Shown: positions 1 to 24,000 of the stretch, piece after piece
How the letters are laid out: every line of letters starts with the position of its first letter
Numbering within the stretch: position 1 is the first letter of the stretch
Assembly (NCBI GenBank): GCA_034429215.1
Contig: DAOUGI010000022.1
Location: forward strand, 7,132-31,131
Source: Anaerolineae bacterium
Lineage (GTDB): Bacteria > Chloroflexota > Anaerolineae > JAAYZQ01
Direction: 5' to 3'
DNA: 24,000 bases
Position numbers and translations under genes: made by a program
The notes under the pieces: generated by a model
The model's database searches: none
The model's input: the letters and a program-made list of their open reading frames with translations, nothing else
What the model was told of the DNA's origin: nothing

Positions 1-1
1 G

Positions 2-2404
2 GAGCGAGTGGATACCCTTGATGCATTTGAAGCCGTCATTGACCGGCAGTGGGAAGTCATCGTTGCCGACTATGCCATGCCGCACTTTGGCGGGCTGGCT
101 GCCCTGAAACGGGTGCAAGGCATGGGCCTTGATGTGCCGTTCATCATCGTTTCCGGCACAATTGGAGAAGACAGCGCCGTAGCGGCCATGAAGGCCGGAG
201 CCCACGACTATGTCATGAAAGATAATCTGGCGCGCCTGGTTCCTACCGTGCAGCGCGAGCTGCGCGAGGCACAGTCGCGGCAGGCGCGTCGACGTGCAGA
301 GGAGCGGCTGCGCGAAAGCGAGGCTCGCTACCGGCAATCCGTAGAGAACTCGCCCAACCCCATCTTTTCGGTGAATAGAGAAGACACCGTCCAGATGTGG
401 AATCAGGCCTGCGAGCAGGTCTTTCAATACAAGGCAGAAGAGATCATTGGCAGGGCTTATCATCAACTCCTGTGGGACACACAAGAGCAGGCTGCGGTTG
501 ATGGCCTACTGGCCCAGGTCTGGCAAGGGCTGTCGGTAAATGAGCAGGAGATGCAGTATCGGTGCAGGGATGGAACACAGCGGTTCATGGTCACGCGCAT
601 CTACCCTGTCTGCGATCTAGAGGGGCAGGTGGAAGGATGCGTGTTTGCCAATACCGACATCACCAAGCGCAAGCGAGCTGAACGGTTGCTCCAGGCACTG
701 AACGTAGCATCCCTGGCGATGCAGAAAGCCACAACACCGCAAGAGGTACTCACTACAGCAGGGGAAGGGTTCAAAGAGCTGGGTTTCTCTTGCGCGATTT
801 TCTTCACCGACGAGAGGCAAAGCAGGCTATTTCCCGAGTATCTCAGTTACAACCCAAAAGCGGTCAAGCTCGCAGAAAAGTTGCTCGGTGTCAATGCTGA
901 AACCTTTTCCCTAGCTGTCGAAACAGCAGATGTGTGGAAAGAGTCGACATGGAAGGGAAAAACCGTCTTTGTGGATGGCGCTGAGGGGTCGCGGCAGGTA
1001 CTGCCCAAGCCCTTGAAAAAGTTTGCCGGCCAGCTCGCTCAGGTCTTGGGGATCCCCAGATCGGTAATCGCCCCCCTCATCTTGGAGGACAAGGCCATCG
1101 GATTGCTCTCTGTCCAATCAGACGATCTCACCAAAGACGACATGCCGGCCATCACTGCCTTCGCCCACCAGATGTCAGCTGCCTGGCGCAAGGCCTGCTT
1201 AATGGACGACCTGGAAACGAGCCTGGAGGAGCTGAAACGCACGCAAGCCCAGCTCTTGCAGGCACAAAAGATGGAAGCGATCGGACGGCTGGCCGGCGGG
1301 GTCGCTCACGACTTTAACAACATGCTGACCATCGTCCATCTCAGCACGCGGCTACTGAAGCGGCAATTGCACCCGGAAGATCCATTGCTGGAATATGTGC
1401 AGCAGATCGAAGAAGCCGGAGACCGGGCTACCGCGCTAACCAAACAGTTGCTCAGCTTTAGCCGCCGGGATGTCATCGAGCCCCATGTTGTCGATCTCAA
1501 CCAAGAGATCGGCAGATTGAGCCGGATGCTGCAGCGTGTCATCGGTGAAGACGTCGATCTGGTGACCATGCTGTCCGAGGATTTGTGGCCCGTCTATCTG
1601 GATCCGGCCCAGATCGATCAGGCGATCGTGAACTTGGCCATTAACGCCCGCGACGCCATGCCCAACGGAGGCCGCCTGACAATCGAGACAACCAACACAA
1701 TGCTCGATGGGACATCCGCTGTCCGCCAGGTAGGCCTACAACCAGGAGATTATGTACAGCTCACTGTGACAGATACAGGGGTGGGTATGGGCGACGAAGT
1801 CAAAGCCCACCTTTTTGAGCCATTCTTTACAACCAAGGAACGGGGCCAAGGCACCGGCTTGGGCTTGTCCACTGTGTTTGGCGTCATTAAACAGAGTGGC
1901 GGACACATCTGGATTGACAGCGAAGTGGGGCAAGGCACGACCGTCCAGATCTACTTGCCCCGCACTGACAAGGTCGAGTCCCCAGATTCGCTGCGCGCAA
2001 CGCCCGCCAGCGCACTCCGTGGCAGTGAAACAATCCTGGTGGTGGAGGACTATACTGGCGTTCGAGATCTGGCTACCCAGATCCTGACAACGCACGGCTA
2101 CCAGGTGCTTGCCGCCAAAAACGGCCCCGAAGCCCTACGGATCAGCCTGAGGCACGACCGTCCCATCCACCTGCTATTGACGGACATGGTCATGCCCGGA
2201 ATGAACGGCAAGGAGTTGGCTGAGCAGATTCAAGCCCAGCGACCCGGCATTCGGATCCTGTATATGTCGGGATACGACAATCGCCTGGTTGAAGCCCCTA
2301 CGGTCCTAGGCGCGGGCGTGGCTTTCTTGGCCAAGCCGCTCACCGTGGAGACCCTGACCGAGAAGGTGCGAGCAGTGCTGGACAGGCCCAGTGAGATAAT
2401 CTGA
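2..2404 (+). CDS. Hybrid sensor histidine kinase/response regulator (REC-PAS-GAF-like-HisKA-HATPase_c-REC); 5' end cut by window edge
   Basis: The frame is open to the window start, and the first residues (EVIVADYAMPHFGG...FIIVSG...AGAHDYVMK) are the middle of a receiver domain, so the GTG at 8 is not the true start. A coiled-coil plus PAS region follows (NPIFSVN...WNQACEQVF...RCRDGT). H-box GGVAHDFNNML. HATPase_c N/G boxes (NLAINARDAMPNGG, DTGVGM, GQGTGLGLS). C-terminal receiver (ILVVEDY...LLLTDMVMPGMNG...LAKP). Stop TGA at 2402-2404. Confidence 0.9.
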   Translation, partial: ERVDTLDAFEAVIDRQWEVIVADYAMPHFGGLAALKRVQGMGLDVPFIIVSGTIGEDSAVAAMKAGAHDYVMKDNLARLVPTVQRELREAQSRQARRRAEERLRESEARYRQSVENSPNPIFSVNREDTVQMWNQACEQVFQYKAEEIIGRAYHQLLWDTQEQAAVDGLLAQVWQGLSVNEQEMQYRCRDGTQRFMVTRIYPVCDLEGQVEGCVFANTDITKRKRAERLLQALNVASLAMQKATTPQEVLTTAGEGFKELGFSCAIFFTDERQSRLFPEYLSYNPKAVKLAEKLLGVNAETFSLAVETADVWKESTWKGKTVFVDGAEGSRQVLPKPLKKFAGQLAQVLGIPRSVIAPLILEDKAIGLLSVQSDDLTKDDMPAITAFAHQMSAAWRKACLMDDLETSLEELKRTQAQLLQAQKMEAIGRLAGGVAHDFNNMLTIVHLSTRLLKRQLHPEDPLLEYVQQIEEAGDRATALTKQLLSFSRRDVIEPHVVDLNQEIGRLSRMLQRVIGEDVDLVTMLSEDLWPVYLDPAQIDQAIVNLAINARDAMPNGGRLTIETTNTMLDGTSAVRQVGLQPGDYVQLTVTDTGVGMGDEVKAHLFEPFFTTKERGQGTGLGLSTVFGVIKQSGGHIWIDSEVGQGTTVQIYLPRTDKVESPDSLRATPASALRGSETILVVEDYTGVRDLATQILTTHGYQVLAAKNGPEALRISLRHDRPIHLLLTDMVMPGMNGKELAEQIQAQRPGIRILYMSGYDNRLVEAPTVLGAGVAFLAKPLTVETLTEKVRAVLDRPSEII

Positions 2405-2420
2405 GGATCCGGACTACGAT

Positions 2421-3347
2421 TCATGCCAAGGCGTCTCGCAACGCCCCTTCAAGCTCGGGAAAATGGAACTGGAACCCCATGTCAAGAAGGTGGCGCGGCA
2501 CACCCCGCTGCCCGGTAAGCAACAGATCGGCCACTTCCCCAAACATTGCCTTCATCATCAAGCCCGGCACAGGCAGCCAGGCAGGCCTGCCCAGGACCCG
2601 CCCAAGGGCACGCGCGAATTGAGCATTGGTCACCGCCTGGGGTGCCACAAGGTTGAACAGCCCAGAGGCAGACTCGTTCTCGATCAGAAAACGGATCGCC
2701 CTGGCTTCATCCTTGAGGTGGATCCACGACATCCACTGCTTGCCGCTTCCGATAGGCCCGCCGGCGAACAGGCGAAACTGCAAGATCATCGGCCGCAGGG
2801 CGCCATGTGCCTTGTCGAGCACAACCCCGGTCCGCACAATGGCCCGCCGGACACCCATCGCCTCGACAGGCGCCGTGGAAGGCTCCCAGTCGTGCGCGGC
2901 AAAGCTGGCCAAAAAGTCTTGGCCTATCGGGCCATCCTCGGCAATTAGGTCATCGCCACGGGGGCCATACACCCCGACTCCCGATGCCTGTATCACAACG
3001 CGTGGCTTGCGGGTCACCTGCCTGACGGCGTCGACCACCGCCTGCCCCGCATTCAGCCGGCTTTCACGGATGATCCGTTTCCGCCCATCGGTCCATCGGC
3101 TGGGAAAAAGCCCTTCGCCCGAGATGTTCGCCCCGGCTAGGTTGACAATGGCGTCGGCGCCGTCGGCCAGCGCGGCCCACCCATCGCCGCTACGCCCGTT
3201 CCAGCGTTCAGCCCTCACCCCAGCAGGCAATCCTTTGACCTGCTCCGGTGCACGGCTCAAGACGATGACTTTATGGCCGTCCCTGGCTAGATCAGCAGAC
3301 AACGCTCCGCCGATGAGTCCGGTCCCCCCCGTGATAATGACGCGCAT
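2421..3347 (-). CDS. TIGR01777/YfcH-like atypical SDR (NAD-dependent epimerase/dehydratase fold with DUF1731-type C-terminus)
   Basis: N-terminal Rossmann motif MRVIITGGTGLIGGAL...GHKVIVLSR. C-terminal LLLTGQRGVPRHLLDMGFQFHFPELEGALRDAL is typical of the YfcH/DUF1731 tail. SD GGAGG lies 7 nt upstream of ATG 3347. Last gene of the heliorhodopsin operon. Confidence 0.8.
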   Translation of the reverse strand: MRVIITGGTGLIGGALSADLARDGHKVIVLSRAPEQVKGLPAGVRAERWNGRSGDGWAALADGADAIVNLAGANISGEGLFPSRWTDGRKRIIRESRLNAGQAVVDAVRQVTRKPRVVIQASGVGVYGPRGDDLIAEDGPIGQDFLASFAAHDWEPSTAPVEAMGVRRAIVRTGVVLDKAHGALRPMILQFRLFAGGPIGSGKQWMSWIHLKDEARAIRFLIENESASGLFNLVAPQAVTNAQFARALGRVLGRPAWLPVPGLMMKAMFGEVADLLLTGQRGVPRHLLDMGFQFHFPELEGALRDALA

Positions 3348-3394
3348 GTGATGACCTCCAGGTTCCTCTAGTCCAGGCTATCCACCTGGTCCGG

Positions 3395-4699
3395 CTATTG
3401 GCTGCCGGTGGCCTTTTGCAGCCAGGTGAGAATCAGGTCGCCGCGCCGGTCGAGCTCCCCCTCGGCAGCCACGCGGTAGGCGTGCAGGTAACGGGCCAGG
3501 GTGCCTTCCGGCACGCCCGCTCGGGCGAGCCTCTCCTCAGCATCAGCGATGTTGAAATCGAGAAAAATCACGTCCCCCAGGGCGAGCGCCGCCTCCAGGT
3601 GTGATGCAAACTCTTCGTTGGCGTGGGCCAGGTGCCACAAAGAAAGGCCGATCTCCCCGGCGGTCTGGCTCATCCTTGATTCAATCGATCCGCGCCGCTC
3701 GCGGAAATGCTCCAGGGCCGCGCGAGGCTCCACCGGGATCGGCTCGCCTTCTGGCGCACGGGGAGGGAATGGCATCAGCGAGTCCACCGCGTCGGCTGCC
3801 GTCGTCAGGCTTTCACCAAGGAAATGGCCGGAAATCCGGGACCGGATGGCCGGAAGCGAATGGAATATTCCTCCCCCATAGCCGATCGGCGTATGGTCCT
3901 GTAGTGCATGGGTCGTCTCGAGCAGGGTTGCCGCCGAGGGCAGCCGCATCGCGGTCAGGATTGACAGGCTTGGCCGGACGGCCGCGACGGTAGCTTCCAG
4001 TTGCTCCACCGGCACGTTCGCCCCGAGGTACACAACCGCCCATCCACGGCGGCGCAGCAGGAAGGTCAACAGCAACAGGCCAAAGACATGGTACTCCTGC
4101 GGTGGGCAGGCAGCTAGGATCTGGCCCGGCCGCGTGGCAGGGGAGGCAGCCATGAGCAACGACTCTAGTTGGCGGATGGCCAGCTCTGACACAAAGTGCT
4201 CCTGCTGCACTGTAGCAGCGCCCTGCTGCCAAAGAACGCCCACCTCTGCCAGGGCCCACCGCAGCAATTCAAGGCAGACGGTTTCTGGAGGGTAGAGCGC
4301 AAATGCCTGCGCCGCCGCCTGCTCAGCCCACTGCTCGTCATAGGCCAAGCAGGCCGCGAGCCATTCGTGCCGCAGCTCGTCCAGCGTGCCACCCACGAGC
4401 CCTAGCTTGACCACCGGAGTGGCTGGCAGCGCAAACGGCAGCGCATCGCTTCCGCCGGCCTCGATCCGGCGCCACAGGTCGACGGCCCGGCTGATGCTCA
4501 GTCCTTCTCGCAGGCGAGCCACCAGCCAGTTCAGCGCCTCAATGTCGTGCTGGGTGTAGAGGCGATGCCCGCCGCCGCTCCGGGTGGGAGACGGCACCCC
4601 ATAGCGACGCTCCCAAGCACGCAGAGCATCGGCCTTTAGGCCTGTCTGCTTCAGGACGGCCTTTAGGTTGAACAGGGGTCCTTCACTCTCAGCACTCAT
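3395..4699 (-). CDS. CarH/LitR-type light-responsive transcriptional regulator (MerR HTH + B12-binding module) with an extra C-terminal domain of about 130 aa
   Basis: MerR HTH: FNLKAVLKQTGLKADALRAWERRYGVPSPTRSGGGHRLYTQHDIEALNWL. Four-helix-bundle signature W-x9-EH (LWQQGAATVQQEHF). Lower-axial-ligand motif ExHxxG (PPQEYHVFGLLL), then SxL (SILT) and GGG of the Rossmann B12-binding fold. It continues about 130 aa beyond where CarH normally ends. AGGA lies upstream of ATG 4699, 13 nt after the DUF1295 stop. Confidence 0.8.
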   Translation of the reverse strand: MSAESEGPLFNLKAVLKQTGLKADALRAWERRYGVPSPTRSGGGHRLYTQHDIEALNWLVARLREGLSISRAVDLWRRIEAGGSDALPFALPATPVVKLGLVGGTLDELRHEWLAACLAYDEQWAEQAAAQAFALYPPETVCLELLRWALAEVGVLWQQGAATVQQEHFVSELAIRQLESLLMAASPATRPGQILAACPPQEYHVFGLLLLTFLLRRRGWAVVYLGANVPVEQLEATVAAVRPSLSILTAMRLPSAATLLETTHALQDHTPIGYGGGIFHSLPAIRSRISGHFLGESLTTAADAVDSLMPFPPRAPEGEPIPVEPRAALEHFRERRGSIESRMSQTAGEIGLSLWHLAHANEEFASHLEAALALGDVIFLDFNIADAEERLARAGVPEGTLARYLHAYRVAAEGELDRRGDLILTWLQKATGSQ

Positions 4700-4712
4700 T
4701 TTTCCTGCACAC

Positions 4713-5501
4713 TCAGCGCCGTTTCTTGGGGAACCAGGGCAAAAAAGCGCTTGTACTCTCGATATACTCGCGGTAGCCTGGCTTGGTCGTCGTCAAGGTT
4801 TTTTCCAACAAAGCCACTCCCGAAACCCGGAGCAGCATGAGCGTCATCAGGATTGGGCTCCAGATCGTCCAGAACCCACCCGCCGCCGCGGCGATGAGAT
4901 AATATCCCCACCACTGGGCCGCGTCGCCAAAGTAGTTTGGATGGCGGCTGTAGCGCCATACGCCGCTGTCCAGCACCTTTCCCTTGTTCGCCGGATTGGC
5001 CTTGAACCGGGTGAGCTGCAAATCTCCCACAGACTCAAAAAAGAACCCAATGGCCCACACCACAGCGCCCAGCAGGTCCACCACGGTCAGGCGGTCGGGT
5101 GTCGGGCTGATCTGAGCGGCCAGAAGCGGCGCCGAGATGATCCACAACAACACGCCCTGCAGCATAAAGACGCGAAAGAAGCTCTGCCACCACCAGCGGG
5201 TCCCGAACTCCTCTCGCCACTTGCGATAGCGAAAGTCTTCTCCCGCGCCCCAATTGCGGCGCAAAAGGTGAATCGACAGGCGCAGCCCCCAGATTGTGAC
5301 CAAAATGGCGATCAGCCACTTGCGCGCCGGGAACCCGTCGGGCGTCAGGGCAAAATAGAGCCAGTTGGCAATGACAAAACCGGTCCCCCAATAGGGATCG
5401 ACAATGCTCGAGTTGCGCAAAACCAGGCTGAGGCCCCACAACAGAGCCATGAGCCCCAACGTCACGCCCAGGCCGATGAGATACGCTTCCAGAAATGTCA
5501 T
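4713..5501 (-). CDS. DUF1295 family polytopic membrane protein (steroid 5-alpha-reductase / ICMT-like superfamily)
   Basis: Multi-TM hydrophobic profile. Hallmark C-terminal motif WRYSRHPNYFGDAAQWWGYYLIA. SD GGAGGT lies 6 nt upstream of ATG 5501. Confidence 0.8.
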   Translation of the reverse strand: MTFLEAYLIGLGVTLGLMALLWGLSLVLRNSSIVDPYWGTGFVIANWLYFALTPDGFPARKWLIAILVTIWGLRLSIHLLRRNWGAGEDFRYRKWREEFGTRWWWQSFFRVFMLQGVLLWIISAPLLAAQISPTPDRLTVVDLLGAVVWAIGFFFESVGDLQLTRFKANPANKGKVLDSGVWRYSRHPNYFGDAAQWWGYYLIAAAAGGFWTIWSPILMTLMLLRVSGVALLEKTLTTTKPGYREYIESTSAFLPWFPKKRR

Positions 5502-5521
5502 CTCTTTACCTCCATCAGGTG

Positions 5522-6364
5522 CTAGCTTTTCGCTTGTATGGCCACAAAACCCGCTGCCCTGGGGCCGATGTGGGTGCCGATAACCGGTGTCACTTCGGCA
5601 ACCATCGGCTCTTCGGCATCAGGAAACAGATGCAAGGCCTTCTGATGGAGAAACTCTGCCTTGTCAGGCGCATGGGTGTGAACCAGGGTCAGCTTTTCAA
5701 AAGGCGCCAATTGGGTTACAAGCTCCATCAGCCGGGCAGAAGCGCCATTCCGCGTGCGCACACGCTCCATCTCAAACTCGCCGCGGTGCATCTTGAGCAA
5801 GGGTTTGATCTGAAGCACAGATCCCAGGCTGGATTGGAAACGGCTCAGACGGCCGCTGCGCCGCAGAAATTCCAGGGTGTCCAGGGCGGCGATGCAATGG
5901 GTGCGGGACGCCTGGTCCTCAATGGCTGCCATAATATCGCTCATGGGCTGACCCTCGGCCGCCGCCTTGGCCGCGGTGACGGCCAACAGGCCGGTGCCCA
6001 GGGTTAACTGGCCCGAGTCGAATACGGTAACCGGCACCCTCTTTACCTCTTCTGCCGCCAGGCGCGCCACGGCCATCATGGCGCTCAGGCCGCTGCCGAT
6101 GTGGATCGAGAGGATCTCGGTAGCCCCGGCCTGCGCAAGGTTCTCATAAACCTGAACAAACTGCCCAGGGCCCGGAACTGAAGTGGTGGGGTGCGCTTCG
6201 AAATGGGGCAAGCCCTCGTAAAACTCCTCATGCGACATCTCGACGCCGTCCAGATAGCTCTTCTTGCCAATGTTGATGTACAAAGGCACGACGGTTATGC
6301 CATACTCGGCCACCATATCCTCGGGCAAATCACAATTACTGTCAGTTACGATCTTGATGCCCAT
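5522..6364 (-). CDS. DegV family fatty-acid-binding protein (FakB-like)
   Basis: Canonical DegV N-terminus IKIVTDSNCDLPEDMVAEYGITVVPLYINIGKKSYLDGVEMSHEEFYEGL. Length 280 aa is typical. SD GAGGGAG lies upstream of ATG 6364. Confidence 0.85.
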   Translation of the reverse strand: MGIKIVTDSNCDLPEDMVAEYGITVVPLYINIGKKSYLDGVEMSHEEFYEGLPHFEAHPTTSVPGPGQFVQVYENLAQAGATEILSIHIGSGLSAMMAVARLAAEEVKRVPVTVFDSGQLTLGTGLLAVTAAKAAAEGQPMSDIMAAIEDQASRTHCIAALDTLEFLRRSGRLSRFQSSLGSVLQIKPLLKMHRGEFEMERVRTRNGASARLMELVTQLAPFEKLTLVHTHAPDKAEFLHQKALHLFPDAEEPMVAEVTPVIGTHIGPRAAGFVAIQAKS

Positions 6365-6393
6365 TCCCTTACTCCCTCTTGACTAATAAGGAT

Positions 6394-6858
6394 CTACAAT
6401 CGGTAGTCGGCCGGGGTTCCCCAACGCTCTGTCTTGTGGTAACGACGGTTGGTCGATTGAAAATGGATCCAAATTGGCACCCGATCCAGCTCCGGCCTGG
6501 CCTCAAATAGGCCTCTGTCGCCCATACGAAGCGCCTCGATCGCCAGTGGAAGCTCGTGCCGGAAAATCCTGTCACGCATGCCAGCAGCGCCAAAAGCCAG
6601 CCCTCCGCTGACGTGGCAAAAGATGTGCAGCGCCGGTCCATCCTCGCCCTCCTGCCACTCAGCCAGCACCTCATCGCGCATCAAACGGGTGTACCAGCCC
6701 GAGATCTGTTCGCGATCCACTTCGGGCGCAATGGTCAAGAACAGCTCGCCCGTTGTGTCAGAGTGGGTTAGGGTGTAGCGCCTGGGGTTAAGCGGGCCAT
6801 CAGTTGTGGTACCCACCGCGAACTGGACGTGCAGCTTTTCCGGACTGAGACGACTCAT
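6394..6858 (-). CDS. Staygreen (SGR) family protein, bacterial homolog of chlorophyll Mg-dechelatase
   Basis: Colinear by eye with the plant SGR core. This ORF has PRRYTLTHSDTTGELFLTI, GWYTRLMRDEVLAEW, LHIFCHVSGG, IFRHELPLAIEAL, VPIWIHFQS and ERWGTP. Plant SGR has PRTYTLTHSDITSKLTLAI, GWYNRLQRDEVVAEW, LHVHCHISGG, IFCKELPVVLKAF and VWVYFHS. The THSD and RDE acidic/His motifs are intact. SD GGGAGAAG lies upstream of ATG 6858. Confidence 0.85.
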   Translation of the reverse strand: MSRLSPEKLHVQFAVGTTTDGPLNPRRYTLTHSDTTGELFLTIAPEVDREQISGWYTRLMRDEVLAEWQEGEDGPALHIFCHVSGGLAFGAAGMRDRIFRHELPLAIEALRMGDRGLFEARPELDRVPIWIHFQSTNRRYHKTERWGTPADYRL

Positions 6859-6869
6859 AGCTTCTCCCA

Positions 6870-6902
6870 GCCCCCACGCCGGGTGTCGTCCGGCGTGGGG
6901 GC
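6870..6902 (-). promoter_or_regulatory. Intercistronic GC-rich stem-loop between heliorhodopsin and SGR genes (13-bp perfect stem, 7-nt loop, no U-tract)
   Basis: 6870-6882 (GCCCCCACGCCGG) is the exact reverse complement of 6890-6902 (CCGGCGTGGGGGC). The loop is GTGTCGT. On the mRNA strand the stem ends 1 nt before the SGR SD (GGGAGAAG) and starts 25 nt after the heliorhodopsin stop. Confidence 0.7.
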
Positions 6903-6927
6903 GCTTGGTGATCGCAGCGATAGGGGC

Positions 6928-7752
6928 CTAGACGGGAGCCAGCGTCCCGGCAAAGATCATCCAGGCCAGTGCAGTCTTGGCCGCCAGGCTGAGGATGATG
7001 TACACCCGCTCGCCGAACAGGTAATCTTTCCAGCGGCCGACCTTCTTGTATTGCAGGAACATGTTCACGGCAAAGATATTAAAGAATACAAAGATCGTGG
7101 GGATGATGGCATACACAAAGGCGGGCGGCTTGGCATCCCCAGACGACAATGCGCTCAGGAAGTACATCACAATCACCACCCACGGAATAATCCCCGCGAT
7201 ACAGCCATAGATGAACGAGGTCCAGTCGGTCTTTTTCGTCGTCTGGTTGTGCAGCTCCATGATCATGCCAAACAGGTTCATCATGGCGTTAATGCCAAAC
7301 ATCACGATCATAGTGCCCAGGTCCCACACGCCGACCAGCATGCCGATCAACACGATCATCAGCGAAGAGCTGAGGGCATACTCGTAAAAGCGCGCCGGGT
7401 TCATGCCCACCTTGAGATGCTTTACGTACCACTTGTAGCCAAAGGTGGCCAGGGACAAGTGGGCTACTGCAGAGATCAACAGAAACAAGGCAACCGCCGG
7501 GCCGAATCGCAGGTCAAAGGCCAGCTTTGGATCCGGCACTAGGGCACGAGCGGCCATGTCGAACTTTAAAAAGTTGGTATAGATCGGATAGGTCGTGTCA
7601 TTGCTGAGCACGATCATCAGGATGCCCTGGATCAGGTGCAGGAACCCCATCACCAGGTTAAAGCGGCGCAGACCTTGGTAGGTCTTTTCGGGTACGTCCG
7701 GCGTCTTGGTCATGACAACAGATTTGGGCGCGGCTTTGGATTTCGCAGGCAT
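6928..7752 (-). CDS. Heliorhodopsin (retinal-binding 7-TM photoreceptor, inverted topology)
   Basis: Alignable by eye along its full length to heliorhodopsin 48C12. Conserved blocks: GFLHLIQ (TM1 His), ALFLLISAVAHLS (TM2 His), RFYEYALSSSLMIVLIG (counterion Glu), GCIAGIIPW, AFVYAIIPTIFVFFNIFA, QYKKVGRWKDYLFGERVYIILSLAAKTALAWMIFAGTL (Schiff-base Lys in SLAAK). Lys-rich N-terminus. I prefer ATG 7752 (SD AAGGAGA 8 nt upstream) over the TTG at 7812 given in the ORF track. Confidence 0.92.
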   Translation of the reverse strand: MPAKSKAAPKSVVMTKTPDVPEKTYQGLRRFNLVMGFLHLIQGILMIVLSNDTTYPIYTNFLKFDMAARALVPDPKLAFDLRFGPAVALFLLISAVAHLSLATFGYKWYVKHLKVGMNPARFYEYALSSSLMIVLIGMLVGVWDLGTMIVMFGINAMMNLFGMIMELHNQTTKKTDWTSFIYGCIAGIIPWVVIVMYFLSALSSGDAKPPAFVYAIIPTIFVFFNIFAVNMFLQYKKVGRWKDYLFGERVYIILSLAAKTALAWMIFAGTLAPV

Positions 7753-7830
7753 GATACTTTTCTCCTTGTCTTGTAGTTGGATTAGAATGTCCTTATGGTG
7801 CGGGCGCTGCAATTCCCACTACCGATAGAG

Positions 7831-7859
7831 ATTTTACCACAAGCCTGACGTTTTGTCAA
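7831..7859 (-). promoter_or_regulatory. Predicted sigma-70-type promoter of the heliorhodopsin operon
   Basis: Read on the minus strand: TTGACA (7859-7854), a 17-nt spacer, then TAAAAT (7836-7831) preceded directly by TGG (extended -10 TGn). It lies in the only AT-rich stretch of this region. The predicted leader to ATG 7752 is about 70 nt. Confidence 0.65.
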
Positions 7860-7874
7860 TATATTGTCGATATT
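7853..7874 (-). promoter_or_regulatory. Two tandem 11-bp direct repeats, candidate CarH-type operator overlapping the -35 box
   Basis: On the minus strand: AATATCGACAA (7874-7864) then TATATTGACAA (7863-7853). They match at 8 of 11 positions with exact 11-bp phasing. Both fit all five specified positions of nAnnTnnACAn. The flanking 11-mers (AACGCGTAAGA upstream, AACGTCAGGCT downstream) fit only 2 of 5 positions. Confidence 0.55.
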
Positions 7875-7939
7875 TCTTACGCGTTTCTAATAGGGGAGGT
7901 GGGCGCTATTATCTACCTGATGCCCGTGAGGCAATTGCA

Positions 7940-9952
7940 TTATCTCAATGACATGGTTGCGCCGCTCCTGTCCCCATGGTAGATGAATCCTAGCATGCGG
8001 CTGATCTTGGTCGGGTCAATACCTGCGTCGACCAGGGAGGCAGTCTGCCATTCGTCGTCGGTTTGCTCGGGGATCTTGTCATACGGGGCCAGCGTGGGTA
8101 CCGGCGTTCGGGCGGGTTGGGTGGCTGGTACTGTCACTGCTAGGCCTGTTGCAGGTACTGGTCCGAAAGCAGGCCTACACATGGGCGTGATCTTATCCAG
8201 CTCCCGCACCGCTGCATCCCAGGTGAACTCCTGGTTGTCGCTAAAGTAGTAATATGCGGTCCCGTTGGGCATGATGGCAACCACATTGCCGCTGATCCCA
8301 AGCATCTGCGGCACCCAGAACTCGCAGTCAAAGCCGTCGGCTTGGCTATAGCGGTTAGCCCAGAAGGCGTTATTGTACACCCGCCGGCTGTCTATCATTA
8401 CGCCACGGTCATCGGGTGATCGCTGTAGGGCGGCGGCAAGCAGGCCAGGGTGCAACACCTGGACGCCATCGATCTGCCCCTGCCAACTGTTCAGCAGGGT
8501 GGCAATCTTGGCGATGTCATCTGGAATCCACCACAAGCCATAGCCGCCCTCGGCCTGCCCCTGCCAGTCGTTGTCGGCGGTGCGCATGGTGGTGTATGCC
8601 CCTGGGCCGAGCCCGAGCGGCCGGTAGACCTCATCTACCACGAACTGGAAGATATCTGCCCCAGGACCTTCTTGGCTCTGCAGATAATTATGTAAGGCCC
8701 TGGTGAGGATGAATGTGTCACCGGTATGATACACCCAGTGCGTGCCCGGCTCAGCGGCCTGAGGCCAATCAAATGCCGCGGCGATCCGCGCGGCGTAGGG
8801 CTGGGCGCCAAAGAACTCGCCCATGTTAAAGCCGTCCTCGTCGGCCATGTAGCCCGCCGAGCCATAGTTCCCGGCAGACATGTCTATGGTGTGGTTGAAT
8901 GTCACCCGTTCCCAGTCCCCTGGGCTGGCGGCATATTCCGGGACATAGTCCTTGATCAGCAGGCCGGCCACCTCGGGCCCATATTTCTGCGCCAGGCGCA
9001 TCAGGGCCACGCTGACAAACGCCGATTTGGCAGTGGAGAAAGAGGCAGCGCGCATCGACTCGCAGTAGGGATAGATCCCAAAGCGGGTCTGGCAGCCGCC
9101 CAGGTAGTTGACCCCGTTCGCCACGACGCCATACCAGGTCATGTGCTCCGGACTAACGCCGCGCCCAAAGCCCGTGATGTCAACCCCGAGATAATCCTCG
9201 GCCAGCGCCTGGATCGGTTTGGTCGGCATGCGGGCGGCCAGCTCGGCCGCAAACTCGGTCCGGATGCGCTCGGCATCCTGAACAGGTCCTGGATAGTACG
9301 CAGCGTCCAGCAATCCCCACAGATCAGCCCGCGTGTAGGAAGTGACTTCTTGGGTAACCTGGTACCAGACCTTCGAGACGCTTCTTTCATCGAACAGGAA
9401 GGTCATCGTGCCATTAAAGCAGGAATTGCCGCCCTTGACCACCAGTGCAAAGGGCAAAGATGCCCGCGAGAAACCGCTATCGCCGGCCTCCTGCCACACC
9501 CGCCCCGGCTCAAGGATAATGTTCCACTCAGGATGGCCGGTGACGATCGATCCGCGCTGCACGGGGAGCAGATATCCATCGCTCTGCACGAATTCAAAAT
9601 CAAACTCTGGCAGGTAGGCGTATTCCGGCCCCAGCTCGCCCTGCAGCACCTGAATCTGGCCGCCTTCCCTCTCCCCGGCCAGCTCCAGGCGGCCTTCAAA
9701 GATGTGTGCCGCCGGAGCGGCGCCGGAAGGCGGGGCAAGTGCGCTCTCGTCCACCGGCGACGTGGCCTTGAATCCGTTCGCCAGCGCATCGTAGGTCAGC
9801 AGCGAGCGCTCCACCTCCCCGCTTCCGGCAAGAGCGGTGGTAGGCATCGTCGCGGCCGGCGTGGCGGTCGCCGCTGGGCTGACAGCATTTGGGGCAGAAG
9901 TACATGCAGCCAGGAGTATAAGGCCCACCAGAAGCAGCCGCGCAGCCTTCAT
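7940..9952 (-). CDS. Lipoprotein with beta-lactamase-fold serine hydrolase domain
   Basis: From ATG 9952 (SD GGAGG 5 nt upstream): MKAARLLLVGLILLAAC, a signal peptide with lipobox LAAC, followed by an Ala/Thr/Pro linker. Candidate SxxK nucleophile motif (FSTAKSAF) sits in a region of about 350 aa with beta-lactamase/esterase-like character. Pro/Thr-rich linker near the C-terminus. The ORF-track start at 10006 would overlap the upstream gene. Confidence 0.6.
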   Translation of the reverse strand: MKAARLLLVGLILLAACTSAPNAVSPAATATPAATMPTTALAGSGEVERSLLTYDALANGFKATSPVDESALAPPSGAAPAAHIFEGRLELAGEREGGQIQVLQGELGPEYAYLPEFDFEFVQSDGYLLPVQRGSIVTGHPEWNIILEPGRVWQEAGDSGFSRASLPFALVVKGGNSCFNGTMTFLFDERSVSKVWYQVTQEVTSYTRADLWGLLDAAYYPGPVQDAERIRTEFAAELAARMPTKPIQALAEDYLGVDITGFGRGVSPEHMTWYGVVANGVNYLGGCQTRFGIYPYCESMRAASFSTAKSAFVSVALMRLAQKYGPEVAGLLIKDYVPEYAASPGDWERVTFNHTIDMSAGNYGSAGYMADEDGFNMGEFFGAQPYAARIAAAFDWPQAAEPGTHWVYHTGDTFILTRALHNYLQSQEGPGADIFQFVVDEVYRPLGLGPGAYTTMRTADNDWQGQAEGGYGLWWIPDDIAKIATLLNSWQGQIDGVQVLHPGLLAAALQRSPDDRGVMIDSRRVYNNAFWANRYSQADGFDCEFWVPQMLGISGNVVAIMPNGTAYYYFSDNQEFTWDAAVRELDKITPMCRPAFGPVPATGLAVTVPATQPARTPVPTLAPYDKIPEQTDDEWQTASLVDAGIDPTKISRMLGFIYHGDRSGATMSLR

Positions 9953-9965
9953 CCGAACCTCCAGG

Positions 9966-10763
9966 TCAATGAGTCCCGTACTTCTCCAGCCGCCAAAACG
10001 TGTCAAACCACGGCGGAGCTATCTGGGTGAAATGCGACCAGGAGCCCGGCTCCGGGTTTTCGGCGCGCTCCATCCATTCCCACAAGCCCAAAAAACAAAA
10101 CCCATTGCCGACCAGCGTGTTCATCACAGTGCTCAGGGTATGGCGGAACTCATGCGGCCCGGACAGCCTGACCGACGAACCATCGGGCTGGGCGACGTCC
10201 CAATGCGGATAGTAGCGGGTCAGGTCTTCACCGTCGATGTAGGGACGGTTGAGGGCGTACGCCTCCCCGTCCCAGGCCTCATCGTCCACGGCGTGGCTAA
10301 AGGGGTTGGCAAACTGCAAGAAATAGATCCCGCCCGACTTGAGCACACGCGCCACTTCCCGGAAAACGGGCTCCACCGATGGGCAAAAGTTCAGAGAGTA
10401 GACCTGCCAGATCACGTCAAAGCGGCCAGCGGCAAAGATCGACAGATCGCGCATGTCGCCCTGGTGTGTCGCTACCTTCAACCCGTGGTGCGCGGCCGCC
10501 TGCCGGTCGCGCTCTAGCTGTACGTCGGACAGGTCCAAAACCGTCACGTCCGCTCCCAGCAGTCCGAAAGCGACCGAGTCCTGCCCGCCGCCGCTGGCCA
10601 GGCACAGCACGCGCTTGCCGGACACGTTGGTCAGGACGCCGTGCCGGCCTATCTGCCGGCGCGCCTCTTCGGGGGTATACTCCAGCCAGGGCTGCGACCA
10701 TTCGACATTGGCCTGCGCCAGGGCGTTCCATCGCTCGCGGTTAGTCCTGTTGATTTCGTCCAT
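9966..10763 (-). CDS. Class I SAM-dependent methyltransferase
   Basis: Motif I VLCLASGGGQDSVAFGLLGADVTVLDLS. Post-I/II elements (FDVIWQVYSLNF, VLKSGGIYFLQF). Confidence 0.8.
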   Translation of the reverse strand: MDEINRTNRERWNALAQANVEWSQPWLEYTPEEARRQIGRHGVLTNVSGKRVLCLASGGGQDSVAFGLLGADVTVLDLSDVQLERDRQAAAHHGLKVATHQGDMRDLSIFAAGRFDVIWQVYSLNFCPSVEPVFREVARVLKSGGIYFLQFANPFSHAVDDEAWDGEAYALNRPYIDGEDLTRYYPHWDVAQPDGSSVRLSGPHEFRHTLSTVMNTLVGNGFCFLGLWEWMERAENPEPGSWSHFTQIAPPWFDTFWRLEKYGTH

Positions 10764-10779
10764 GACTTATCCCCTGGTT

Positions 10780-11709
10780 TCAGAACTCTTTGAGCCACGT
10801 CTTGGAATCCTCTTTTGTTCCGAGCACGGACCCGTACAACGCGTCGGCGGGCGGATCATAGGCATTGGCCAACAGCCGGGTGCAGCCCATCAATTGCAGG
10901 CGCCTCATCCCTTCGGTCATGACGGCTTTGCCCAGCCCGCGCCGCCAGTGCTCCGCGGCCGTCCCCACCAGCACCGACACGGCGCTGCGGGTGTAATCGT
11001 CGTAAAAGATGGTGCAAAAGGCAGCGATGCTGCCGTCCGGGGCAGCGGCGACGATGTCCAGGTCGCGGCGGTAGAGCGGGGCAGACTGGACGTTTTGGTA
11101 CCACGACCAGTCGCCATCATAGGCCTCGTCCGGCTCGTCGGCGTGAAAAGCGCGCCACGAAGCCCAACTGCGGGCCGGGTGCTCGCTCAGGTCCCCCATC
11201 GAGCGGATGGTATACCCCGGTGCAAGCGGCGTTTCCGGCAGGGGGCACTCCAGATCCCGGTGCCAATGATGGACAACCCCGCTCTGCCTGGTGTACCCAC
11301 GCCGAGTCAGTATCTCCTGGCGTTGGGCATCGTCGGCAAAGGCGGGGACATACACGATCCGTTCCCCAGTCTGATTCCGGCCAAACAGGTGCTCCTCGGC
11401 ATGGGCGAGCATCTCGTCCTCCAGATCTGCCGTACGGAAATGGGGATGCACGTGCAGGCACACCTCACTCCAGCCGACCGGATGCAGCACTGCTGCTATC
11501 TGATCCCCAGCCGTCTCCCACAGGGTGGCCGCCTTCTCCACCGGGTCACACACCTGAAGGTTCAGGACAAAATGCCAGCGCAAGTAGTCGAGGCGCGCGA
11601 CGTGCCAGCTATGCTCGCGGCGTCCGTTGAGCGCAAACACTTCCCGCAGGAAATTGCGAATCCGCCAATAATCGTCTTCAGTTTGGGCCTGTTGCATAGT
11701 TAGCTTCAC
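10780..11709 (-). CDS. Two-domain GNAT family N-acetyltransferase (paralog of 14303-15247)
   Basis: C-terminal GNAT motif A: VGTAAEHWRRGLGKAVMTEGMRRLQLMGC. Roughly half of the residues are identical by eye to the 14303-15247 product, including EDDYWRIRNFLREV, GYTIRS, QSAPLYRRDLDIVA and DGSIAAFCTI. The start is GTG 11709 (or ATG 11697), 3 nt after the APH-like stop. Confidence 0.8.
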   Translation of the reverse strand: MKLTMQQAQTEDDYWRIRNFLREVFALNGRREHSWHVARLDYLRWHFVLNLQVCDPVEKAATLWETAGDQIAAVLHPVGWSEVCLHVHPHFRTADLEDEMLAHAEEHLFGRNQTGERIVYVPAFADDAQRQEILTRRGYTRQSGVVHHWHRDLECPLPETPLAPGYTIRSMGDLSEHPARSWASWRAFHADEPDEAYDGDWSWYQNVQSAPLYRRDLDIVAAAPDGSIAAFCTIFYDDYTRSAVSVLVGTAAEHWRRGLGKAVMTEGMRRLQLMGCTRLLANAYDPPADALYGSVLGTKEDSKTWLKEF

Positions 11710-11712
11710 AGC

Positions 11713-12774
11713 TCACCGCCTCTCAAGGTATCGCAGCAATTTGGTTCCGTCCCGGTTCCGCCACTCCTCGTGTTCGGCCCGCCTGGCCGGGTCGTTCTTG
11801 ATAAACAGGGATGCCCACAGGACCATGGTGGCATATTGCGTGGCCATGAACAGGTCGAGGTGCCGGAGCTGCGATTCGGGCAGCGTGCGGACCTGGGCAT
11901 AGCCCTCCAGAAAGGCATCCCGCATCCAGTACCATTCCTCGGTCCAGGGCCACAGGCACAGGGCGATGGCAATGTCCCACAGCCAGTAGCCAAAACCGCA
12001 GTCCTCAAAGTCGATCGGATACGCCTCGTCGCCCTTAAACAGCACATTCTCCGGATACATGTCGGCGTGGATCAGGCCATAGGCATCCGGCCCCTTGCCC
12101 AGGCCCTCCATCACCTGCCGCGCCTCTTGCGACACGATCTCGAACGGCTTTCTCAAGCGCTCCGGCATCGAGGCCACCAGCTCTTCGACACCGCCGTCGA
12201 AATACCGCCCGCCCAGTTGGCCCTCCCAGTCCCACACAGGCCGCTCAAACCCATCAGGAGGCTGCCAGCCCGCCGCGAACTGGTGCAGCCGGGCCACCAT
12301 CCGCCCCCAGGCCCGGAAATGGCTGGGGCGAAACCCTTTGGTCAACCTTCGCCCGTCGATCCAGCGCATCAGCGATACAATCCGCCCCTGTGGCGTCCCC
12401 GGAGTGGTGAAGCTCGTCACCAGCTCACCCTCCAGATTGGGCACCGGCTCTGGCACAGGCAGACCTGCCTCGCGGCTCAGCGCCGCCAGCCAGGTCATCT
12501 CTCCCTTGGTGCCCTCCAGGTGATCTGTATAGAGAACCCGCAGCAGATAGCGGTTGGGCACGTAGGGTCCTGGCCCCTCCCCCCTGACCGCAAGGGAAGC
12601 CGGGACGTCAACCCGGTAGATGATGTTGGCCGAGTATTGGACGAACTCGAGCCGGGCTCCACTCAAGCCATAGGCATCGAGCGCAGCCTCGGCCAGTCGC
12701 CTGGTCTGGCGCAGTTGGCCCAGGCGTGTCAGATCACCATAGGGCTTCACAATCCTTCGTCTCCTGGTGAGCAT
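11713..12774 (-). CDS. Phosphotransferase-family kinase (APH / CotS / homoserine-kinase-II-like fold)
   Basis: Brenner catalytic motif GLIHADMYPENVLF and Mg-binding PIDFEDCGFG. The start is ambiguous. ATG 12774 follows a GGGGGA run. GTG 12750 would form a GTGA 4-nt overlap with the upstream stop. The ORF-track start at 12816 is less likely. Confidence 0.75.
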   Translation of the reverse strand: MLTRRRRIVKPYGDLTRLGQLRQTRRLAEAALDAYGLSGARLEFVQYSANIIYRVDVPASLAVRGEGPGPYVPNRYLLRVLYTDHLEGTKGEMTWLAALSREAGLPVPEPVPNLEGELVTSFTTPGTPQGRIVSLMRWIDGRRLTKGFRPSHFRAWGRMVARLHQFAAGWQPPDGFERPVWDWEGQLGGRYFDGGVEELVASMPERLRKPFEIVSQEARQVMEGLGKGPDAYGLIHADMYPENVLFKGDEAYPIDFEDCGFGYWLWDIAIALCLWPWTEEWYWMRDAFLEGYAQVRTLPESQLRHLDLFMATQYATMVLWASLFIKNDPARRAEHEEWRNRDGTKLLRYLERR

Positions 12775-13829
12775 TCCCCCGCCAGATTCAACGGCAGGGT
12801 AATGGTGAACCTGCACTCGTCGTTGCCCCTCAGCAAGGTCTCGGCCTGTTCAAACCTGACCGGCTGCTCTAAAATCCCCTCCCACAGCCGCCGGTACCAG
12901 CCCGCTCCACAGAAACAAAAGGTCGGCGACAGCTTGGCAGGGATTTCGTCAAGATAAGGGTGGACAAATGGGCAATGGCAGTAGGCCTTGCGCCGTTCAG
13001 CCGGGGTCGCTGCCTTCTCAAAGCCCTCGGGGTCAAAGGGGTTCTTGCGCATGTGGACAACGTTGCCCTTGCGCACCGGCTTTTCATACCAAAAGCTGTC
13101 GGCGTACATCTCGTGCAGGACGTCGTCGATCTCGCCGCGCCGGTGATAGATGGCGCGCAGGTGATCGATCCGCTCCTGCGGAAAGACGTGAGCGCAGTGC
13201 GACACGGCCTGGCACTTCTTTTCGGCGTCGTCGCTCAGCGCATCCAGCCGCTCGATGGCGCCCTGGATCCAGGCGGTGTAATCGTCAAAGGAGGATGCAG
13301 GCGTGATCGCTTCGATCCCCTGCATGACCCGCTCTCGGGCCTCCATCCCAAGGACCGTTTCGGTACCCTCGGCCAGCAGCCGATCCCACTCGTGCAGGAT
13401 CACCTGCACCTCGGTGACATCCTCCTCCGGATGGGCGGCATCCAGCGCCCGGTAGATCTCCCGCCTGAACAGGGACGTCGTCCCGGCGTGCTTGTCCAGG
13501 TAGGCGTAGATCCTGAGCACGCTTTCCCGGATCGACCGGTGCGCGCCGTGGTGGAGCGTGATCAGCGCCGGGGCAGCTTCCAGCGTGCGGGTGCGAACCT
13601 CGCCGGTTTCCACCGCGCGCACCACCGGGAAAGCAGCTTCGACCAGAAAGCCGTCCTTCACCGCCCCGCCGTGAAAGATAACCATGGCATCGCCGCGGAT
13701 GGCCTCGCCGCAGGCCGCCCGCAGCCGGTCAAGCAGCGGCGGGATCTCGTCGCGGGTGTCGATGCGGGCTGTGAGGCTGGCGATCTGAACCGGATCGAGT
13801 TTTCTGTAAATGATAGGTTCGTCAGTCAT
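12747..13829 (-). CDS. Fusion protein: N-terminal GyrI-like/effector-binding-type domain plus C-terminal Cys/His-rich domain of unknown function
   Basis: The N-terminal ~150 aa (IASLTARID...IPPLLDRL...FHGG...FLVEAAFPV...LEAAPALITLHHGAH...IYAYLDKHAG) follows the pattern of GyrI-like small-molecule-binding domains. The C-terminal part carries CQAVSHCAH, YCHCPFVHP, FCFCGAGWYRRLWE and ECRF. No HTH is present. Confidence 0.5.
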   Translation of the reverse strand: MTDEPIIYRKLDPVQIASLTARIDTRDEIPPLLDRLRAACGEAIRGDAMVIFHGGAVKDGFLVEAAFPVVRAVETGEVRTRTLEAAPALITLHHGAHRSIRESVLRIYAYLDKHAGTTSLFRREIYRALDAAHPEEDVTEVQVILHEWDRLLAEGTETVLGMEARERVMQGIEAITPASSFDDYTAWIQGAIERLDALSDDAEKKCQAVSHCAHVFPQERIDHLRAIYHRRGEIDDVLHEMYADSFWYEKPVRKGNVVHMRKNPFDPEGFEKAATPAERRKAYCHCPFVHPYLDEIPAKLSPTFCFCGAGWYRRLWEGILEQPVRFEQAETLLRGNDECRFTITLPLNLAGECSPGDEGL

Positions 13830-13865
13830 CTCTGTTTCCTCCAGGTTGGACAGACGCCCATGGGA

Positions 13866-14291
13866 TCAGACCAGGCTCTTGGTCATAAAGTACTGGGTAT
13901 GTCCCGTGGGCATATTGGGCAGTACTCCAAAAACCGTGTAATCGCGTTTCTGGTAAAATGGCAGGGCGTTGAAACTGCCCGTCATCAGATGCACAGCGTG
14001 GCAGCCGCGCCGCCGCGCTGCCTCCTCCGCTTCGACCAGAAGCCGGCTGCCAAGTCCCAGCTTCCGGAACCGCTCGTCGGTCCACAGCCGCCCGACATAC
14101 AGGTACTGCCAATAGGTGCTTCCCGTCAGCCCGGCGACAATTGTCCCGCCAGCATCCCGCGCGAACAGGGCCAGCGGCACCCAATCCACTACCACCCCCT
14201 GGGACGCGTCGTACCCATCCAGCCCCTGTTTGACCACATCCACATCGGCAGGGTCTGGCGAATCGGTCAGTGTGATCGTATATTCCGGCAT
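13866..14291 (-). CDS. Single-domain GNAT family N-acetyltransferase
   Basis: LYVGRLWTDERFRKLGLGSRLLVEAEEAARRRGCHAVHL is GNAT motif A (R/Q-x-x-G-x-G/A). I prefer ATG 14291 (AAGGA SD, 11-nt gap after the upstream stop) over the ORF-track start at 14321. Confidence 0.8.
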   Translation of the reverse strand: MPEYTITLTDSPDPADVDVVKQGLDGYDASQGVVVDWVPLALFARDAGGTIVAGLTGSTYWQYLYVGRLWTDERFRKLGLGSRLLVEAEEAARRRGCHAVHLMTGSFNALPFYQKRDYTVFGVLPNMPTGHTQYFMTKSLV

Positions 14292-14302
14292 CTTGCGTCC
14301 TT

Positions 14303-15247
14303 TCAGAACTCTTTCTCCCACGGCTCACACAGGTCATATTCCTCGCCCATCACCGAAAAGTACAAGGCGTTCGCCGCTTGAGAGTAGCCGCTGACAAAGG
14401 CCACCTTGGCGCCCATGCGCTTGAGGCGGTGCAGCCCTTCGATCATGACCGCCTTGCCCAGCCCGCGCCGCTGGTGGGCCGGCACGGTCGCCATCGGTTC
14501 GAAACAGGCCGTGCGAGTCACATCGTCGAACCAGATCGTGCAGAAAGAGGCGATCGACCCGTCGGATGCCACGGCCACAATATCCAGGTCACGGCGGTAG
14601 AGCGGTGCAGACTGGATATCGTGGTACCAAGCCGGATGATCCCGGTTGTCGCGGGCAATGTTGATGTCGTCGTCGTGAAAACCGAGCCCTGAGGCATAAC
14701 AACGCTCGAGCAGCTCGAGCCCATCGCCGAGAGAACGGATGGTGTAGCCCGGAACGAGCGGAACCTCTGCAAGTGACCCATCCAGTGAACGGCGGTGCTG
14801 GTACTCCTGCTCTTCCGGCCCATCAACCCGGCGAAAGCCGCGGCGGATCAGGATCTCCTGGCGCATTTCGTCGTGCGAGTCAGCCCACAGCCACACCTTT
14901 CGGCGGCCATCGCGGCCGGTCGCCGCCAGGCGCTCTTCGGCAAGCGAAATCATCTCTTCTTCCAGAAGAGGCGTGCGATAATCGGGATGAACCTGCAGAA
15001 ACACCTGTCTCCAATCTTCCGGATTCAACACCGCCGCGATCTGCCCGGTCTCTGTCTCCCAAATGAACAGATTTTCCGCGAGTGGAATCTTTTGGAGGTG
15101 TGAATTGATGAACCACCACCAGTAATCCAGCCGGGAAACGTGCCAGCTCAGCTCCCGCCGGCCGTTGAGCAGCATCACCTGGCGCAGGAACTCGCGGATA
15201 CGCCAATAGTCCTCTTCGGATTGGTAACTACGCATTGTCGTCTTCAC
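14303..15247 (-). CDS. Two-domain GNAT family N-acetyltransferase (paralog of 10780-11709)
   Basis: GNAT motif A ATVPAHQRRGLGKAVMIEGLHRLKRMGA. Shares the N-terminal EEDYWRIREFLRQV and central GYTIRS / QSAPLYRRDLDIVA blocks with the 10780-11709 product. GTG start 8 nt after the OYE stop. Confidence 0.8.
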   Translation of the reverse strand: MKTTMRSYQSEEDYWRIREFLRQVMLLNGRRELSWHVSRLDYWWWFINSHLQKIPLAENLFIWETETGQIAAVLNPEDWRQVFLQVHPDYRTPLLEEEMISLAEERLAATGRDGRRKVWLWADSHDEMRQEILIRRGFRRVDGPEEQEYQHRRSLDGSLAEVPLVPGYTIRSLGDGLELLERCYASGLGFHDDDINIARDNRDHPAWYHDIQSAPLYRRDLDIVAVASDGSIASFCTIWFDDVTRTACFEPMATVPAHQRRGLGKAVMIEGLHRLKRMGAKVAFVSGYSQAANALYFSVMGEEYDLCEPWEKEF

Positions 15248-15255
15248 AATTTATG

Positions 15256-16458
15256 TCAACTCTCCAGGTTTTTCTTCCACGTGACAAGCCACTTCTGAGC
15301 CATGCGATGCTGCTTCTTGTCGCTCTTGCAGATGCAGGCGACCAGGCCCGGCTCGTCCCTGCCGGGATGCACTATCATGGCATACAGGCACGAATTGCAC
15401 GACACGCACTCTGGCACACGCCTGCCGGTGCCTGCCCGCCATCGATTGGGCAGATTGGGCTCGCGGATCAGCGGCCGGCACAGCGCGACGAAATCAACCT
15501 TGCCGCCCTGCACGATCGCTTCCAGCCTTTCGACGTCGCGGTTCCCACCCACCAGGATGATCGGAACGGGGACATCCACCTGCTCCGCATACTCTAGAAA
15601 GTAGCTCTGCTGCTCCGGTCTCCCGATCCGCGTGTGCGCCTCGGGGGAAGGCGCCGGGCGAAAGTCGATCTCTGCCTCAGGCCTGAACAGGCACTCCCAC
15701 ATGCCGCCGCTGATCTCGATCGCATCCACGCCGGCCCGCGCCACCGCTTGGGCCTGCGCCGGAAAGCTCTCGATATCGATCCCTCCCGCCAGATAATCGG
15801 TGCCGTTCATTTTGATCAGGATGGGAAAATCCCCCACCTGCCGCCTGGCTCCAGCGATGATCTCCCGCACGATACGGGCCCGTCCCTCTCCTGCCCCTCC
15901 CCACCCGTCCTCACGCCGGTTTGAGTAGGGTGAAAGAAACCGGCTGAGCAGGCCGCCGTGCGCCGCGTGAAGCTGAGCGCCGTCAAAGCCACAGCCCTGC
16001 ACGTCCACGATGGCGTCCACGAAACAGGCGATGATCTGCTCGATCTCATCGGCCGAGAGGGCCCGGACAGGTTGATCGGAAAATGGCGCCGCGATGGGCG
16101 AAGGTCCCGCATCCAGGTAGCCGACCTCCAACTGGGCGACGATCTTGCAGTCCGGGTTGGCCGCATGGACAGCCCGCGCCATTTCCTCCACTCCATTCAC
16201 CCGCAGATTGGCATACAACCGGACCGGCTGGTCCGGGCTCTCTTCGGGAAACCGCTCCCGGTACACCGGCAGGCCGCCGCTGATCAGCAACCCGGCTCCG
16301 CCCAGCGCCAGGCTGCGGTACAGAGCCAGCACCTCTTCCGTCATCTGGCGCGAGCTCAGAATGCATGGATCCCATGTCGCCGACCGGACGAGGCGGTTGG
16401 GCACGGTCATCCCGGCGATGACGCCCGGGGAAAACAACTTGTAGTGGCTGCGGTCCAT
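15256..16458 (-). CDS. Old Yellow Enzyme family NADH:flavin oxidoreductase with C-terminal Cys cluster
   Basis: LFSPGVIAGMTVPNRLVRSATW N-terminus. LHAAHGGLLSRFLSPYSNRREDGWGG active-site block. C-terminal CVSCNSC...CIC resembles the Fe-S motif of 2,4-dienoyl-CoA-reductase-type OYEs. The ATG at 16458 directly abuts the upstream TGA. Confidence 0.85.
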   Translation of the reverse strand: MDRSHYKLFSPGVIAGMTVPNRLVRSATWDPCILSSRQMTEEVLALYRSLALGGAGLLISGGLPVYRERFPEESPDQPVRLYANLRVNGVEEMARAVHAANPDCKIVAQLEVGYLDAGPSPIAAPFSDQPVRALSADEIEQIIACFVDAIVDVQGCGFDGAQLHAAHGGLLSRFLSPYSNRREDGWGGAGEGRARIVREIIAGARRQVGDFPILIKMNGTDYLAGGIDIESFPAQAQAVARAGVDAIEISGGMWECLFRPEAEIDFRPAPSPEAHTRIGRPEQQSYFLEYAEQVDVPVPIILVGGNRDVERLEAIVQGGKVDFVALCRPLIREPNLPNRWRAGTGRRVPECVSCNSCLYAMIVHPGRDEPGLVACICKSDKKQHRMAQKWLVTWKKNLES

Positions 16459-17481
16459 TCAGCGCTCCATCGGCTTGTTGAAAAACGTGTGGCATCTGGC
16501 TTGCCGGTAGCCCACGCCCTCGTACAACTGGAAAGCGCCGCTCGGGTTCTGGGTGTCAACCCCCAGCGCCATCTCCTCCATGCCCATCTCATGGAACATT
16601 TGGATGCTTTGGACGAGCAGAGACCGGGCCAGGCCACGCCGGCGCCACGGCCGCCGGACAAAGACGCCATGGCTGTATCCGCGCTTCCGGCCGTACTGCT
16701 CGTTCTGCGCCTCGTCGAGGCGGTTTAGCACCATGCCGGCTACCTGGTCGCCATCCCAGGCCACCTTCCACAAATGGGGCGCAAAGAGACGATCCTTTAC
16801 CCATCTGTCGTAGGCCGCCTCTGTCGGCGGCACATATCCCCAGTGGTCCTGGCGGGCCTCCTGCATCGCCTCCCAGACGGCGCGGATCTGGCTCGGCTCG
16901 ACGAGCCTTACCTCCAGTCCGTCCGGCATCGGAGCGTCGGGCAAGGGCAACGCCATGGGCCGGGTCATCTCCACATAGTGGCGAACAGGCTCGTAGCCAG
17001 CCCTGGCGAACAAAGCCTGGGCGCCAACCTCCGCGTCAGTAGCCCACACCCGGAAAAGCTTGGCTCCCTCGGCCGGGTGCTGGCGGGCGATGTCGAGCAG
17101 GCGGCCTTCGTCATAGCGCAGCATTGCCGCACCGATCCCCTTCCGCCGCCAGTCTGGATGGACAAAGCCGAGTGAGATGTAAAGCCTTTCACCGGTGCCC
17201 TCGGCTACCCACCACACTCGGCTAAAGGCGACCGTCGCGCCATCGACCTCGGCAAACAGCATATCCTGCCCCGGGTCGCAATTCGTCAGGTGACTGAACA
17301 CCAAGGCGACATCGTCCACGGTGTTGATATAGTCGAGGCGGTCGGCCGCATTGCAAGCGTCGAGGATGGCCACCATCAGGGGATAGTCAGCCTTGCCCTG
17401 AAACCTGCGGAAGGACAACCCTGGGATCGCCGGGGCCCAGGGCACGGCGATCAGGGATTGGGCGTTCAGGATAGTTGTCAT
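16459..17481 (-). CDS. Two-domain GNAT acetyltransferase (mycothiol-synthase-like architecture)
   Basis: Two GNAT motif-A blocks (FVHPDWRRKGIGAAML and FVRRPWRRRGLARSLLV). ATG 17481 forms an ATGA overlap with the upstream stop, so I prefer it over the ORF-track start at 17544. Confidence 0.8.
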   Translation of the reverse strand: MTTILNAQSLIAVPWAPAIPGLSFRRFQGKADYPLMVAILDACNAADRLDYINTVDDVALVFSHLTNCDPGQDMLFAEVDGATVAFSRVWWVAEGTGERLYISLGFVHPDWRRKGIGAAMLRYDEGRLLDIARQHPAEGAKLFRVWATDAEVGAQALFARAGYEPVRHYVEMTRPMALPLPDAPMPDGLEVRLVEPSQIRAVWEAMQEARQDHWGYVPPTEAAYDRWVKDRLFAPHLWKVAWDGDQVAGMVLNRLDEAQNEQYGRKRGYSHGVFVRRPWRRRGLARSLLVQSIQMFHEMGMEEMALGVDTQNPSGAFQLYEGVGYRQARCHTFFNKPMER

Positions 17482-18437
17482 CTGCTCAATCCTGCGCTGC
17501 TGGCCACGATCCTCTCGTCGATCCAGCGCAGCAGCGAGTAGCATACCAGATCAAAGCGCTTGGGCCAGTACCGGTTTGCCACTGGATTCATCGGCTCCCA
17601 ATCCGCGGCGCAGCGCTCATAGCCGTTGGCCCTGAGCCACGCCAGTGCTTGGTTCAGCAGCGCCGTGGTAACGCCTCGGCGCCGGGCCTCCTCACAGACG
17701 TAAGCGATGGTGATGCCCGCCGTCTTTTCATCCTGCACGATCTGGCACCCGCCCGCCCGACCAAGCTCCAATCCCAAGCAGCCCACCGCCATCTGACCTT
17801 CGCAGGCCAGCCATGCCACATTGTCCGGCTGCTGCAGCCATTCGTAGCGATCCTCGTCGTCGTGGATCCAAAACACAGGTGGGGCAGCCATGTGCCGCCC
17901 CATCGCCTGATCAAGCGCAGTCACCTCTCCAGCGTCCTCCGGGCCGGCCTGTCGTATATCCAGGCCGGCCGGACTGCCCTGCACCGGCGCCAGGCCCCTC
18001 ACCCCATCCATGGCAGCCAGGCCGAACCCGAGCCATTGCCAGCACTCGATCCCTTCCCGGTCGTTGGTCATCAGCGTCACCGCATGGACGGCGCATCCGT
18101 CTGCGAGCCAGCGCGCCGAAGCGTGCCGGTACATCTCCTCGTAGATCCGCCGGCTGTTCGCCGGCTCAGCGCCGTTGGCCCATTCAGGGCAGTAAAAGCT
18201 ACGCTTGCCAAGGAACTCGGGCAGCACAAACCCGGCCATGAACCCTACTAGCCGGCCGGATTCAAGGGCGACGACTCCGGCCGTCCCGTCCAGCTCGCAC
18301 AGCATGGACGCAATGGTGCCTTCGTCCTCGTACTTGGCAGGCAGGGACGGCACCTGGCGGCGCAGGGCCGTGTAGCGGGCTGCGACCAGGCCGGCCGCAG
18401 CTTCAAGGTGTTCCGGTTGAAAGACAGTGACGTTCAT
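17478..18437 (-). CDS. Two-domain GNAT family acetyltransferase, first gene of the cluster
   Basis: C-terminal GNAT block YVCEEARRRGVTTALLNQALAWLRANGY. SD AAGGGGGTG lies 7 nt upstream of ATG 18437. Confidence 0.7.
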   Translation of the reverse strand: MNVTVFQPEHLEAAAGLVAARYTALRRQVPSLPAKYEDEGTIASMLCELDGTAGVVALESGRLVGFMAGFVLPEFLGKRSFYCPEWANGAEPANSRRIYEEMYRHASARWLADGCAVHAVTLMTNDREGIECWQWLGFGLAAMDGVRGLAPVQGSPAGLDIRQAGPEDAGEVTALDQAMGRHMAAPPVFWIHDDEDRYEWLQQPDNVAWLACEGQMAVGCLGLELGRAGGCQIVQDEKTAGITIAYVCEEARRRGVTTALLNQALAWLRANGYERCAADWEPMNPVANRYWPKRFDLVCYSLLRWIDERIVASSAGLSR

Positions 18438-18512
18438 CCAGTGGCACCCCCTTTATCACATTCAAATAACCCACTGCGGACGCTTGGCGTTCAGGTGCTG
18501 TTGTCCACTCTG

Positions 18513-18534
18513 TCACATGATAGTGTCAATGTGA
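18513..18534. promoter_or_regulatory. Inverted repeat TCACAT-N10-ATGTGA in the leader/promoter region of the GNAT cluster (possible operator)
   Basis: 18513-18518 TCACAT and 18529-18534 ATGTGA are exact reverse complements. TGTCA is also repeated inside (TGTCACATGATAGTGTCAATGTG). No regulator gene is seen in the cluster. Confidence 0.3.
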
Positions 18535-18560
18535 AATCCAGTAACACGACTCCTTGTTCG

Positions 18561-18589
18561 ATTGTACCACGGATCGGAAGAGCCACCAA
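18561..18589 (-). promoter_or_regulatory. Possible promoter of the GNAT-rich cluster
   Basis: Minus strand: TTGGTG (18589-18584), 17 nt, TACAAT (18566-18561) preceded by TGG. The -35 is weak, so this is tentative. Confidence 0.3.
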
Positions 18590-18620
18590 AAAGCAGGAAT
18601 CCAGGTTTCCCGGCCTGTTT

Positions 18621-18649
18621 TTGCCACTCGGCCTGAATTCGGCTATAAT
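18621..18649 (+). promoter_or_regulatory. Predicted sigma-70-type promoter of the nitroreductase-dnaE unit
   Basis: TTGCCA (18621-18626), 17-nt spacer, consensus TATAAT (18644-18649), 33 nt upstream of ATG 18683. Confidence 0.6.
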
Positions 18650-18682
18650 AAACCCATCGATGACTCTGGAAAGGAAGGAACA

Positions 18683-19192
18683 ATGGACGCTTACGAAGCT
18701 ATTATGACCCGCCGCAGCATCCGCGCCTACACCGCGCAGGCGGTGAGCGACGAGCTGATCAAAGAGCTGCTGGCTGCGGCCATGAGCGCGCCGTCGGCCA
18801 GCAACCGGCAGCCGTGGCATTTCGTGGCCATCACCGAGCGCCGGCAATTGGACGCCCTGACGGCGATCCTGCCCTACGGGCAGATGCTCAAGCAGGCGCC
18901 GCTGGCCATCGTCGTGTGCGGCGACCGCGAGCGGCAGCCGATGGAGGGCTACTGGGTCCAGGACTGCTCGGCCGCCACACAGAATATCCTGCTGGCCGCC
19001 CATGCCAAGGGGCTGGGCGCGGTGTGGCTGGGCGTCTACCCCCGCGAGGAGCGGATCCAAGAGATCAGCCGACTGCTCGGCCTGCCGGAGCAGGTGTCGC
19101 CGCTGGCGGTCCTGTCGATCGGCTACCCGGCCGAGCACAAGGGGCCGGCCGACCGCTACGACGAGAGCCGCATCCATCGTGACCGGTGGTAG
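18683..19192 (+). CDS. Nitroreductase family protein
   Basis: AIMTRRSIRAYT...LLAAAMSAPSASNRQPWHFV...QDCSAATQNILLAAHAKGLGAVWLG are canonical nitroreductase blocks. Strong SD GGAAAGGAAGGA lies before ATG 18683. The ORF-track start at 18554 lies upstream of the promoter. Confidence 0.9.
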   Translation: MDAYEAIMTRRSIRAYTAQAVSDELIKELLAAAMSAPSASNRQPWHFVAITERRQLDALTAILPYGQMLKQAPLAIVVCGDRERQPMEGYWVQDCSAATQNILLAAHAKGLGAVWLGVYPREERIQEISRLLGLPEQVSPLAVLSIGYPAEHKGPADRYDESRIHRDRW

Positions 19193-22100
19193 TCACCTCT
19201 CAGATGGGCATGGCCGGGAAAAAGGAGGATTCACCCATCTCGAGGTTCACTCTAACCTGACCCTGCTGGGCGGCACCGCGCCGGTGGCCGCCCTGGCCAC
19301 GCGCGCCGCGGCCGAGGGGATGAGCCACCTGGCCCTGACCGACACCAATGCGCTGTACGGCGCCGTGGCCTTTGACCGGGCCTGCCGGGCCGTTGGCGTC
19401 GAGCCGATCCTGGGCATGACGGTGACGGTGGCTCAGCCTGGCGAGTCGCTCGGTGCGGCCGCCGTCCCAGGTCAGTTGGTGCTGCTGGCGATGGGACCGG
19501 CCGGCTACCGGTCGCTGTGCCGGCTGTCGTCGCTGATCCAGGCTCATCCCGAGCGGGAGTCGCTGGCCGCCCAAGGCCTGACCTGGCAGGACCTGGCAGC
19601 GCACAACGAGGGCCTGATCTGCCTGAGCGGCGGGCGCACCGGCTGGATCGAGCGTCATCTGCGGGCCGGTGACCGGGGAGCCGCCGCCCGCTGCGCCGCC
19701 CGCCTGGCCGAGATCTATCGCGATCGATCTTATGTCAATTTAGAGCTGCATCAAGCTGGCGACCTGCCCGTCGCCCGCGAGCTGATCGCCATCGGCCAGC
19801 GCTCGAGGCTGCGGCCGGTGGCCGTGCAGCCGGTCTATTGCCTGTCACCCGACGACGCCCCACGGCTGCGGCTGCTGGCGGCCATCGACCACAACTGCCC
19901 GCTCGACGCAGTGCCTGCCGCGGCCCTGCCGGCCGGCGGCGATCCGGACGTGGATCTCCACTGGCTCAGCCGGGAGGAGGTCGCCGCCCGCTTTGCCGAT
20001 CTCCCCGAAACTGTGGGAAATGTCGCAGAAATAGCCGAACGGTGCGGACCGGCACTGCCCGACGGCCGGCCGATCTGGCCGGCCCTGAAGCTGCCCGAGG
20101 GTCAGACTCCAGACCAGGCCCTGGCCGATCTGGCCCAGGCCGGATTGGCCGAGCGCTACCAACCGCCGCCGGCTACGGTGCAGGAGCGGCTGCAGGCCGA
20201 GCTGACCGCCATCACCCGGCGCGGCTACGCGCCGCTATTCCTGGTCGTGGCCGACATCGCCCGCTTTGCCCGCCGGGCCGGCGTGCCGATCAACACCCGC
20301 GGCAGCGTGGCCAACTCGCTGGTCGCCTACTGCACCGGCATCACCCACGTCGACCCGATCGCCAACGGCCTGCTGTTCGAGCGCTTTTTGAACCCCGCCC
20401 GCTCTGACCTGCCCGACATCGACTTGGACTTTTGCAGCCGCCGCCGCGACCAGGTGCTCGATTACGTGCGGCGAACCTACGGTGCCGACCACGTGGCGCT
20501 GGTCAGCACCATCAGCACCCTGCGCCCTCTGTCGGCAGTGCGCGAGACGGCCAAGGCCTACGGCCTGGACGAGGCACAGATCCGCACCGTGACCGCCCTG
20601 CTGCCCCACCATTGGCACCCCGACCCGCGCCGCCGGGACCAACGCAGCGTCGAGGAGATACTGGCCAGCATACACGACCCGCAGCTCCGCAGGGTGGTGG
20701 AAGAGGCCTTTCACCTGGTCGAGCAGCCCCATCACCTGAGCGTGCACCCTGGCGGCGTGGTGATCACCCCCGGTCCGCTGACCGATGTGGTGCCGGTCCA
20801 GTGGGCGCCCAAGGGTTTCTTGATCACCCAGTTCGACCACCGGGACATCGAAACGATCGGCCTGCCCAAGCTCGACCTGCTGGGCATCCGGGCGCTGACC
20901 GTCCTGGCCGATGCGACGGCCCTGGTGCAGCAGCACCACGACCCGGCCTTTCGCCTGGAGCAGATCCCGGCCGACGACCCACTCACCGGCGACCTGCTGG
21001 CCCGGGCCGAGACGATCGGCGTGTTCCAGTGCGAGTCGGACGGGGCCAGGCGGACCTTGCTTCAACTACGAGCGCGGACGGTGCAAGACCTGGCCGTGGC
21101 CAATGCCTTTTTCAAACCGGGACCGGCCACCGGCGGCATGGCCCACACCTTTGTCCGGCGCTACCGGGGCGAGGAGCCGGTCGGCTTTTTGCACCCCGCA
21201 TTGGAGTCGATCCTGCGACCGACCCAGGGGGTGCTGATCTTCCAGGAGCAGATCCTGCGCATCGCCCGCGACGTCGCCGGCCTCAGTTGGGAGCAGGCCG
21301 ATTACCTGCGGCGAGGGATGAGCCATTTCGGCTATGGGGAGATGCAGCAGATGCAGGCATCGTTCGTGGCCGGCTGCCGGCGATTGCCGCCCGGCGGTCC
21401 CGGCCTATCCCCGCAACAGGCCGAGACACTGTGGGAGCAGGTGCTGGCCTTTGCCGGCTATGGTTTTAACCAGGGACATGCCACATCGTACGCCGACGTC
21501 AGCTACCGCTGCGCCTATCTCAAAGCCCACTGGCCGGCGGCCTTCCTGTGCGCCCGCCTGGCCAACTATGGCGGCTTTCACCACCCGGCGATCTACATGG
21601 CCGAAGCGGTCCGGCTGGGACTGGCCGTGCGCCCGCCCCACGTCAATCACAGCGGCGCGCACTTTACCCTGAGCTGGGAAGGAGAACGAGGCGTCCTATG
21701 GATGGGGCTGGGCCAGGTGCGGGACCTGCGCCAGGCGTCGGTTCGGGCCATCGGCAGCGAGCGGCGGCGGCAGCCGTTTGCCGGCGTGCACGACCTGGCG
21801 GCCCGGGTGCCGTTGCAGCACAAAGAGATGGCTCACCTGATCCAGTGCGGAGCGCTGGACGGGCTGGGCGCGAGCCGGGCGGCGCTGCTGGCCGAGGCGG
21901 CAGAGGCCGAGCGGGCCGGCAGTGCGCTGCAGATGGCCTTTGATTTTGGCCGGCGGGAGGTTGACCCCGAACCGCCGGCCCAACGCCTGGCCTGGGAGCA
22001 GCAGTTGCTGGGCCAGCCGGTCAGCATCCACCCCCTGGAACTGCTGGCCGACCGCCTGCCCGAGCACCTGCCGCTGCACCGCCTGCCGGAATGGGCCGGC

Positions 22101-22310
22101 CGACGGGTCACGGTAGTGGGTATCCGCCTGCCAGGCTGGACCGGCGGCCAGGGTTTTTTCCTGGGCGATGGCGACACCTTTATCACAGTCAAGGGGGACC
22201 GAGCTGCCAAGGCGCCACCGCCCTGGCAGCCGTTGCTCGTCCATGCGCAATGGCTCGCCGATGAGTGGGGCACTTCCTGGCTAAAAGCCGAACAGATCGA
22301 CAGGATATAG
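19179..22310 (+). CDS. dnaE: DNA polymerase III alpha subunit family (DnaE-type C-family polymerase); start uncertain
   Basis: PHP N-terminus FTHLEVHSNLTLLGG...LALTDTNALYGAV. Palm catalytic PDIDLDFC. HHLSVHPGGVVI, ITQFDHRDIETIGLPKLDLLGIRALTVL, IGVFQCES, GVLIFQEQ, FNQGHATSYA, and a C-terminal OB-like RRVTVVGIRL. The only in-frame starts upstream of the PHP motif are ATG 19002 (190-nt overlap with the nitroreductase gene) and GTG 19179 (14-nt overlap). Confidence 0.85.
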   Translation: MTGGSHLSDGHGREKGGFTHLEVHSNLTLLGGTAPVAALATRAAAEGMSHLALTDTNALYGAVAFDRACRAVGVEPILGMTVTVAQPGESLGAAAVPGQLVLLAMGPAGYRSLCRLSSLIQAHPERESLAAQGLTWQDLAAHNEGLICLSGGRTGWIERHLRAGDRGAAARCAARLAEIYRDRSYVNLELHQAGDLPVARELIAIGQRSRLRPVAVQPVYCLSPDDAPRLRLLAAIDHNCPLDAVPAAALPAGGDPDVDLHWLSREEVAARFADLPETVGNVAEIAERCGPALPDGRPIWPALKLPEGQTPDQALADLAQAGLAERYQPPPATVQERLQAELTAITRRGYAPLFLVVADIARFARRAGVPINTRGSVANSLVAYCTGITHVDPIANGLLFERFLNPARSDLPDIDLDFCSRRRDQVLDYVRRTYGADHVALVSTISTLRPLSAVRETAKAYGLDEAQIRTVTALLPHHWHPDPRRRDQRSVEEILASIHDPQLRRVVEEAFHLVEQPHHLSVHPGGVVITPGPLTDVVPVQWAPKGFLITQFDHRDIETIGLPKLDLLGIRALTVLADATALVQQHHDPAFRLEQIPADDPLTGDLLARAETIGVFQCESDGARRTLLQLRARTVQDLAVANAFFKPGPATGGMAHTFVRRYRGEEPVGFLHPALESILRPTQGVLIFQEQILRIARDVAGLSWEQADYLRRGMSHFGYGEMQQMQASFVAGCRRLPPGGPGLSPQQAETLWEQVLAFAGYGFNQGHATSYADVSYRCAYLKAHWPAAFLCARLANYGGFHHPAIYMAEAVRLGLAVRPPHVNHSGAHFTLSWEGERGVLWMGLGQVRDLRQASVRAIGSERRRQPFAGVHDLAARVPLQHKEMAHLIQCGALDGLGASRAALLAEAAEAERAGSALQMAFDFGRREVDPEPPAQRLAWEQQLLGQPVSIHPLELLADRLPEHLPLHRLPEWAGRRVTVVGIRLPGWTGGQGFFLGDGDTFITVKGDRAAKAPPPWQPLLVHAQWLADEWGTSWLKAEQIDRI

Positions 22311-22356
22311 AGGCAACTCCTGCTGATGCCCGTCGATAGTTTGGCAAACAGCCAGG

Positions 22357-22566
22357 TCAGCGCCCTGGTCTCAGGCGAACCTCTCCGTTCAGGGCCATGC
22401 CGATCAGCCCGAGCATCAACCCTGCCACCGATGCCCCGTAGGACAGAAAGCACAGGACAAAGCTGGGCGAGACGGCGCCGACGACCATCAGCCACGGGCT
22501 GATGGCCCCAAACAGCACCAGGATAAAGCCGAGAGCAATGACCACCCGAGGATGTTCTGTTAACAT
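22357..22566 (-). CDS. Small hydrophobic protein (69 aa, two predicted TM helices), hypothetical
   Basis: ATG 22566 lies 1 nt after the permease stop (TGAcATG). The sequence is almost entirely two hydrophobic helices (VVIALGFILVLFGAISPWLMVV and FVLCFLSYGASVAGLMLGLIGMAL). Confidence 0.45.
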   Translation of the reverse strand: MLTEHPRVVIALGFILVLFGAISPWLMVVGAVSPSFVLCFLSYGASVAGLMLGLIGMALNGEVRLRPGR

Positions 22567-22567
22567 G

Positions 22568-23899
22568 TCACAAACCTCTCAGTCTTGGATTTGAGATACG
22601 GTCCAGGGCAAATCCCACCATGGCAAAGGCGAGTCCGGTCAGGATCAGCAGGACCGAAGGCTCCAACACCCAATAGTATTGCTTCTGAAACAGCGCGCCG
22701 TTGGTGTAAGCATCGTTGATCGCCTTGCCCCAGGTTGGCAGGACAGGATCGCCCAACCCCAGCACCGCCAGCGACGCCTCAAGAAAAACAAAGCTGGGGA
22801 TCAGGACGACCAGTTGAGGAACCAACATCGGCACAACGCGCGGAGCCATGTAGCGAAGGATAATCCGCCAGTTGCCGGCGCCGTAGGCCCGGGCGGCCTC
22901 GATGTACGGCGCGTCCTTCACCTGGAGAAAGACGGCCCGGTAGGTCTTGATCTGGGCCCCAAAGATGTTCAGGATGATGACGACGCCCAGTATCAGCCAG
23001 ATACTGCGGGAATAAAAGGTGCCGATCATGATCAGGATCGGCAGAACGGGCAGGATCAGGTGCACCTCGGTGATGCGCTGAATGATGCCGTCCACCCAGC
23101 GGCCGAACCAGACGCCGATGGCAGCAAGAACCATAGTGCTGATAGTCGTGCCACAGGCAGCCAGGAGCCCAAAAGCCAGAGCTATCGGCGTGCCCCACAG
23201 CAAGGCCACGGTCAAGTCCCGGCGGCGGTGATCCGTCCCGGCCAGCCCGTAAACCTGCCCATGGAGCACGAGCTTGGCGTCCAGGTCGGCGTCCTTTTCG
23301 AACAGGCTGCCCACGATCCGCAGCTCGTAACGGCCTTTGAGGGCAACCGGCGTTTCAGCAGCCGGGTTGACAAACAATCCTTGCATGGTCGGCTGCCCCT
23401 TGAGCCGGCGCGTCAGACGGCCGTCCTGAGAAGCACGGTAGGTCTCATCCTGCGTGATCGAATAGTCGCCCATCCGGATCTCTCGGCCATCAGGGGTCAA
23501 CCACGACAAGGAAACGAGAGGCTGCTGCTCACTGTAGACGGCAGTGAAGTAGATGACAAGATCTTGTGGAAAGGCGTCATACGGGTAGTCGAAGGCGAAT
23601 GACATTGTCACATCGGTCAGCGCCGTCGAAACAGCCTTGACATCCTTGGCCGCCGAGCCATCCTGGCTGTTCAGGATGATCGTCTCCGGCAGCTTGGTTT
23701 TGGCGAACCAGTTGGTCCAGATCGGCCGGGCGTTCTTGGGGCTTTCGTGCCAGACATCTTCCCCGCCGCGCCACAACCGGATCGCTTCGTTATACGGCAT
23801 GGTAACCACCGTATAGATCGACAGGCCGACCAAGGCGGCGATGATCACCAAGCCAGTTATAGCGGATGGATAACGCGTGATTTCGCGGAATGTCTTCAT
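22568..23899 (-). CDS. ABC transporter permease, DppC/OppC-like, with a large extracytoplasmic insertion after TM1
   Basis: LAGTDHRRRDLTVALLWGTPIALAFG corresponds to the LGTDxxGRD motif. An EAA-loop region is present (YIEAARAYGAGNWRIILRYMAPRV). C-terminus ALDRISNPRLRG. About 170 extra residues lie between TM1 and the LGTD motif. Confidence 0.85.
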   Translation of the reverse strand: MKTFREITRYPSAITGLVIIAALVGLSIYTVVTMPYNEAIRLWRGGEDVWHESPKNARPIWTNWFAKTKLPETIILNSQDGSAAKDVKAVSTALTDVTMSFAFDYPYDAFPQDLVIYFTAVYSEQQPLVSLSWLTPDGREIRMGDYSITQDETYRASQDGRLTRRLKGQPTMQGLFVNPAAETPVALKGRYELRIVGSLFEKDADLDAKLVLHGQVYGLAGTDHRRRDLTVALLWGTPIALAFGLLAACGTTISTMVLAAIGVWFGRWVDGIIQRITEVHLILPVLPILIMIGTFYSRSIWLILGVVIILNIFGAQIKTYRAVFLQVKDAPYIEAARAYGAGNWRIILRYMAPRVVPMLVPQLVVLIPSFVFLEASLAVLGLGDPVLPTWGKAINDAYTNGALFQKQYYWVLEPSVLLILTGLAFAMVGFALDRISNPRLRGL

Positions 23900-24000
23900 A
23901 CTTTATGCCCTTCATCCCCGATTTTCACCCTGGGATCGACCAGGGCATAGATGAAATCGAGAAGAAAGACGGTGATCGCCAGAAGATAGGCATAGATCAC
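23896..24000 (-). CDS. ABC transporter permease, DppB/OppB-like, C-terminal 34 codons only (gene continues beyond window)
   Basis: My own minus-strand translation: VIYAYLLAITVFLLDFIYALVDPRVKIGDEGHKV*. The DxxYAxxDPRV ending is typical of DppB/OppB. Its TGA overlaps the next gene's start as ATGA. Confidence 0.7.
   Translation of the reverse strand: MIYAYLLAITVFLLDFIYALVDPRVKIGDEGHKV

Follow-up and report, generated by a model that had tools for sequence, protein, structure and literature searches.

Gene content and transcription signals

We analyzed a 24-kb window of an Anaerolineae bacterium (Chloroflexota), the minus strand of which carries six ORFs between 7752 and 2421, encoding in 5'-to-3' order a heliorhodopsin (HeR), a staygreen protein, a DegV protein, a DUF1295 protein, a MerR/B12 regulator and a TIGR01777 SDR. 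Every one of the six family assignments passes curated cut-offs in profile searches. A sequence-only reading had earlier described six same-strand genes here, and its coordinates and all five gaps between successive genes (69, 29, 20, 13 and 47 nt, from HeR through SDR) are confirmed exactly. The features are as follows:

7849-7892, minus strand: predicted operator, four tandem 11-bp repeats, TATTAGAAACG / CGTAAGAAATA / TCGACAATATA / TTGACAAAACG
7831-7859, minus strand: sigma-70-type promoter, -35 TTGACA (7859-7854), 17-nt spacer, extended -10 TGgTAAAAT (7839-7831)
6928-7752, minus strand: HeR, 274 aa (PF18761 5.8e-102, 340.6 bits; NF038020 373 bits, cut-off 100)
6870-6902, minus strand: GC-rich hairpin in the HeR-staygreen spacer, 13-bp stem, 7-nt loop, without U tract
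6394-6858, minus strand: staygreen-family protein, 154 aa (PF12638 6.2e-49, 166 bits)
5522-6364, minus strand: DegV-family fatty-acid-binding protein, 280 aa (PF02645 4.2e-77, 260 bits; TIGR00762 273 bits)
4713-5501, minus strand: DUF1295 membrane protein, 262 aa (PF06966 2.3e-75, 253 bits)
3395-4699, minus strand: regulator, 434 aa (Pfam MerR_1, B12-binding_2 and B12-binding)
3407-3733, minus strand: five-helix phycobiliprotein-like globin ("photoglobin") at the regulator C-terminus, residues 323-431 (AF2 fold)
2421-3347, minus strand: TIGR01777 (YfcH-type) extended SDR with DUF1731 C-terminus, 308 aa (TIGR01777 306.8 bits, cut-off 207)

A promoter scan recovered the one strong promoter that had been claimed: TTGACA-17-TGgTAAAAT (7859-7831) has 11/12 matches, is the sole promoter-like site in 2200-8100, and is conserved at orthologous loci. 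The count itself is no higher than chance (1 vs 1.6 in shuffles), and the weight of the promoter rests on its quality, position and conservation, not on number. The HeR gene starts with ATG at 7752, preceded by an AAGGAG SD; a longer HeR ORF from TTG at 7812 would begin ∼12 nt past the predicted transcription start. An SD had been assigned to each gene; it is clear at five of them and weak (AGGA) at the regulator. No Rfam family matches in 2000-8200.

The claim that there is no internal U-tract terminator holds for every spacer, but has to be qualified by the 13-bp GC hairpin between HeR and staygreen. Taken as 86 nt, the HeR-staygreen spacer folds at -41 kcal/mol (z -2.9), and similar hairpins occur at loci L003, L013, L052, L086, L089 and L094; spacers of under 55 nt lack them. 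Part of the transcripts could end here; the hairpin may act as a partial terminator, or it may stabilise 3' ends, and so fix how much HeR is made relative to the downstream products. A more radical reading is that no single light-controlled unit exists: either the genes are merely adjacent, the hairpin ending a light-driven transcript and the downstream five being independent, or the MerR/B12 protein responds to B12 or redox state and not to light. The strength of the hairpin and the chance-level promoter count speak for this reading, but the hairpin lacks a U tract and is directly followed by the staygreen SD, the scan found no promoter-like site in the 69-nt spacer, and the other gaps, at 13-47 nt, are too short to hold promoters. 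Taking in also the evidence on the regulator and on gene order given below, we consider this reading very unlikely.

Predicted functions of HeR, staygreen and the lipid-type proteins

HeR matches TaHeR 6IS6 with E 4.7e-79, and the key residues reported earlier, the Schiff-base Lys K259 and the counter-ion Glu E124, are present and invariant among 10 HeRs. The staygreen protein gives a gapless 154-residue alignment (E 4.5e-55) with AbSGR-h, a proven bacterial Mg-dechelatase (PDB 7Y5Y; PMC8531759, PMC11006732) from the same non-phototrophic host class, Anaerolineae. Work on AbSGR-h has used it only to model the plant SGR enzyme; gene context, regulation and bacterial role are absent from the text searched, in which "operon" occurs 0 times. 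All of its residues for activity and solubility are also found in our protein, including every one at which mutation reduces or abolishes activity (R26, Y28, T29, T31, H32, D34, T36, D62, D114). Staygreen would thus be predicted to remove Mg from chlorophyll-type photosensitisers. Pheophytin, the product of this dechelation, is a photosensitiser too, so that detoxification by staygreen only would be chemically incomplete.

The other cargo is assigned at the family level. DegV scores 144 bits against the FakB1 equivalog, under its 350-bit cut-off, and the SDR scores 270 bits against ThyD, under 400 bits; the DUF1295 protein shows weaker Steroid_dh and PEMT matches, within a steroid-5-alpha-reductase / ICMT / PEMT-like superfamily. 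Judging from these families and from singlet-oxygen regulons, the predicted task of the three proteins is to mend or remodel membrane lipid damaged by photo-oxidation. The earlier suggestion that DUF1295 genes belong to singlet-oxygen regulons finds support in the alga Chlamydomonas, where singlet oxygen induces DUF1295, DUF2177, MsrA and Rieske genes (PMC4067076), that is, outside the proteobacteria originally named. The SAK1-dependent algal regulon overlaps HeR/staygreen neighborhoods in DUF1295, DUF2177, DUF1365, MsrA, Rieske, SOUL and CFA-synthase-type genes, but it has another regulator and a eukaryotic host, and it is without HeR, staygreen or a B12 photoreceptor.

The regulator

The regulator comprises a MerR wHTH (residues ∼10-80), a disordered linker (83-103), a B12-binding four-helix bundle, a Rossmann B12 domain and a C-terminal globin. 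The CarH signatures ascribed to it are present: Wx9EH (W157, E167, H168) in the bundle and the lower-ligand H204 in the Rossmann domain, all four residues being invariant across 30 homologues. It matches TtCarH with E 1e-27, and the DNA-binding domains of the two align. A plain CarH identity is nevertheless ruled out by the third domain, the phycobiliprotein-like globin, and the score against the NCBIfam CarH equivalog (135 bits) is far under the 400-bit cut-off. This shortfall, and a weak match to AerR, a B12-binding protein that is not a simple photoreceptor repressor, favor the reading in which the genes do not make up a light-controlled unit; the invariance of Wx9EH counts against it.

The best folds to the AF2 model of the regulator (pLDDT 87.3) are the photocobilins (B12 + biliverdin) 8J2W, 8J2X and 8J2Y, with TM 0.80-0.83 on target over ∼340 aligned columns. 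By sequence, the globin domain has no Pfam or PDB match; for a globin-only AF2 model (pLDDT 81.7), 50 of the 50 best PDB folds are allophycocyanin, phycocyanin or phycoerythrin, and the D376-Y408 spacing of 32 residues is that of phycocyanin D83-Y115. The models suggest that the regulator is a photocobilin-type variant, and that its globin may bind a linear tetrapyrrole, extending or tuning the wavelengths sensed. With this extra bilin-type domain in the regulator, the earlier count of two photoreceptors understates the locus.

It is instructive to set the locus beside these two known systems. CarH and class I LitR (Thermus thermophilus, Myxococcus xanthus, Bacillus megaterium) are AdoCbl-dependent light-released repressors with the same MerR wHTH, four-helix bundle with Wx9EH and Rossmann domain with His lower ligand. 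Also shared are a tandem 11-bp nnnnTnnACAn operator with the -35 in one repeat, a regulator gene inside the regulated cluster, and photolyase and carotenoid-type desaturase genes in the wider regulon. Unlike them, our regulator has ∼130 extra C-terminal residues (the globin), and the cargo is HeR, staygreen, DegV, DUF1295 and SDR instead of crt genes. In photocobilins (SasPcob 8J2W/8J2X, AbPcob 8J2Y), as in the regulator, a B12 domain precedes a five-helix phycobiliprotein-like globin without a Cys for covalent bilin attachment, although the globins have no detectable sequence similarity. Characterised photocobilins are stand-alone or diguanylate-cyclase fusions acting on enzymes, unlike a MerR-type regulator, and no member that binds DNA, and no operator or regulon, appears in the photocobilin literature. 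Bioinformatics has predicted the architecture MerR-HTH + B12 + photoglobin (PMC10979010, PMC8717448); according to PMC8717448, no photoglobin locus has yet been examined by experiment. Because light-state photocobilin does not undergo the large domain rearrangement of CarH (PMC10979010), the release mechanism of the regulator may differ.

The bilin-type globin also bears on an explanation in terms of chromophore or ligand supply, in which DegV, SDR and DUF1295 serve HeR retinoids, or staygreen, an alpha/beta-hydrolase and a Rieske protein turn chlorophyll into a linear tetrapyrrole for the globin. DegV binds hydrophobic ligands, alpha/beta-hydrolases often follow staygreen (L041, L053, L084, L089, L094), Rieske oxygenases occur in 5 loci, and the staygreen-hydrolase-Rieske grouping recalls the plant SGR-PPH-PAO sequence. 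Against this, the 24-kb window holds no blh, crt or heme-oxygenase gene, and no hydrolase or Rieske gene either; by its best score the Rieske protein resembles a methylsterol monooxygenase rather than PAO; the hydrolases give generic matches only; and in the alga DUF1295 and DUF2177 are singlet-oxygen-induced without HeR context. We therefore consider chromophore supply very unlikely. Its retinoid-handling form, proposed in the earlier reading, found no support: besides the missing blh and crt genes, the lipid-type genes of the operon also lie near staygreen where HeR is absent.

The predicted operator and its recurrence

Repeats three and four of the predicted operator fit the CarH consensus nnnnTnnACAn, with the -35 within repeat four; just two repeats of the operator are thus full and the other two are degenerate pseudo-repeats, in which it departs from CarH/LitR operators. 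Both the consensus and the placement of the -35 inside a repeat are those of footprinted CarH operators (PMC9304148). The segment ATATCGACAATATATTGACA (7873-7854) fits two tandem CarH repeats, the second enclosing the -35, and two perfect tandem repeats match once in 24 kb, vs 0.02 expected. The repeat register of 7849-7892 recurs at L004, L013, L083, L163 and L164; at L003, a close HeR-staygreen locus, the promoter is kept and the first full repeat is missing.

We searched for recurrence with the pattern T..ACA-N5-TTGACA plus a downstream extended -10. Staygreen loci (1.13 Mb) hold 13 sites, against ∼1.5 expected, and HeR loci (0.57 Mb) hold 11, against 0.6; pooling the two sets gives 24 in 1.7 Mb vs ∼2 expected. 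Positions that the pattern leaves unconstrained are also conserved (ACAA, the C preceding and the A following TTGACA). Nearly all sites lie upstream of HeR, staygreen, MFS, DegV, DUF1295, MerR-B12, AhpC, CrtD-like, SDR-DUF2867 or photolyase operons; the operons behind this recurring promoter design draw on one gene pool. Sites associate with a MerR-B12 gene in the same locus (6/11 vs 3/69 loci, Fisher p 1e-4). At L014 the repeats and promoter stand directly upstream of staygreen alone, which points to staygreen as a probable direct target of the operator. At L013, L018, L086 and L094 operator-promoters precede multi-gene runs that include staygreen, again at odds with the genes being separate units.

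Conservation of the gene neighborhoods

L164 and L165 keep the full HeR-SGR-DegV-DUF1295-MerR/B12-SDR order, and L163 has the same order without the SDR. Identities are 74-94%, with operator and promoter conserved and flanks different, and L163 and L164 carry DUF2177 in divergent orientation. Given an order kept amid changing flanks, the six genes appear to behave as a single unit, contrary to the reading of mere adjacency.

The HeR-staygreen linkage noticed earlier is real and recurrent: in 18/80 species genomes the two genes are no more than 10 kb apart, in at least 7 arrangements, including Asgard and Bathyarchaeia archaea. One explanation is that HeR partners its neighbors, illuminated HeR binding or modulating staygreen, DegV, DUF1295 or SDR post-translationally while the operon co-produces sensor and effector. 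HeR modulation is reported for glutamine synthetase, photolyase and an ABC transporter, and published cases include control of operon neighbors (PMC9529153, PMC11109279); Chazan et al. judge the DegV/DUF1295 association to be HeR-specific (10.1101/2021.02.16.431466). In 11 of the 80 species genomes HeR immediately precedes staygreen in the same orientation (gap ≤170 nt), one of them a Hodarchaeota archaeon at just 47% HeR identity, and the adjacency arises at no fewer than 6 separate places in the staygreen tree. Yet just 4 of the 60 close HeR loci that could be evaluated have staygreen beside HeR, which argues for regulon companions rather than an obligate pair; HeR is missing from 56/80 staygreen loci whose flanks are long enough; and other lineages interpose 1-3 unrelated regulon genes. 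Since joint regulation from one operator accounts for the clustering without contact between HeR and these products, we regard a partnership as unlikely.

Among the 80 staygreen loci we find photolyase (15), AhpC (15), UvdE (11), DUF1722 (10), PNPOx (6) and MsrA/B (5), with tocopherol-cyclase-like genes in the wider neighborhoods. The photo-oxidative damage control put forward in the earlier reading fits these photolyase, UvdE, AhpC/TSA, MsrA/B, PNPOx and tocopherol-cyclase-like neighbors.

Discussion

Our preferred explanation, which we hold to be probable, is that the six genes are co-transcribed as a single unit that stays repressed in darkness, is switched on by light through its own photocobilin-type regulator, and carries a mosaic light/UV protection cargo. 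Without light, the operon appears to be shut off by the B12 light sensor that it encodes. By analogy with CarH, an AdoCbl-loaded MerR-family oligomer would sit in the dark on the four 11-bp repeats over the -35; light would break the Co-C bond and take the repressor off the DNA, and HeR, staygreen, DegV, DUF1295, further repressor and SDR would then be produced. With the repressor gene inside the operon, the response would be self-limiting. HeR may act as a light sensor or modulator, its target possibly encoded outside the operon. As had been proposed, the module is very probably self-regulated and light-induced, because the predicted CarH-type repeats overlap the -35 of the only strong promoter and the regulator gene lies within the operon.

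The novelty claimed for the locus stands in part. Links of HeR to DegV, DUF1295, MerR/cobalamin-binding and SDR genes were already published, as were those to DUF2177, photolyase, AhpC and alpha/beta-hydrolase genes (10.1101/2021.02.16.431466; PMC11109279). Chazan et al. and Cho et al. also report PNPOx, tocopherol cyclase and MFS/ABC transporters near HeR, especially in Chloroflexi, and had proposed a lipid-remodelling and oxidative-stress hypothesis; their main texts neither name staygreen nor put forward an operator or common regulator. The searchable literature yielded no paper with both HeR and staygreen, in agreement with the earlier statement that their linkage was undescribed, and no previous account of the operator.

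A mosaic light/UV protection regulon would extend across Anaerolineae, Dehalococcoidia and several archaeal phyla, with the cargo of this operon as one local assortment. The operon would link two proteins of unknown natural role, HeR and staygreen, to a light-stress response.

Organization and conservation of the operon

The six genes proposed to form a light-response operon lie exactly where the sequence-only reading had placed them, according to our ORF listing:

6928-7752, minus strand, heliorhodopsin (HeR)
6394-6858, minus strand, staygreen (SGR)
5522-6364, minus strand, DegV
4713-5501, minus strand, DUF1295
3395-4699, minus strand, MerR/B12 regulator
2421-3347, minus strand, SDR

All six proteins score above the curated cut-offs (Pfam, NCBIfam) of the families to which that reading had assigned them, and the genes are separated by 69, 29, 20, 13 and 47 nt. 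Upstream, on the same strand, the operon borders a beta-lactamase-domain lipoprotein gene (7940-10006); its downstream neighbour (8-2404) is convergent and encodes a hybrid histidine kinase. The claim that every gene has its own Shine-Dalgarno (SD) sequence is clear for five (AAGGAG, GGGAG, GAGGGAG, GGAGG, GGAGG), but the SD of the regulator is weak (AGGA). The claim that there is no internal terminator also needs qualification: a scan for U-tract terminators gave none in the spacers (its 10 matches all lie within coding sequence and are not meaningful), but the 69-nt HeR-staygreen spacer contains a hairpin without a U tract (6870-6902, minus strand; 13-bp GC stem, 7-nt loop), located between the HeR stop codon and the staygreen SD. 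This spacer folds at -41 kcal/mol (z -2.9), and from family knowledge and context the hairpin may set how much HeR is made relative to the downstream products. Unrelated, equally strong hairpins occur in the same spacer of six related loci (L003, L013, L052, L086, L089, L094), and loci with HeR-staygreen spacers shorter than 55 nt have no hairpin. An Rfam scan of 2000-8200 (E≤1) gave no riboswitch or leader RNA, only one sub-threshold chance match to a snoRNA family.

We reached orthologous long contigs by look-up of two staygreen homologues (81-82% identity). In two of them (L164, L165) the order is HeR-SGR-DegV-DUF1295-MerR/B12-SDR, as in the window, followed by AhpC-photolyase-ABC and preceded, divergently, by DUF2177-STAS-?-FAD-oxidoreductase; in a third (L163) it is HeR-SGR-DegV-DUF1295-MerR/B12-photolyase-ABC. 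The orthologous operon proteins are 91, 82, 83, 94, 74 and 78% identical to those of the window, and the flanking genes of L164 (DUF2177, STAS, AhpC, photolyase, ABC) were searched for in the window and are all absent from it. The nearest species-representative genome (L079) was left out of this comparison of gene order: it carries the same genes in fragmented form, probably through frameshifts in a long-read assembly. The sequence-only reading had named a gene order conserved in no related genome as the first of the results that would speak against it; L163-L165 keep the order, and the operator, promoter and SD align in relatives too, so this objection falls away. Sharing one strand and one promoter, with spacers of 13-69 nt and an order kept in L163-L165, the six genes are predicted to form a single transcription unit.

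The DUF2177 gene divergent from HeR (L164, 6502-6903, minus strand; L163, 6512-6913, minus strand), followed by STAS and FAD oxidoreductase genes, belongs to the other family that Chazan et al. associate with HeR (bioRxiv 10.1101/2021.02.16.431466), and the DUF2177-HeR intergenic region of both loci contains a conserved GTATAACACAGGTG block, a possible DUF2177 promoter.

Elsewhere in the window, a gene for a DnaE-type DNA polymerase III alpha subunit (19002-22310, plus strand, 1102 aa) has a GC content of 0.69-0.71, compared with about 0.62 in the rest of the window, and is possibly a horizontally acquired, DnaE2-like copy. A minus-strand run at 9966-18437, unrelated to the light operon, encodes a methyltransferase, four or five GNAT acetyltransferases, an APH-family kinase, an OYE flavin reductase and two ORFs without Pfam matches.

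A predicted CarH-type operator

The sole sigma-70-like site in 2200-8100 is TTGACA-17-TGgTAAAAT (7859-7831, 11/12 matches), a count that is not significant in itself, shuffled sequences averaging 1.6 sites. The promoter overlaps a second feature:

7892-7849, minus strand, predicted operator of four tandem 11-bp units, TATTAGAAACG, CGTAAGAAATA, TCGACAATATA and TTGACAAAACG

Units TCGACAATATA and TTGACAAAACG fit the CarH repeat nnnnTnnACAn, TATTAGAAACG and CGTAAGAAATA are pseudo-repeats, and the -35 element falls inside the fourth repeat, TTGACAAAACG; this arrangement makes the site a putative CarH/class I LitR operator. Two perfect tandem repeats occur once in the 24-kb window (0.02 expected), and a search of the window with a third repeat added, allowing ≤3 mismatches, returns the operator site as its sole match. 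Operator, -35, -10 and SD of the window line up with their counterparts in L163, L164 and L083. The full operator is absent from some orthologous promoters. In the close HeR-staygreen locus L003 (4470-4665), the -35 and extended -10 are kept and the upstream TnnACA repeat is missing.

To follow the site beyond the operon, we used two sets of loci: the best 80 of the loci found when genomes were searched with a staygreen alignment (relatives in 503 species genomes), and 80 HeR loci (67-89% identity) from a metagenome scan with a HeR alignment. The pattern T..ACA-N5-TTGACA occurs at 13 sites in 1.13 Mb of staygreen loci, versus about 1.5 in shuffles, and at 11 sites in 0.57 Mb of HeR loci, versus 0.6. 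Almost all of these sites are intergenic, with an extended -10 (TGnTAnnnT) at the correct distance, and positions left free in the search are conserved too (ACAA, C before and A after TTGACA).

Genes preceded by operator-like sites in related loci
L013: MFS-HeR-SGR-DUF1295-DUF1722
L018: DegV-HeR-MerR/B12-DUF1475-SGR-DUF1722
L053: MerR/B12-SGR-hydrolases
L066: MerR/B12-CrtD-like-photolyase-AhpC
L086: SDR-DUF2867-MFS-HeR-SGR
L090, L099, L107, L116: HeR alone

In a further locus (L014) the repeats and promoter lie directly 5' of staygreen. The sites track a MerR/B12 gene in the same locus (6/11 versus 3/69 loci, Fisher p 1e-4). The site set is a predicted, in-silico regulon of the MerR/B12 protein, with HeR and staygreen both members. 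HeR stands behind a recognizable CarH-type operator in the window and in at least 8 related loci, and for this reason HeR itself is predicted to be light-induced under a B12 photoreceptor. We consider it very improbable that the operon is something other than a light-controlled unit.

The regulator resembles photocobilins

The sequence-only reading had described a CarH-like MerR-B12 regulator. Its N-terminus is a MerR-type winged helix-turn-helix (PF13411, 1.6e-11), residues 9-74 aligning with the DNA-binding domain of Thermus thermophilus CarH (TtCarH), and the Wx9EH motif and lower-ligand His are present (W157, E167, H168, H204) and invariant in 30 homologues. These residues align with W131, E141, H142 and H177 of TtCarH. 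The likeness stops at the third module: CarH has two modules and about 280-300 aa, whereas this protein has 434 aa with an added C-terminal globin domain, and it scores 135 bits against the curated CarH equivalog NF052513 (400-bit cut-off). More than 3,500 homologues are found at E≤1e-10, and the best 120 are 427-467 aa long except two without a MerR domain (350 and 383 aa).

A 30-sequence alignment was used for an AF2 model (pLDDT 87.3), which places a MerR wHTH, a disordered linker (83-103), a four-helix bundle, a Rossmann domain and a confidently modelled five-helix C-terminal domain (residues 323-431; window 3407-3733, minus strand). In a Foldseek comparison with the PDB, the top matches of this model are the photocobilins 8J2X and 8J2W (Saccharothrix) and 8J2Y (Acidimicrobiaceae), with TM 0.80-0.83 normalized to target over about 340 columns; TtCarH ranks after them (TM 0.55-0.67). 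Since TM>0.8 on a 330-residue target requires it, the globin should superpose too. When the C-terminal 150 residues are modelled alone (pLDDT 81.7), all 50 of the 50 best PDB folds are phycobiliproteins, the matches being modest (E 0.015-0.06, TM about 0.5). The globin domain is identified by fold comparison only: the same 150 residues, alone or as an 11-sequence profile, gave no sequence match in the PDB, and none in Pfam. The modelled packing of the B12 module against a C-terminal five-helix, phycobiliprotein-like globin is the photocobilin architecture, and on this model the regulator is a photocobilin-type variant.

Residue D376 is D in 23/30 homologues and N in 6, and Y408 is present in 30/30. 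They lie 32 residues apart, like D83/Y115 of phycocyanin; this is a likeness of spacing and is only suggestive of a bilin pocket. No covalent bilin link is expected, because the "distal" position is Ala. The modelled domain agrees with a published description of "photoglobin", which lists MerR-HTH + B12 + photoglobin among predicted architectures, with no locus studied (PMC8717448). In the literature we searched, mostly outside subscription journals, no MerR protein with a photoglobin had a described operator or regulon. The predicted operator is the first candidate DNA target of a MerR-photocobilin.

Linkage of HeR and staygreen

HeR lies within 10 kb of staygreen in 18 of the 80 staygreen loci, against about 0.45 cases by chance (Poisson tail 6e-23, inflated by phylogenetic non-independence). 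This estimate assumes a minimum genome size of 2.5 Mb, stretches of 14 kb and one randomly placed HeR per genome. In 11/80 loci HeR immediately precedes staygreen on the same strand (gap ≤170 nt), including a Hodarchaeota archaeon (L070) whose HeR and staygreen are 47% and 56% identical to those of the window. We count at least seven arrangements among the staygreen loci:

Arrangements of HeR and staygreen
HeR-SGR: as in the window
SGR-HeR: L006
HeR-MerR-DUF1475-SGR: L018
SGR-MFS-HeR: L077, Heimdallarchaeota
SGR-MsrB-DUF1722-HeR: L072, Bathyarchaeota
HeR-ABC...AhpC...SGR: L073, Dehalococcoidales
HeR and staygreen 8 kb apart: L080, actinomycete

Adjacency also appears at no fewer than six places in a neighbour-joining staygreen tree (154 residues, low resolution), and together these observations argue against simple inherited synteny. 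Seen from HeR, staygreen follows in 4/60 evaluable loci and occurs anywhere in 6/80, which indicates recurrent companions from a regulon pool, not an obligate pair. Direct control of an operon product by HeR is in our estimate unlikely. Two Chloroflexota MAGs each carry two staygreen paralogues at separate loci, neither adjoining HeR (L004/L005 and L042/L049).

We clustered all ORFs around staygreen de novo and then annotated them with Pfam:

Families in the 80 staygreen loci
Tet(A)-like MFS: 18/80, mostly directly upstream on the same strand
HeR: 17/80
Photolyase, DUF1475, AhpC/TSA: 15/80 each
MerR/B12, UvdE, DegV: 11/80 each
DUF1722/YbgA: 10/80
DUF1295, SDR-DUF2867: 9/80 each
Alpha/beta-hydrolase, two families: 9/80 and 6/80
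YfcH-SDR: 8/80
DUF4345: 7/80
PNPOx, PlsY, tocopherol-cyclase-like: 6/80 each
Rieske, CrtD-like, MsrA/MsrB: 5/80 each

The independently collected HeR loci contain the same families, and this companion pool is a light, UV and photo-oxidative-stress repertoire. The SAK1-dependent singlet-oxygen response of Chlamydomonas comprises DUF1295, DUF2177, DUF1365, MsrA, a Rieske protein, SOUL and CFA synthases (PMC4067076); its inclusion of DUF1295 supports a DUF1295-type role in lipid protection independent of HeR. Staygreen recurs next to photolyase, UvdE, HeR, AhpC and Msr genes and under the same operator, and this points to a light-stress role for the staygreen of non-photosynthetic prokaryotes, as opposed to a "promiscuous" leftover.

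Several neighbourhoods recur around staygreen: a Tet(A)-like MFS exporter often precedes it; alpha/beta-hydrolase genes, one or two in number, lie 3' of it in L041, L053, L084, L089 and L094; and a Rieske oxygenase + tocopherol-cyclase-like pair is found in 5-6 loci (L028, 2293-4288). The hydrolase and Rieske neighbourhoods resemble the plant SGR-PPH-PAO order, but their family scores are generic. NCBIfam naming of the alpha/beta-hydrolases, Rieske and tocopherol-cyclase-like proteins and clusters C30 and C38 gave matches that were generic or far below cut-off, and a PPH/PAO-like chlorophyll pathway is thus unsupported. Compact same-strand islands in Asgard archaea (L077, 7910-17859, Heimdallarchaeota; L070, 9116-18505, Hodarchaeota) hold DUF1295, tocopherol-cyclase-like, staygreen, MFS, HeR, an unknown gene, UvdE and photolyase, the gene pool of Chloroflexota; no MerR/B12 gene was seen within these stretches.

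Conservation of the operon proteins

HeR matches PF18761 at 340.6 bits (cut-off 26.7) and NF038020 at 373 bits (cut-off 100), and aligns with the heliorhodopsin TaHeR (6IS6; E 4.7e-79). Its Schiff-base Lys K259 (TM7) and Glu counter-ion E124 (TM3) align with the SLVAK and FEY motifs of TaHeR and are invariant among ten HeRs. Staygreen (PF12638, 166 bits) gives a gap-free alignment with AbSGR-h, an Mg-dechelatase of Anaerolineae (7Y5Y; E 4.5e-55), and keeps all its activity residues (D34, D62, H32, T29, R26, Y28, D114). D34 and D62 of AbSGR-h are required for catalysis (PMC8531759), and it is for this homologue only that Mg-dechelatase activity has been demonstrated (PMC8531759, PMC11006732). 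DegV scores 273 bits against TIGR00762 (cut-off 99.7) and 144 bits against the FakB1 equivalog, below its 350-bit cut-off; no gene for a Dak2/FakA partner kinase was seen in the window. Readings in which operon products serve chromophore supply each appear highly unlikely to us; from family knowledge and context, DegV, DUF1295 and the SDR would act on membrane lipid and staygreen on Mg-tetrapyrrole photosensitizers.

Discussion

Computation establishes the anatomy of the operon, the match and recurrence of its operator, its synteny, its residue conservation and the fold of its regulator. The best explanation, which we hold to be probable, is a single operon that light derepresses through the B12 photoreceptor it encodes. 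By analogy with CarH, the regulator would repress the operon in the dark and be released in the light, switching the operon on, and the operon would be autoregulated.

The finding of the sequence-only reading is real and better founded than that reading could know, with operator, regulon and conserved synteny now added. It needs correcting on one point: the regulator is built of three modules and not of two. Parts of it are less novel, since most HeR associations were published earlier: DegV, DUF2177, DUF1295, AhpC, photolyase, PNPOx, tocopherol cyclase, MFS/ABC transporters and cobalamin-binding proteins are reported HeR neighbours, and a hypothesis of lipid remodelling and oxidative stress has been proposed for HeR (bioRxiv 10.1101/2021.02.16.431466); HeR operon groups include MerR, SDR, alpha/beta-hydrolase, DUF2177 and photolyase (PMC11109279). 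A heliorhodopsin-staygreen/SGR link was not found in the literature searched, mostly outside subscription journals, an absence that is not proof, and PF12638/Staygreen had no match in the searched part of the Chazan et al. supplement.

A wider joint reading, which we think quite unlikely as a whole, is that staygreens in non-phototrophic prokaryotes, bacterial and archaeal, are enzymes of a light regulon directed against foreign Mg-tetrapyrrole photosensitizers, with HeR and the B12/bilin regulator as a multi-colour sensing layer; either illuminated HeR would directly gate staygreen or the lipid enzymes, or dechelation followed by neighbouring hydrolase/Rieske steps would supply the regulator's globin with a linear tetrapyrrole and so close a sensing loop.

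The predicted light-derepressed operon carries a cargo that is unusual for a CarH/LitR light regulon and connects light stress with heliorhodopsin and prokaryotic staygreen. The function of heliorhodopsin and the timing of its production become directly testable, as does the reason why bacteria and archaea that do not photosynthesize have retained a highly active chlorophyll Mg-dechelatase. The MerR-photocobilin architecture, predicted earlier but never tied to an operator, gains a concrete predicted DNA target and regulon, and together with this operator it may offer optogenetics a green-plus-red transcriptional switch.

Follow-up and report, generated by a model that had tools for sequence, protein, structure and literature searches.

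The window, by which we mean the whole stretch of 24,000 nucleotides analysed, contains a regulator gene whose product joins a MerR-type DNA-binding domain and two B12-binding modules to a C-terminal domain that is predicted to be a photoglobin. With a probability that we put at roughly 55%, the protein is an AdoCbl-dependent, CarH-like photoreceptor-repressor, that is a MerR-fused photocobilin in which the photoglobin would form a cap that binds bilin weakly or not at all, and it would control an operon headed by a heliorhodopsin gene.

Domain architecture of the regulator

The reading frame is preceded by an AGGA ribosome-binding site 5 nt 5' of the ATG. It is divided as follows:

3395..4699, minus strand: regulator gene, predicted CarH-like MerR-fused photocobilin; ATG start, 434 aa; MerR-HTH + B12-binding_2 + B12-binding + photoglobin
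4478..4666, minus strand: MerR-type winged HTH, residues 12-74; Pfam MerR_1 PF13411, E=1.6e-11; aligns with the DNA-binding domain of Thermus thermophilus CarH (TtCarH)
4178..4372, minus strand: four-helix-bundle B12 cap, B12-binding_2, residues 110-174; G154xxW157, E167-H168, Q158 opposite TtCarH His132
3776..4123, minus strand: Rossmann B12-binding domain, residues 193-308 (Pfam B12-binding 193-284); lower-ligand His204 in E202-x-H204-x-x-G207; G226xxxP230
3734..3775, minus strand: Pro-rich linker MPFPPRAPEGEPIP, residues 309-322; high-confidence region of the model (pLDDT about 89-94)
3398..3733, minus strand: predicted photoglobin domain of phycobiliprotein-like globin fold, residues 323-434; ~112 residues in five main helices

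The initial annotation regarded the CarH-type B12 motifs as intact, and this is borne out by W157-x9-E167-H168, embedded in L156-W157...E167-H168-F169, and by E202-x-H204-x-x-G207, embedded in Q201-E202-Y203-H204-V205-F206-G207. W157, E167, H168 and H204 are invariant across the family. The MerR HTH and the W-x9-EH and ExHxxG motifs are all shared with T. thermophilus CarH/LitR (5C8D, 5C8E, 5C8F, 3WHP), to which the regulator is about 30% identical over residues 1-304. On the other hand, the NCBIfam equivalog model for CarH (NF052513) returns 135.3 bits and its cut-off of 400 is not reached. TtCarH His132, which stands beside the Trp and forms the bis-His light adduct, is replaced by Gln158 in the regulator and by a consensus Tyr in the family. 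At the C-terminus, TtCarH is about 130 residues shorter than the regulator and has no globin domain. The earlier statement that canonical CarH proteins have nothing beyond the Rossmann domain agrees with the alignment of the Thermus protein (5C8D/3WHP), which extends only to about residue 304.

Identity of the C-terminal domain

Sequence comparison gave no access to the extension. Residues 300-434 have no match in Pfam, even at E<=10, because no Pfam model exists for photoglobin, and residues 301-434 alone match nothing in Pfam, NCBIfam or the PDB sequences. Structural evidence comes from AlphaFold (AF2) models of the full-length protein (pLDDT 88.4) and of the C-terminal domain alone (pLDDT 91.7), which were matched to the PDB. 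In the model, the approximately 112 additional residues behind the Pro-rich linker form a separate all-helical domain, as had been anticipated from the sequence, with main helices at 323-345, 354-373, 377-393, 400-415 and 418-430 and a short turn at 347-350.

The best PDB matches of the full-length model are the photocobilin structures 8J2X and 8J2W (TM on target 0.79-0.80, 346-349 columns of 329-337 residues), and the fit to the photocobilin 8J2Y yields a TM of 0.83-0.85 and an rmsd of 3.1-3.4. Overall, the whole-chain fits to photocobilins span TM 0.79-0.85, rmsd 3.1-3.8 and 333-349 columns, whereas CarH structures rank behind them (TM 0.55-0.67, rmsd 13-21). When the isolated domain, for which a fold search had been suggested, was submitted to Foldseek, all of the top 50 PDB matches were phycobiliproteins (TMq 0.51-0.70). 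The initial annotation had likened the extension to sensor-globin and RsbR-N-like bundles; the globin-like part of that comparison stands, while RsbR-N and haem sensor globins as closest relatives have to be given up, since none occurs among these 50 matches and the nearest structures are photocobilins and phycobiliproteins.

Profile comparisons contribute less. With the B12 domains as an anchor, and not otherwise, the alignment of a family profile HMM with 8J2Y, 8J2X and 8J2W extends across their globin domain. With hhalign, the family of the C-terminal domain aligns with the three photocobilin globin domains over 83 columns (E 3e-4, probability 40%, with a template of 3 sequences), and the probability is 13% against the single AbPcob globin sequence. 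Sequence and profile searches of the PDB with the C-terminal domain only did not reach any solved photocobilin or phycobiliprotein; profile HMMs of this domain, or of the Rossmann end plus this domain, returned from the PDB only designed helical proteins at E>0.1. The alignment of the Rossmann plus C-terminal-domain profile with SasPcob was confined to the Rossmann part, and a homologue search seeded with an AbPcob fragment retrieved a single relative (P0289). The homology of the extension to photoglobins is thus based on predicted structure and on weak profile alignments.

Taken as predicted structures, the models show the extension to be a phycobiliprotein-like photoglobin domain that is packed on both B12 modules as in photocobilin crystals, and the regulator would therefore be a DNA-binding member of the known photoreceptors that combine B12 and photoglobin domains (photocobilins). 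The extension is accordingly not the unexplained element for which it had been taken. The combination of MerR-HTH, B12-binding_2, B12-binding and photoglobin has been listed computationally, with Chloroflexi (Anaerolinea, Herpetosiphon) included in the alignment (Schneider et al., 2021; PMC8717448), and photocobilins have been characterised as proteins with a bilin-binding globin domain (Zhang et al., 2024; PMC10979010). Both the domain and the architecture are known already, and the regulator adds one member. Its domain order matches that of Schneider et al. (PMC8717448), and here too the B12 and globin domains would act as a coupled sensory hub for a transcription factor.

Sequence identity to SasPcob (8J2W/8J2X) and AbPcob/AbDPcob (8J2Y) amounts to 20-25%. 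Like the regulator, these proteins have no His at the position of TtCarH His132, but they are stand-alone or fused to diguanylate cyclases, whereas the regulator bears an N-terminal MerR DNA-binding domain. With phycobiliproteins (allophycocyanin, phycocyanin, smURFP) the isolated domain shares the fold at 11-18% identity. Unlike them, it has neither the two N-terminal X/Y helices nor a Cys to which a bilin could be attached covalently, and light harvesting is not its function.

Candidate operator and operon

Two further features bear on the function of the regulator:

7831..7873, minus strand: candidate target promoter TTGACA-17-TAAAAT with TG-extended -10, upstream of heliorhodopsin-SGR-DegV-DUF1295-regulator-SDR
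2421..3347, minus strand: SDR/epimerase with DUF1731, 47 nt downstream of the regulator gene

CarH operators reportedly follow a consensus of tandem 11-bp nAnnTnnACAn repeats, described by Jost et al. in 2015. Two perfect direct repeats of this type (AATATCGACAA TATATTGACAA) lie over the -35 element at 7854-7873 on the minus strand, as the tandem 11-bp repeats do in the T. thermophilus CarH operator; a third repeat is degenerate. The tandem pair matches exactly once in the 24 kb, where 0.02 matches are expected, and this match coincides with the -35 element of the one strong promoter in the window. Furthermore, about 14 of 80 related loci carry the tandem motif upstream of their regulator gene, at a distance of 50-250 nt, and one locus (L012) has it as three repeats. 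Genome-wide, the two-repeat pattern is not enriched over a reversed control (2 vs 3); the significance of the operator derives from its position and its conservation across loci and not from its count. Judged from these sequence features, 7831..7873 is probably a target of the regulator. The SDR/epimerase gene follows the regulator gene in 33 of the 80 loci. While the CarH regulon consists of carotenoid genes, the candidate regulon described here is a heliorhodopsin operon, and this link is the more surprising part of the biology.

Proposed mode of action

The full set of CarH-type AdoCbl-binding residues is present, and a PduO-type adenosyltransferase is encoded in the genome. In the dark, an AdoCbl-bound oligomer would sit on the 11-bp direct repeats and block the heliorhodopsin-SGR-DegV-DUF1295-regulator-SDR operon. 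On exposure to UV, blue or green light the Co-C bond would be cleaved, with a shift of the Glu-His helix in the four-helix bundle and disruption of the head-to-tail dimer interface; release of the DNA would then switch on the operon, the repressor gene included. As the His needed for the bis-His adduct of TtCarH is Gln158 in the regulator, the light state is expected to differ from that of CarH and to resemble that of SasPcob, with water- or hydroxide-ligated cobalamin and a modest rearrangement. The photoglobin is most likely a bilin-free or weakly binding cap and not a biliverdin antenna; its role would be to cover the edge of the corrin and to adjust either the photochemistry or the oligomer.

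The bilin pocket and alternative readings

The question whether the globin domain holds a chromophore turns on two sites, for which residue equivalences were taken from HMM alignments with an uncertain register around 360-363:

3542..3544, minus strand: codon of Asp386, equivalent to AbPcob W291 / SasPcob Trp296
3611..3619, minus strand: N361-E362-E363, region equivalent to the CXQD / SasPcob Asp270 bilin-contact site

In SasPcob, Trp296 contacts both the corrin and the D ring of biliverdin (PMC10979010). The corresponding position is Trp in 235 of 247 family members (about 95%) and in 62 of 64 genome loci, whereas the subclade of the regulator has D, S, G or T in 19/19 cases and Trp in 0/19. 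The second site belongs to the photoglobin signature, a helix-3 Asp with Cys, Ser or Thr three residues earlier (PMC8717448), also given as 'CXQD' (Rockwell et al., 2023; PMC10151467). In the regulator it reads A360-N361-E362-E363, with neither a Cys nor the conserved Asp. SasPcob Asp270 is placed opposite E363 in two HMM alignments, and an ungapped register leads to N361 or A360, so that its counterpart would be Glu363 or Asn361. Across the family, the E363 column contains E, H, N or Y and the helix-3 Asp of photoglobins (D49; CXQD; Asp270) is not conserved; within the subclade the acidic E363 is kept.

It is conceivable, albeit unlikely, that the regulator is a two-chromophore photocobilin, in which the photoglobin would hold biliverdin or another linear tetrapyrrole near the corrin and extend the response of the repressor to red light; it would then be a natural broad-spectrum light-switched transcription factor. 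Such a function was predicted for MerR-photoglobin fusions by Schneider et al. (PMC8717448). It is in keeping with the match over the whole chain to SasPcob and AbPcob, in which the domains are arranged alike, with the phycobiliprotein-like fold, with the acidic E363 opposite Asp270 and with the strong conservation of the pocket-like residues L372, G375, D376, Y404, Y408 and W426, which are near-invariant or family-conserved photoglobin residues. Against it stand the replacement of the corrin/D-ring Trp by Asp (S, G or T elsewhere in the subclade) and a CXQD site without Cys and conserved Asp. In addition, AbDPcob, which has His at the position of Asp270, is a poor biliverdin binder with an occupancy of only about 20% (PMC10979010). 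Finally, canonical heme oxygenase, the family to which the search was directed (PF01126), was not found in the regulator's own genome, a 95%-complete MAG, nor in any of the 41 genomes searched (own plus 40 relatives), 17 of which carry the photoglobin extension domain. A bilin could also come from haem degradation of the IsdG, ChuS, HugZ or ChuW type or from bilin uptake. Taken together, the exchange of Trp296 for Asp386, the lack of conservation of the key Asp and the negative search for a canonical heme oxygenase make biliverdin binding doubtful on sequence grounds. A ligand pocket may nevertheless persist, given that E363 is kept and that Y404, Y408 and W426 are nearly invariant.

We consider it rather improbable that the globin domain senses another small molecule and would thereby supplement the light switch with a chemical signal. 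Such a ligand might be a compound derived from retinal, a carotenoid or chlorophyll, or else a fatty acid, for which RsbR-type non-haem globins are the precedent. Non-haem globins do take varied ligands (PMC8717448), and the products of the operon include a DegV that binds fatty acids, a homologue of the SGR Mg-dechelatase and a retinal protein. Moreover, the pocket residues of the subclade have diverged jointly (I/L359 to H, N367 to H, W386 to D/S/G, L390 to R). The same divergence is, however, equally explicable as relaxed constraint after ligand loss, and structures of RsbR or haem globins are missing from the top 50 fold matches. Still less probable is the specific version in which the remodelled pocket would bind a non-bilin ligand of its own operon (such as a chlorophyll-derived product of the SGR homologue, a fatty acid of DegV or retinal), such that metabolite and light together gate the heliorhodopsin operon.

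Distribution and significance

Returning to the favoured reading of a bilin-free or weakly binding cap, a MerR-fused photocobilin with an identifiable candidate operator would offer a direct system for the effect of the globin domain on the B12 light switch, for which spectral extension, shielding of the corrin and a change of oligomer are candidates. A comparison suggests itself between the family members with Trp and the subclade from which it was lost, and the proteins are possibly of interest to builders of green- and red-light gene switches. In the literature searched, experimental photocobilin studies deal only with stand-alone and diguanylate-cyclase-fused proteins. The DNA-binding photocobilin-type proteins constitute a large, uncharacterised family of the Anaerolineae.

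In fact, the architecture, whose spread the initial annotation had left to be gauged, is common in this class: relatives are encoded at at least 593 genome loci, and the extension alone matches 153 clusters at 50% identity (E<=1e-3). It can practically be dismissed that the extension is a long-form Rossmann or cap region also found in characterised LitR/CarH proteins, or that it stems from read-through or a faulty assembly; both possibilities, raised at the outset, were looked at and neither holds, since the aligned part of TtCarH goes no further than about residue 304, the model shows the extension as a self-contained domain of five helices (pLDDT 91.7), and the 153 clusters together with nearly all of the 80 loci examined, which match to about residue 427-434 and thus reach the C-terminus, rule out an artefact. 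These 80 loci all belong to Chloroflexota, mostly to Anaerolineae. Among the close homologues listed (n=20), the full-length ones share the architecture of the regulator.

Domain structure of the regulator

The protein under study is a predicted B12-dependent photoreceptor-repressor related to CarH. Two features in its gene are referred to below:

3395-4699, minus strand: regulator ORF, ATG start, 434 residues
4226-4228, minus strand: codon for Gln158, next to the adenosyl-stacking Trp and aligned with His132 of Thermus thermophilus CarH (TtCarH)

The ORF is separated by 13 nt from the end of the upstream gene and has an AGGA 5 nt before its start codon. Pfam assigns MerR_1 (residues 12-74), B12-binding_2 (110-174) and B12-binding (193-284); nothing matches beyond residue 284, and residues 301-434 alone gave no Pfam match even at E ≤ 10. 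The MerR HTH, W-x9-EH and ExHxxG motifs are intact, as the initial annotation had it (G154-V-L-W157...E167-H168 and E202-Y-H204-V-F-G207, followed by G226-A-N-V-P230). The NCBIfam CarH equivalog model covers residues 12-281 with 135 bits, far under its cut-off of 400. The alignment with TtCarH (3WHP, 5C8D) stops at about residue 304, where CarH ends, and the regulator runs on to residue 434, in agreement with the extension beyond canonical CarH proposed initially.

The extension is a probable photoglobin domain

A full-length model built from a 56-sequence alignment without templates reached a mean pLDDT of 88.4, with disorder confined to the N-terminus and to linker 86-101. Helix 298-308, the last of the Rossmann domain, is followed by a well-ordered Pro-rich linker and helices 323-345, 354-373, 377-393, 400-415 and 418-430; a short turn (347-350) separates the first two of these. 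In Foldseek searches of the PDB with this model the photocobilins, photoreceptors composed of B12 modules and a photoglobin, ranked top: TM was 0.83-0.85 for Acidimicrobiaceae AbPcob (8J2Y; rmsd 3.1-3.4, 333-334 columns) and, on the target, 0.79-0.80 for Saccharothrix syringae SasPcob (8J2X/8J2W; 346-349 columns for 329-337 residues), versus 0.55-0.67 with rmsd 13-21 for full-length CarH chains. As roughly one residue in three of a photocobilin chain belongs to the globin domain, TM values of 0.8 or more imply that this domain, too, must superpose with the same placement against the B12 modules; the modelled extension would sit on these modules as the photocobilin globin domain does.

The isolated domain, modelled from 64 orthologous C-termini of the related genome loci (mean pLDDT 91.7, pTM 0.85), had exclusively phycobiliproteins or the allophycocyanin-derived smURFP among its 50 best PDB matches (TMq 0.51-0.70, probability 0.97-1.00). 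The early suggestion of a sensor-globin or RsbR-N-like bundle thus holds for the globin-type fold; neither RsbR nor a haem globin appeared among these 50. This fold match is the relationship reported for photoglobin, a non-haem globin related to phycocyanin that is without a Pfam model, is nearly always fused or adjacent to B12-binding_2 plus B12-binding, and lists MerR-HTH as one fusion partner (Schneider et al., 2021; PMC8717448). On the strength of the models, homology of the extension to photoglobins is very likely. Sequence comparison is only suggestive: profiles of the C-terminal domain alone found no significant match in the PDB, and hhalign of the 64-sequence domain profile against three sequences (AbPcob, SasPcob and P0289, an AbPcob relative with 72% identity) aligned 83 columns (E 3e-4, probability 40%). 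Positions 143-409 of the full-length family profile align unbroken with residues 39-310 of the 8J2Y chain, across its globin domain; in 8J2X and 8J2W the profile likewise runs through the globin domain, as far as chain residues 315-317.

Distribution of the extension

A word-seeded search in which only residues 300-434 counted towards the score returned 20 proteins; full-length members have 431-467 aa and the same Pfam architecture as the regulator, and extension identity within the close set is 56-91%. With residues 301-434 as the query, an exhaustive phmmer search of 1.84 billion cluster representatives yielded 153 matches (E ≤ 1e-3). Full-length ones comprise about 425-490 aa (one has 573) with the matched part at the C-terminus; short ones start within the Rossmann domain and are therefore regarded as contig-end fragments, not stand-alone domains. 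A profile search added at least 120 proteins, all of 435-462 aa, the few named ones being 'MerR family transcriptional regulator' of Anaerolineae, Chloroflexota or Promineifilaceae. At least 593 stretches in species-representative genomes encode relatives; the best 80 of these all stem from MAGs of Chloroflexota (Anaerolineales, Caldilineales, Ardenticatenales), and in all but a few of the 80 the match extends to about residue 427-434. The domain occurs in 17 of 41 genomes of the same class, including 14 of 22 of the same family. A read-through artefact or an unconserved extension, considered at the outset, is excluded by the 153 clusters, the at least 593 loci and the reach of the matches. 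One Promineifilaceae MAG contig (locus L065, 2805-3149 and 4405-4755) carries two photoglobin-bearing copies of the regulator, separated by about 1.3 kb; they are probably tandem paralogues.

The literature searched for photocobilin and photoglobin contained no characterized MerR fusion and no experimentally studied member of the large Anaerolineae clade to which the regulator belongs. The combination of MerR-HTH, B12 modules and photoglobin is already published, and the present protein adds a member.

Chromophores and light state

According to Zhang et al. (2024; PMC10979010), photocobilins bind AdoCbl and biliverdin side by side. Their five-helix globin domain touches each of the B12 modules and covers the edge of the corrin, and light alters their quaternary structure and switches on partner enzymes. 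In SasPcob, Trp296 touches corrin and bilin D ring, and AbPcob has His in place of SasPcob Asp270 (PMC10979010). The relevant part of AbPcob contains a single His, at chain position 265, with a Trp 26 residues on (291); the aligned positions in SasPcob are Asp and Trp, likewise 26 apart, which identifies the AbPcob pair as the probable equivalents of Asp270 and Trp296. In all three alignments the Trp296 position lies opposite Asp386 of our protein. Trp occupies this column in 235 of 247 family proteins and in 62 of 64 genome loci; the regulator's own subclade (n = 19) has S/G/D/T there and never Trp (0/19), and the same 19 proteins show further changes (L390 to R, N367 to H, I/L359 to H). The Asp270 position falls opposite E363 in two HMM alignments, in a column that varies family-wide (E/H/N/Y); in an ungapped register it would face N361, which is strongly conserved, or A360. 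Photoglobins have a 'CXQD' motif (Rockwell et al., 2023; PMC10151467). At this site the regulator reads A-N-E-E and so offers no Cys for covalent bilin attachment; SasPcob likewise lacks this Cys. Canonical heme oxygenase (PF01126, the family covered) was found neither in the regulator's own 95%-complete genome nor in 40 relatives, while control genomes were detected; a PduO-type adenosyltransferase is present in its own genome. We put the chance that the protein binds biliverdin at roughly one in four.

In the bis-His light adduct of TtCarH, His132 serves as upper ligand. Its place is taken by Gln158, in a column that is Tyr in most of the family, which points to a different photoproduct; judged from this residue, a light state like that of SasPcob is more likely than one like that of CarH. 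In its predicted mode of action the regulator resembles CarH, in its modelled build a photocobilin. With CarH it shares the HTH, W-x9-EH, the His ligand and a predicted operator, but it stays under the equivalog threshold and has no His132 equivalent; with photocobilins it shares the modelled fold and domain arrangement but lacks the two bilin-contact residues.

Heliorhodopsin operon and predicted operator

The regulator belongs to a run of six minus-strand genes with gaps of 13-69 nt:

7812 to 2421, minus strand: heliorhodopsin, Staygreen/SGR Mg-dechelatase homologue, DegV, DUF1295, regulator, SDR with DUF1731
7831-7859, minus strand: near-consensus sigma-70-like promoter, TTGACA-17-TAAAAT with TG extension

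This promoter is the sole sigma-70-like one found within 2300-8200, and with heliorhodopsin and a B12 regulator behind it the operon encodes two different photoreceptors. A heliorhodopsin-DegV-DUF1295 neighbourhood is already known from a report that nowhere mentions MerR or B12 (Chazan et al., 2021; bioRxiv 10.1101/2021.02.16.431466).

Two repeats, AATATCGACAA and TATATTGACAA, span the -35 element, and both fit nAnnTnnACAn, the CarH operator repeat consensus from work on TtCarH and DNA. Genes, promoter and repeats together occupy 2421-7873 on the minus strand. The window has a single instance of the two-repeat pattern, versus 0.02 expected, and the best 80 related loci have 22 in 20 loci; about 14 of these occurrences lie 50-250 nt upstream of the regulator start on the coding strand and are followed by an extended -10. 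Three repeats stand in tandem in locus L012, a relative with heliorhodopsin and SGR. Because the genome-wide two-repeat count equals that of the reversed control, position and conservation carry the argument for an operator. The one other site in the whole genome (G000 C97:93519-93538, equal to L091 5020-5039, minus strand; ATCTGGACAATACCTTGACA) has a flank close to that of the window site (shared ATTAGAA..GCGTAA.AA), a TATAAT -10 and, downstream, genes for an M50 peptidase that carries CBS domains and for an SDR, along with folB/folK/folE of the pterin/folate pathway; it may mark a second regulon member.

Of the 80 best loci (L009-L088), 33 have an SDR/epimerase with DUF1731 behind the regulator in the same orientation. 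Other neighbours recur mainly in the closest relatives: DegV in 10 loci, DUF1295 in 6, SGR in 3 and heliorhodopsin in 1. At 2374-3018 of L012, the closest heliorhodopsin-bearing relative, the N-terminus of the downstream SDR runs in frame into a stretch resembling the C-terminal part of a photolyase (WQWTAGTGTDAAPYFRIF...). The junction reflects a rearrangement or else a chimeric assembly, and it hints at a nearby photolyase gene. Directly upstream of the heliorhodopsin promoter lies a long co-directional cluster (7940-18437, minus strand) with a beta-lactamase-fold protein, a methyltransferase, several GNAT acetyltransferases, an APH-type kinase and an Old Yellow Enzyme-type oxidoreductase. 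Convergent with the 3' end of the operon is a hybrid histidine kinase gene (8-2404, plus strand; REC-PAS-GAF-HisKA-HATPase-REC).

Follow-up and report, generated by a model that had tools for sequence, protein, structure and literature searches.

In the 24-kb stretch of Anaerolineae DNA analysed here in full (the window), a homolog of the Mg-dechelatase STAY-GREEN (SGR) is encoded directly behind a heliorhodopsin (HeR) gene, and the same pairing recurs at related loci. In Anaerolineae, SGR is found repeatedly in a predicted B12/CarH light regulon, and the best reading of the locus, to which we give slightly better than an even chance, is that SGR is a light-induced Mg-dechelatase within an Anaerolineae photoprotection gene set. 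The position of SGR behind HeR, first noted in a first-pass annotation of this DNA, was confirmed, while the interpretation then given to the locus was partly supported. The features concerned are listed in Table 1.

Table 1. Features of the HeR–SGR locus, in order of transcription.
Feature	Position	Strand	Basis or remark
Two tandem 11-bp direct repeats, CarH operator consensus nAnnTnnACAn	7854..7873	(-)	Overlap -35 box
Sigma-70-type promoter, TTGACA, 17-nt spacer, TG-extended TAAAAT	7831..7859	(-)	11/12 matches
Heliorhodopsin (HeR), 274 aa from ATG 7752	6928..7752	(-)	Pfam, NCBIfam, 6IS6 alignment
HeR–SGR spacer hairpin, GC-rich, 13-bp perfect stem, 7-nt loop, no U-tract	6870..6902	(-)	
SGR (Staygreen) Mg-dechelatase homolog, 154 aa	6394..6858	(-)	Pfam, PDB alignment, residues H32/D34/D62
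DegV-family fatty-acid-binding protein	5522..6364	(-)	Pfam 4e-77; TIGR00762, 273 bits; 29 nt past SGR
DUF1295 membrane protein (steroid-reductase/ICMT-like fold family)	4713..5501	(-)	2e-75; 20 nt past DegV
CarH-like MerR-HTH and B12-binding regulator, 434 aa	3395..4699	(-)	Pfam, NCBIfam, motifs
yfcH/DUF1731 SDR-family oxidoreductase (TIGR01777), last co-directional gene	2421..3347	(-)	Pfam and NCBIfam

The SGR homolog and its characterised relatives

In the profile search, the SGR ORF matched Pfam family PF12638 (Staygreen) with an E-value of 6.2e-49 and 166 bits, compared with a cutoff of 27, and the match was full-length, with SGR residues 4–152 aligned to profile positions 2–147 of 147. 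Plant-type homologs of 250–270 amino acid residues were aligned to the ORF in a single colinear stretch with identities of 43–50%, and one of them terminates in a Cys-rich tail, CxxxCxCCFP. The family identity and the colinearity with plant SGR that had been claimed from the sequence were thus borne out. The closest characterised system is the crystallised AbSGR-h of Anaerolineae bacterium SM23_63 (PDB 7Y5Y; Obata 2019; Dey 2021/2022; Sato 2024), which is of the same length and shares the key residues. Residues 1–154 of the two proteins were colinear, with an E-value of 4.5e-55 and ~62% identity, and from this full-length identity the window SGR would be expected to share the fold of 7Y5Y.

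The numbering of His32, Asp34 and Asp62 given earlier was correct. The motif YTLTHSD contains T31, H32, S33 and D34, the motif LMRDEV contains R61, D62, E63 and V64, and H32, D34 and D62 were also intact on alignment with 7Y5Y. In addition, the structural residues R26, Y28, T29 and D114 (AbSGR-h numbering) were all kept at identical positions. Across the Anaerolineae-type clade, H32, D34 and D62 were invariant in alignment A2, which was used for locus finding and contains only SGR relatives with at least 60% identity. The roles of these residues were taken from PMC8531759 and PMC11006732.

AbSGR-h comes from a non-phototrophic Anaerolineae, whose metagenome-assembled genome (MAG) is described as that of a non-photosynthetic host (PMC11006732), and is characterised there, citing Obata 2019, as a highly active, low-specificity Mg-dechelatase. 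It accepts Chl a/b/c, chlorophyllide and protochlorophyllide as substrates (PMC11006732). Activity requires both D34 and D62 and is lost in the D34N and D62N mutants (PMC8531759), and the H32A mutant has weak activity left (PMC8531759; PMC11006732). The statement in the first-pass annotation that such homologs are active in vitro, with both Asp residues essential, agrees with the literature, but the claim that H32 is essential was overstated because H32A is still weakly active. By its residues, the window SGR is probably a catalytically competent member of the Mg-dechelatase family.

Similar to plant and algal STAY-GREEN (SGR1, SGR2, SGRL), the window SGR possesses the Pfam domain and the THxD and RD motifs. 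Different from plant SGR, it contains neither a transit peptide nor the C-terminal Cys-rich tail, and the bacterial enzymes accept a broader range of substrates (PMC11006732). Moreover, plant SGR acts on the cell's own chlorophyll in the PAO pathway, whereas no such pathway was seen at this locus. Plant SGR is thought to stem from bacterial homologs through horizontal transfer.

Operon, promoter and CarH-like regulator

HeR was identified from ORF 6928–7812(-), which matched Pfam at 7e-102 and the NCBIfam HeR equivalog NF038020 with 373 bits (cutoff 100). Translation probably begins at ATG 7752, where an AAGGAG ribosome-binding site is present. On alignment with TaHeR (PDB 6IS6; 4.7e-79), the Lys in SLAAKTALAW and the Glu in RFYEY were conserved; the Schiff-base Lys (K259) and the counterion Glu (E124) are therefore both present.

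HeR is the first of six co-directional genes, in the order HeR, SGR, DegV, DUF1295, CarH-like and yfcH, which are separated by 69, 29, 20, 13 and 47 nt, respectively. The gap of 69 nt between HeR and SGR is as reported before, with the HeR stop codon at 6928–6930 and the SGR ATG at 6858. Given this short spacer, the lack of an internal promoter-like site and the recurrence of the pair, HeR and SGR are predicted to be in one transcription unit. The hairpin within the spacer is the strongest short-range inverted repeat of the window (MFE -39.1 kcal/mol; z = -4.46), and the ribosome-binding site of SGR, GGGAG, lies downstream of it. An Rfam search of the hairpin and the rest of the operon identified no known RNA family. 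This hairpin probably raises the ratio of HeR to downstream transcript; it could also be a terminator that uncouples SGR from the HeR promoter.

The promoter in Table 1 was the sole strong sigma-70-like promoter found between positions 2300 and 8200, and the HeR ATG lies ~80 nt downstream of it. The tandem repeats over its -35 box, with the operator core ACAATAnnTTGACA, were the only match to tandem CarH-operator repeats in the window, where 0.02 would be expected by chance. Two repeats match the consensus perfectly and the flanking repeats are imperfect, whereas characterised CarH operators have 3–4 repeats. The operator consensus nAnnTnnACAn was taken from PMC8156234, in which CarH homologs are defined by the motifs Wx9EH and ExHxxG. 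The composite operator-promoter motif was found 11 times in 616 kb. In every case it headed a gene string with SGR that is transcribed in the same direction, and it is conserved at 10 related loci. These strings were HeR-SGR-DegV-DUF1295-carH, M50-MFS-HeR-SGR, M50-MFS-SGR and crtI-crtB-x-SGR-photolyase. The operator search found no perfect CarH operator at the AbSGR-h locus, at its relative or at the Bacillota loci.

The regulator encoded within the operon matched MerR_1 (1.6e-11), B12-binding_2 (2e-10) and B12-binding (2.2e-09) in Pfam, which gives an N-terminal MerR HTH followed by the four-helix-bundle and Rossmann domains of B12 binding. It contains the Wx9EH motif, which caps the adenosyl group, at residues 157–168 (WQQGAATVQQEH) and ExHxxG at residues 202–207. 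The strict form of the classic B12-binding motif, ExHx2Gx41SxV/Tx22-27GG, was not matched, and only a relaxed version with S-x-L for S-x-V/T and looser spacing fitted. The C-terminal extension of ~150 amino acid residues had no Pfam match. With 135 bits against the NCBIfam CarH equivalog NF052513, far under the cutoff of 400, the regulator is CarH-like and is not assignable as a CarH equivalog.

Similar to the CarH/LitR regulons of Thermus, Myxococcus and Bacillus megaterium, the locus thus combines a MerR HTH and B12-binding regulator, Wx9EH, ExHxxG and the operator consensus over a -35 box, and, with carotenoid genes and photolyase at related loci, the regulon content resembles theirs. Different from them, the regulator here is 434 residues long with an extra C-terminal region and a sub-cutoff NCBIfam score, and its putative operator has two perfect repeats. 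No description of HeR or SGR as a CarH regulon member was found in the literature. The CarH-type operator over the -35 box, the CarH motifs of the regulator and an architecture conserved in relatives all favour the earlier proposal of a putatively light-induced operon.

Recurrence of the HeR–SGR neighbourhood

Among the metagenomic SGR loci, 66 extended far enough upstream to be informative, and at 15 of these (23%) HeR was directly upstream of SGR and on the same strand; at 19 of 80 metagenomic loci it was within 3 kb of SGR. Among the sampled SGR loci, HeR was the commonest immediate upstream neighbour of SGR, and SGR was the gene most often located right behind HeR. The cases span at least six SGR subclades with differing flanks. 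In adjacent pairs, the order was always HeR followed by SGR, on the same strand and with a short spacer; a hairpin similar to that of the window but with another stem sequence was found in 14 of the 17 other distinct HeR–SGR spacers. Moreover, the divergences of HeR and SGR were correlated (r = 0.69; Mantel 0/2000). A scan of genome contigs with a single SGR protein identified three loci, and HeR was present at none of them (0/3).

SGR was also found with other genes where HeR was missing. The neighbours at HeR-less loci included photolyase, TspO, DUF1475, DegV, DUF1295, CMAS, yfcH, MsrAB and a YbgA-like DUF1722, as well as carotenoid genes and MFS, for instance in a crtI-crtB-SGR-photolyase operon. 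Among the SGR loci as a whole, the yfcH family was again near SGR at L002, L014, L017, L057 and L103. The locus of AbSGR-h itself is a HeR-less light-stress cluster. It resembles the locus studied here in containing DegV and other light-stress families, but lacks a perfect CarH operator as well as any HeR gene within 9 kb, and its string includes DUF4345 and DUF3159 besides photolyase, DUF1475 and a TspO-like protein. As SGR occurs in such clusters without HeR, the shared factor appears to be light regulation and not HeR itself. Three Bacillota SGR homologs had no light-related neighbours. The recurrent association of SGR with HeR or MerR-B12 genes that had been anticipated is thus seen in the Anaerolineae-type clade, in which the 15 HeR-preceded loci fall.

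An α/β-hydrolase that is often encoded behind SGR was considered as a chlorophyllase or pheophytinase. Its Pfam matches were only Abhydrolase_5, Abhydrolase_1 and Hydrolase_4, and the closest solved structure was 9EH6, from a PETase-mining study. The chlorophyllase/pheophytinase idea is thus without sequence support and is speculation. No ring-opening enzyme was found in the SGR neighbourhoods examined.

Similar to the HeR neighbourhood with DegV, DUF1295 and DUF2177 described by Chazan et al. (bioRxiv 10.1101/2021.02.16.431466; Environ Microbiol 2022), DegV and DUF1295 follow HeR here. Different from that neighbourhood, SGR lies between HeR and DegV, a carH-like gene is inside the operon and DUF2177 is absent from the window. 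The closest relatives (L006, L010, L020 and L021) do have DUF2177, located upstream of HeR and in divergent orientation. Neither Staygreen nor PF12638 was found in the paper of Chazan et al. or in the searched parts of its supplements.

Proposed function and alternative explanations

The best reading would work as follows. In the dark, a B12-dependent CarH-type repressor encoded by the operon would sit on the tandem repeats over the -35 box. Light would photolyse its cobalamin and release it, so that SGR would be produced in the illuminated cell, where it would strip Mg from chlorin-type pigments. For non-phototrophic Anaerolineae of sediments and mats, the likely substrates would be chlorophyll derivatives acquired from phytodetritus. 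SGR would then represent one branch of a response to light stress in which photolyase, carotenoid synthesis, TspO and Msr may also take part, together with the lipid-handling proteins DegV and DUF1295 and, in many cases, with an MFS transporter and an α/β-hydrolase.

Several observations weigh on the other side. Against a light switch are the score of the regulator below the CarH cutoff, its extra domain of 150 residues, its loose B12 motif and the presence of two perfect repeats only, together with the AbSGR-h locus and its relative, which have no perfect operator. The Bacillota homologs, being outside any light-related context, count against the reading as a whole. Chlorophyll without its Mg is pheophytin. 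As pheophorbide is described as a highly active photosensitiser (preprint 10.64898/2026.03.19.712979), dechelation alone would not obviously be protective. Finally, the activity of bacterial SGR on chlorophyll has been read as promiscuous (Obata 2019, as relayed by the papers citing it).

This promiscuity, together with the low specificity of AbSGR-h, would fit an alternative that we regard as unlikely, namely that SGR is controlled by light yet has a natural substrate other than chlorophyll, with chlorin dechelation as a side activity. The native role would concern a different metallo-tetrapyrrole or else a membrane or lipid substrate of an unrelated kind, which would agree with the lipid-remodelling idea for DegV, DUF1295 and DUF2177 in HeR neighbourhoods. 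DegV and DUF1295 are indeed established HeR-associated families that have been tied to lipid remodelling (bioRxiv 10.1101/2021.02.16.431466), the hosts are described as non-phototrophic and the Bacillota homologs are in unrelated contexts. However, H32, D34 and D62, which are needed for Mg-dechelation, do not vary within the Anaerolineae-type clade (alignment A2), a member of the tetrapyrrole-binding TspO family is repeatedly encoded in the vicinity and none of the data suggest an alternative substrate.

Direct partnership of HeR and SGR is likewise a tentative proposal with the odds against it. Light-activated HeR would bind soluble SGR at the membrane and switch or localise its dechelatase activity. 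Such a mechanism would not conflict with CarH control and would provide a further, post-translational layer of light gating. The rank of HeR as the commonest immediate upstream neighbour (15/66), the constant order and strand, the short spacer with its hairpin, the retention of the pair while the remaining surroundings change and the co-divergence of the two proteins all point in this direction, as do precedents in which HeR regulates its operon neighbours (PMC9529153; PMC9769723; PMC11109279). As with HeR and glutamine synthetase, photolyase or the ABC transporter OmrDE, the putative partner gene here is immediately next to HeR, within one predicted transcription unit; SGR is outside the ten HeR neighbour groups of PMC11109279. 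However, HeR is not adjacent in roughly three quarters of the close SGR homologs, AbSGR-h from a HeR-less locus works alone in vitro (PMC11006732) and shared organismal phylogeny would also yield the correlated divergences.

Combining CarH control with such a partnership gives light-gated pigment disposal, which we consider rather improbable. Once CarH derepression has supplied the proteins, photoactivated HeR would recruit or activate SGR at the membrane, so that foreign Mg-chlorins lodged in the bilayer would lose their metal only under illumination. The adjacent α/β-hydrolase and MFS transporter of many relatives might then dephytylate and export the products, respectively, and the released lipid tail might be handled by DegV and DUF1295.

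It is very improbable that the host is a (bacterio)chlorophyll-making member of the Chloroflexota in which SGR, like its counterparts in plants and algae, serves the turnover of endogenous pigments in high light. Phototrophs exist among Chloroflexota and light-induced turnover would suit CarH control, but no photosynthesis or bch gene families were found in the window or in the Pfam-annotated SGR neighbourhoods, and the characterised relative comes from the MAG described as non-photosynthetic (PMC11006732). Least credible of all is an accidental adjacency of HeR and SGR without functional meaning: fortuitous gene order is possible in any one MAG contig, but the reading is contradicted by 15 independent-looking occurrences in at least four flank architectures, by pairing that reaches down to ~50% HeR and 60% SGR identity and by the conserved regulatory site and spacer hairpin.

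The literature search revealed no paper that pairs heliorhodopsin with staygreen or a dechelatase, and only a few partner proteins of HeR are known. The locus and its relatives join two questions, namely the role of SGR in bacteria without chlorophyll and the function of HeR, and the recurrence of the HeR–SGR pair is a testable clue to the roles of both proteins. The results also suggest that a light-linked handling of pigments may already have been the ancestral role of this plant enzyme of chlorophyll breakdown. If light-gated disposal were true, it would represent bacterial chlorophyll detoxification in non-phototrophs and a new physiological function of heliorhodopsin.

Staygreen homolog and its gene string

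The SGR protein matched the Staygreen profile over its whole length (Pfam, E = 6.2e-49, 166 bits versus a cutoff of 27), and plant-type homologs of 250–270 amino acid residues, one of which ends in a Cys-rich CxxxCxCCFP tail, aligned with it in a single colinear stretch at 43–50% identity, which bears out the earlier description of a homolog colinear with plant SGR. Its residues 1–154 aligned with residues 1–154 of PDB 7Y5Y (E = 4.5e-55, ~62% identity), the sole solved structure of the family, which is that of AbSGR-h from Anaerolineae bacterium SM23_63 (PMC11006732). The catalytic residues were found in the motifs YTLTHSD (H32 and D34) and LMRDEV (D62), exactly where the first-pass annotation had placed them (THSD and RDEV), and did not vary among 14 aligned sequences from the Anaerolineae-type clade. 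Moreover, the structural residues R26, Y28, T29, and D114 were kept in the alignment with 7Y5Y. Previous results showed that AbSGR-h demetallates chlorophylls a, b, and c, chlorophyllide, and protochlorophyllide (PMC11006732). The claim that the His and Asp residues are essential stands for both Asp residues, as D34N and D62N abolish the activity of AbSGR-h, but is slightly overstated for His because the H32A mutant retains weak activity (PMC8531759). As judged from its sequence, SGR adds one more ordinary representative to an enzyme family that is already known. SGR homologs also occurred in Asgard-type archaeal MAGs (locus L003 of archaeon MAG H02S_Hermod_124 and protein P0394, named Candidatus Hodarchaeota archaeon), with only 59–82% identity to the Anaerolineae enzymes; they could reflect horizontal transfer or binning contamination.

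The gene upstream of SGR scored 373 bits against the NCBIfam heliorhodopsin (HeR) equivalog (cutoff 100). Its closest match was TaHeR (6IS6, 4.7e-79), and it retains both the Lys that forms the Schiff base and the Glu counterion. HeR, SGR, and the genes for DegV, DUF1295, the regulator, and YfcH are all co-directional with successive gaps of 69, 29, 20, 13, and 47 nt, the first of which is precisely the distance noted before. The histidine kinase gene converges on the end of this operon, and the source contig carries further PAS/GAF kinases beyond it (L004). Elsewhere in the window, GC content around the DnaE-type gene was clearly higher (0.69–0.71 versus ~0.62); this gene could be a DnaE2-like, error-prone copy, or the segment could have been acquired.

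Features of the SGR-containing window
Feature	Position	Strand	Remarks
Hybrid histidine kinase	8-2404	+	PAS, GAF, HisKA, HATPase, two receiver domains
yfcH/DUF1731 oxidoreductase	2421-3347	-	Sixth gene of string
MerR-HTH/B12-binding regulator	3395-4699	-	Fifth gene of string
Extra C-terminal region of regulator	3395-3850	-	Residues about 285-434
DUF1295	4713-5501	-	Fourth gene of string
DegV	5522-6364	-	Third gene of string
SGR	6394-6858	-	154 aa, Staygreen PF12638
Spacer hairpin	6870-6902	-	Perfect 13-bp GC-rich stem, 7-nt loop
HeR	6928-7812	-	Pfam 7e-102; likely start ATG 7752 behind AAGGAG site
Promoter	7859-7831	-	TTGACA, 17-nt spacer, TG-extended TAAAAT
Acetyltransferase cluster	10780-18437	-	Four or five GNAT paralogs; APH-family phosphotransferase and Old-Yellow-Enzyme-type flavin oxidoreductase interleaved
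DnaE-type DNA polymerase III alpha	19002-22310	+	1102 aa; PHP, DNA_pol3_alpha, finger, HHH_6 domains

The HeR-SGR spacer contains the strongest short-range inverted repeat of the window (folding z-score -4.46), which lacks a U-tract, is directly followed by the SGR ribosome-binding site, and matched no Rfam family. Comparable hairpins were found in 14 of 17 other distinct HeR-SGR spacers (including those of L006, L010, L011, L017, L020, L021, L024, L039, L049, L059, L081, L089, and L094); the structure is conserved, while the stem sequences vary between clades. Most likely, the hairpin adjusts the relative amounts of transcript, by stabilizing the HeR segment or by acting as a leaky terminator.

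Predicted light switch

A consensus scan of 2300-8200 identified a single promoter-like site, just upstream of HeR. Its -35 box is overlain by two tandem 11-bp repeats, AATATCGACAA and TATATTGACAA, that fit the operator consensus nAnnTnnACAn (PMC8156234) of CarH, the AdoB12-dependent light-sensing repressor family. This tandem pattern occurred once in the 24-kb window, versus 0.02 expected by chance. The regulator bears Wx9EH (residues 157–168) and ExHxxG (202–207), the two signatures defining CarH homologs (PMC8156234). However, its score for the NCBIfam CarH equivalog was only 135 bits (cutoff 400), it fits the extended B12 motif just loosely, and it has a C-terminal extension of ~150 aa without a Pfam match; it is therefore named CarH-like rather than CarH. 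The long form (431–434 aa) was also found in L006 and L010, and the regulator of L001 has 330 aa.

The composite motif ACA[AT]NANNTT[GC]ACA, 15–19 nt, TANNNT was searched in 616 kb comprising the window and related loci. All 11 occurrences preceded SGR-containing strings on the same strand. They headed HeR-SGR-DegV-DUF1295-carH (the window, L006, L007, L010, and L021), the start of HeR-SGR on a contig that stops shortly past SGR (L020), Peptidase_M50-MFS-HeR-SGR (L017 and L039), MFS-HeR-SGR-hydrolase (L089), M50-MFS-SGR (L095), and crtI-crtB-unknown-SGR-photolyase with a divergent carH-like gene (L001). Because the motif always heads SGR strings, SGR looks like a consistent part of a predicted CarH regulon, whether HeR is present or not. 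The L001 string (4897-9125), in which a CarH-type operator-promoter precedes crtI, crtB, a 163-aa unknown protein, SGR, and photolyase, resembles a classic light-induced carotenoid operon with SGR included; the 163-aa protein was found again beside crtI in L057.

Gene neighborhoods of related SGR loci

A pattern scan of metagenome contigs yielded 80 SGR loci with 60–84% identity, whose neighbors were annotated by phmmer. HeR was within 3 kb of SGR in 19 of the 80. Of the 66 loci whose contigs extend 300 bp or more upstream of SGR, 15 (23%) have HeR directly before SGR on the same strand; MFS (7), DUF1475 (6), and photolyase (3) are the next most frequent upstream neighbors. Within the Anaerolineae-type clade, this is a positive answer to the question of whether bacterial SGR genes recurrently neighbor HeR. 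HeR-linked loci fell into at least six SGR subclades interleaved with other contexts in a neighbor-joining tree, and the linkage held down to ~50% HeR and ~60% SGR identity. Close homologs with 81–82% identity on long contigs (L006/L007 and L010) kept the gene arrangement of the window, and L011 and L017 (73% identity) kept MFS-HeR-SGR alone, with all downstream genes different. That the two genes adjoin by chance is scarcely credible. Pairwise identities of HeR and SGR were correlated (r = 0.69, Mantel 0 of 2000), as common organismal descent would also produce.

Where HeR is absent, SGR neighbors remain light- or oxidative-stress genes. L014 contains DegV-DUF1295-MFS-SGR-hydrolase-DUF1475-CMAS and, on the opposite strand, photolyase, TspO, and yfcH; L002 is similar. 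Photolyase adjoins SGR in L068, L069, and L076, and other neighbors are YbgA-like DUF523+DUF1722 (10 loci), MsrA-MsrB (4), and DUF3159 (6). At the AbSGR-h locus (L102, LJUS01000007.1, 1580-9462), an ABC transporter precedes photolyase, SDR, DUF1475, DegV, TspO-like, DUF4345, DUF3159, and finally SGR; no HeR was found within 9 kb of AbSGR-h, and no discussion of this context was found in the SGR papers examined. Its relative L103 has DUF1295 and yfcH in addition. Because the SGR homologs of Pseudobacteroides cellulosolvens, Sporosarcina sp., and Clostridium tetanomorphum, all three from Bacillota, are solitary genes with unrelated surroundings, the light association is a trait of the Anaerolineae-type clade rather than of bacterial SGRs in general. 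The trio MFS-SGR-Abhydrolase_5 (best likeness PDB 9EH6), often with DUF1475, recurred in L002, L014-L016, L025, L028, L055-L057, L070, L091, and others; removal of the phytol tail by the hydrolase and export of the product by MFS are purely speculative. The 2.5-kb contig L022 (161-2096) has the order SGR, DegV, SGR, hydrolase, and its two SGR-like ORFs may be a tandem duplication.

Interpretation and relation to previous work

We lean toward SGR being a light-induced Mg-dechelatase within a set of photoprotection genes. In the dark, a B12-bound CarH-like tetramer would cover the -35 box; in the light, photolysis of the cofactor would allow HeR and the five genes behind it to be transcribed, and the SGR produced would take the metal from chlorin pigments. 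The earlier proposal that SGR disarms photosensitizers has a weak point, in that pheophytin and pheophorbide are themselves phototoxic (preprint 10.64898/2026.03.19.712979). Protection would need follow-up steps, for which the adjoining hydrolase and MFS transporter are candidates; no sequence support for such roles of the two was found.

A direct partnership of HeR with SGR, which is compatible with light-induced dechelation, is a tentative possibility: the fixed gene order and published precedents of HeR acting on its neighbors speak for it, whereas many SGR loci lack HeR. That the native substrate is other than chlorophyll is likewise a tentative possibility, and turnover of endogenous bacteriochlorophyll is very improbable.

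The SGR family, its structure and in vitro activity, CarH regulons, and HeR regulation of operon neighbors are already published, as is the HeR-DegV-DUF1295-DUF2177 neighborhood (Chazan et al., bioRxiv 10.1101/2021.02.16.431466). SGR is absent from the accessible portions of HeR neighborhood studies, including that of Chazan et al., and from the ten HeR neighbor groups of PMC11109279. The 2026 preprint on prokaryotic chlorophyll degradation (10.64898/2026.03.19.712979) does not deal with rhodopsins, operons, or gene neighborhoods. Full-text searches, whose coverage is incomplete so that an earlier mention is possible, found no literature linking heliorhodopsin with staygreen or dechelatase. 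With this placement of SGR, both the HeR-partner operon and the CarH regulon gain a new variant, one that recurs often enough for serious consideration and provides testable handles on two open questions.

Follow-up and report, generated by a model that had tools for sequence, protein, structure and literature searches.

A candidate CarH-type promoter-operator at a heliorhodopsin locus of the Anaerolineae

To our knowledge, the function of heliorhodopsin has been open since its discovery, and the proposals made for it rest on single neighbouring genes. In the 24,000-nt stretch of Anaerolineae DNA analysed here (the window), a heliorhodopsin gene stands first in a six-gene operon on the minus strand which also encodes a CarH-like regulator, and two 11-bp direct repeats lie in the promoter of this operon. 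The question that the locus raises is whether the operon is switched by light through these repeats and, if so, by which protein. Here we present an analysis of the promoter, its orthologs and the regulator. It makes it probable, on comparative grounds, that positions 7896-7831 of the minus strand constitute the promoter-operator of the six-gene operon, at which the operon's own MerR-B12 regulator, together with adenosylcobalamin (AdoCbl), would repress transcription in the dark and from which light would derepress it, making the system autoregulatory.

CarH-type operators and B12 photoregulation are already known. The unit recognized by CarH has been published as nAnnTnnACAn, or nnnnTnnACAn, and is present three times in the Thermus operator, where one unit includes the -35 element, and four times in that of Bacillus megaterium (PMC8156234, PMC9304148). 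These operators are plastic, with four or five 11-bp units of canonical and pseudo-repeat type that overlap the -35 or the -10, and dark binding with AdoCbl extends to those in which pseudo-repeats flank one or two canonical units (PMC9304148). In the case of dimeric CarH proteins, each dimer takes two tandem repeats and two dimers cooperate (PMC9304148). A MerR-family regulator was counted by Cho et al. 2024 among ten frequent heliorhodopsin neighbours and seen as a candidate interaction partner (PMC11109279). The SDR, alpha/beta hydrolase, DUF2177 and photolyase neighbours of that survey are also seen here, but the MerR neighbour was not identified there as a B12 photoreceptor and no operator was defined (PMC11109279). 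Our search of the searchable literature returned no paper containing both 'heliorhodopsin' and 'CarH'. What appears to be new is thus the target, a heliorhodopsin operon, as well as the Anaerolineae (Chloroflexota) host, a photocobilin-like tail on the regulator and an array of two canonical plus two conserved non-canonical units.

The operon and its promoter

The heliorhodopsin gene (6928-7752, minus strand, ATG at 7752; Pfam PF18761, E 5.8e-102) is followed on the same strand by genes for a homologue of Staygreen, SGR (6394-6858; PF12638, E 6e-49), a DegV-family protein (5522-6364; PF02645, E 4e-77), a DUF1295 membrane protein resembling steroid reductases and methyltransferases (4713-5501; PF06966, E 2e-75), the 434-aa regulator (3395-4699) and, as the last gene, an SDR/epimerase with a DUF1731 domain by Pfam (2421-3347). 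The intergenic gaps are 13-69 nt. The 5' untranslated region (7753-7822, minus strand) contains a conserved AATCCAA and an AAGGAG(A) ribosome-binding site. A conserved RNA structure in this leader was considered and rejected, since the pairing seen by eye was unsupported, RNAalifold giving 3 pairs and no covariation. An Rfam scan of the window returned no family above threshold, and hence no cobalamin riboswitch.

Upstream of this leader, the minus strand reads AATATCGACAA at 7874-7864 and TATATTGACAA at 7863-7853, two adjacent and in-phase 11-mers that both carry A2, T5, A8, C9 and A10 of nAnnTnnACAn. We designate these canonical direct repeats u3 and u4. The sequence-only reading had reported two exactly phased 11-mers of this pattern, with a promoter built around them, and both statements were borne out when the minus strand was read again. 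The -35 hexamer TTGACA (7859-7854) is held within u4, and a 17-nt spacer (7853-7837) leads to an extended -10 (7839-7831) made up of TG (7839-7838), G and TAAAAT (7836-7831). Purines 5-8 nt past the -10, at 7826-7823 of the minus strand, are the transcription start predicted from promoter geometry only. It had also been remarked that the flanking 11-mers match the CarH pattern at A2 and one other position only. This holds as well: the upstream flank AACGCGTAAGA (7885-7875) matches at A2 and A8, and the downstream flank AACGTCAGGCT (7852-7842), which falls within the spacer and is degenerate here, matches at A2 and T5.

The promoter is of the near-consensus sigma-70 type. Its hexamers match the consensus at 11 of 12 positions and are accompanied by the TG, and a promoter scan of the 8.5 kb from 2000 to 10500 found this combination nowhere else. 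In the same scan, the interior of the operon gave no further minus-strand promoter candidate with 9/12 matches or more; the remaining minus-strand match, a 9/12 site at 8280, is upstream and within the preceding gene. Judged by its sequence, the promoter should fire strongly alone, and with near-consensus hexamers at the optimal 17-nt spacing it would need a repressor rather than an activator.

The repeats stand out for their arrangement more than for their individual sequences. The single unit pattern ANNTNNACA occurs 32 times in the window against 17.7 expected, so only a phased tandem embedded in a promoter is informative. The 20-nt tandem pattern ANNTNNACANNANNTNNACA is found once in the 24 kb, counting both strands, with 0.02 expected, and matches were obtained in 2 of 100 shuffles. 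Two further 11-mers continue the array upstream in the same 11-bp phase, u2, which is the pseudo-repeat AACGCGTAAGA at 7885-7875 already mentioned, and u1, the non-canonical CCCCTATTAGA at 7896-7886. The locus thus combines tandem nAnnTnnACAn repeats and overlap with the -35 with at least three units in 11-bp register, counting pseudo-repeats, as in CarH-type operators.

Conservation and recurrence of the repeat array

For comparison, 80 heliorhodopsin loci were taken from species-representative genomes, mostly annotated as Anaerolineae or other Chloroflexota, and 80 from metagenomes. Among 185,579 species representatives, the best match to the heliorhodopsin was that of locus L002, at 87% identity. 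The promoter alignment comprised 13 non-redundant sequences, mostly from the closest heliorhodopsin relatives, together with L011 and L067, whose heliorhodopsins are 70-76% identical and which have the same array. Its consensus reads nnnnCnTTAGA (u1), nAnnnnTAAnA (u2), AATnTGnACAA (u3) and TATnTTGACAA (u4), followed by an unconserved 11-mer and nnTGGTAnAnT, in which the extended -10 is TGGTAnAnT.

Outside the hexamers, u3 and u4 are the best-conserved part of the 13 promoters. Substitutions in them fall mostly at positions 4, 6 and 7, which are free in the CarH pattern, as in TCGACAA, TGGACAA, TGTACAA and TATACAA; the exception is a change of C9 to T in three sequences. Information content is at background both upstream of u1 and across the spacer. 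The sequence-only reading had proposed an alignment of orthologous upstream regions, and held that absence of the repeats from promoters conserved in their remainder would count against it. The 13 promoters present the opposite picture, with both repeats kept.

The two upstream units are conserved in a form of their own. The TTAGA of u1 is kept in the 13 orthologous promoters and in L163. In u2 the orthologs frequently have T5 and A8, as in GATCTGTAAAA or AACGTGTAAGA, and although u1 and u2 score only 0-1 of the 4 TnnACA positions in the window, many orthologs reach 2-3 of 4 in u2. On this comparison u2 is best described as a decayed TnnACA unit, and the phylogenetic footprint is best described as four 11-bp units (7896-7853, ~44 bp) plus the -10. 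The earlier statement that there are only two good repeats therefore stands for the canonical units and falls short for the conserved element, which extends over about four units (7896-7853). The associated worry, that two good repeats might be too few, is answered by the published binding of CarH where pseudo-repeats accompany one or two canonical units (PMC9304148).

The distinct consensus of u1 and u2 (TTAGA/TAAGA) means that they could belong to another protein. One form of this idea is that u1 and u2, read as TTAGA-N6-TAAGA, make up a direct-repeat site for an OmpR-type response regulator that serves as activator; with it, or in place of it, the element might be a symmetric dimer operator centred on the palindrome CAATATATTG (7866-7857). 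We regard this as quite improbable. The u1/u2 consensus does differ from that of u3/u4, its location at ~-57 to -80 is typical of activators, and a hybrid histidine kinase gene adjoins the operon. Set against these points, u2 grades into a canonical unit among the orthologs (TGTAAAA versus TGTACAA) and is exactly in 11-bp phase with u3 and u4, and a promoter with 11/12 hexamer matches, a 17-nt spacer and a TG needs no activator. The palindrome is 10 bp long and perfect in the window, in L020 and in L043, and extends to 14 bp as GTCAATATATTGAC in L014 and L016. It arises automatically where the CAA of one repeat meets the TTG of the next, it is centred differently in L067, L011 and L001, and it is lost in L017 and L107, where the repeats persist. 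We therefore rejected the palindrome as the primary reading of the element.

Beyond the close clade, the array takes other forms. In L009, L010, L017, L023, L028, L030, L065 and L107 a third canonical repeat (T..ACA) occupies the position of the spacer 11-mer, which is unconserved among the closest relatives. Using a criterion of three tandem TnnACA units with at least 11 of 12 positions matched, we found 18 sites in 1.18 Mb of Anaerolineae heliorhodopsin loci, compared with 1-3 in Markov-shuffled controls. About 14 of the 18 share a stereotyped order: a repeat, a repeat containing TTGACA, another repeat, and then a TATAAT-like -10. L017 is an example, reading AATGTGTACAA AACCTTGACAA AATGTGCACAT cgtggTACAAT, with the third repeat in the spacer and the -10 next to it. 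Adding the metagenome loci brought the number to 36 non-redundant sites in 1.73 Mb. At positions that the scan did not select for, these sites are A-rich like the published consensus, with A at position 2 in 55% and at position 11 in 71%.

Almost all three-repeat sites are upstream of heliorhodopsin-containing operons, in which heliorhodopsin is the first, second or third gene. The remaining sites neighbour carH-like genes, being 5' of the gene in L023 and divergent from it in L053 and L069; in L069 the site is upstream of a gene for a CrtI-like oxidase, with a carH fragment divergent. CrtI-like oxidases are a classical target of CarH.

The -35 itself offers a broader view of the same association. 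Among the 135 non-redundant TTGACA-N16-18-TAnnnT sites of all loci, 35 are accompanied on one side by a perfect TnnACA at a distance of exactly 11 bp, compared with a chance expectation of roughly 1-4 that is our own estimate and not computed by a tool. The count is given for the pooled loci, the split into foreground and background being contaminated by true operators more than 300 bp upstream of heliorhodopsin. In the truncated loci, co-occurrence of a carH-like gene with an operator was not significant, at p = 0.18 (all loci) and p = 0.06 (loci of at least 10 kb), figures obtained with a threshold that missed the two-repeat type and from loci whose regulator may lie elsewhere.

These counts bear on the simplest alternative, that the repeats are promoter context only, an A/T-rich UP-like element next to a -35, with a coincidental resemblance to the CarH pattern and no repressor. 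The consensus is indeed loose, with five specified bases per 11 and 32 single units in the window; moreover, one of the repeats is the -35 hexamer itself, and the region upstream is A/T-rich. We nonetheless find this explanation highly improbable. By chance, a window would hold 0.02 phased tandems, and conservation follows the specified positions, including the G/C-containing ACAA, rather than A/T richness in general. In other clades a third TnnACA unit is found in the spacer, where UP elements do not act, and a perfect flanking unit is present at 35 of the 135 TTGACA sites.

The regulator encoded in the operon

If the array is an operator, the first candidate for its ligand is the protein encoded at 3395-4699. 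This regulator consists of a MerR helix-turn-helix, a B12-binding four-helix bundle, a Rossmann domain and a C-terminal photoglobin-like domain. It matches Thermus CarH at E 1e-27, with its MerR domain aligned to TtCarH residues 26-91, and the helix-turn-helix and wing are identical to those of Thermus CarH at 25 of 38 residues. The MerR domain is recognized by PF13411 at E 1.6e-11, and the DNA-binding domain of CarA (2JML) is matched at E 1.4e-11. Both B12 motifs are intact, Wx9EH as W157-x9-E167-H168 and ExHxxG as E202-Y-H204-V-F-G207, and neither varies among 42 homologues of 52-92% identity.

The rest of the protein departs from CarH. Its 434 residues extend ~130 beyond the end of CarH, whose two-module architecture spans ~290-330 aa, and an additional helical domain at 323-430 is modelled confidently (AlphaFold monomer model, pLDDT 87). 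Nearly all of the best 120 homologues listed are 430-450 aa long, so the C-terminal tail is a family trait. When the model was submitted to Foldseek, the top matches were the photocobilin structures 8J2X, 8J2W and 8J2Y, ahead of CarH, with E-values of 2e-16 to 1e-13, TM scores (target) of 0.78-0.84 and rmsd of 3.1-4.6 over 334-351 columns. The match takes in the helical C-terminal domain as well as the B12 domains. Searched by sequence against solved structures, the C-terminal 133 residues alone gave no meaningful match; the photoglobin assignment is thus based on the whole-model fold match and on one long profile alignment, of the regulator to 8J2Y residues 41-311. Based on the model, the protein is a predicted MerR-B12-photoglobin factor rather than a plain CarH. 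The earlier claim that the operon encodes its own CarH-like protein accordingly survives for the DNA-binding domain and the AdoCbl motifs, and needs amendment for the extra C-terminal photoglobin-like domain.

In photocobilins (SasPcob, 8J2W/8J2X; AbPcob, 8J2Y), a B12 module of the CarH type is joined to a biliverdin-binding, globin-like domain at the C-terminus (PMC10979010). They form head-to-tail dimers in the dark and have no bis-His light state, and those characterised are without a DNA-binding domain, either stand-alone or fused to a diguanylate cyclase (PMC10979010). The regulator shares their AdoCbl motifs, and in it too the His beside the motif Trp is missing. In Thermus CarH this residue, H132, forms the bis-His light state (PMC8156234), a feature which is not family-wide; the regulator has W157-Q158 in place of W131-H132, and the bis-His residue is absent. 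The MerR-B12-photoglobin architecture itself has been listed computationally and never studied (PMC8717448; PMC11796333). Since photocobilins are dimeric in the dark, the tetramer model of CarH may not transfer to this protein. More speculatively, the regulator may be the first DNA-binding photocobilin, that is, a MerR factor with a bilin in addition to adenosylcobalamin, binding CarH-type repeats as a dimer or pair of dimers instead of the CarH tetramer. We hold this possibility only tentatively.

The presence of the gene in the operon does not by itself assign the operator to its product, and the array could be a real operator bound by a regulator encoded elsewhere, for instance a short CarH/LitR paralogue. 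Autoregulation would then fail while light control would still hold. Such proteins are found next to the motif: L053 encodes a 315-aa CarH in which the Wx9EH and ExH motifs are intact and whose gene diverges from a three-repeat operator, and in L069 the carH fragment is divergent from the operator 5' of the CrtI-like gene. The occurrence of short and long CarH forms next to the same motif indicates that both coexist in the class and share it. The DNA-binding domain of the long form is equally CarH-like, however, and where an operon is led by the long form or contains no other (L164, L166 and L023 at 2598), its own promoter shows the same context of repeats. In many genomes, furthermore, regulator and operator are found together in one operon, which is the usual signature of a cognate pair. 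We therefore consider a regulator encoded elsewhere unlikely.

Four of the loci, L163-L166, had been retrieved by way of the regulator and not of heliorhodopsin. In L163 the heliorhodopsin operon is again preceded by the four-unit array. L164 and L166 are without heliorhodopsin and have direct-repeat-like units (3 of 4 positions) flanking the -35 on both sides. At the regulator locus of L165, no CarH-type site was found. The SDR/epimerase gene 3' of the regulator is also seen in L010, L023, L067, L081, L163, L164 and L166.

Predicted light control and its implications

The reading of the repeats as a CarH-type operator, with which the sequence-only reading had started, is supported by their conservation among orthologs, by their recurrence far above chance and by the DNA-binding domain and AdoCbl motifs of the regulator; each of its sequence-level predictions that was examined held. 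Binding by the operon's own regulator, its dependence on B12 and light, the oligomeric state and repression follow from these by inference, and the pathway would be as follows. In the dark, the AdoCbl-loaded MerR-B12 regulator would assemble head-to-tail on the array, as a dimer of dimers or as two cooperating dimers, placing one DNA-binding domain on each 11-bp unit along one face of the helix. Covered in this manner, the -35 would be inaccessible and RNA polymerase excluded. In the light, photolysis of the Co-C bond would cause the oligomer to dissociate and vacate the operator, upon which the operon would be transcribed. Because the regulator gene is inside the operon, it would be transcribed along with the other genes, closing a negative autoregulatory loop. 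For the two-plus-two layout of the units, a pair of cooperating dimers would be no worse a fit than a tetramer of the Thermus type.

Membership of the regulator in the MerR family raises the converse proposal, that it is a light-dependent activator which acts by the classical promoter distortion and is not a repressor. Some LitR-type proteins do take part in positive light control, via a sigma factor. At this promoter the proposal is hardly credible. The classical mode requires a suboptimal spacer of 19-20 bp with a dyad inside it, and the spacer here is 17 nt, is unconserved in the close clade and is associated with direct repeats. In addition, the hexamers are near consensus and the conserved units overlap the -35 and continue upstream from it, an arrangement like that of CarH repression.

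One of the systems closest to the proposed dark repressor is that of Thermus thermophilus CarH (LitR; PDB 5C8D/5C8E/5C8F), with which it shares the MerR winged helix, the Wx9EH and ExHxxG motifs, tandem 11-bp repeats of which one contains the -35, and a regulator gene within the regulated locus. The Thermus operator has three canonical repeats, whereas here there are two canonical and two conserved non-canonical units; Thermus CarH targets carotenoid genes, whereas the target here would be a heliorhodopsin operon in an Anaerolineae host. The operators of the myxobacterial and Bacillus megaterium CarH proteins have a similar mixture of canonical units and pseudo-repeats, but the CnTTAGA/TAAnA pseudo-repeat consensus is undescribed there, and the domain architecture of those regulators differs from that of the present 434-aa protein.

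If dark repression by the operon's regulator is correct, a B12 photoreceptor would switch on heliorhodopsin in the light along with a conserved set of Staygreen, DegV, DUF1295 and SDR proteins and, in relatives, photolyase and peroxiredoxin. Such a grouping would point to light stress or to pigment and lipid handling, and not to energy capture. The MerR-B12-photoglobin architecture would also gain its first candidate target on DNA, and CarH-type photoregulation would be extended to the Chloroflexota and to a non-carotenoid target. The dozens of natural operator variants, whether of three canonical units, two plus two or with pseudo-repeats, would then be useful for the study of CarH-type recognition and for optogenetic design. 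Should the more tentative idea of a DNA-binding photocobilin also prove right, it would explain the layout of two canonical and two degenerate units and would place a heliorhodopsin-Staygreen-DegV-DUF1295-SDR(-photolyase) regulon under green-to-red light control, the co-regulated set defining the physiological pathway of Anaerolineae heliorhodopsins.

The gene content of the related operons can be compared with this expectation. Relatives have the same operon gene set, often with peroxiredoxin, photolyase and ABC-transporter genes added (L081, L082, L163), and in other genomes the gene order is shuffled. The presence of photolyase and AhpC genes in orthologous operons fits a light-induced unit.

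Two minor observations concern the transcript and its surroundings. A hairpin with a 13-bp GC stem (6870-6902, minus strand; -39 kcal/mol, z -4.1) follows the stop codon of heliorhodopsin and precedes the ribosome-binding site of Staygreen; it is without a U-tract and is kept in L081 and L082. The other genes of the window are unrelated to the operon, and encode the adjoining hybrid histidine kinase, a beta-lactamase-like protein, several GNATs, DnaE and an ABC permease.

Operator-like units and their wider occurrence

Immediately upstream of the two canonical CarH-type repeats at the heliorhodopsin promoter (u3 and u4), and in the same 11-bp register, lie two further conserved units, u1 and u2 (CCCCTATTAGA and AACGCGTAAGA; 7875-7896, minus strand), whose consensus among orthologs is CnTTAGA / TAAnA. 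Their addition brings the footprint to ~44 bp. The regulator that would bind u3 and u4 could also recognise these units as pseudo-repeats, or they could constitute a separate direct-repeat site.

The same operator type was also seen ahead of further genes in three loci fetched from relatives (L005 at 314; L010 at 7388 and 13652; L069 at 347), and at L010 13652 four units follow one another consecutively. The genes behind these operators are candidates for inclusion in a broader light regulon; they encode an M50 peptidase carrying CBS domains, an MFS transporter, a DUF4397 protein, an alpha/beta hydrolase and SDRs. The gene behind the L069 operator encodes a CrtI-like amine oxidase.

CarH proteins in short and long form

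In L053, a canonical 315-aa CarH (2606-3553, minus strand) is divergent from a three-repeat operator, that is, three tandem TnnACA units around the -35 element, at 3733 (plus strand), and in L069 a carH fragment (61-249, minus strand) is likewise divergent from the three-repeat operator at 347 (plus strand). Because of these arrangements, we conclude that short and long CarH forms coexist in the Anaerolineae and that the motif is common to both. The long form in the window carries a conserved C-terminal helical domain (residues about 323-434; 3395-3730, minus strand), and the model of the whole regulator points to photocobilins, which are B12 and biliverdin photoreceptors, as its best fold matches. 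To our knowledge, no photocobilin with a DNA-binding function has been characterised.

Structured and conserved elements of the transcript

A perfect 13-bp GC hairpin lacking a U-tract (6870-6902, minus strand) follows the heliorhodopsin stop codon and precedes the Staygreen ribosome-binding site; the surrounding 75-nt region gives -39 kcal/mol, with a z of -4.1. L081 and L082 keep the hairpin, with an altered loop and a compensatory change in the stem; L001 lacks it. It may serve as a transcript stabiliser, or as a partial attenuator setting heliorhodopsin above the downstream genes. In the heliorhodopsin 5' UTR (7753-7822, minus strand), segments that look paired by eye had no RNAalifold support; an AATCCAA motif ~25 nt 5' of the ribosome-binding site is kept in most orthologs.

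Gene content at the operon borders

DUF2177 is already known as a frequent neighbour of heliorhodopsin (PMC11109279), and in relatives its gene is divergent from the heliorhodopsin promoter (L081 1761-2162, L082 6364-6765, L163 2760-3167). A co-directional beta-lactamase-like gene (7940-10006) occupies this position in the window.

At the other end, the operon of close relatives runs beyond the SDR gene, which the L082 operon lacks, into a DNA photolyase gene (L081 8284-10226, L082 11302-12803, L163 9416-10852). This gene is preceded by AhpC/peroxiredoxin in L081 and followed 3' by ABC-transporter genes in both L081 and L082. The window operon, in contrast, ends at the SDR gene, facing a convergent hybrid histidine kinase gene (PAS-GAF-HisKA-HATPase-REC; 8-2404, plus strand); Bulzu et al. 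(PMC8612252) have pointed out histidine kinases in the vicinity of heliorhodopsins.
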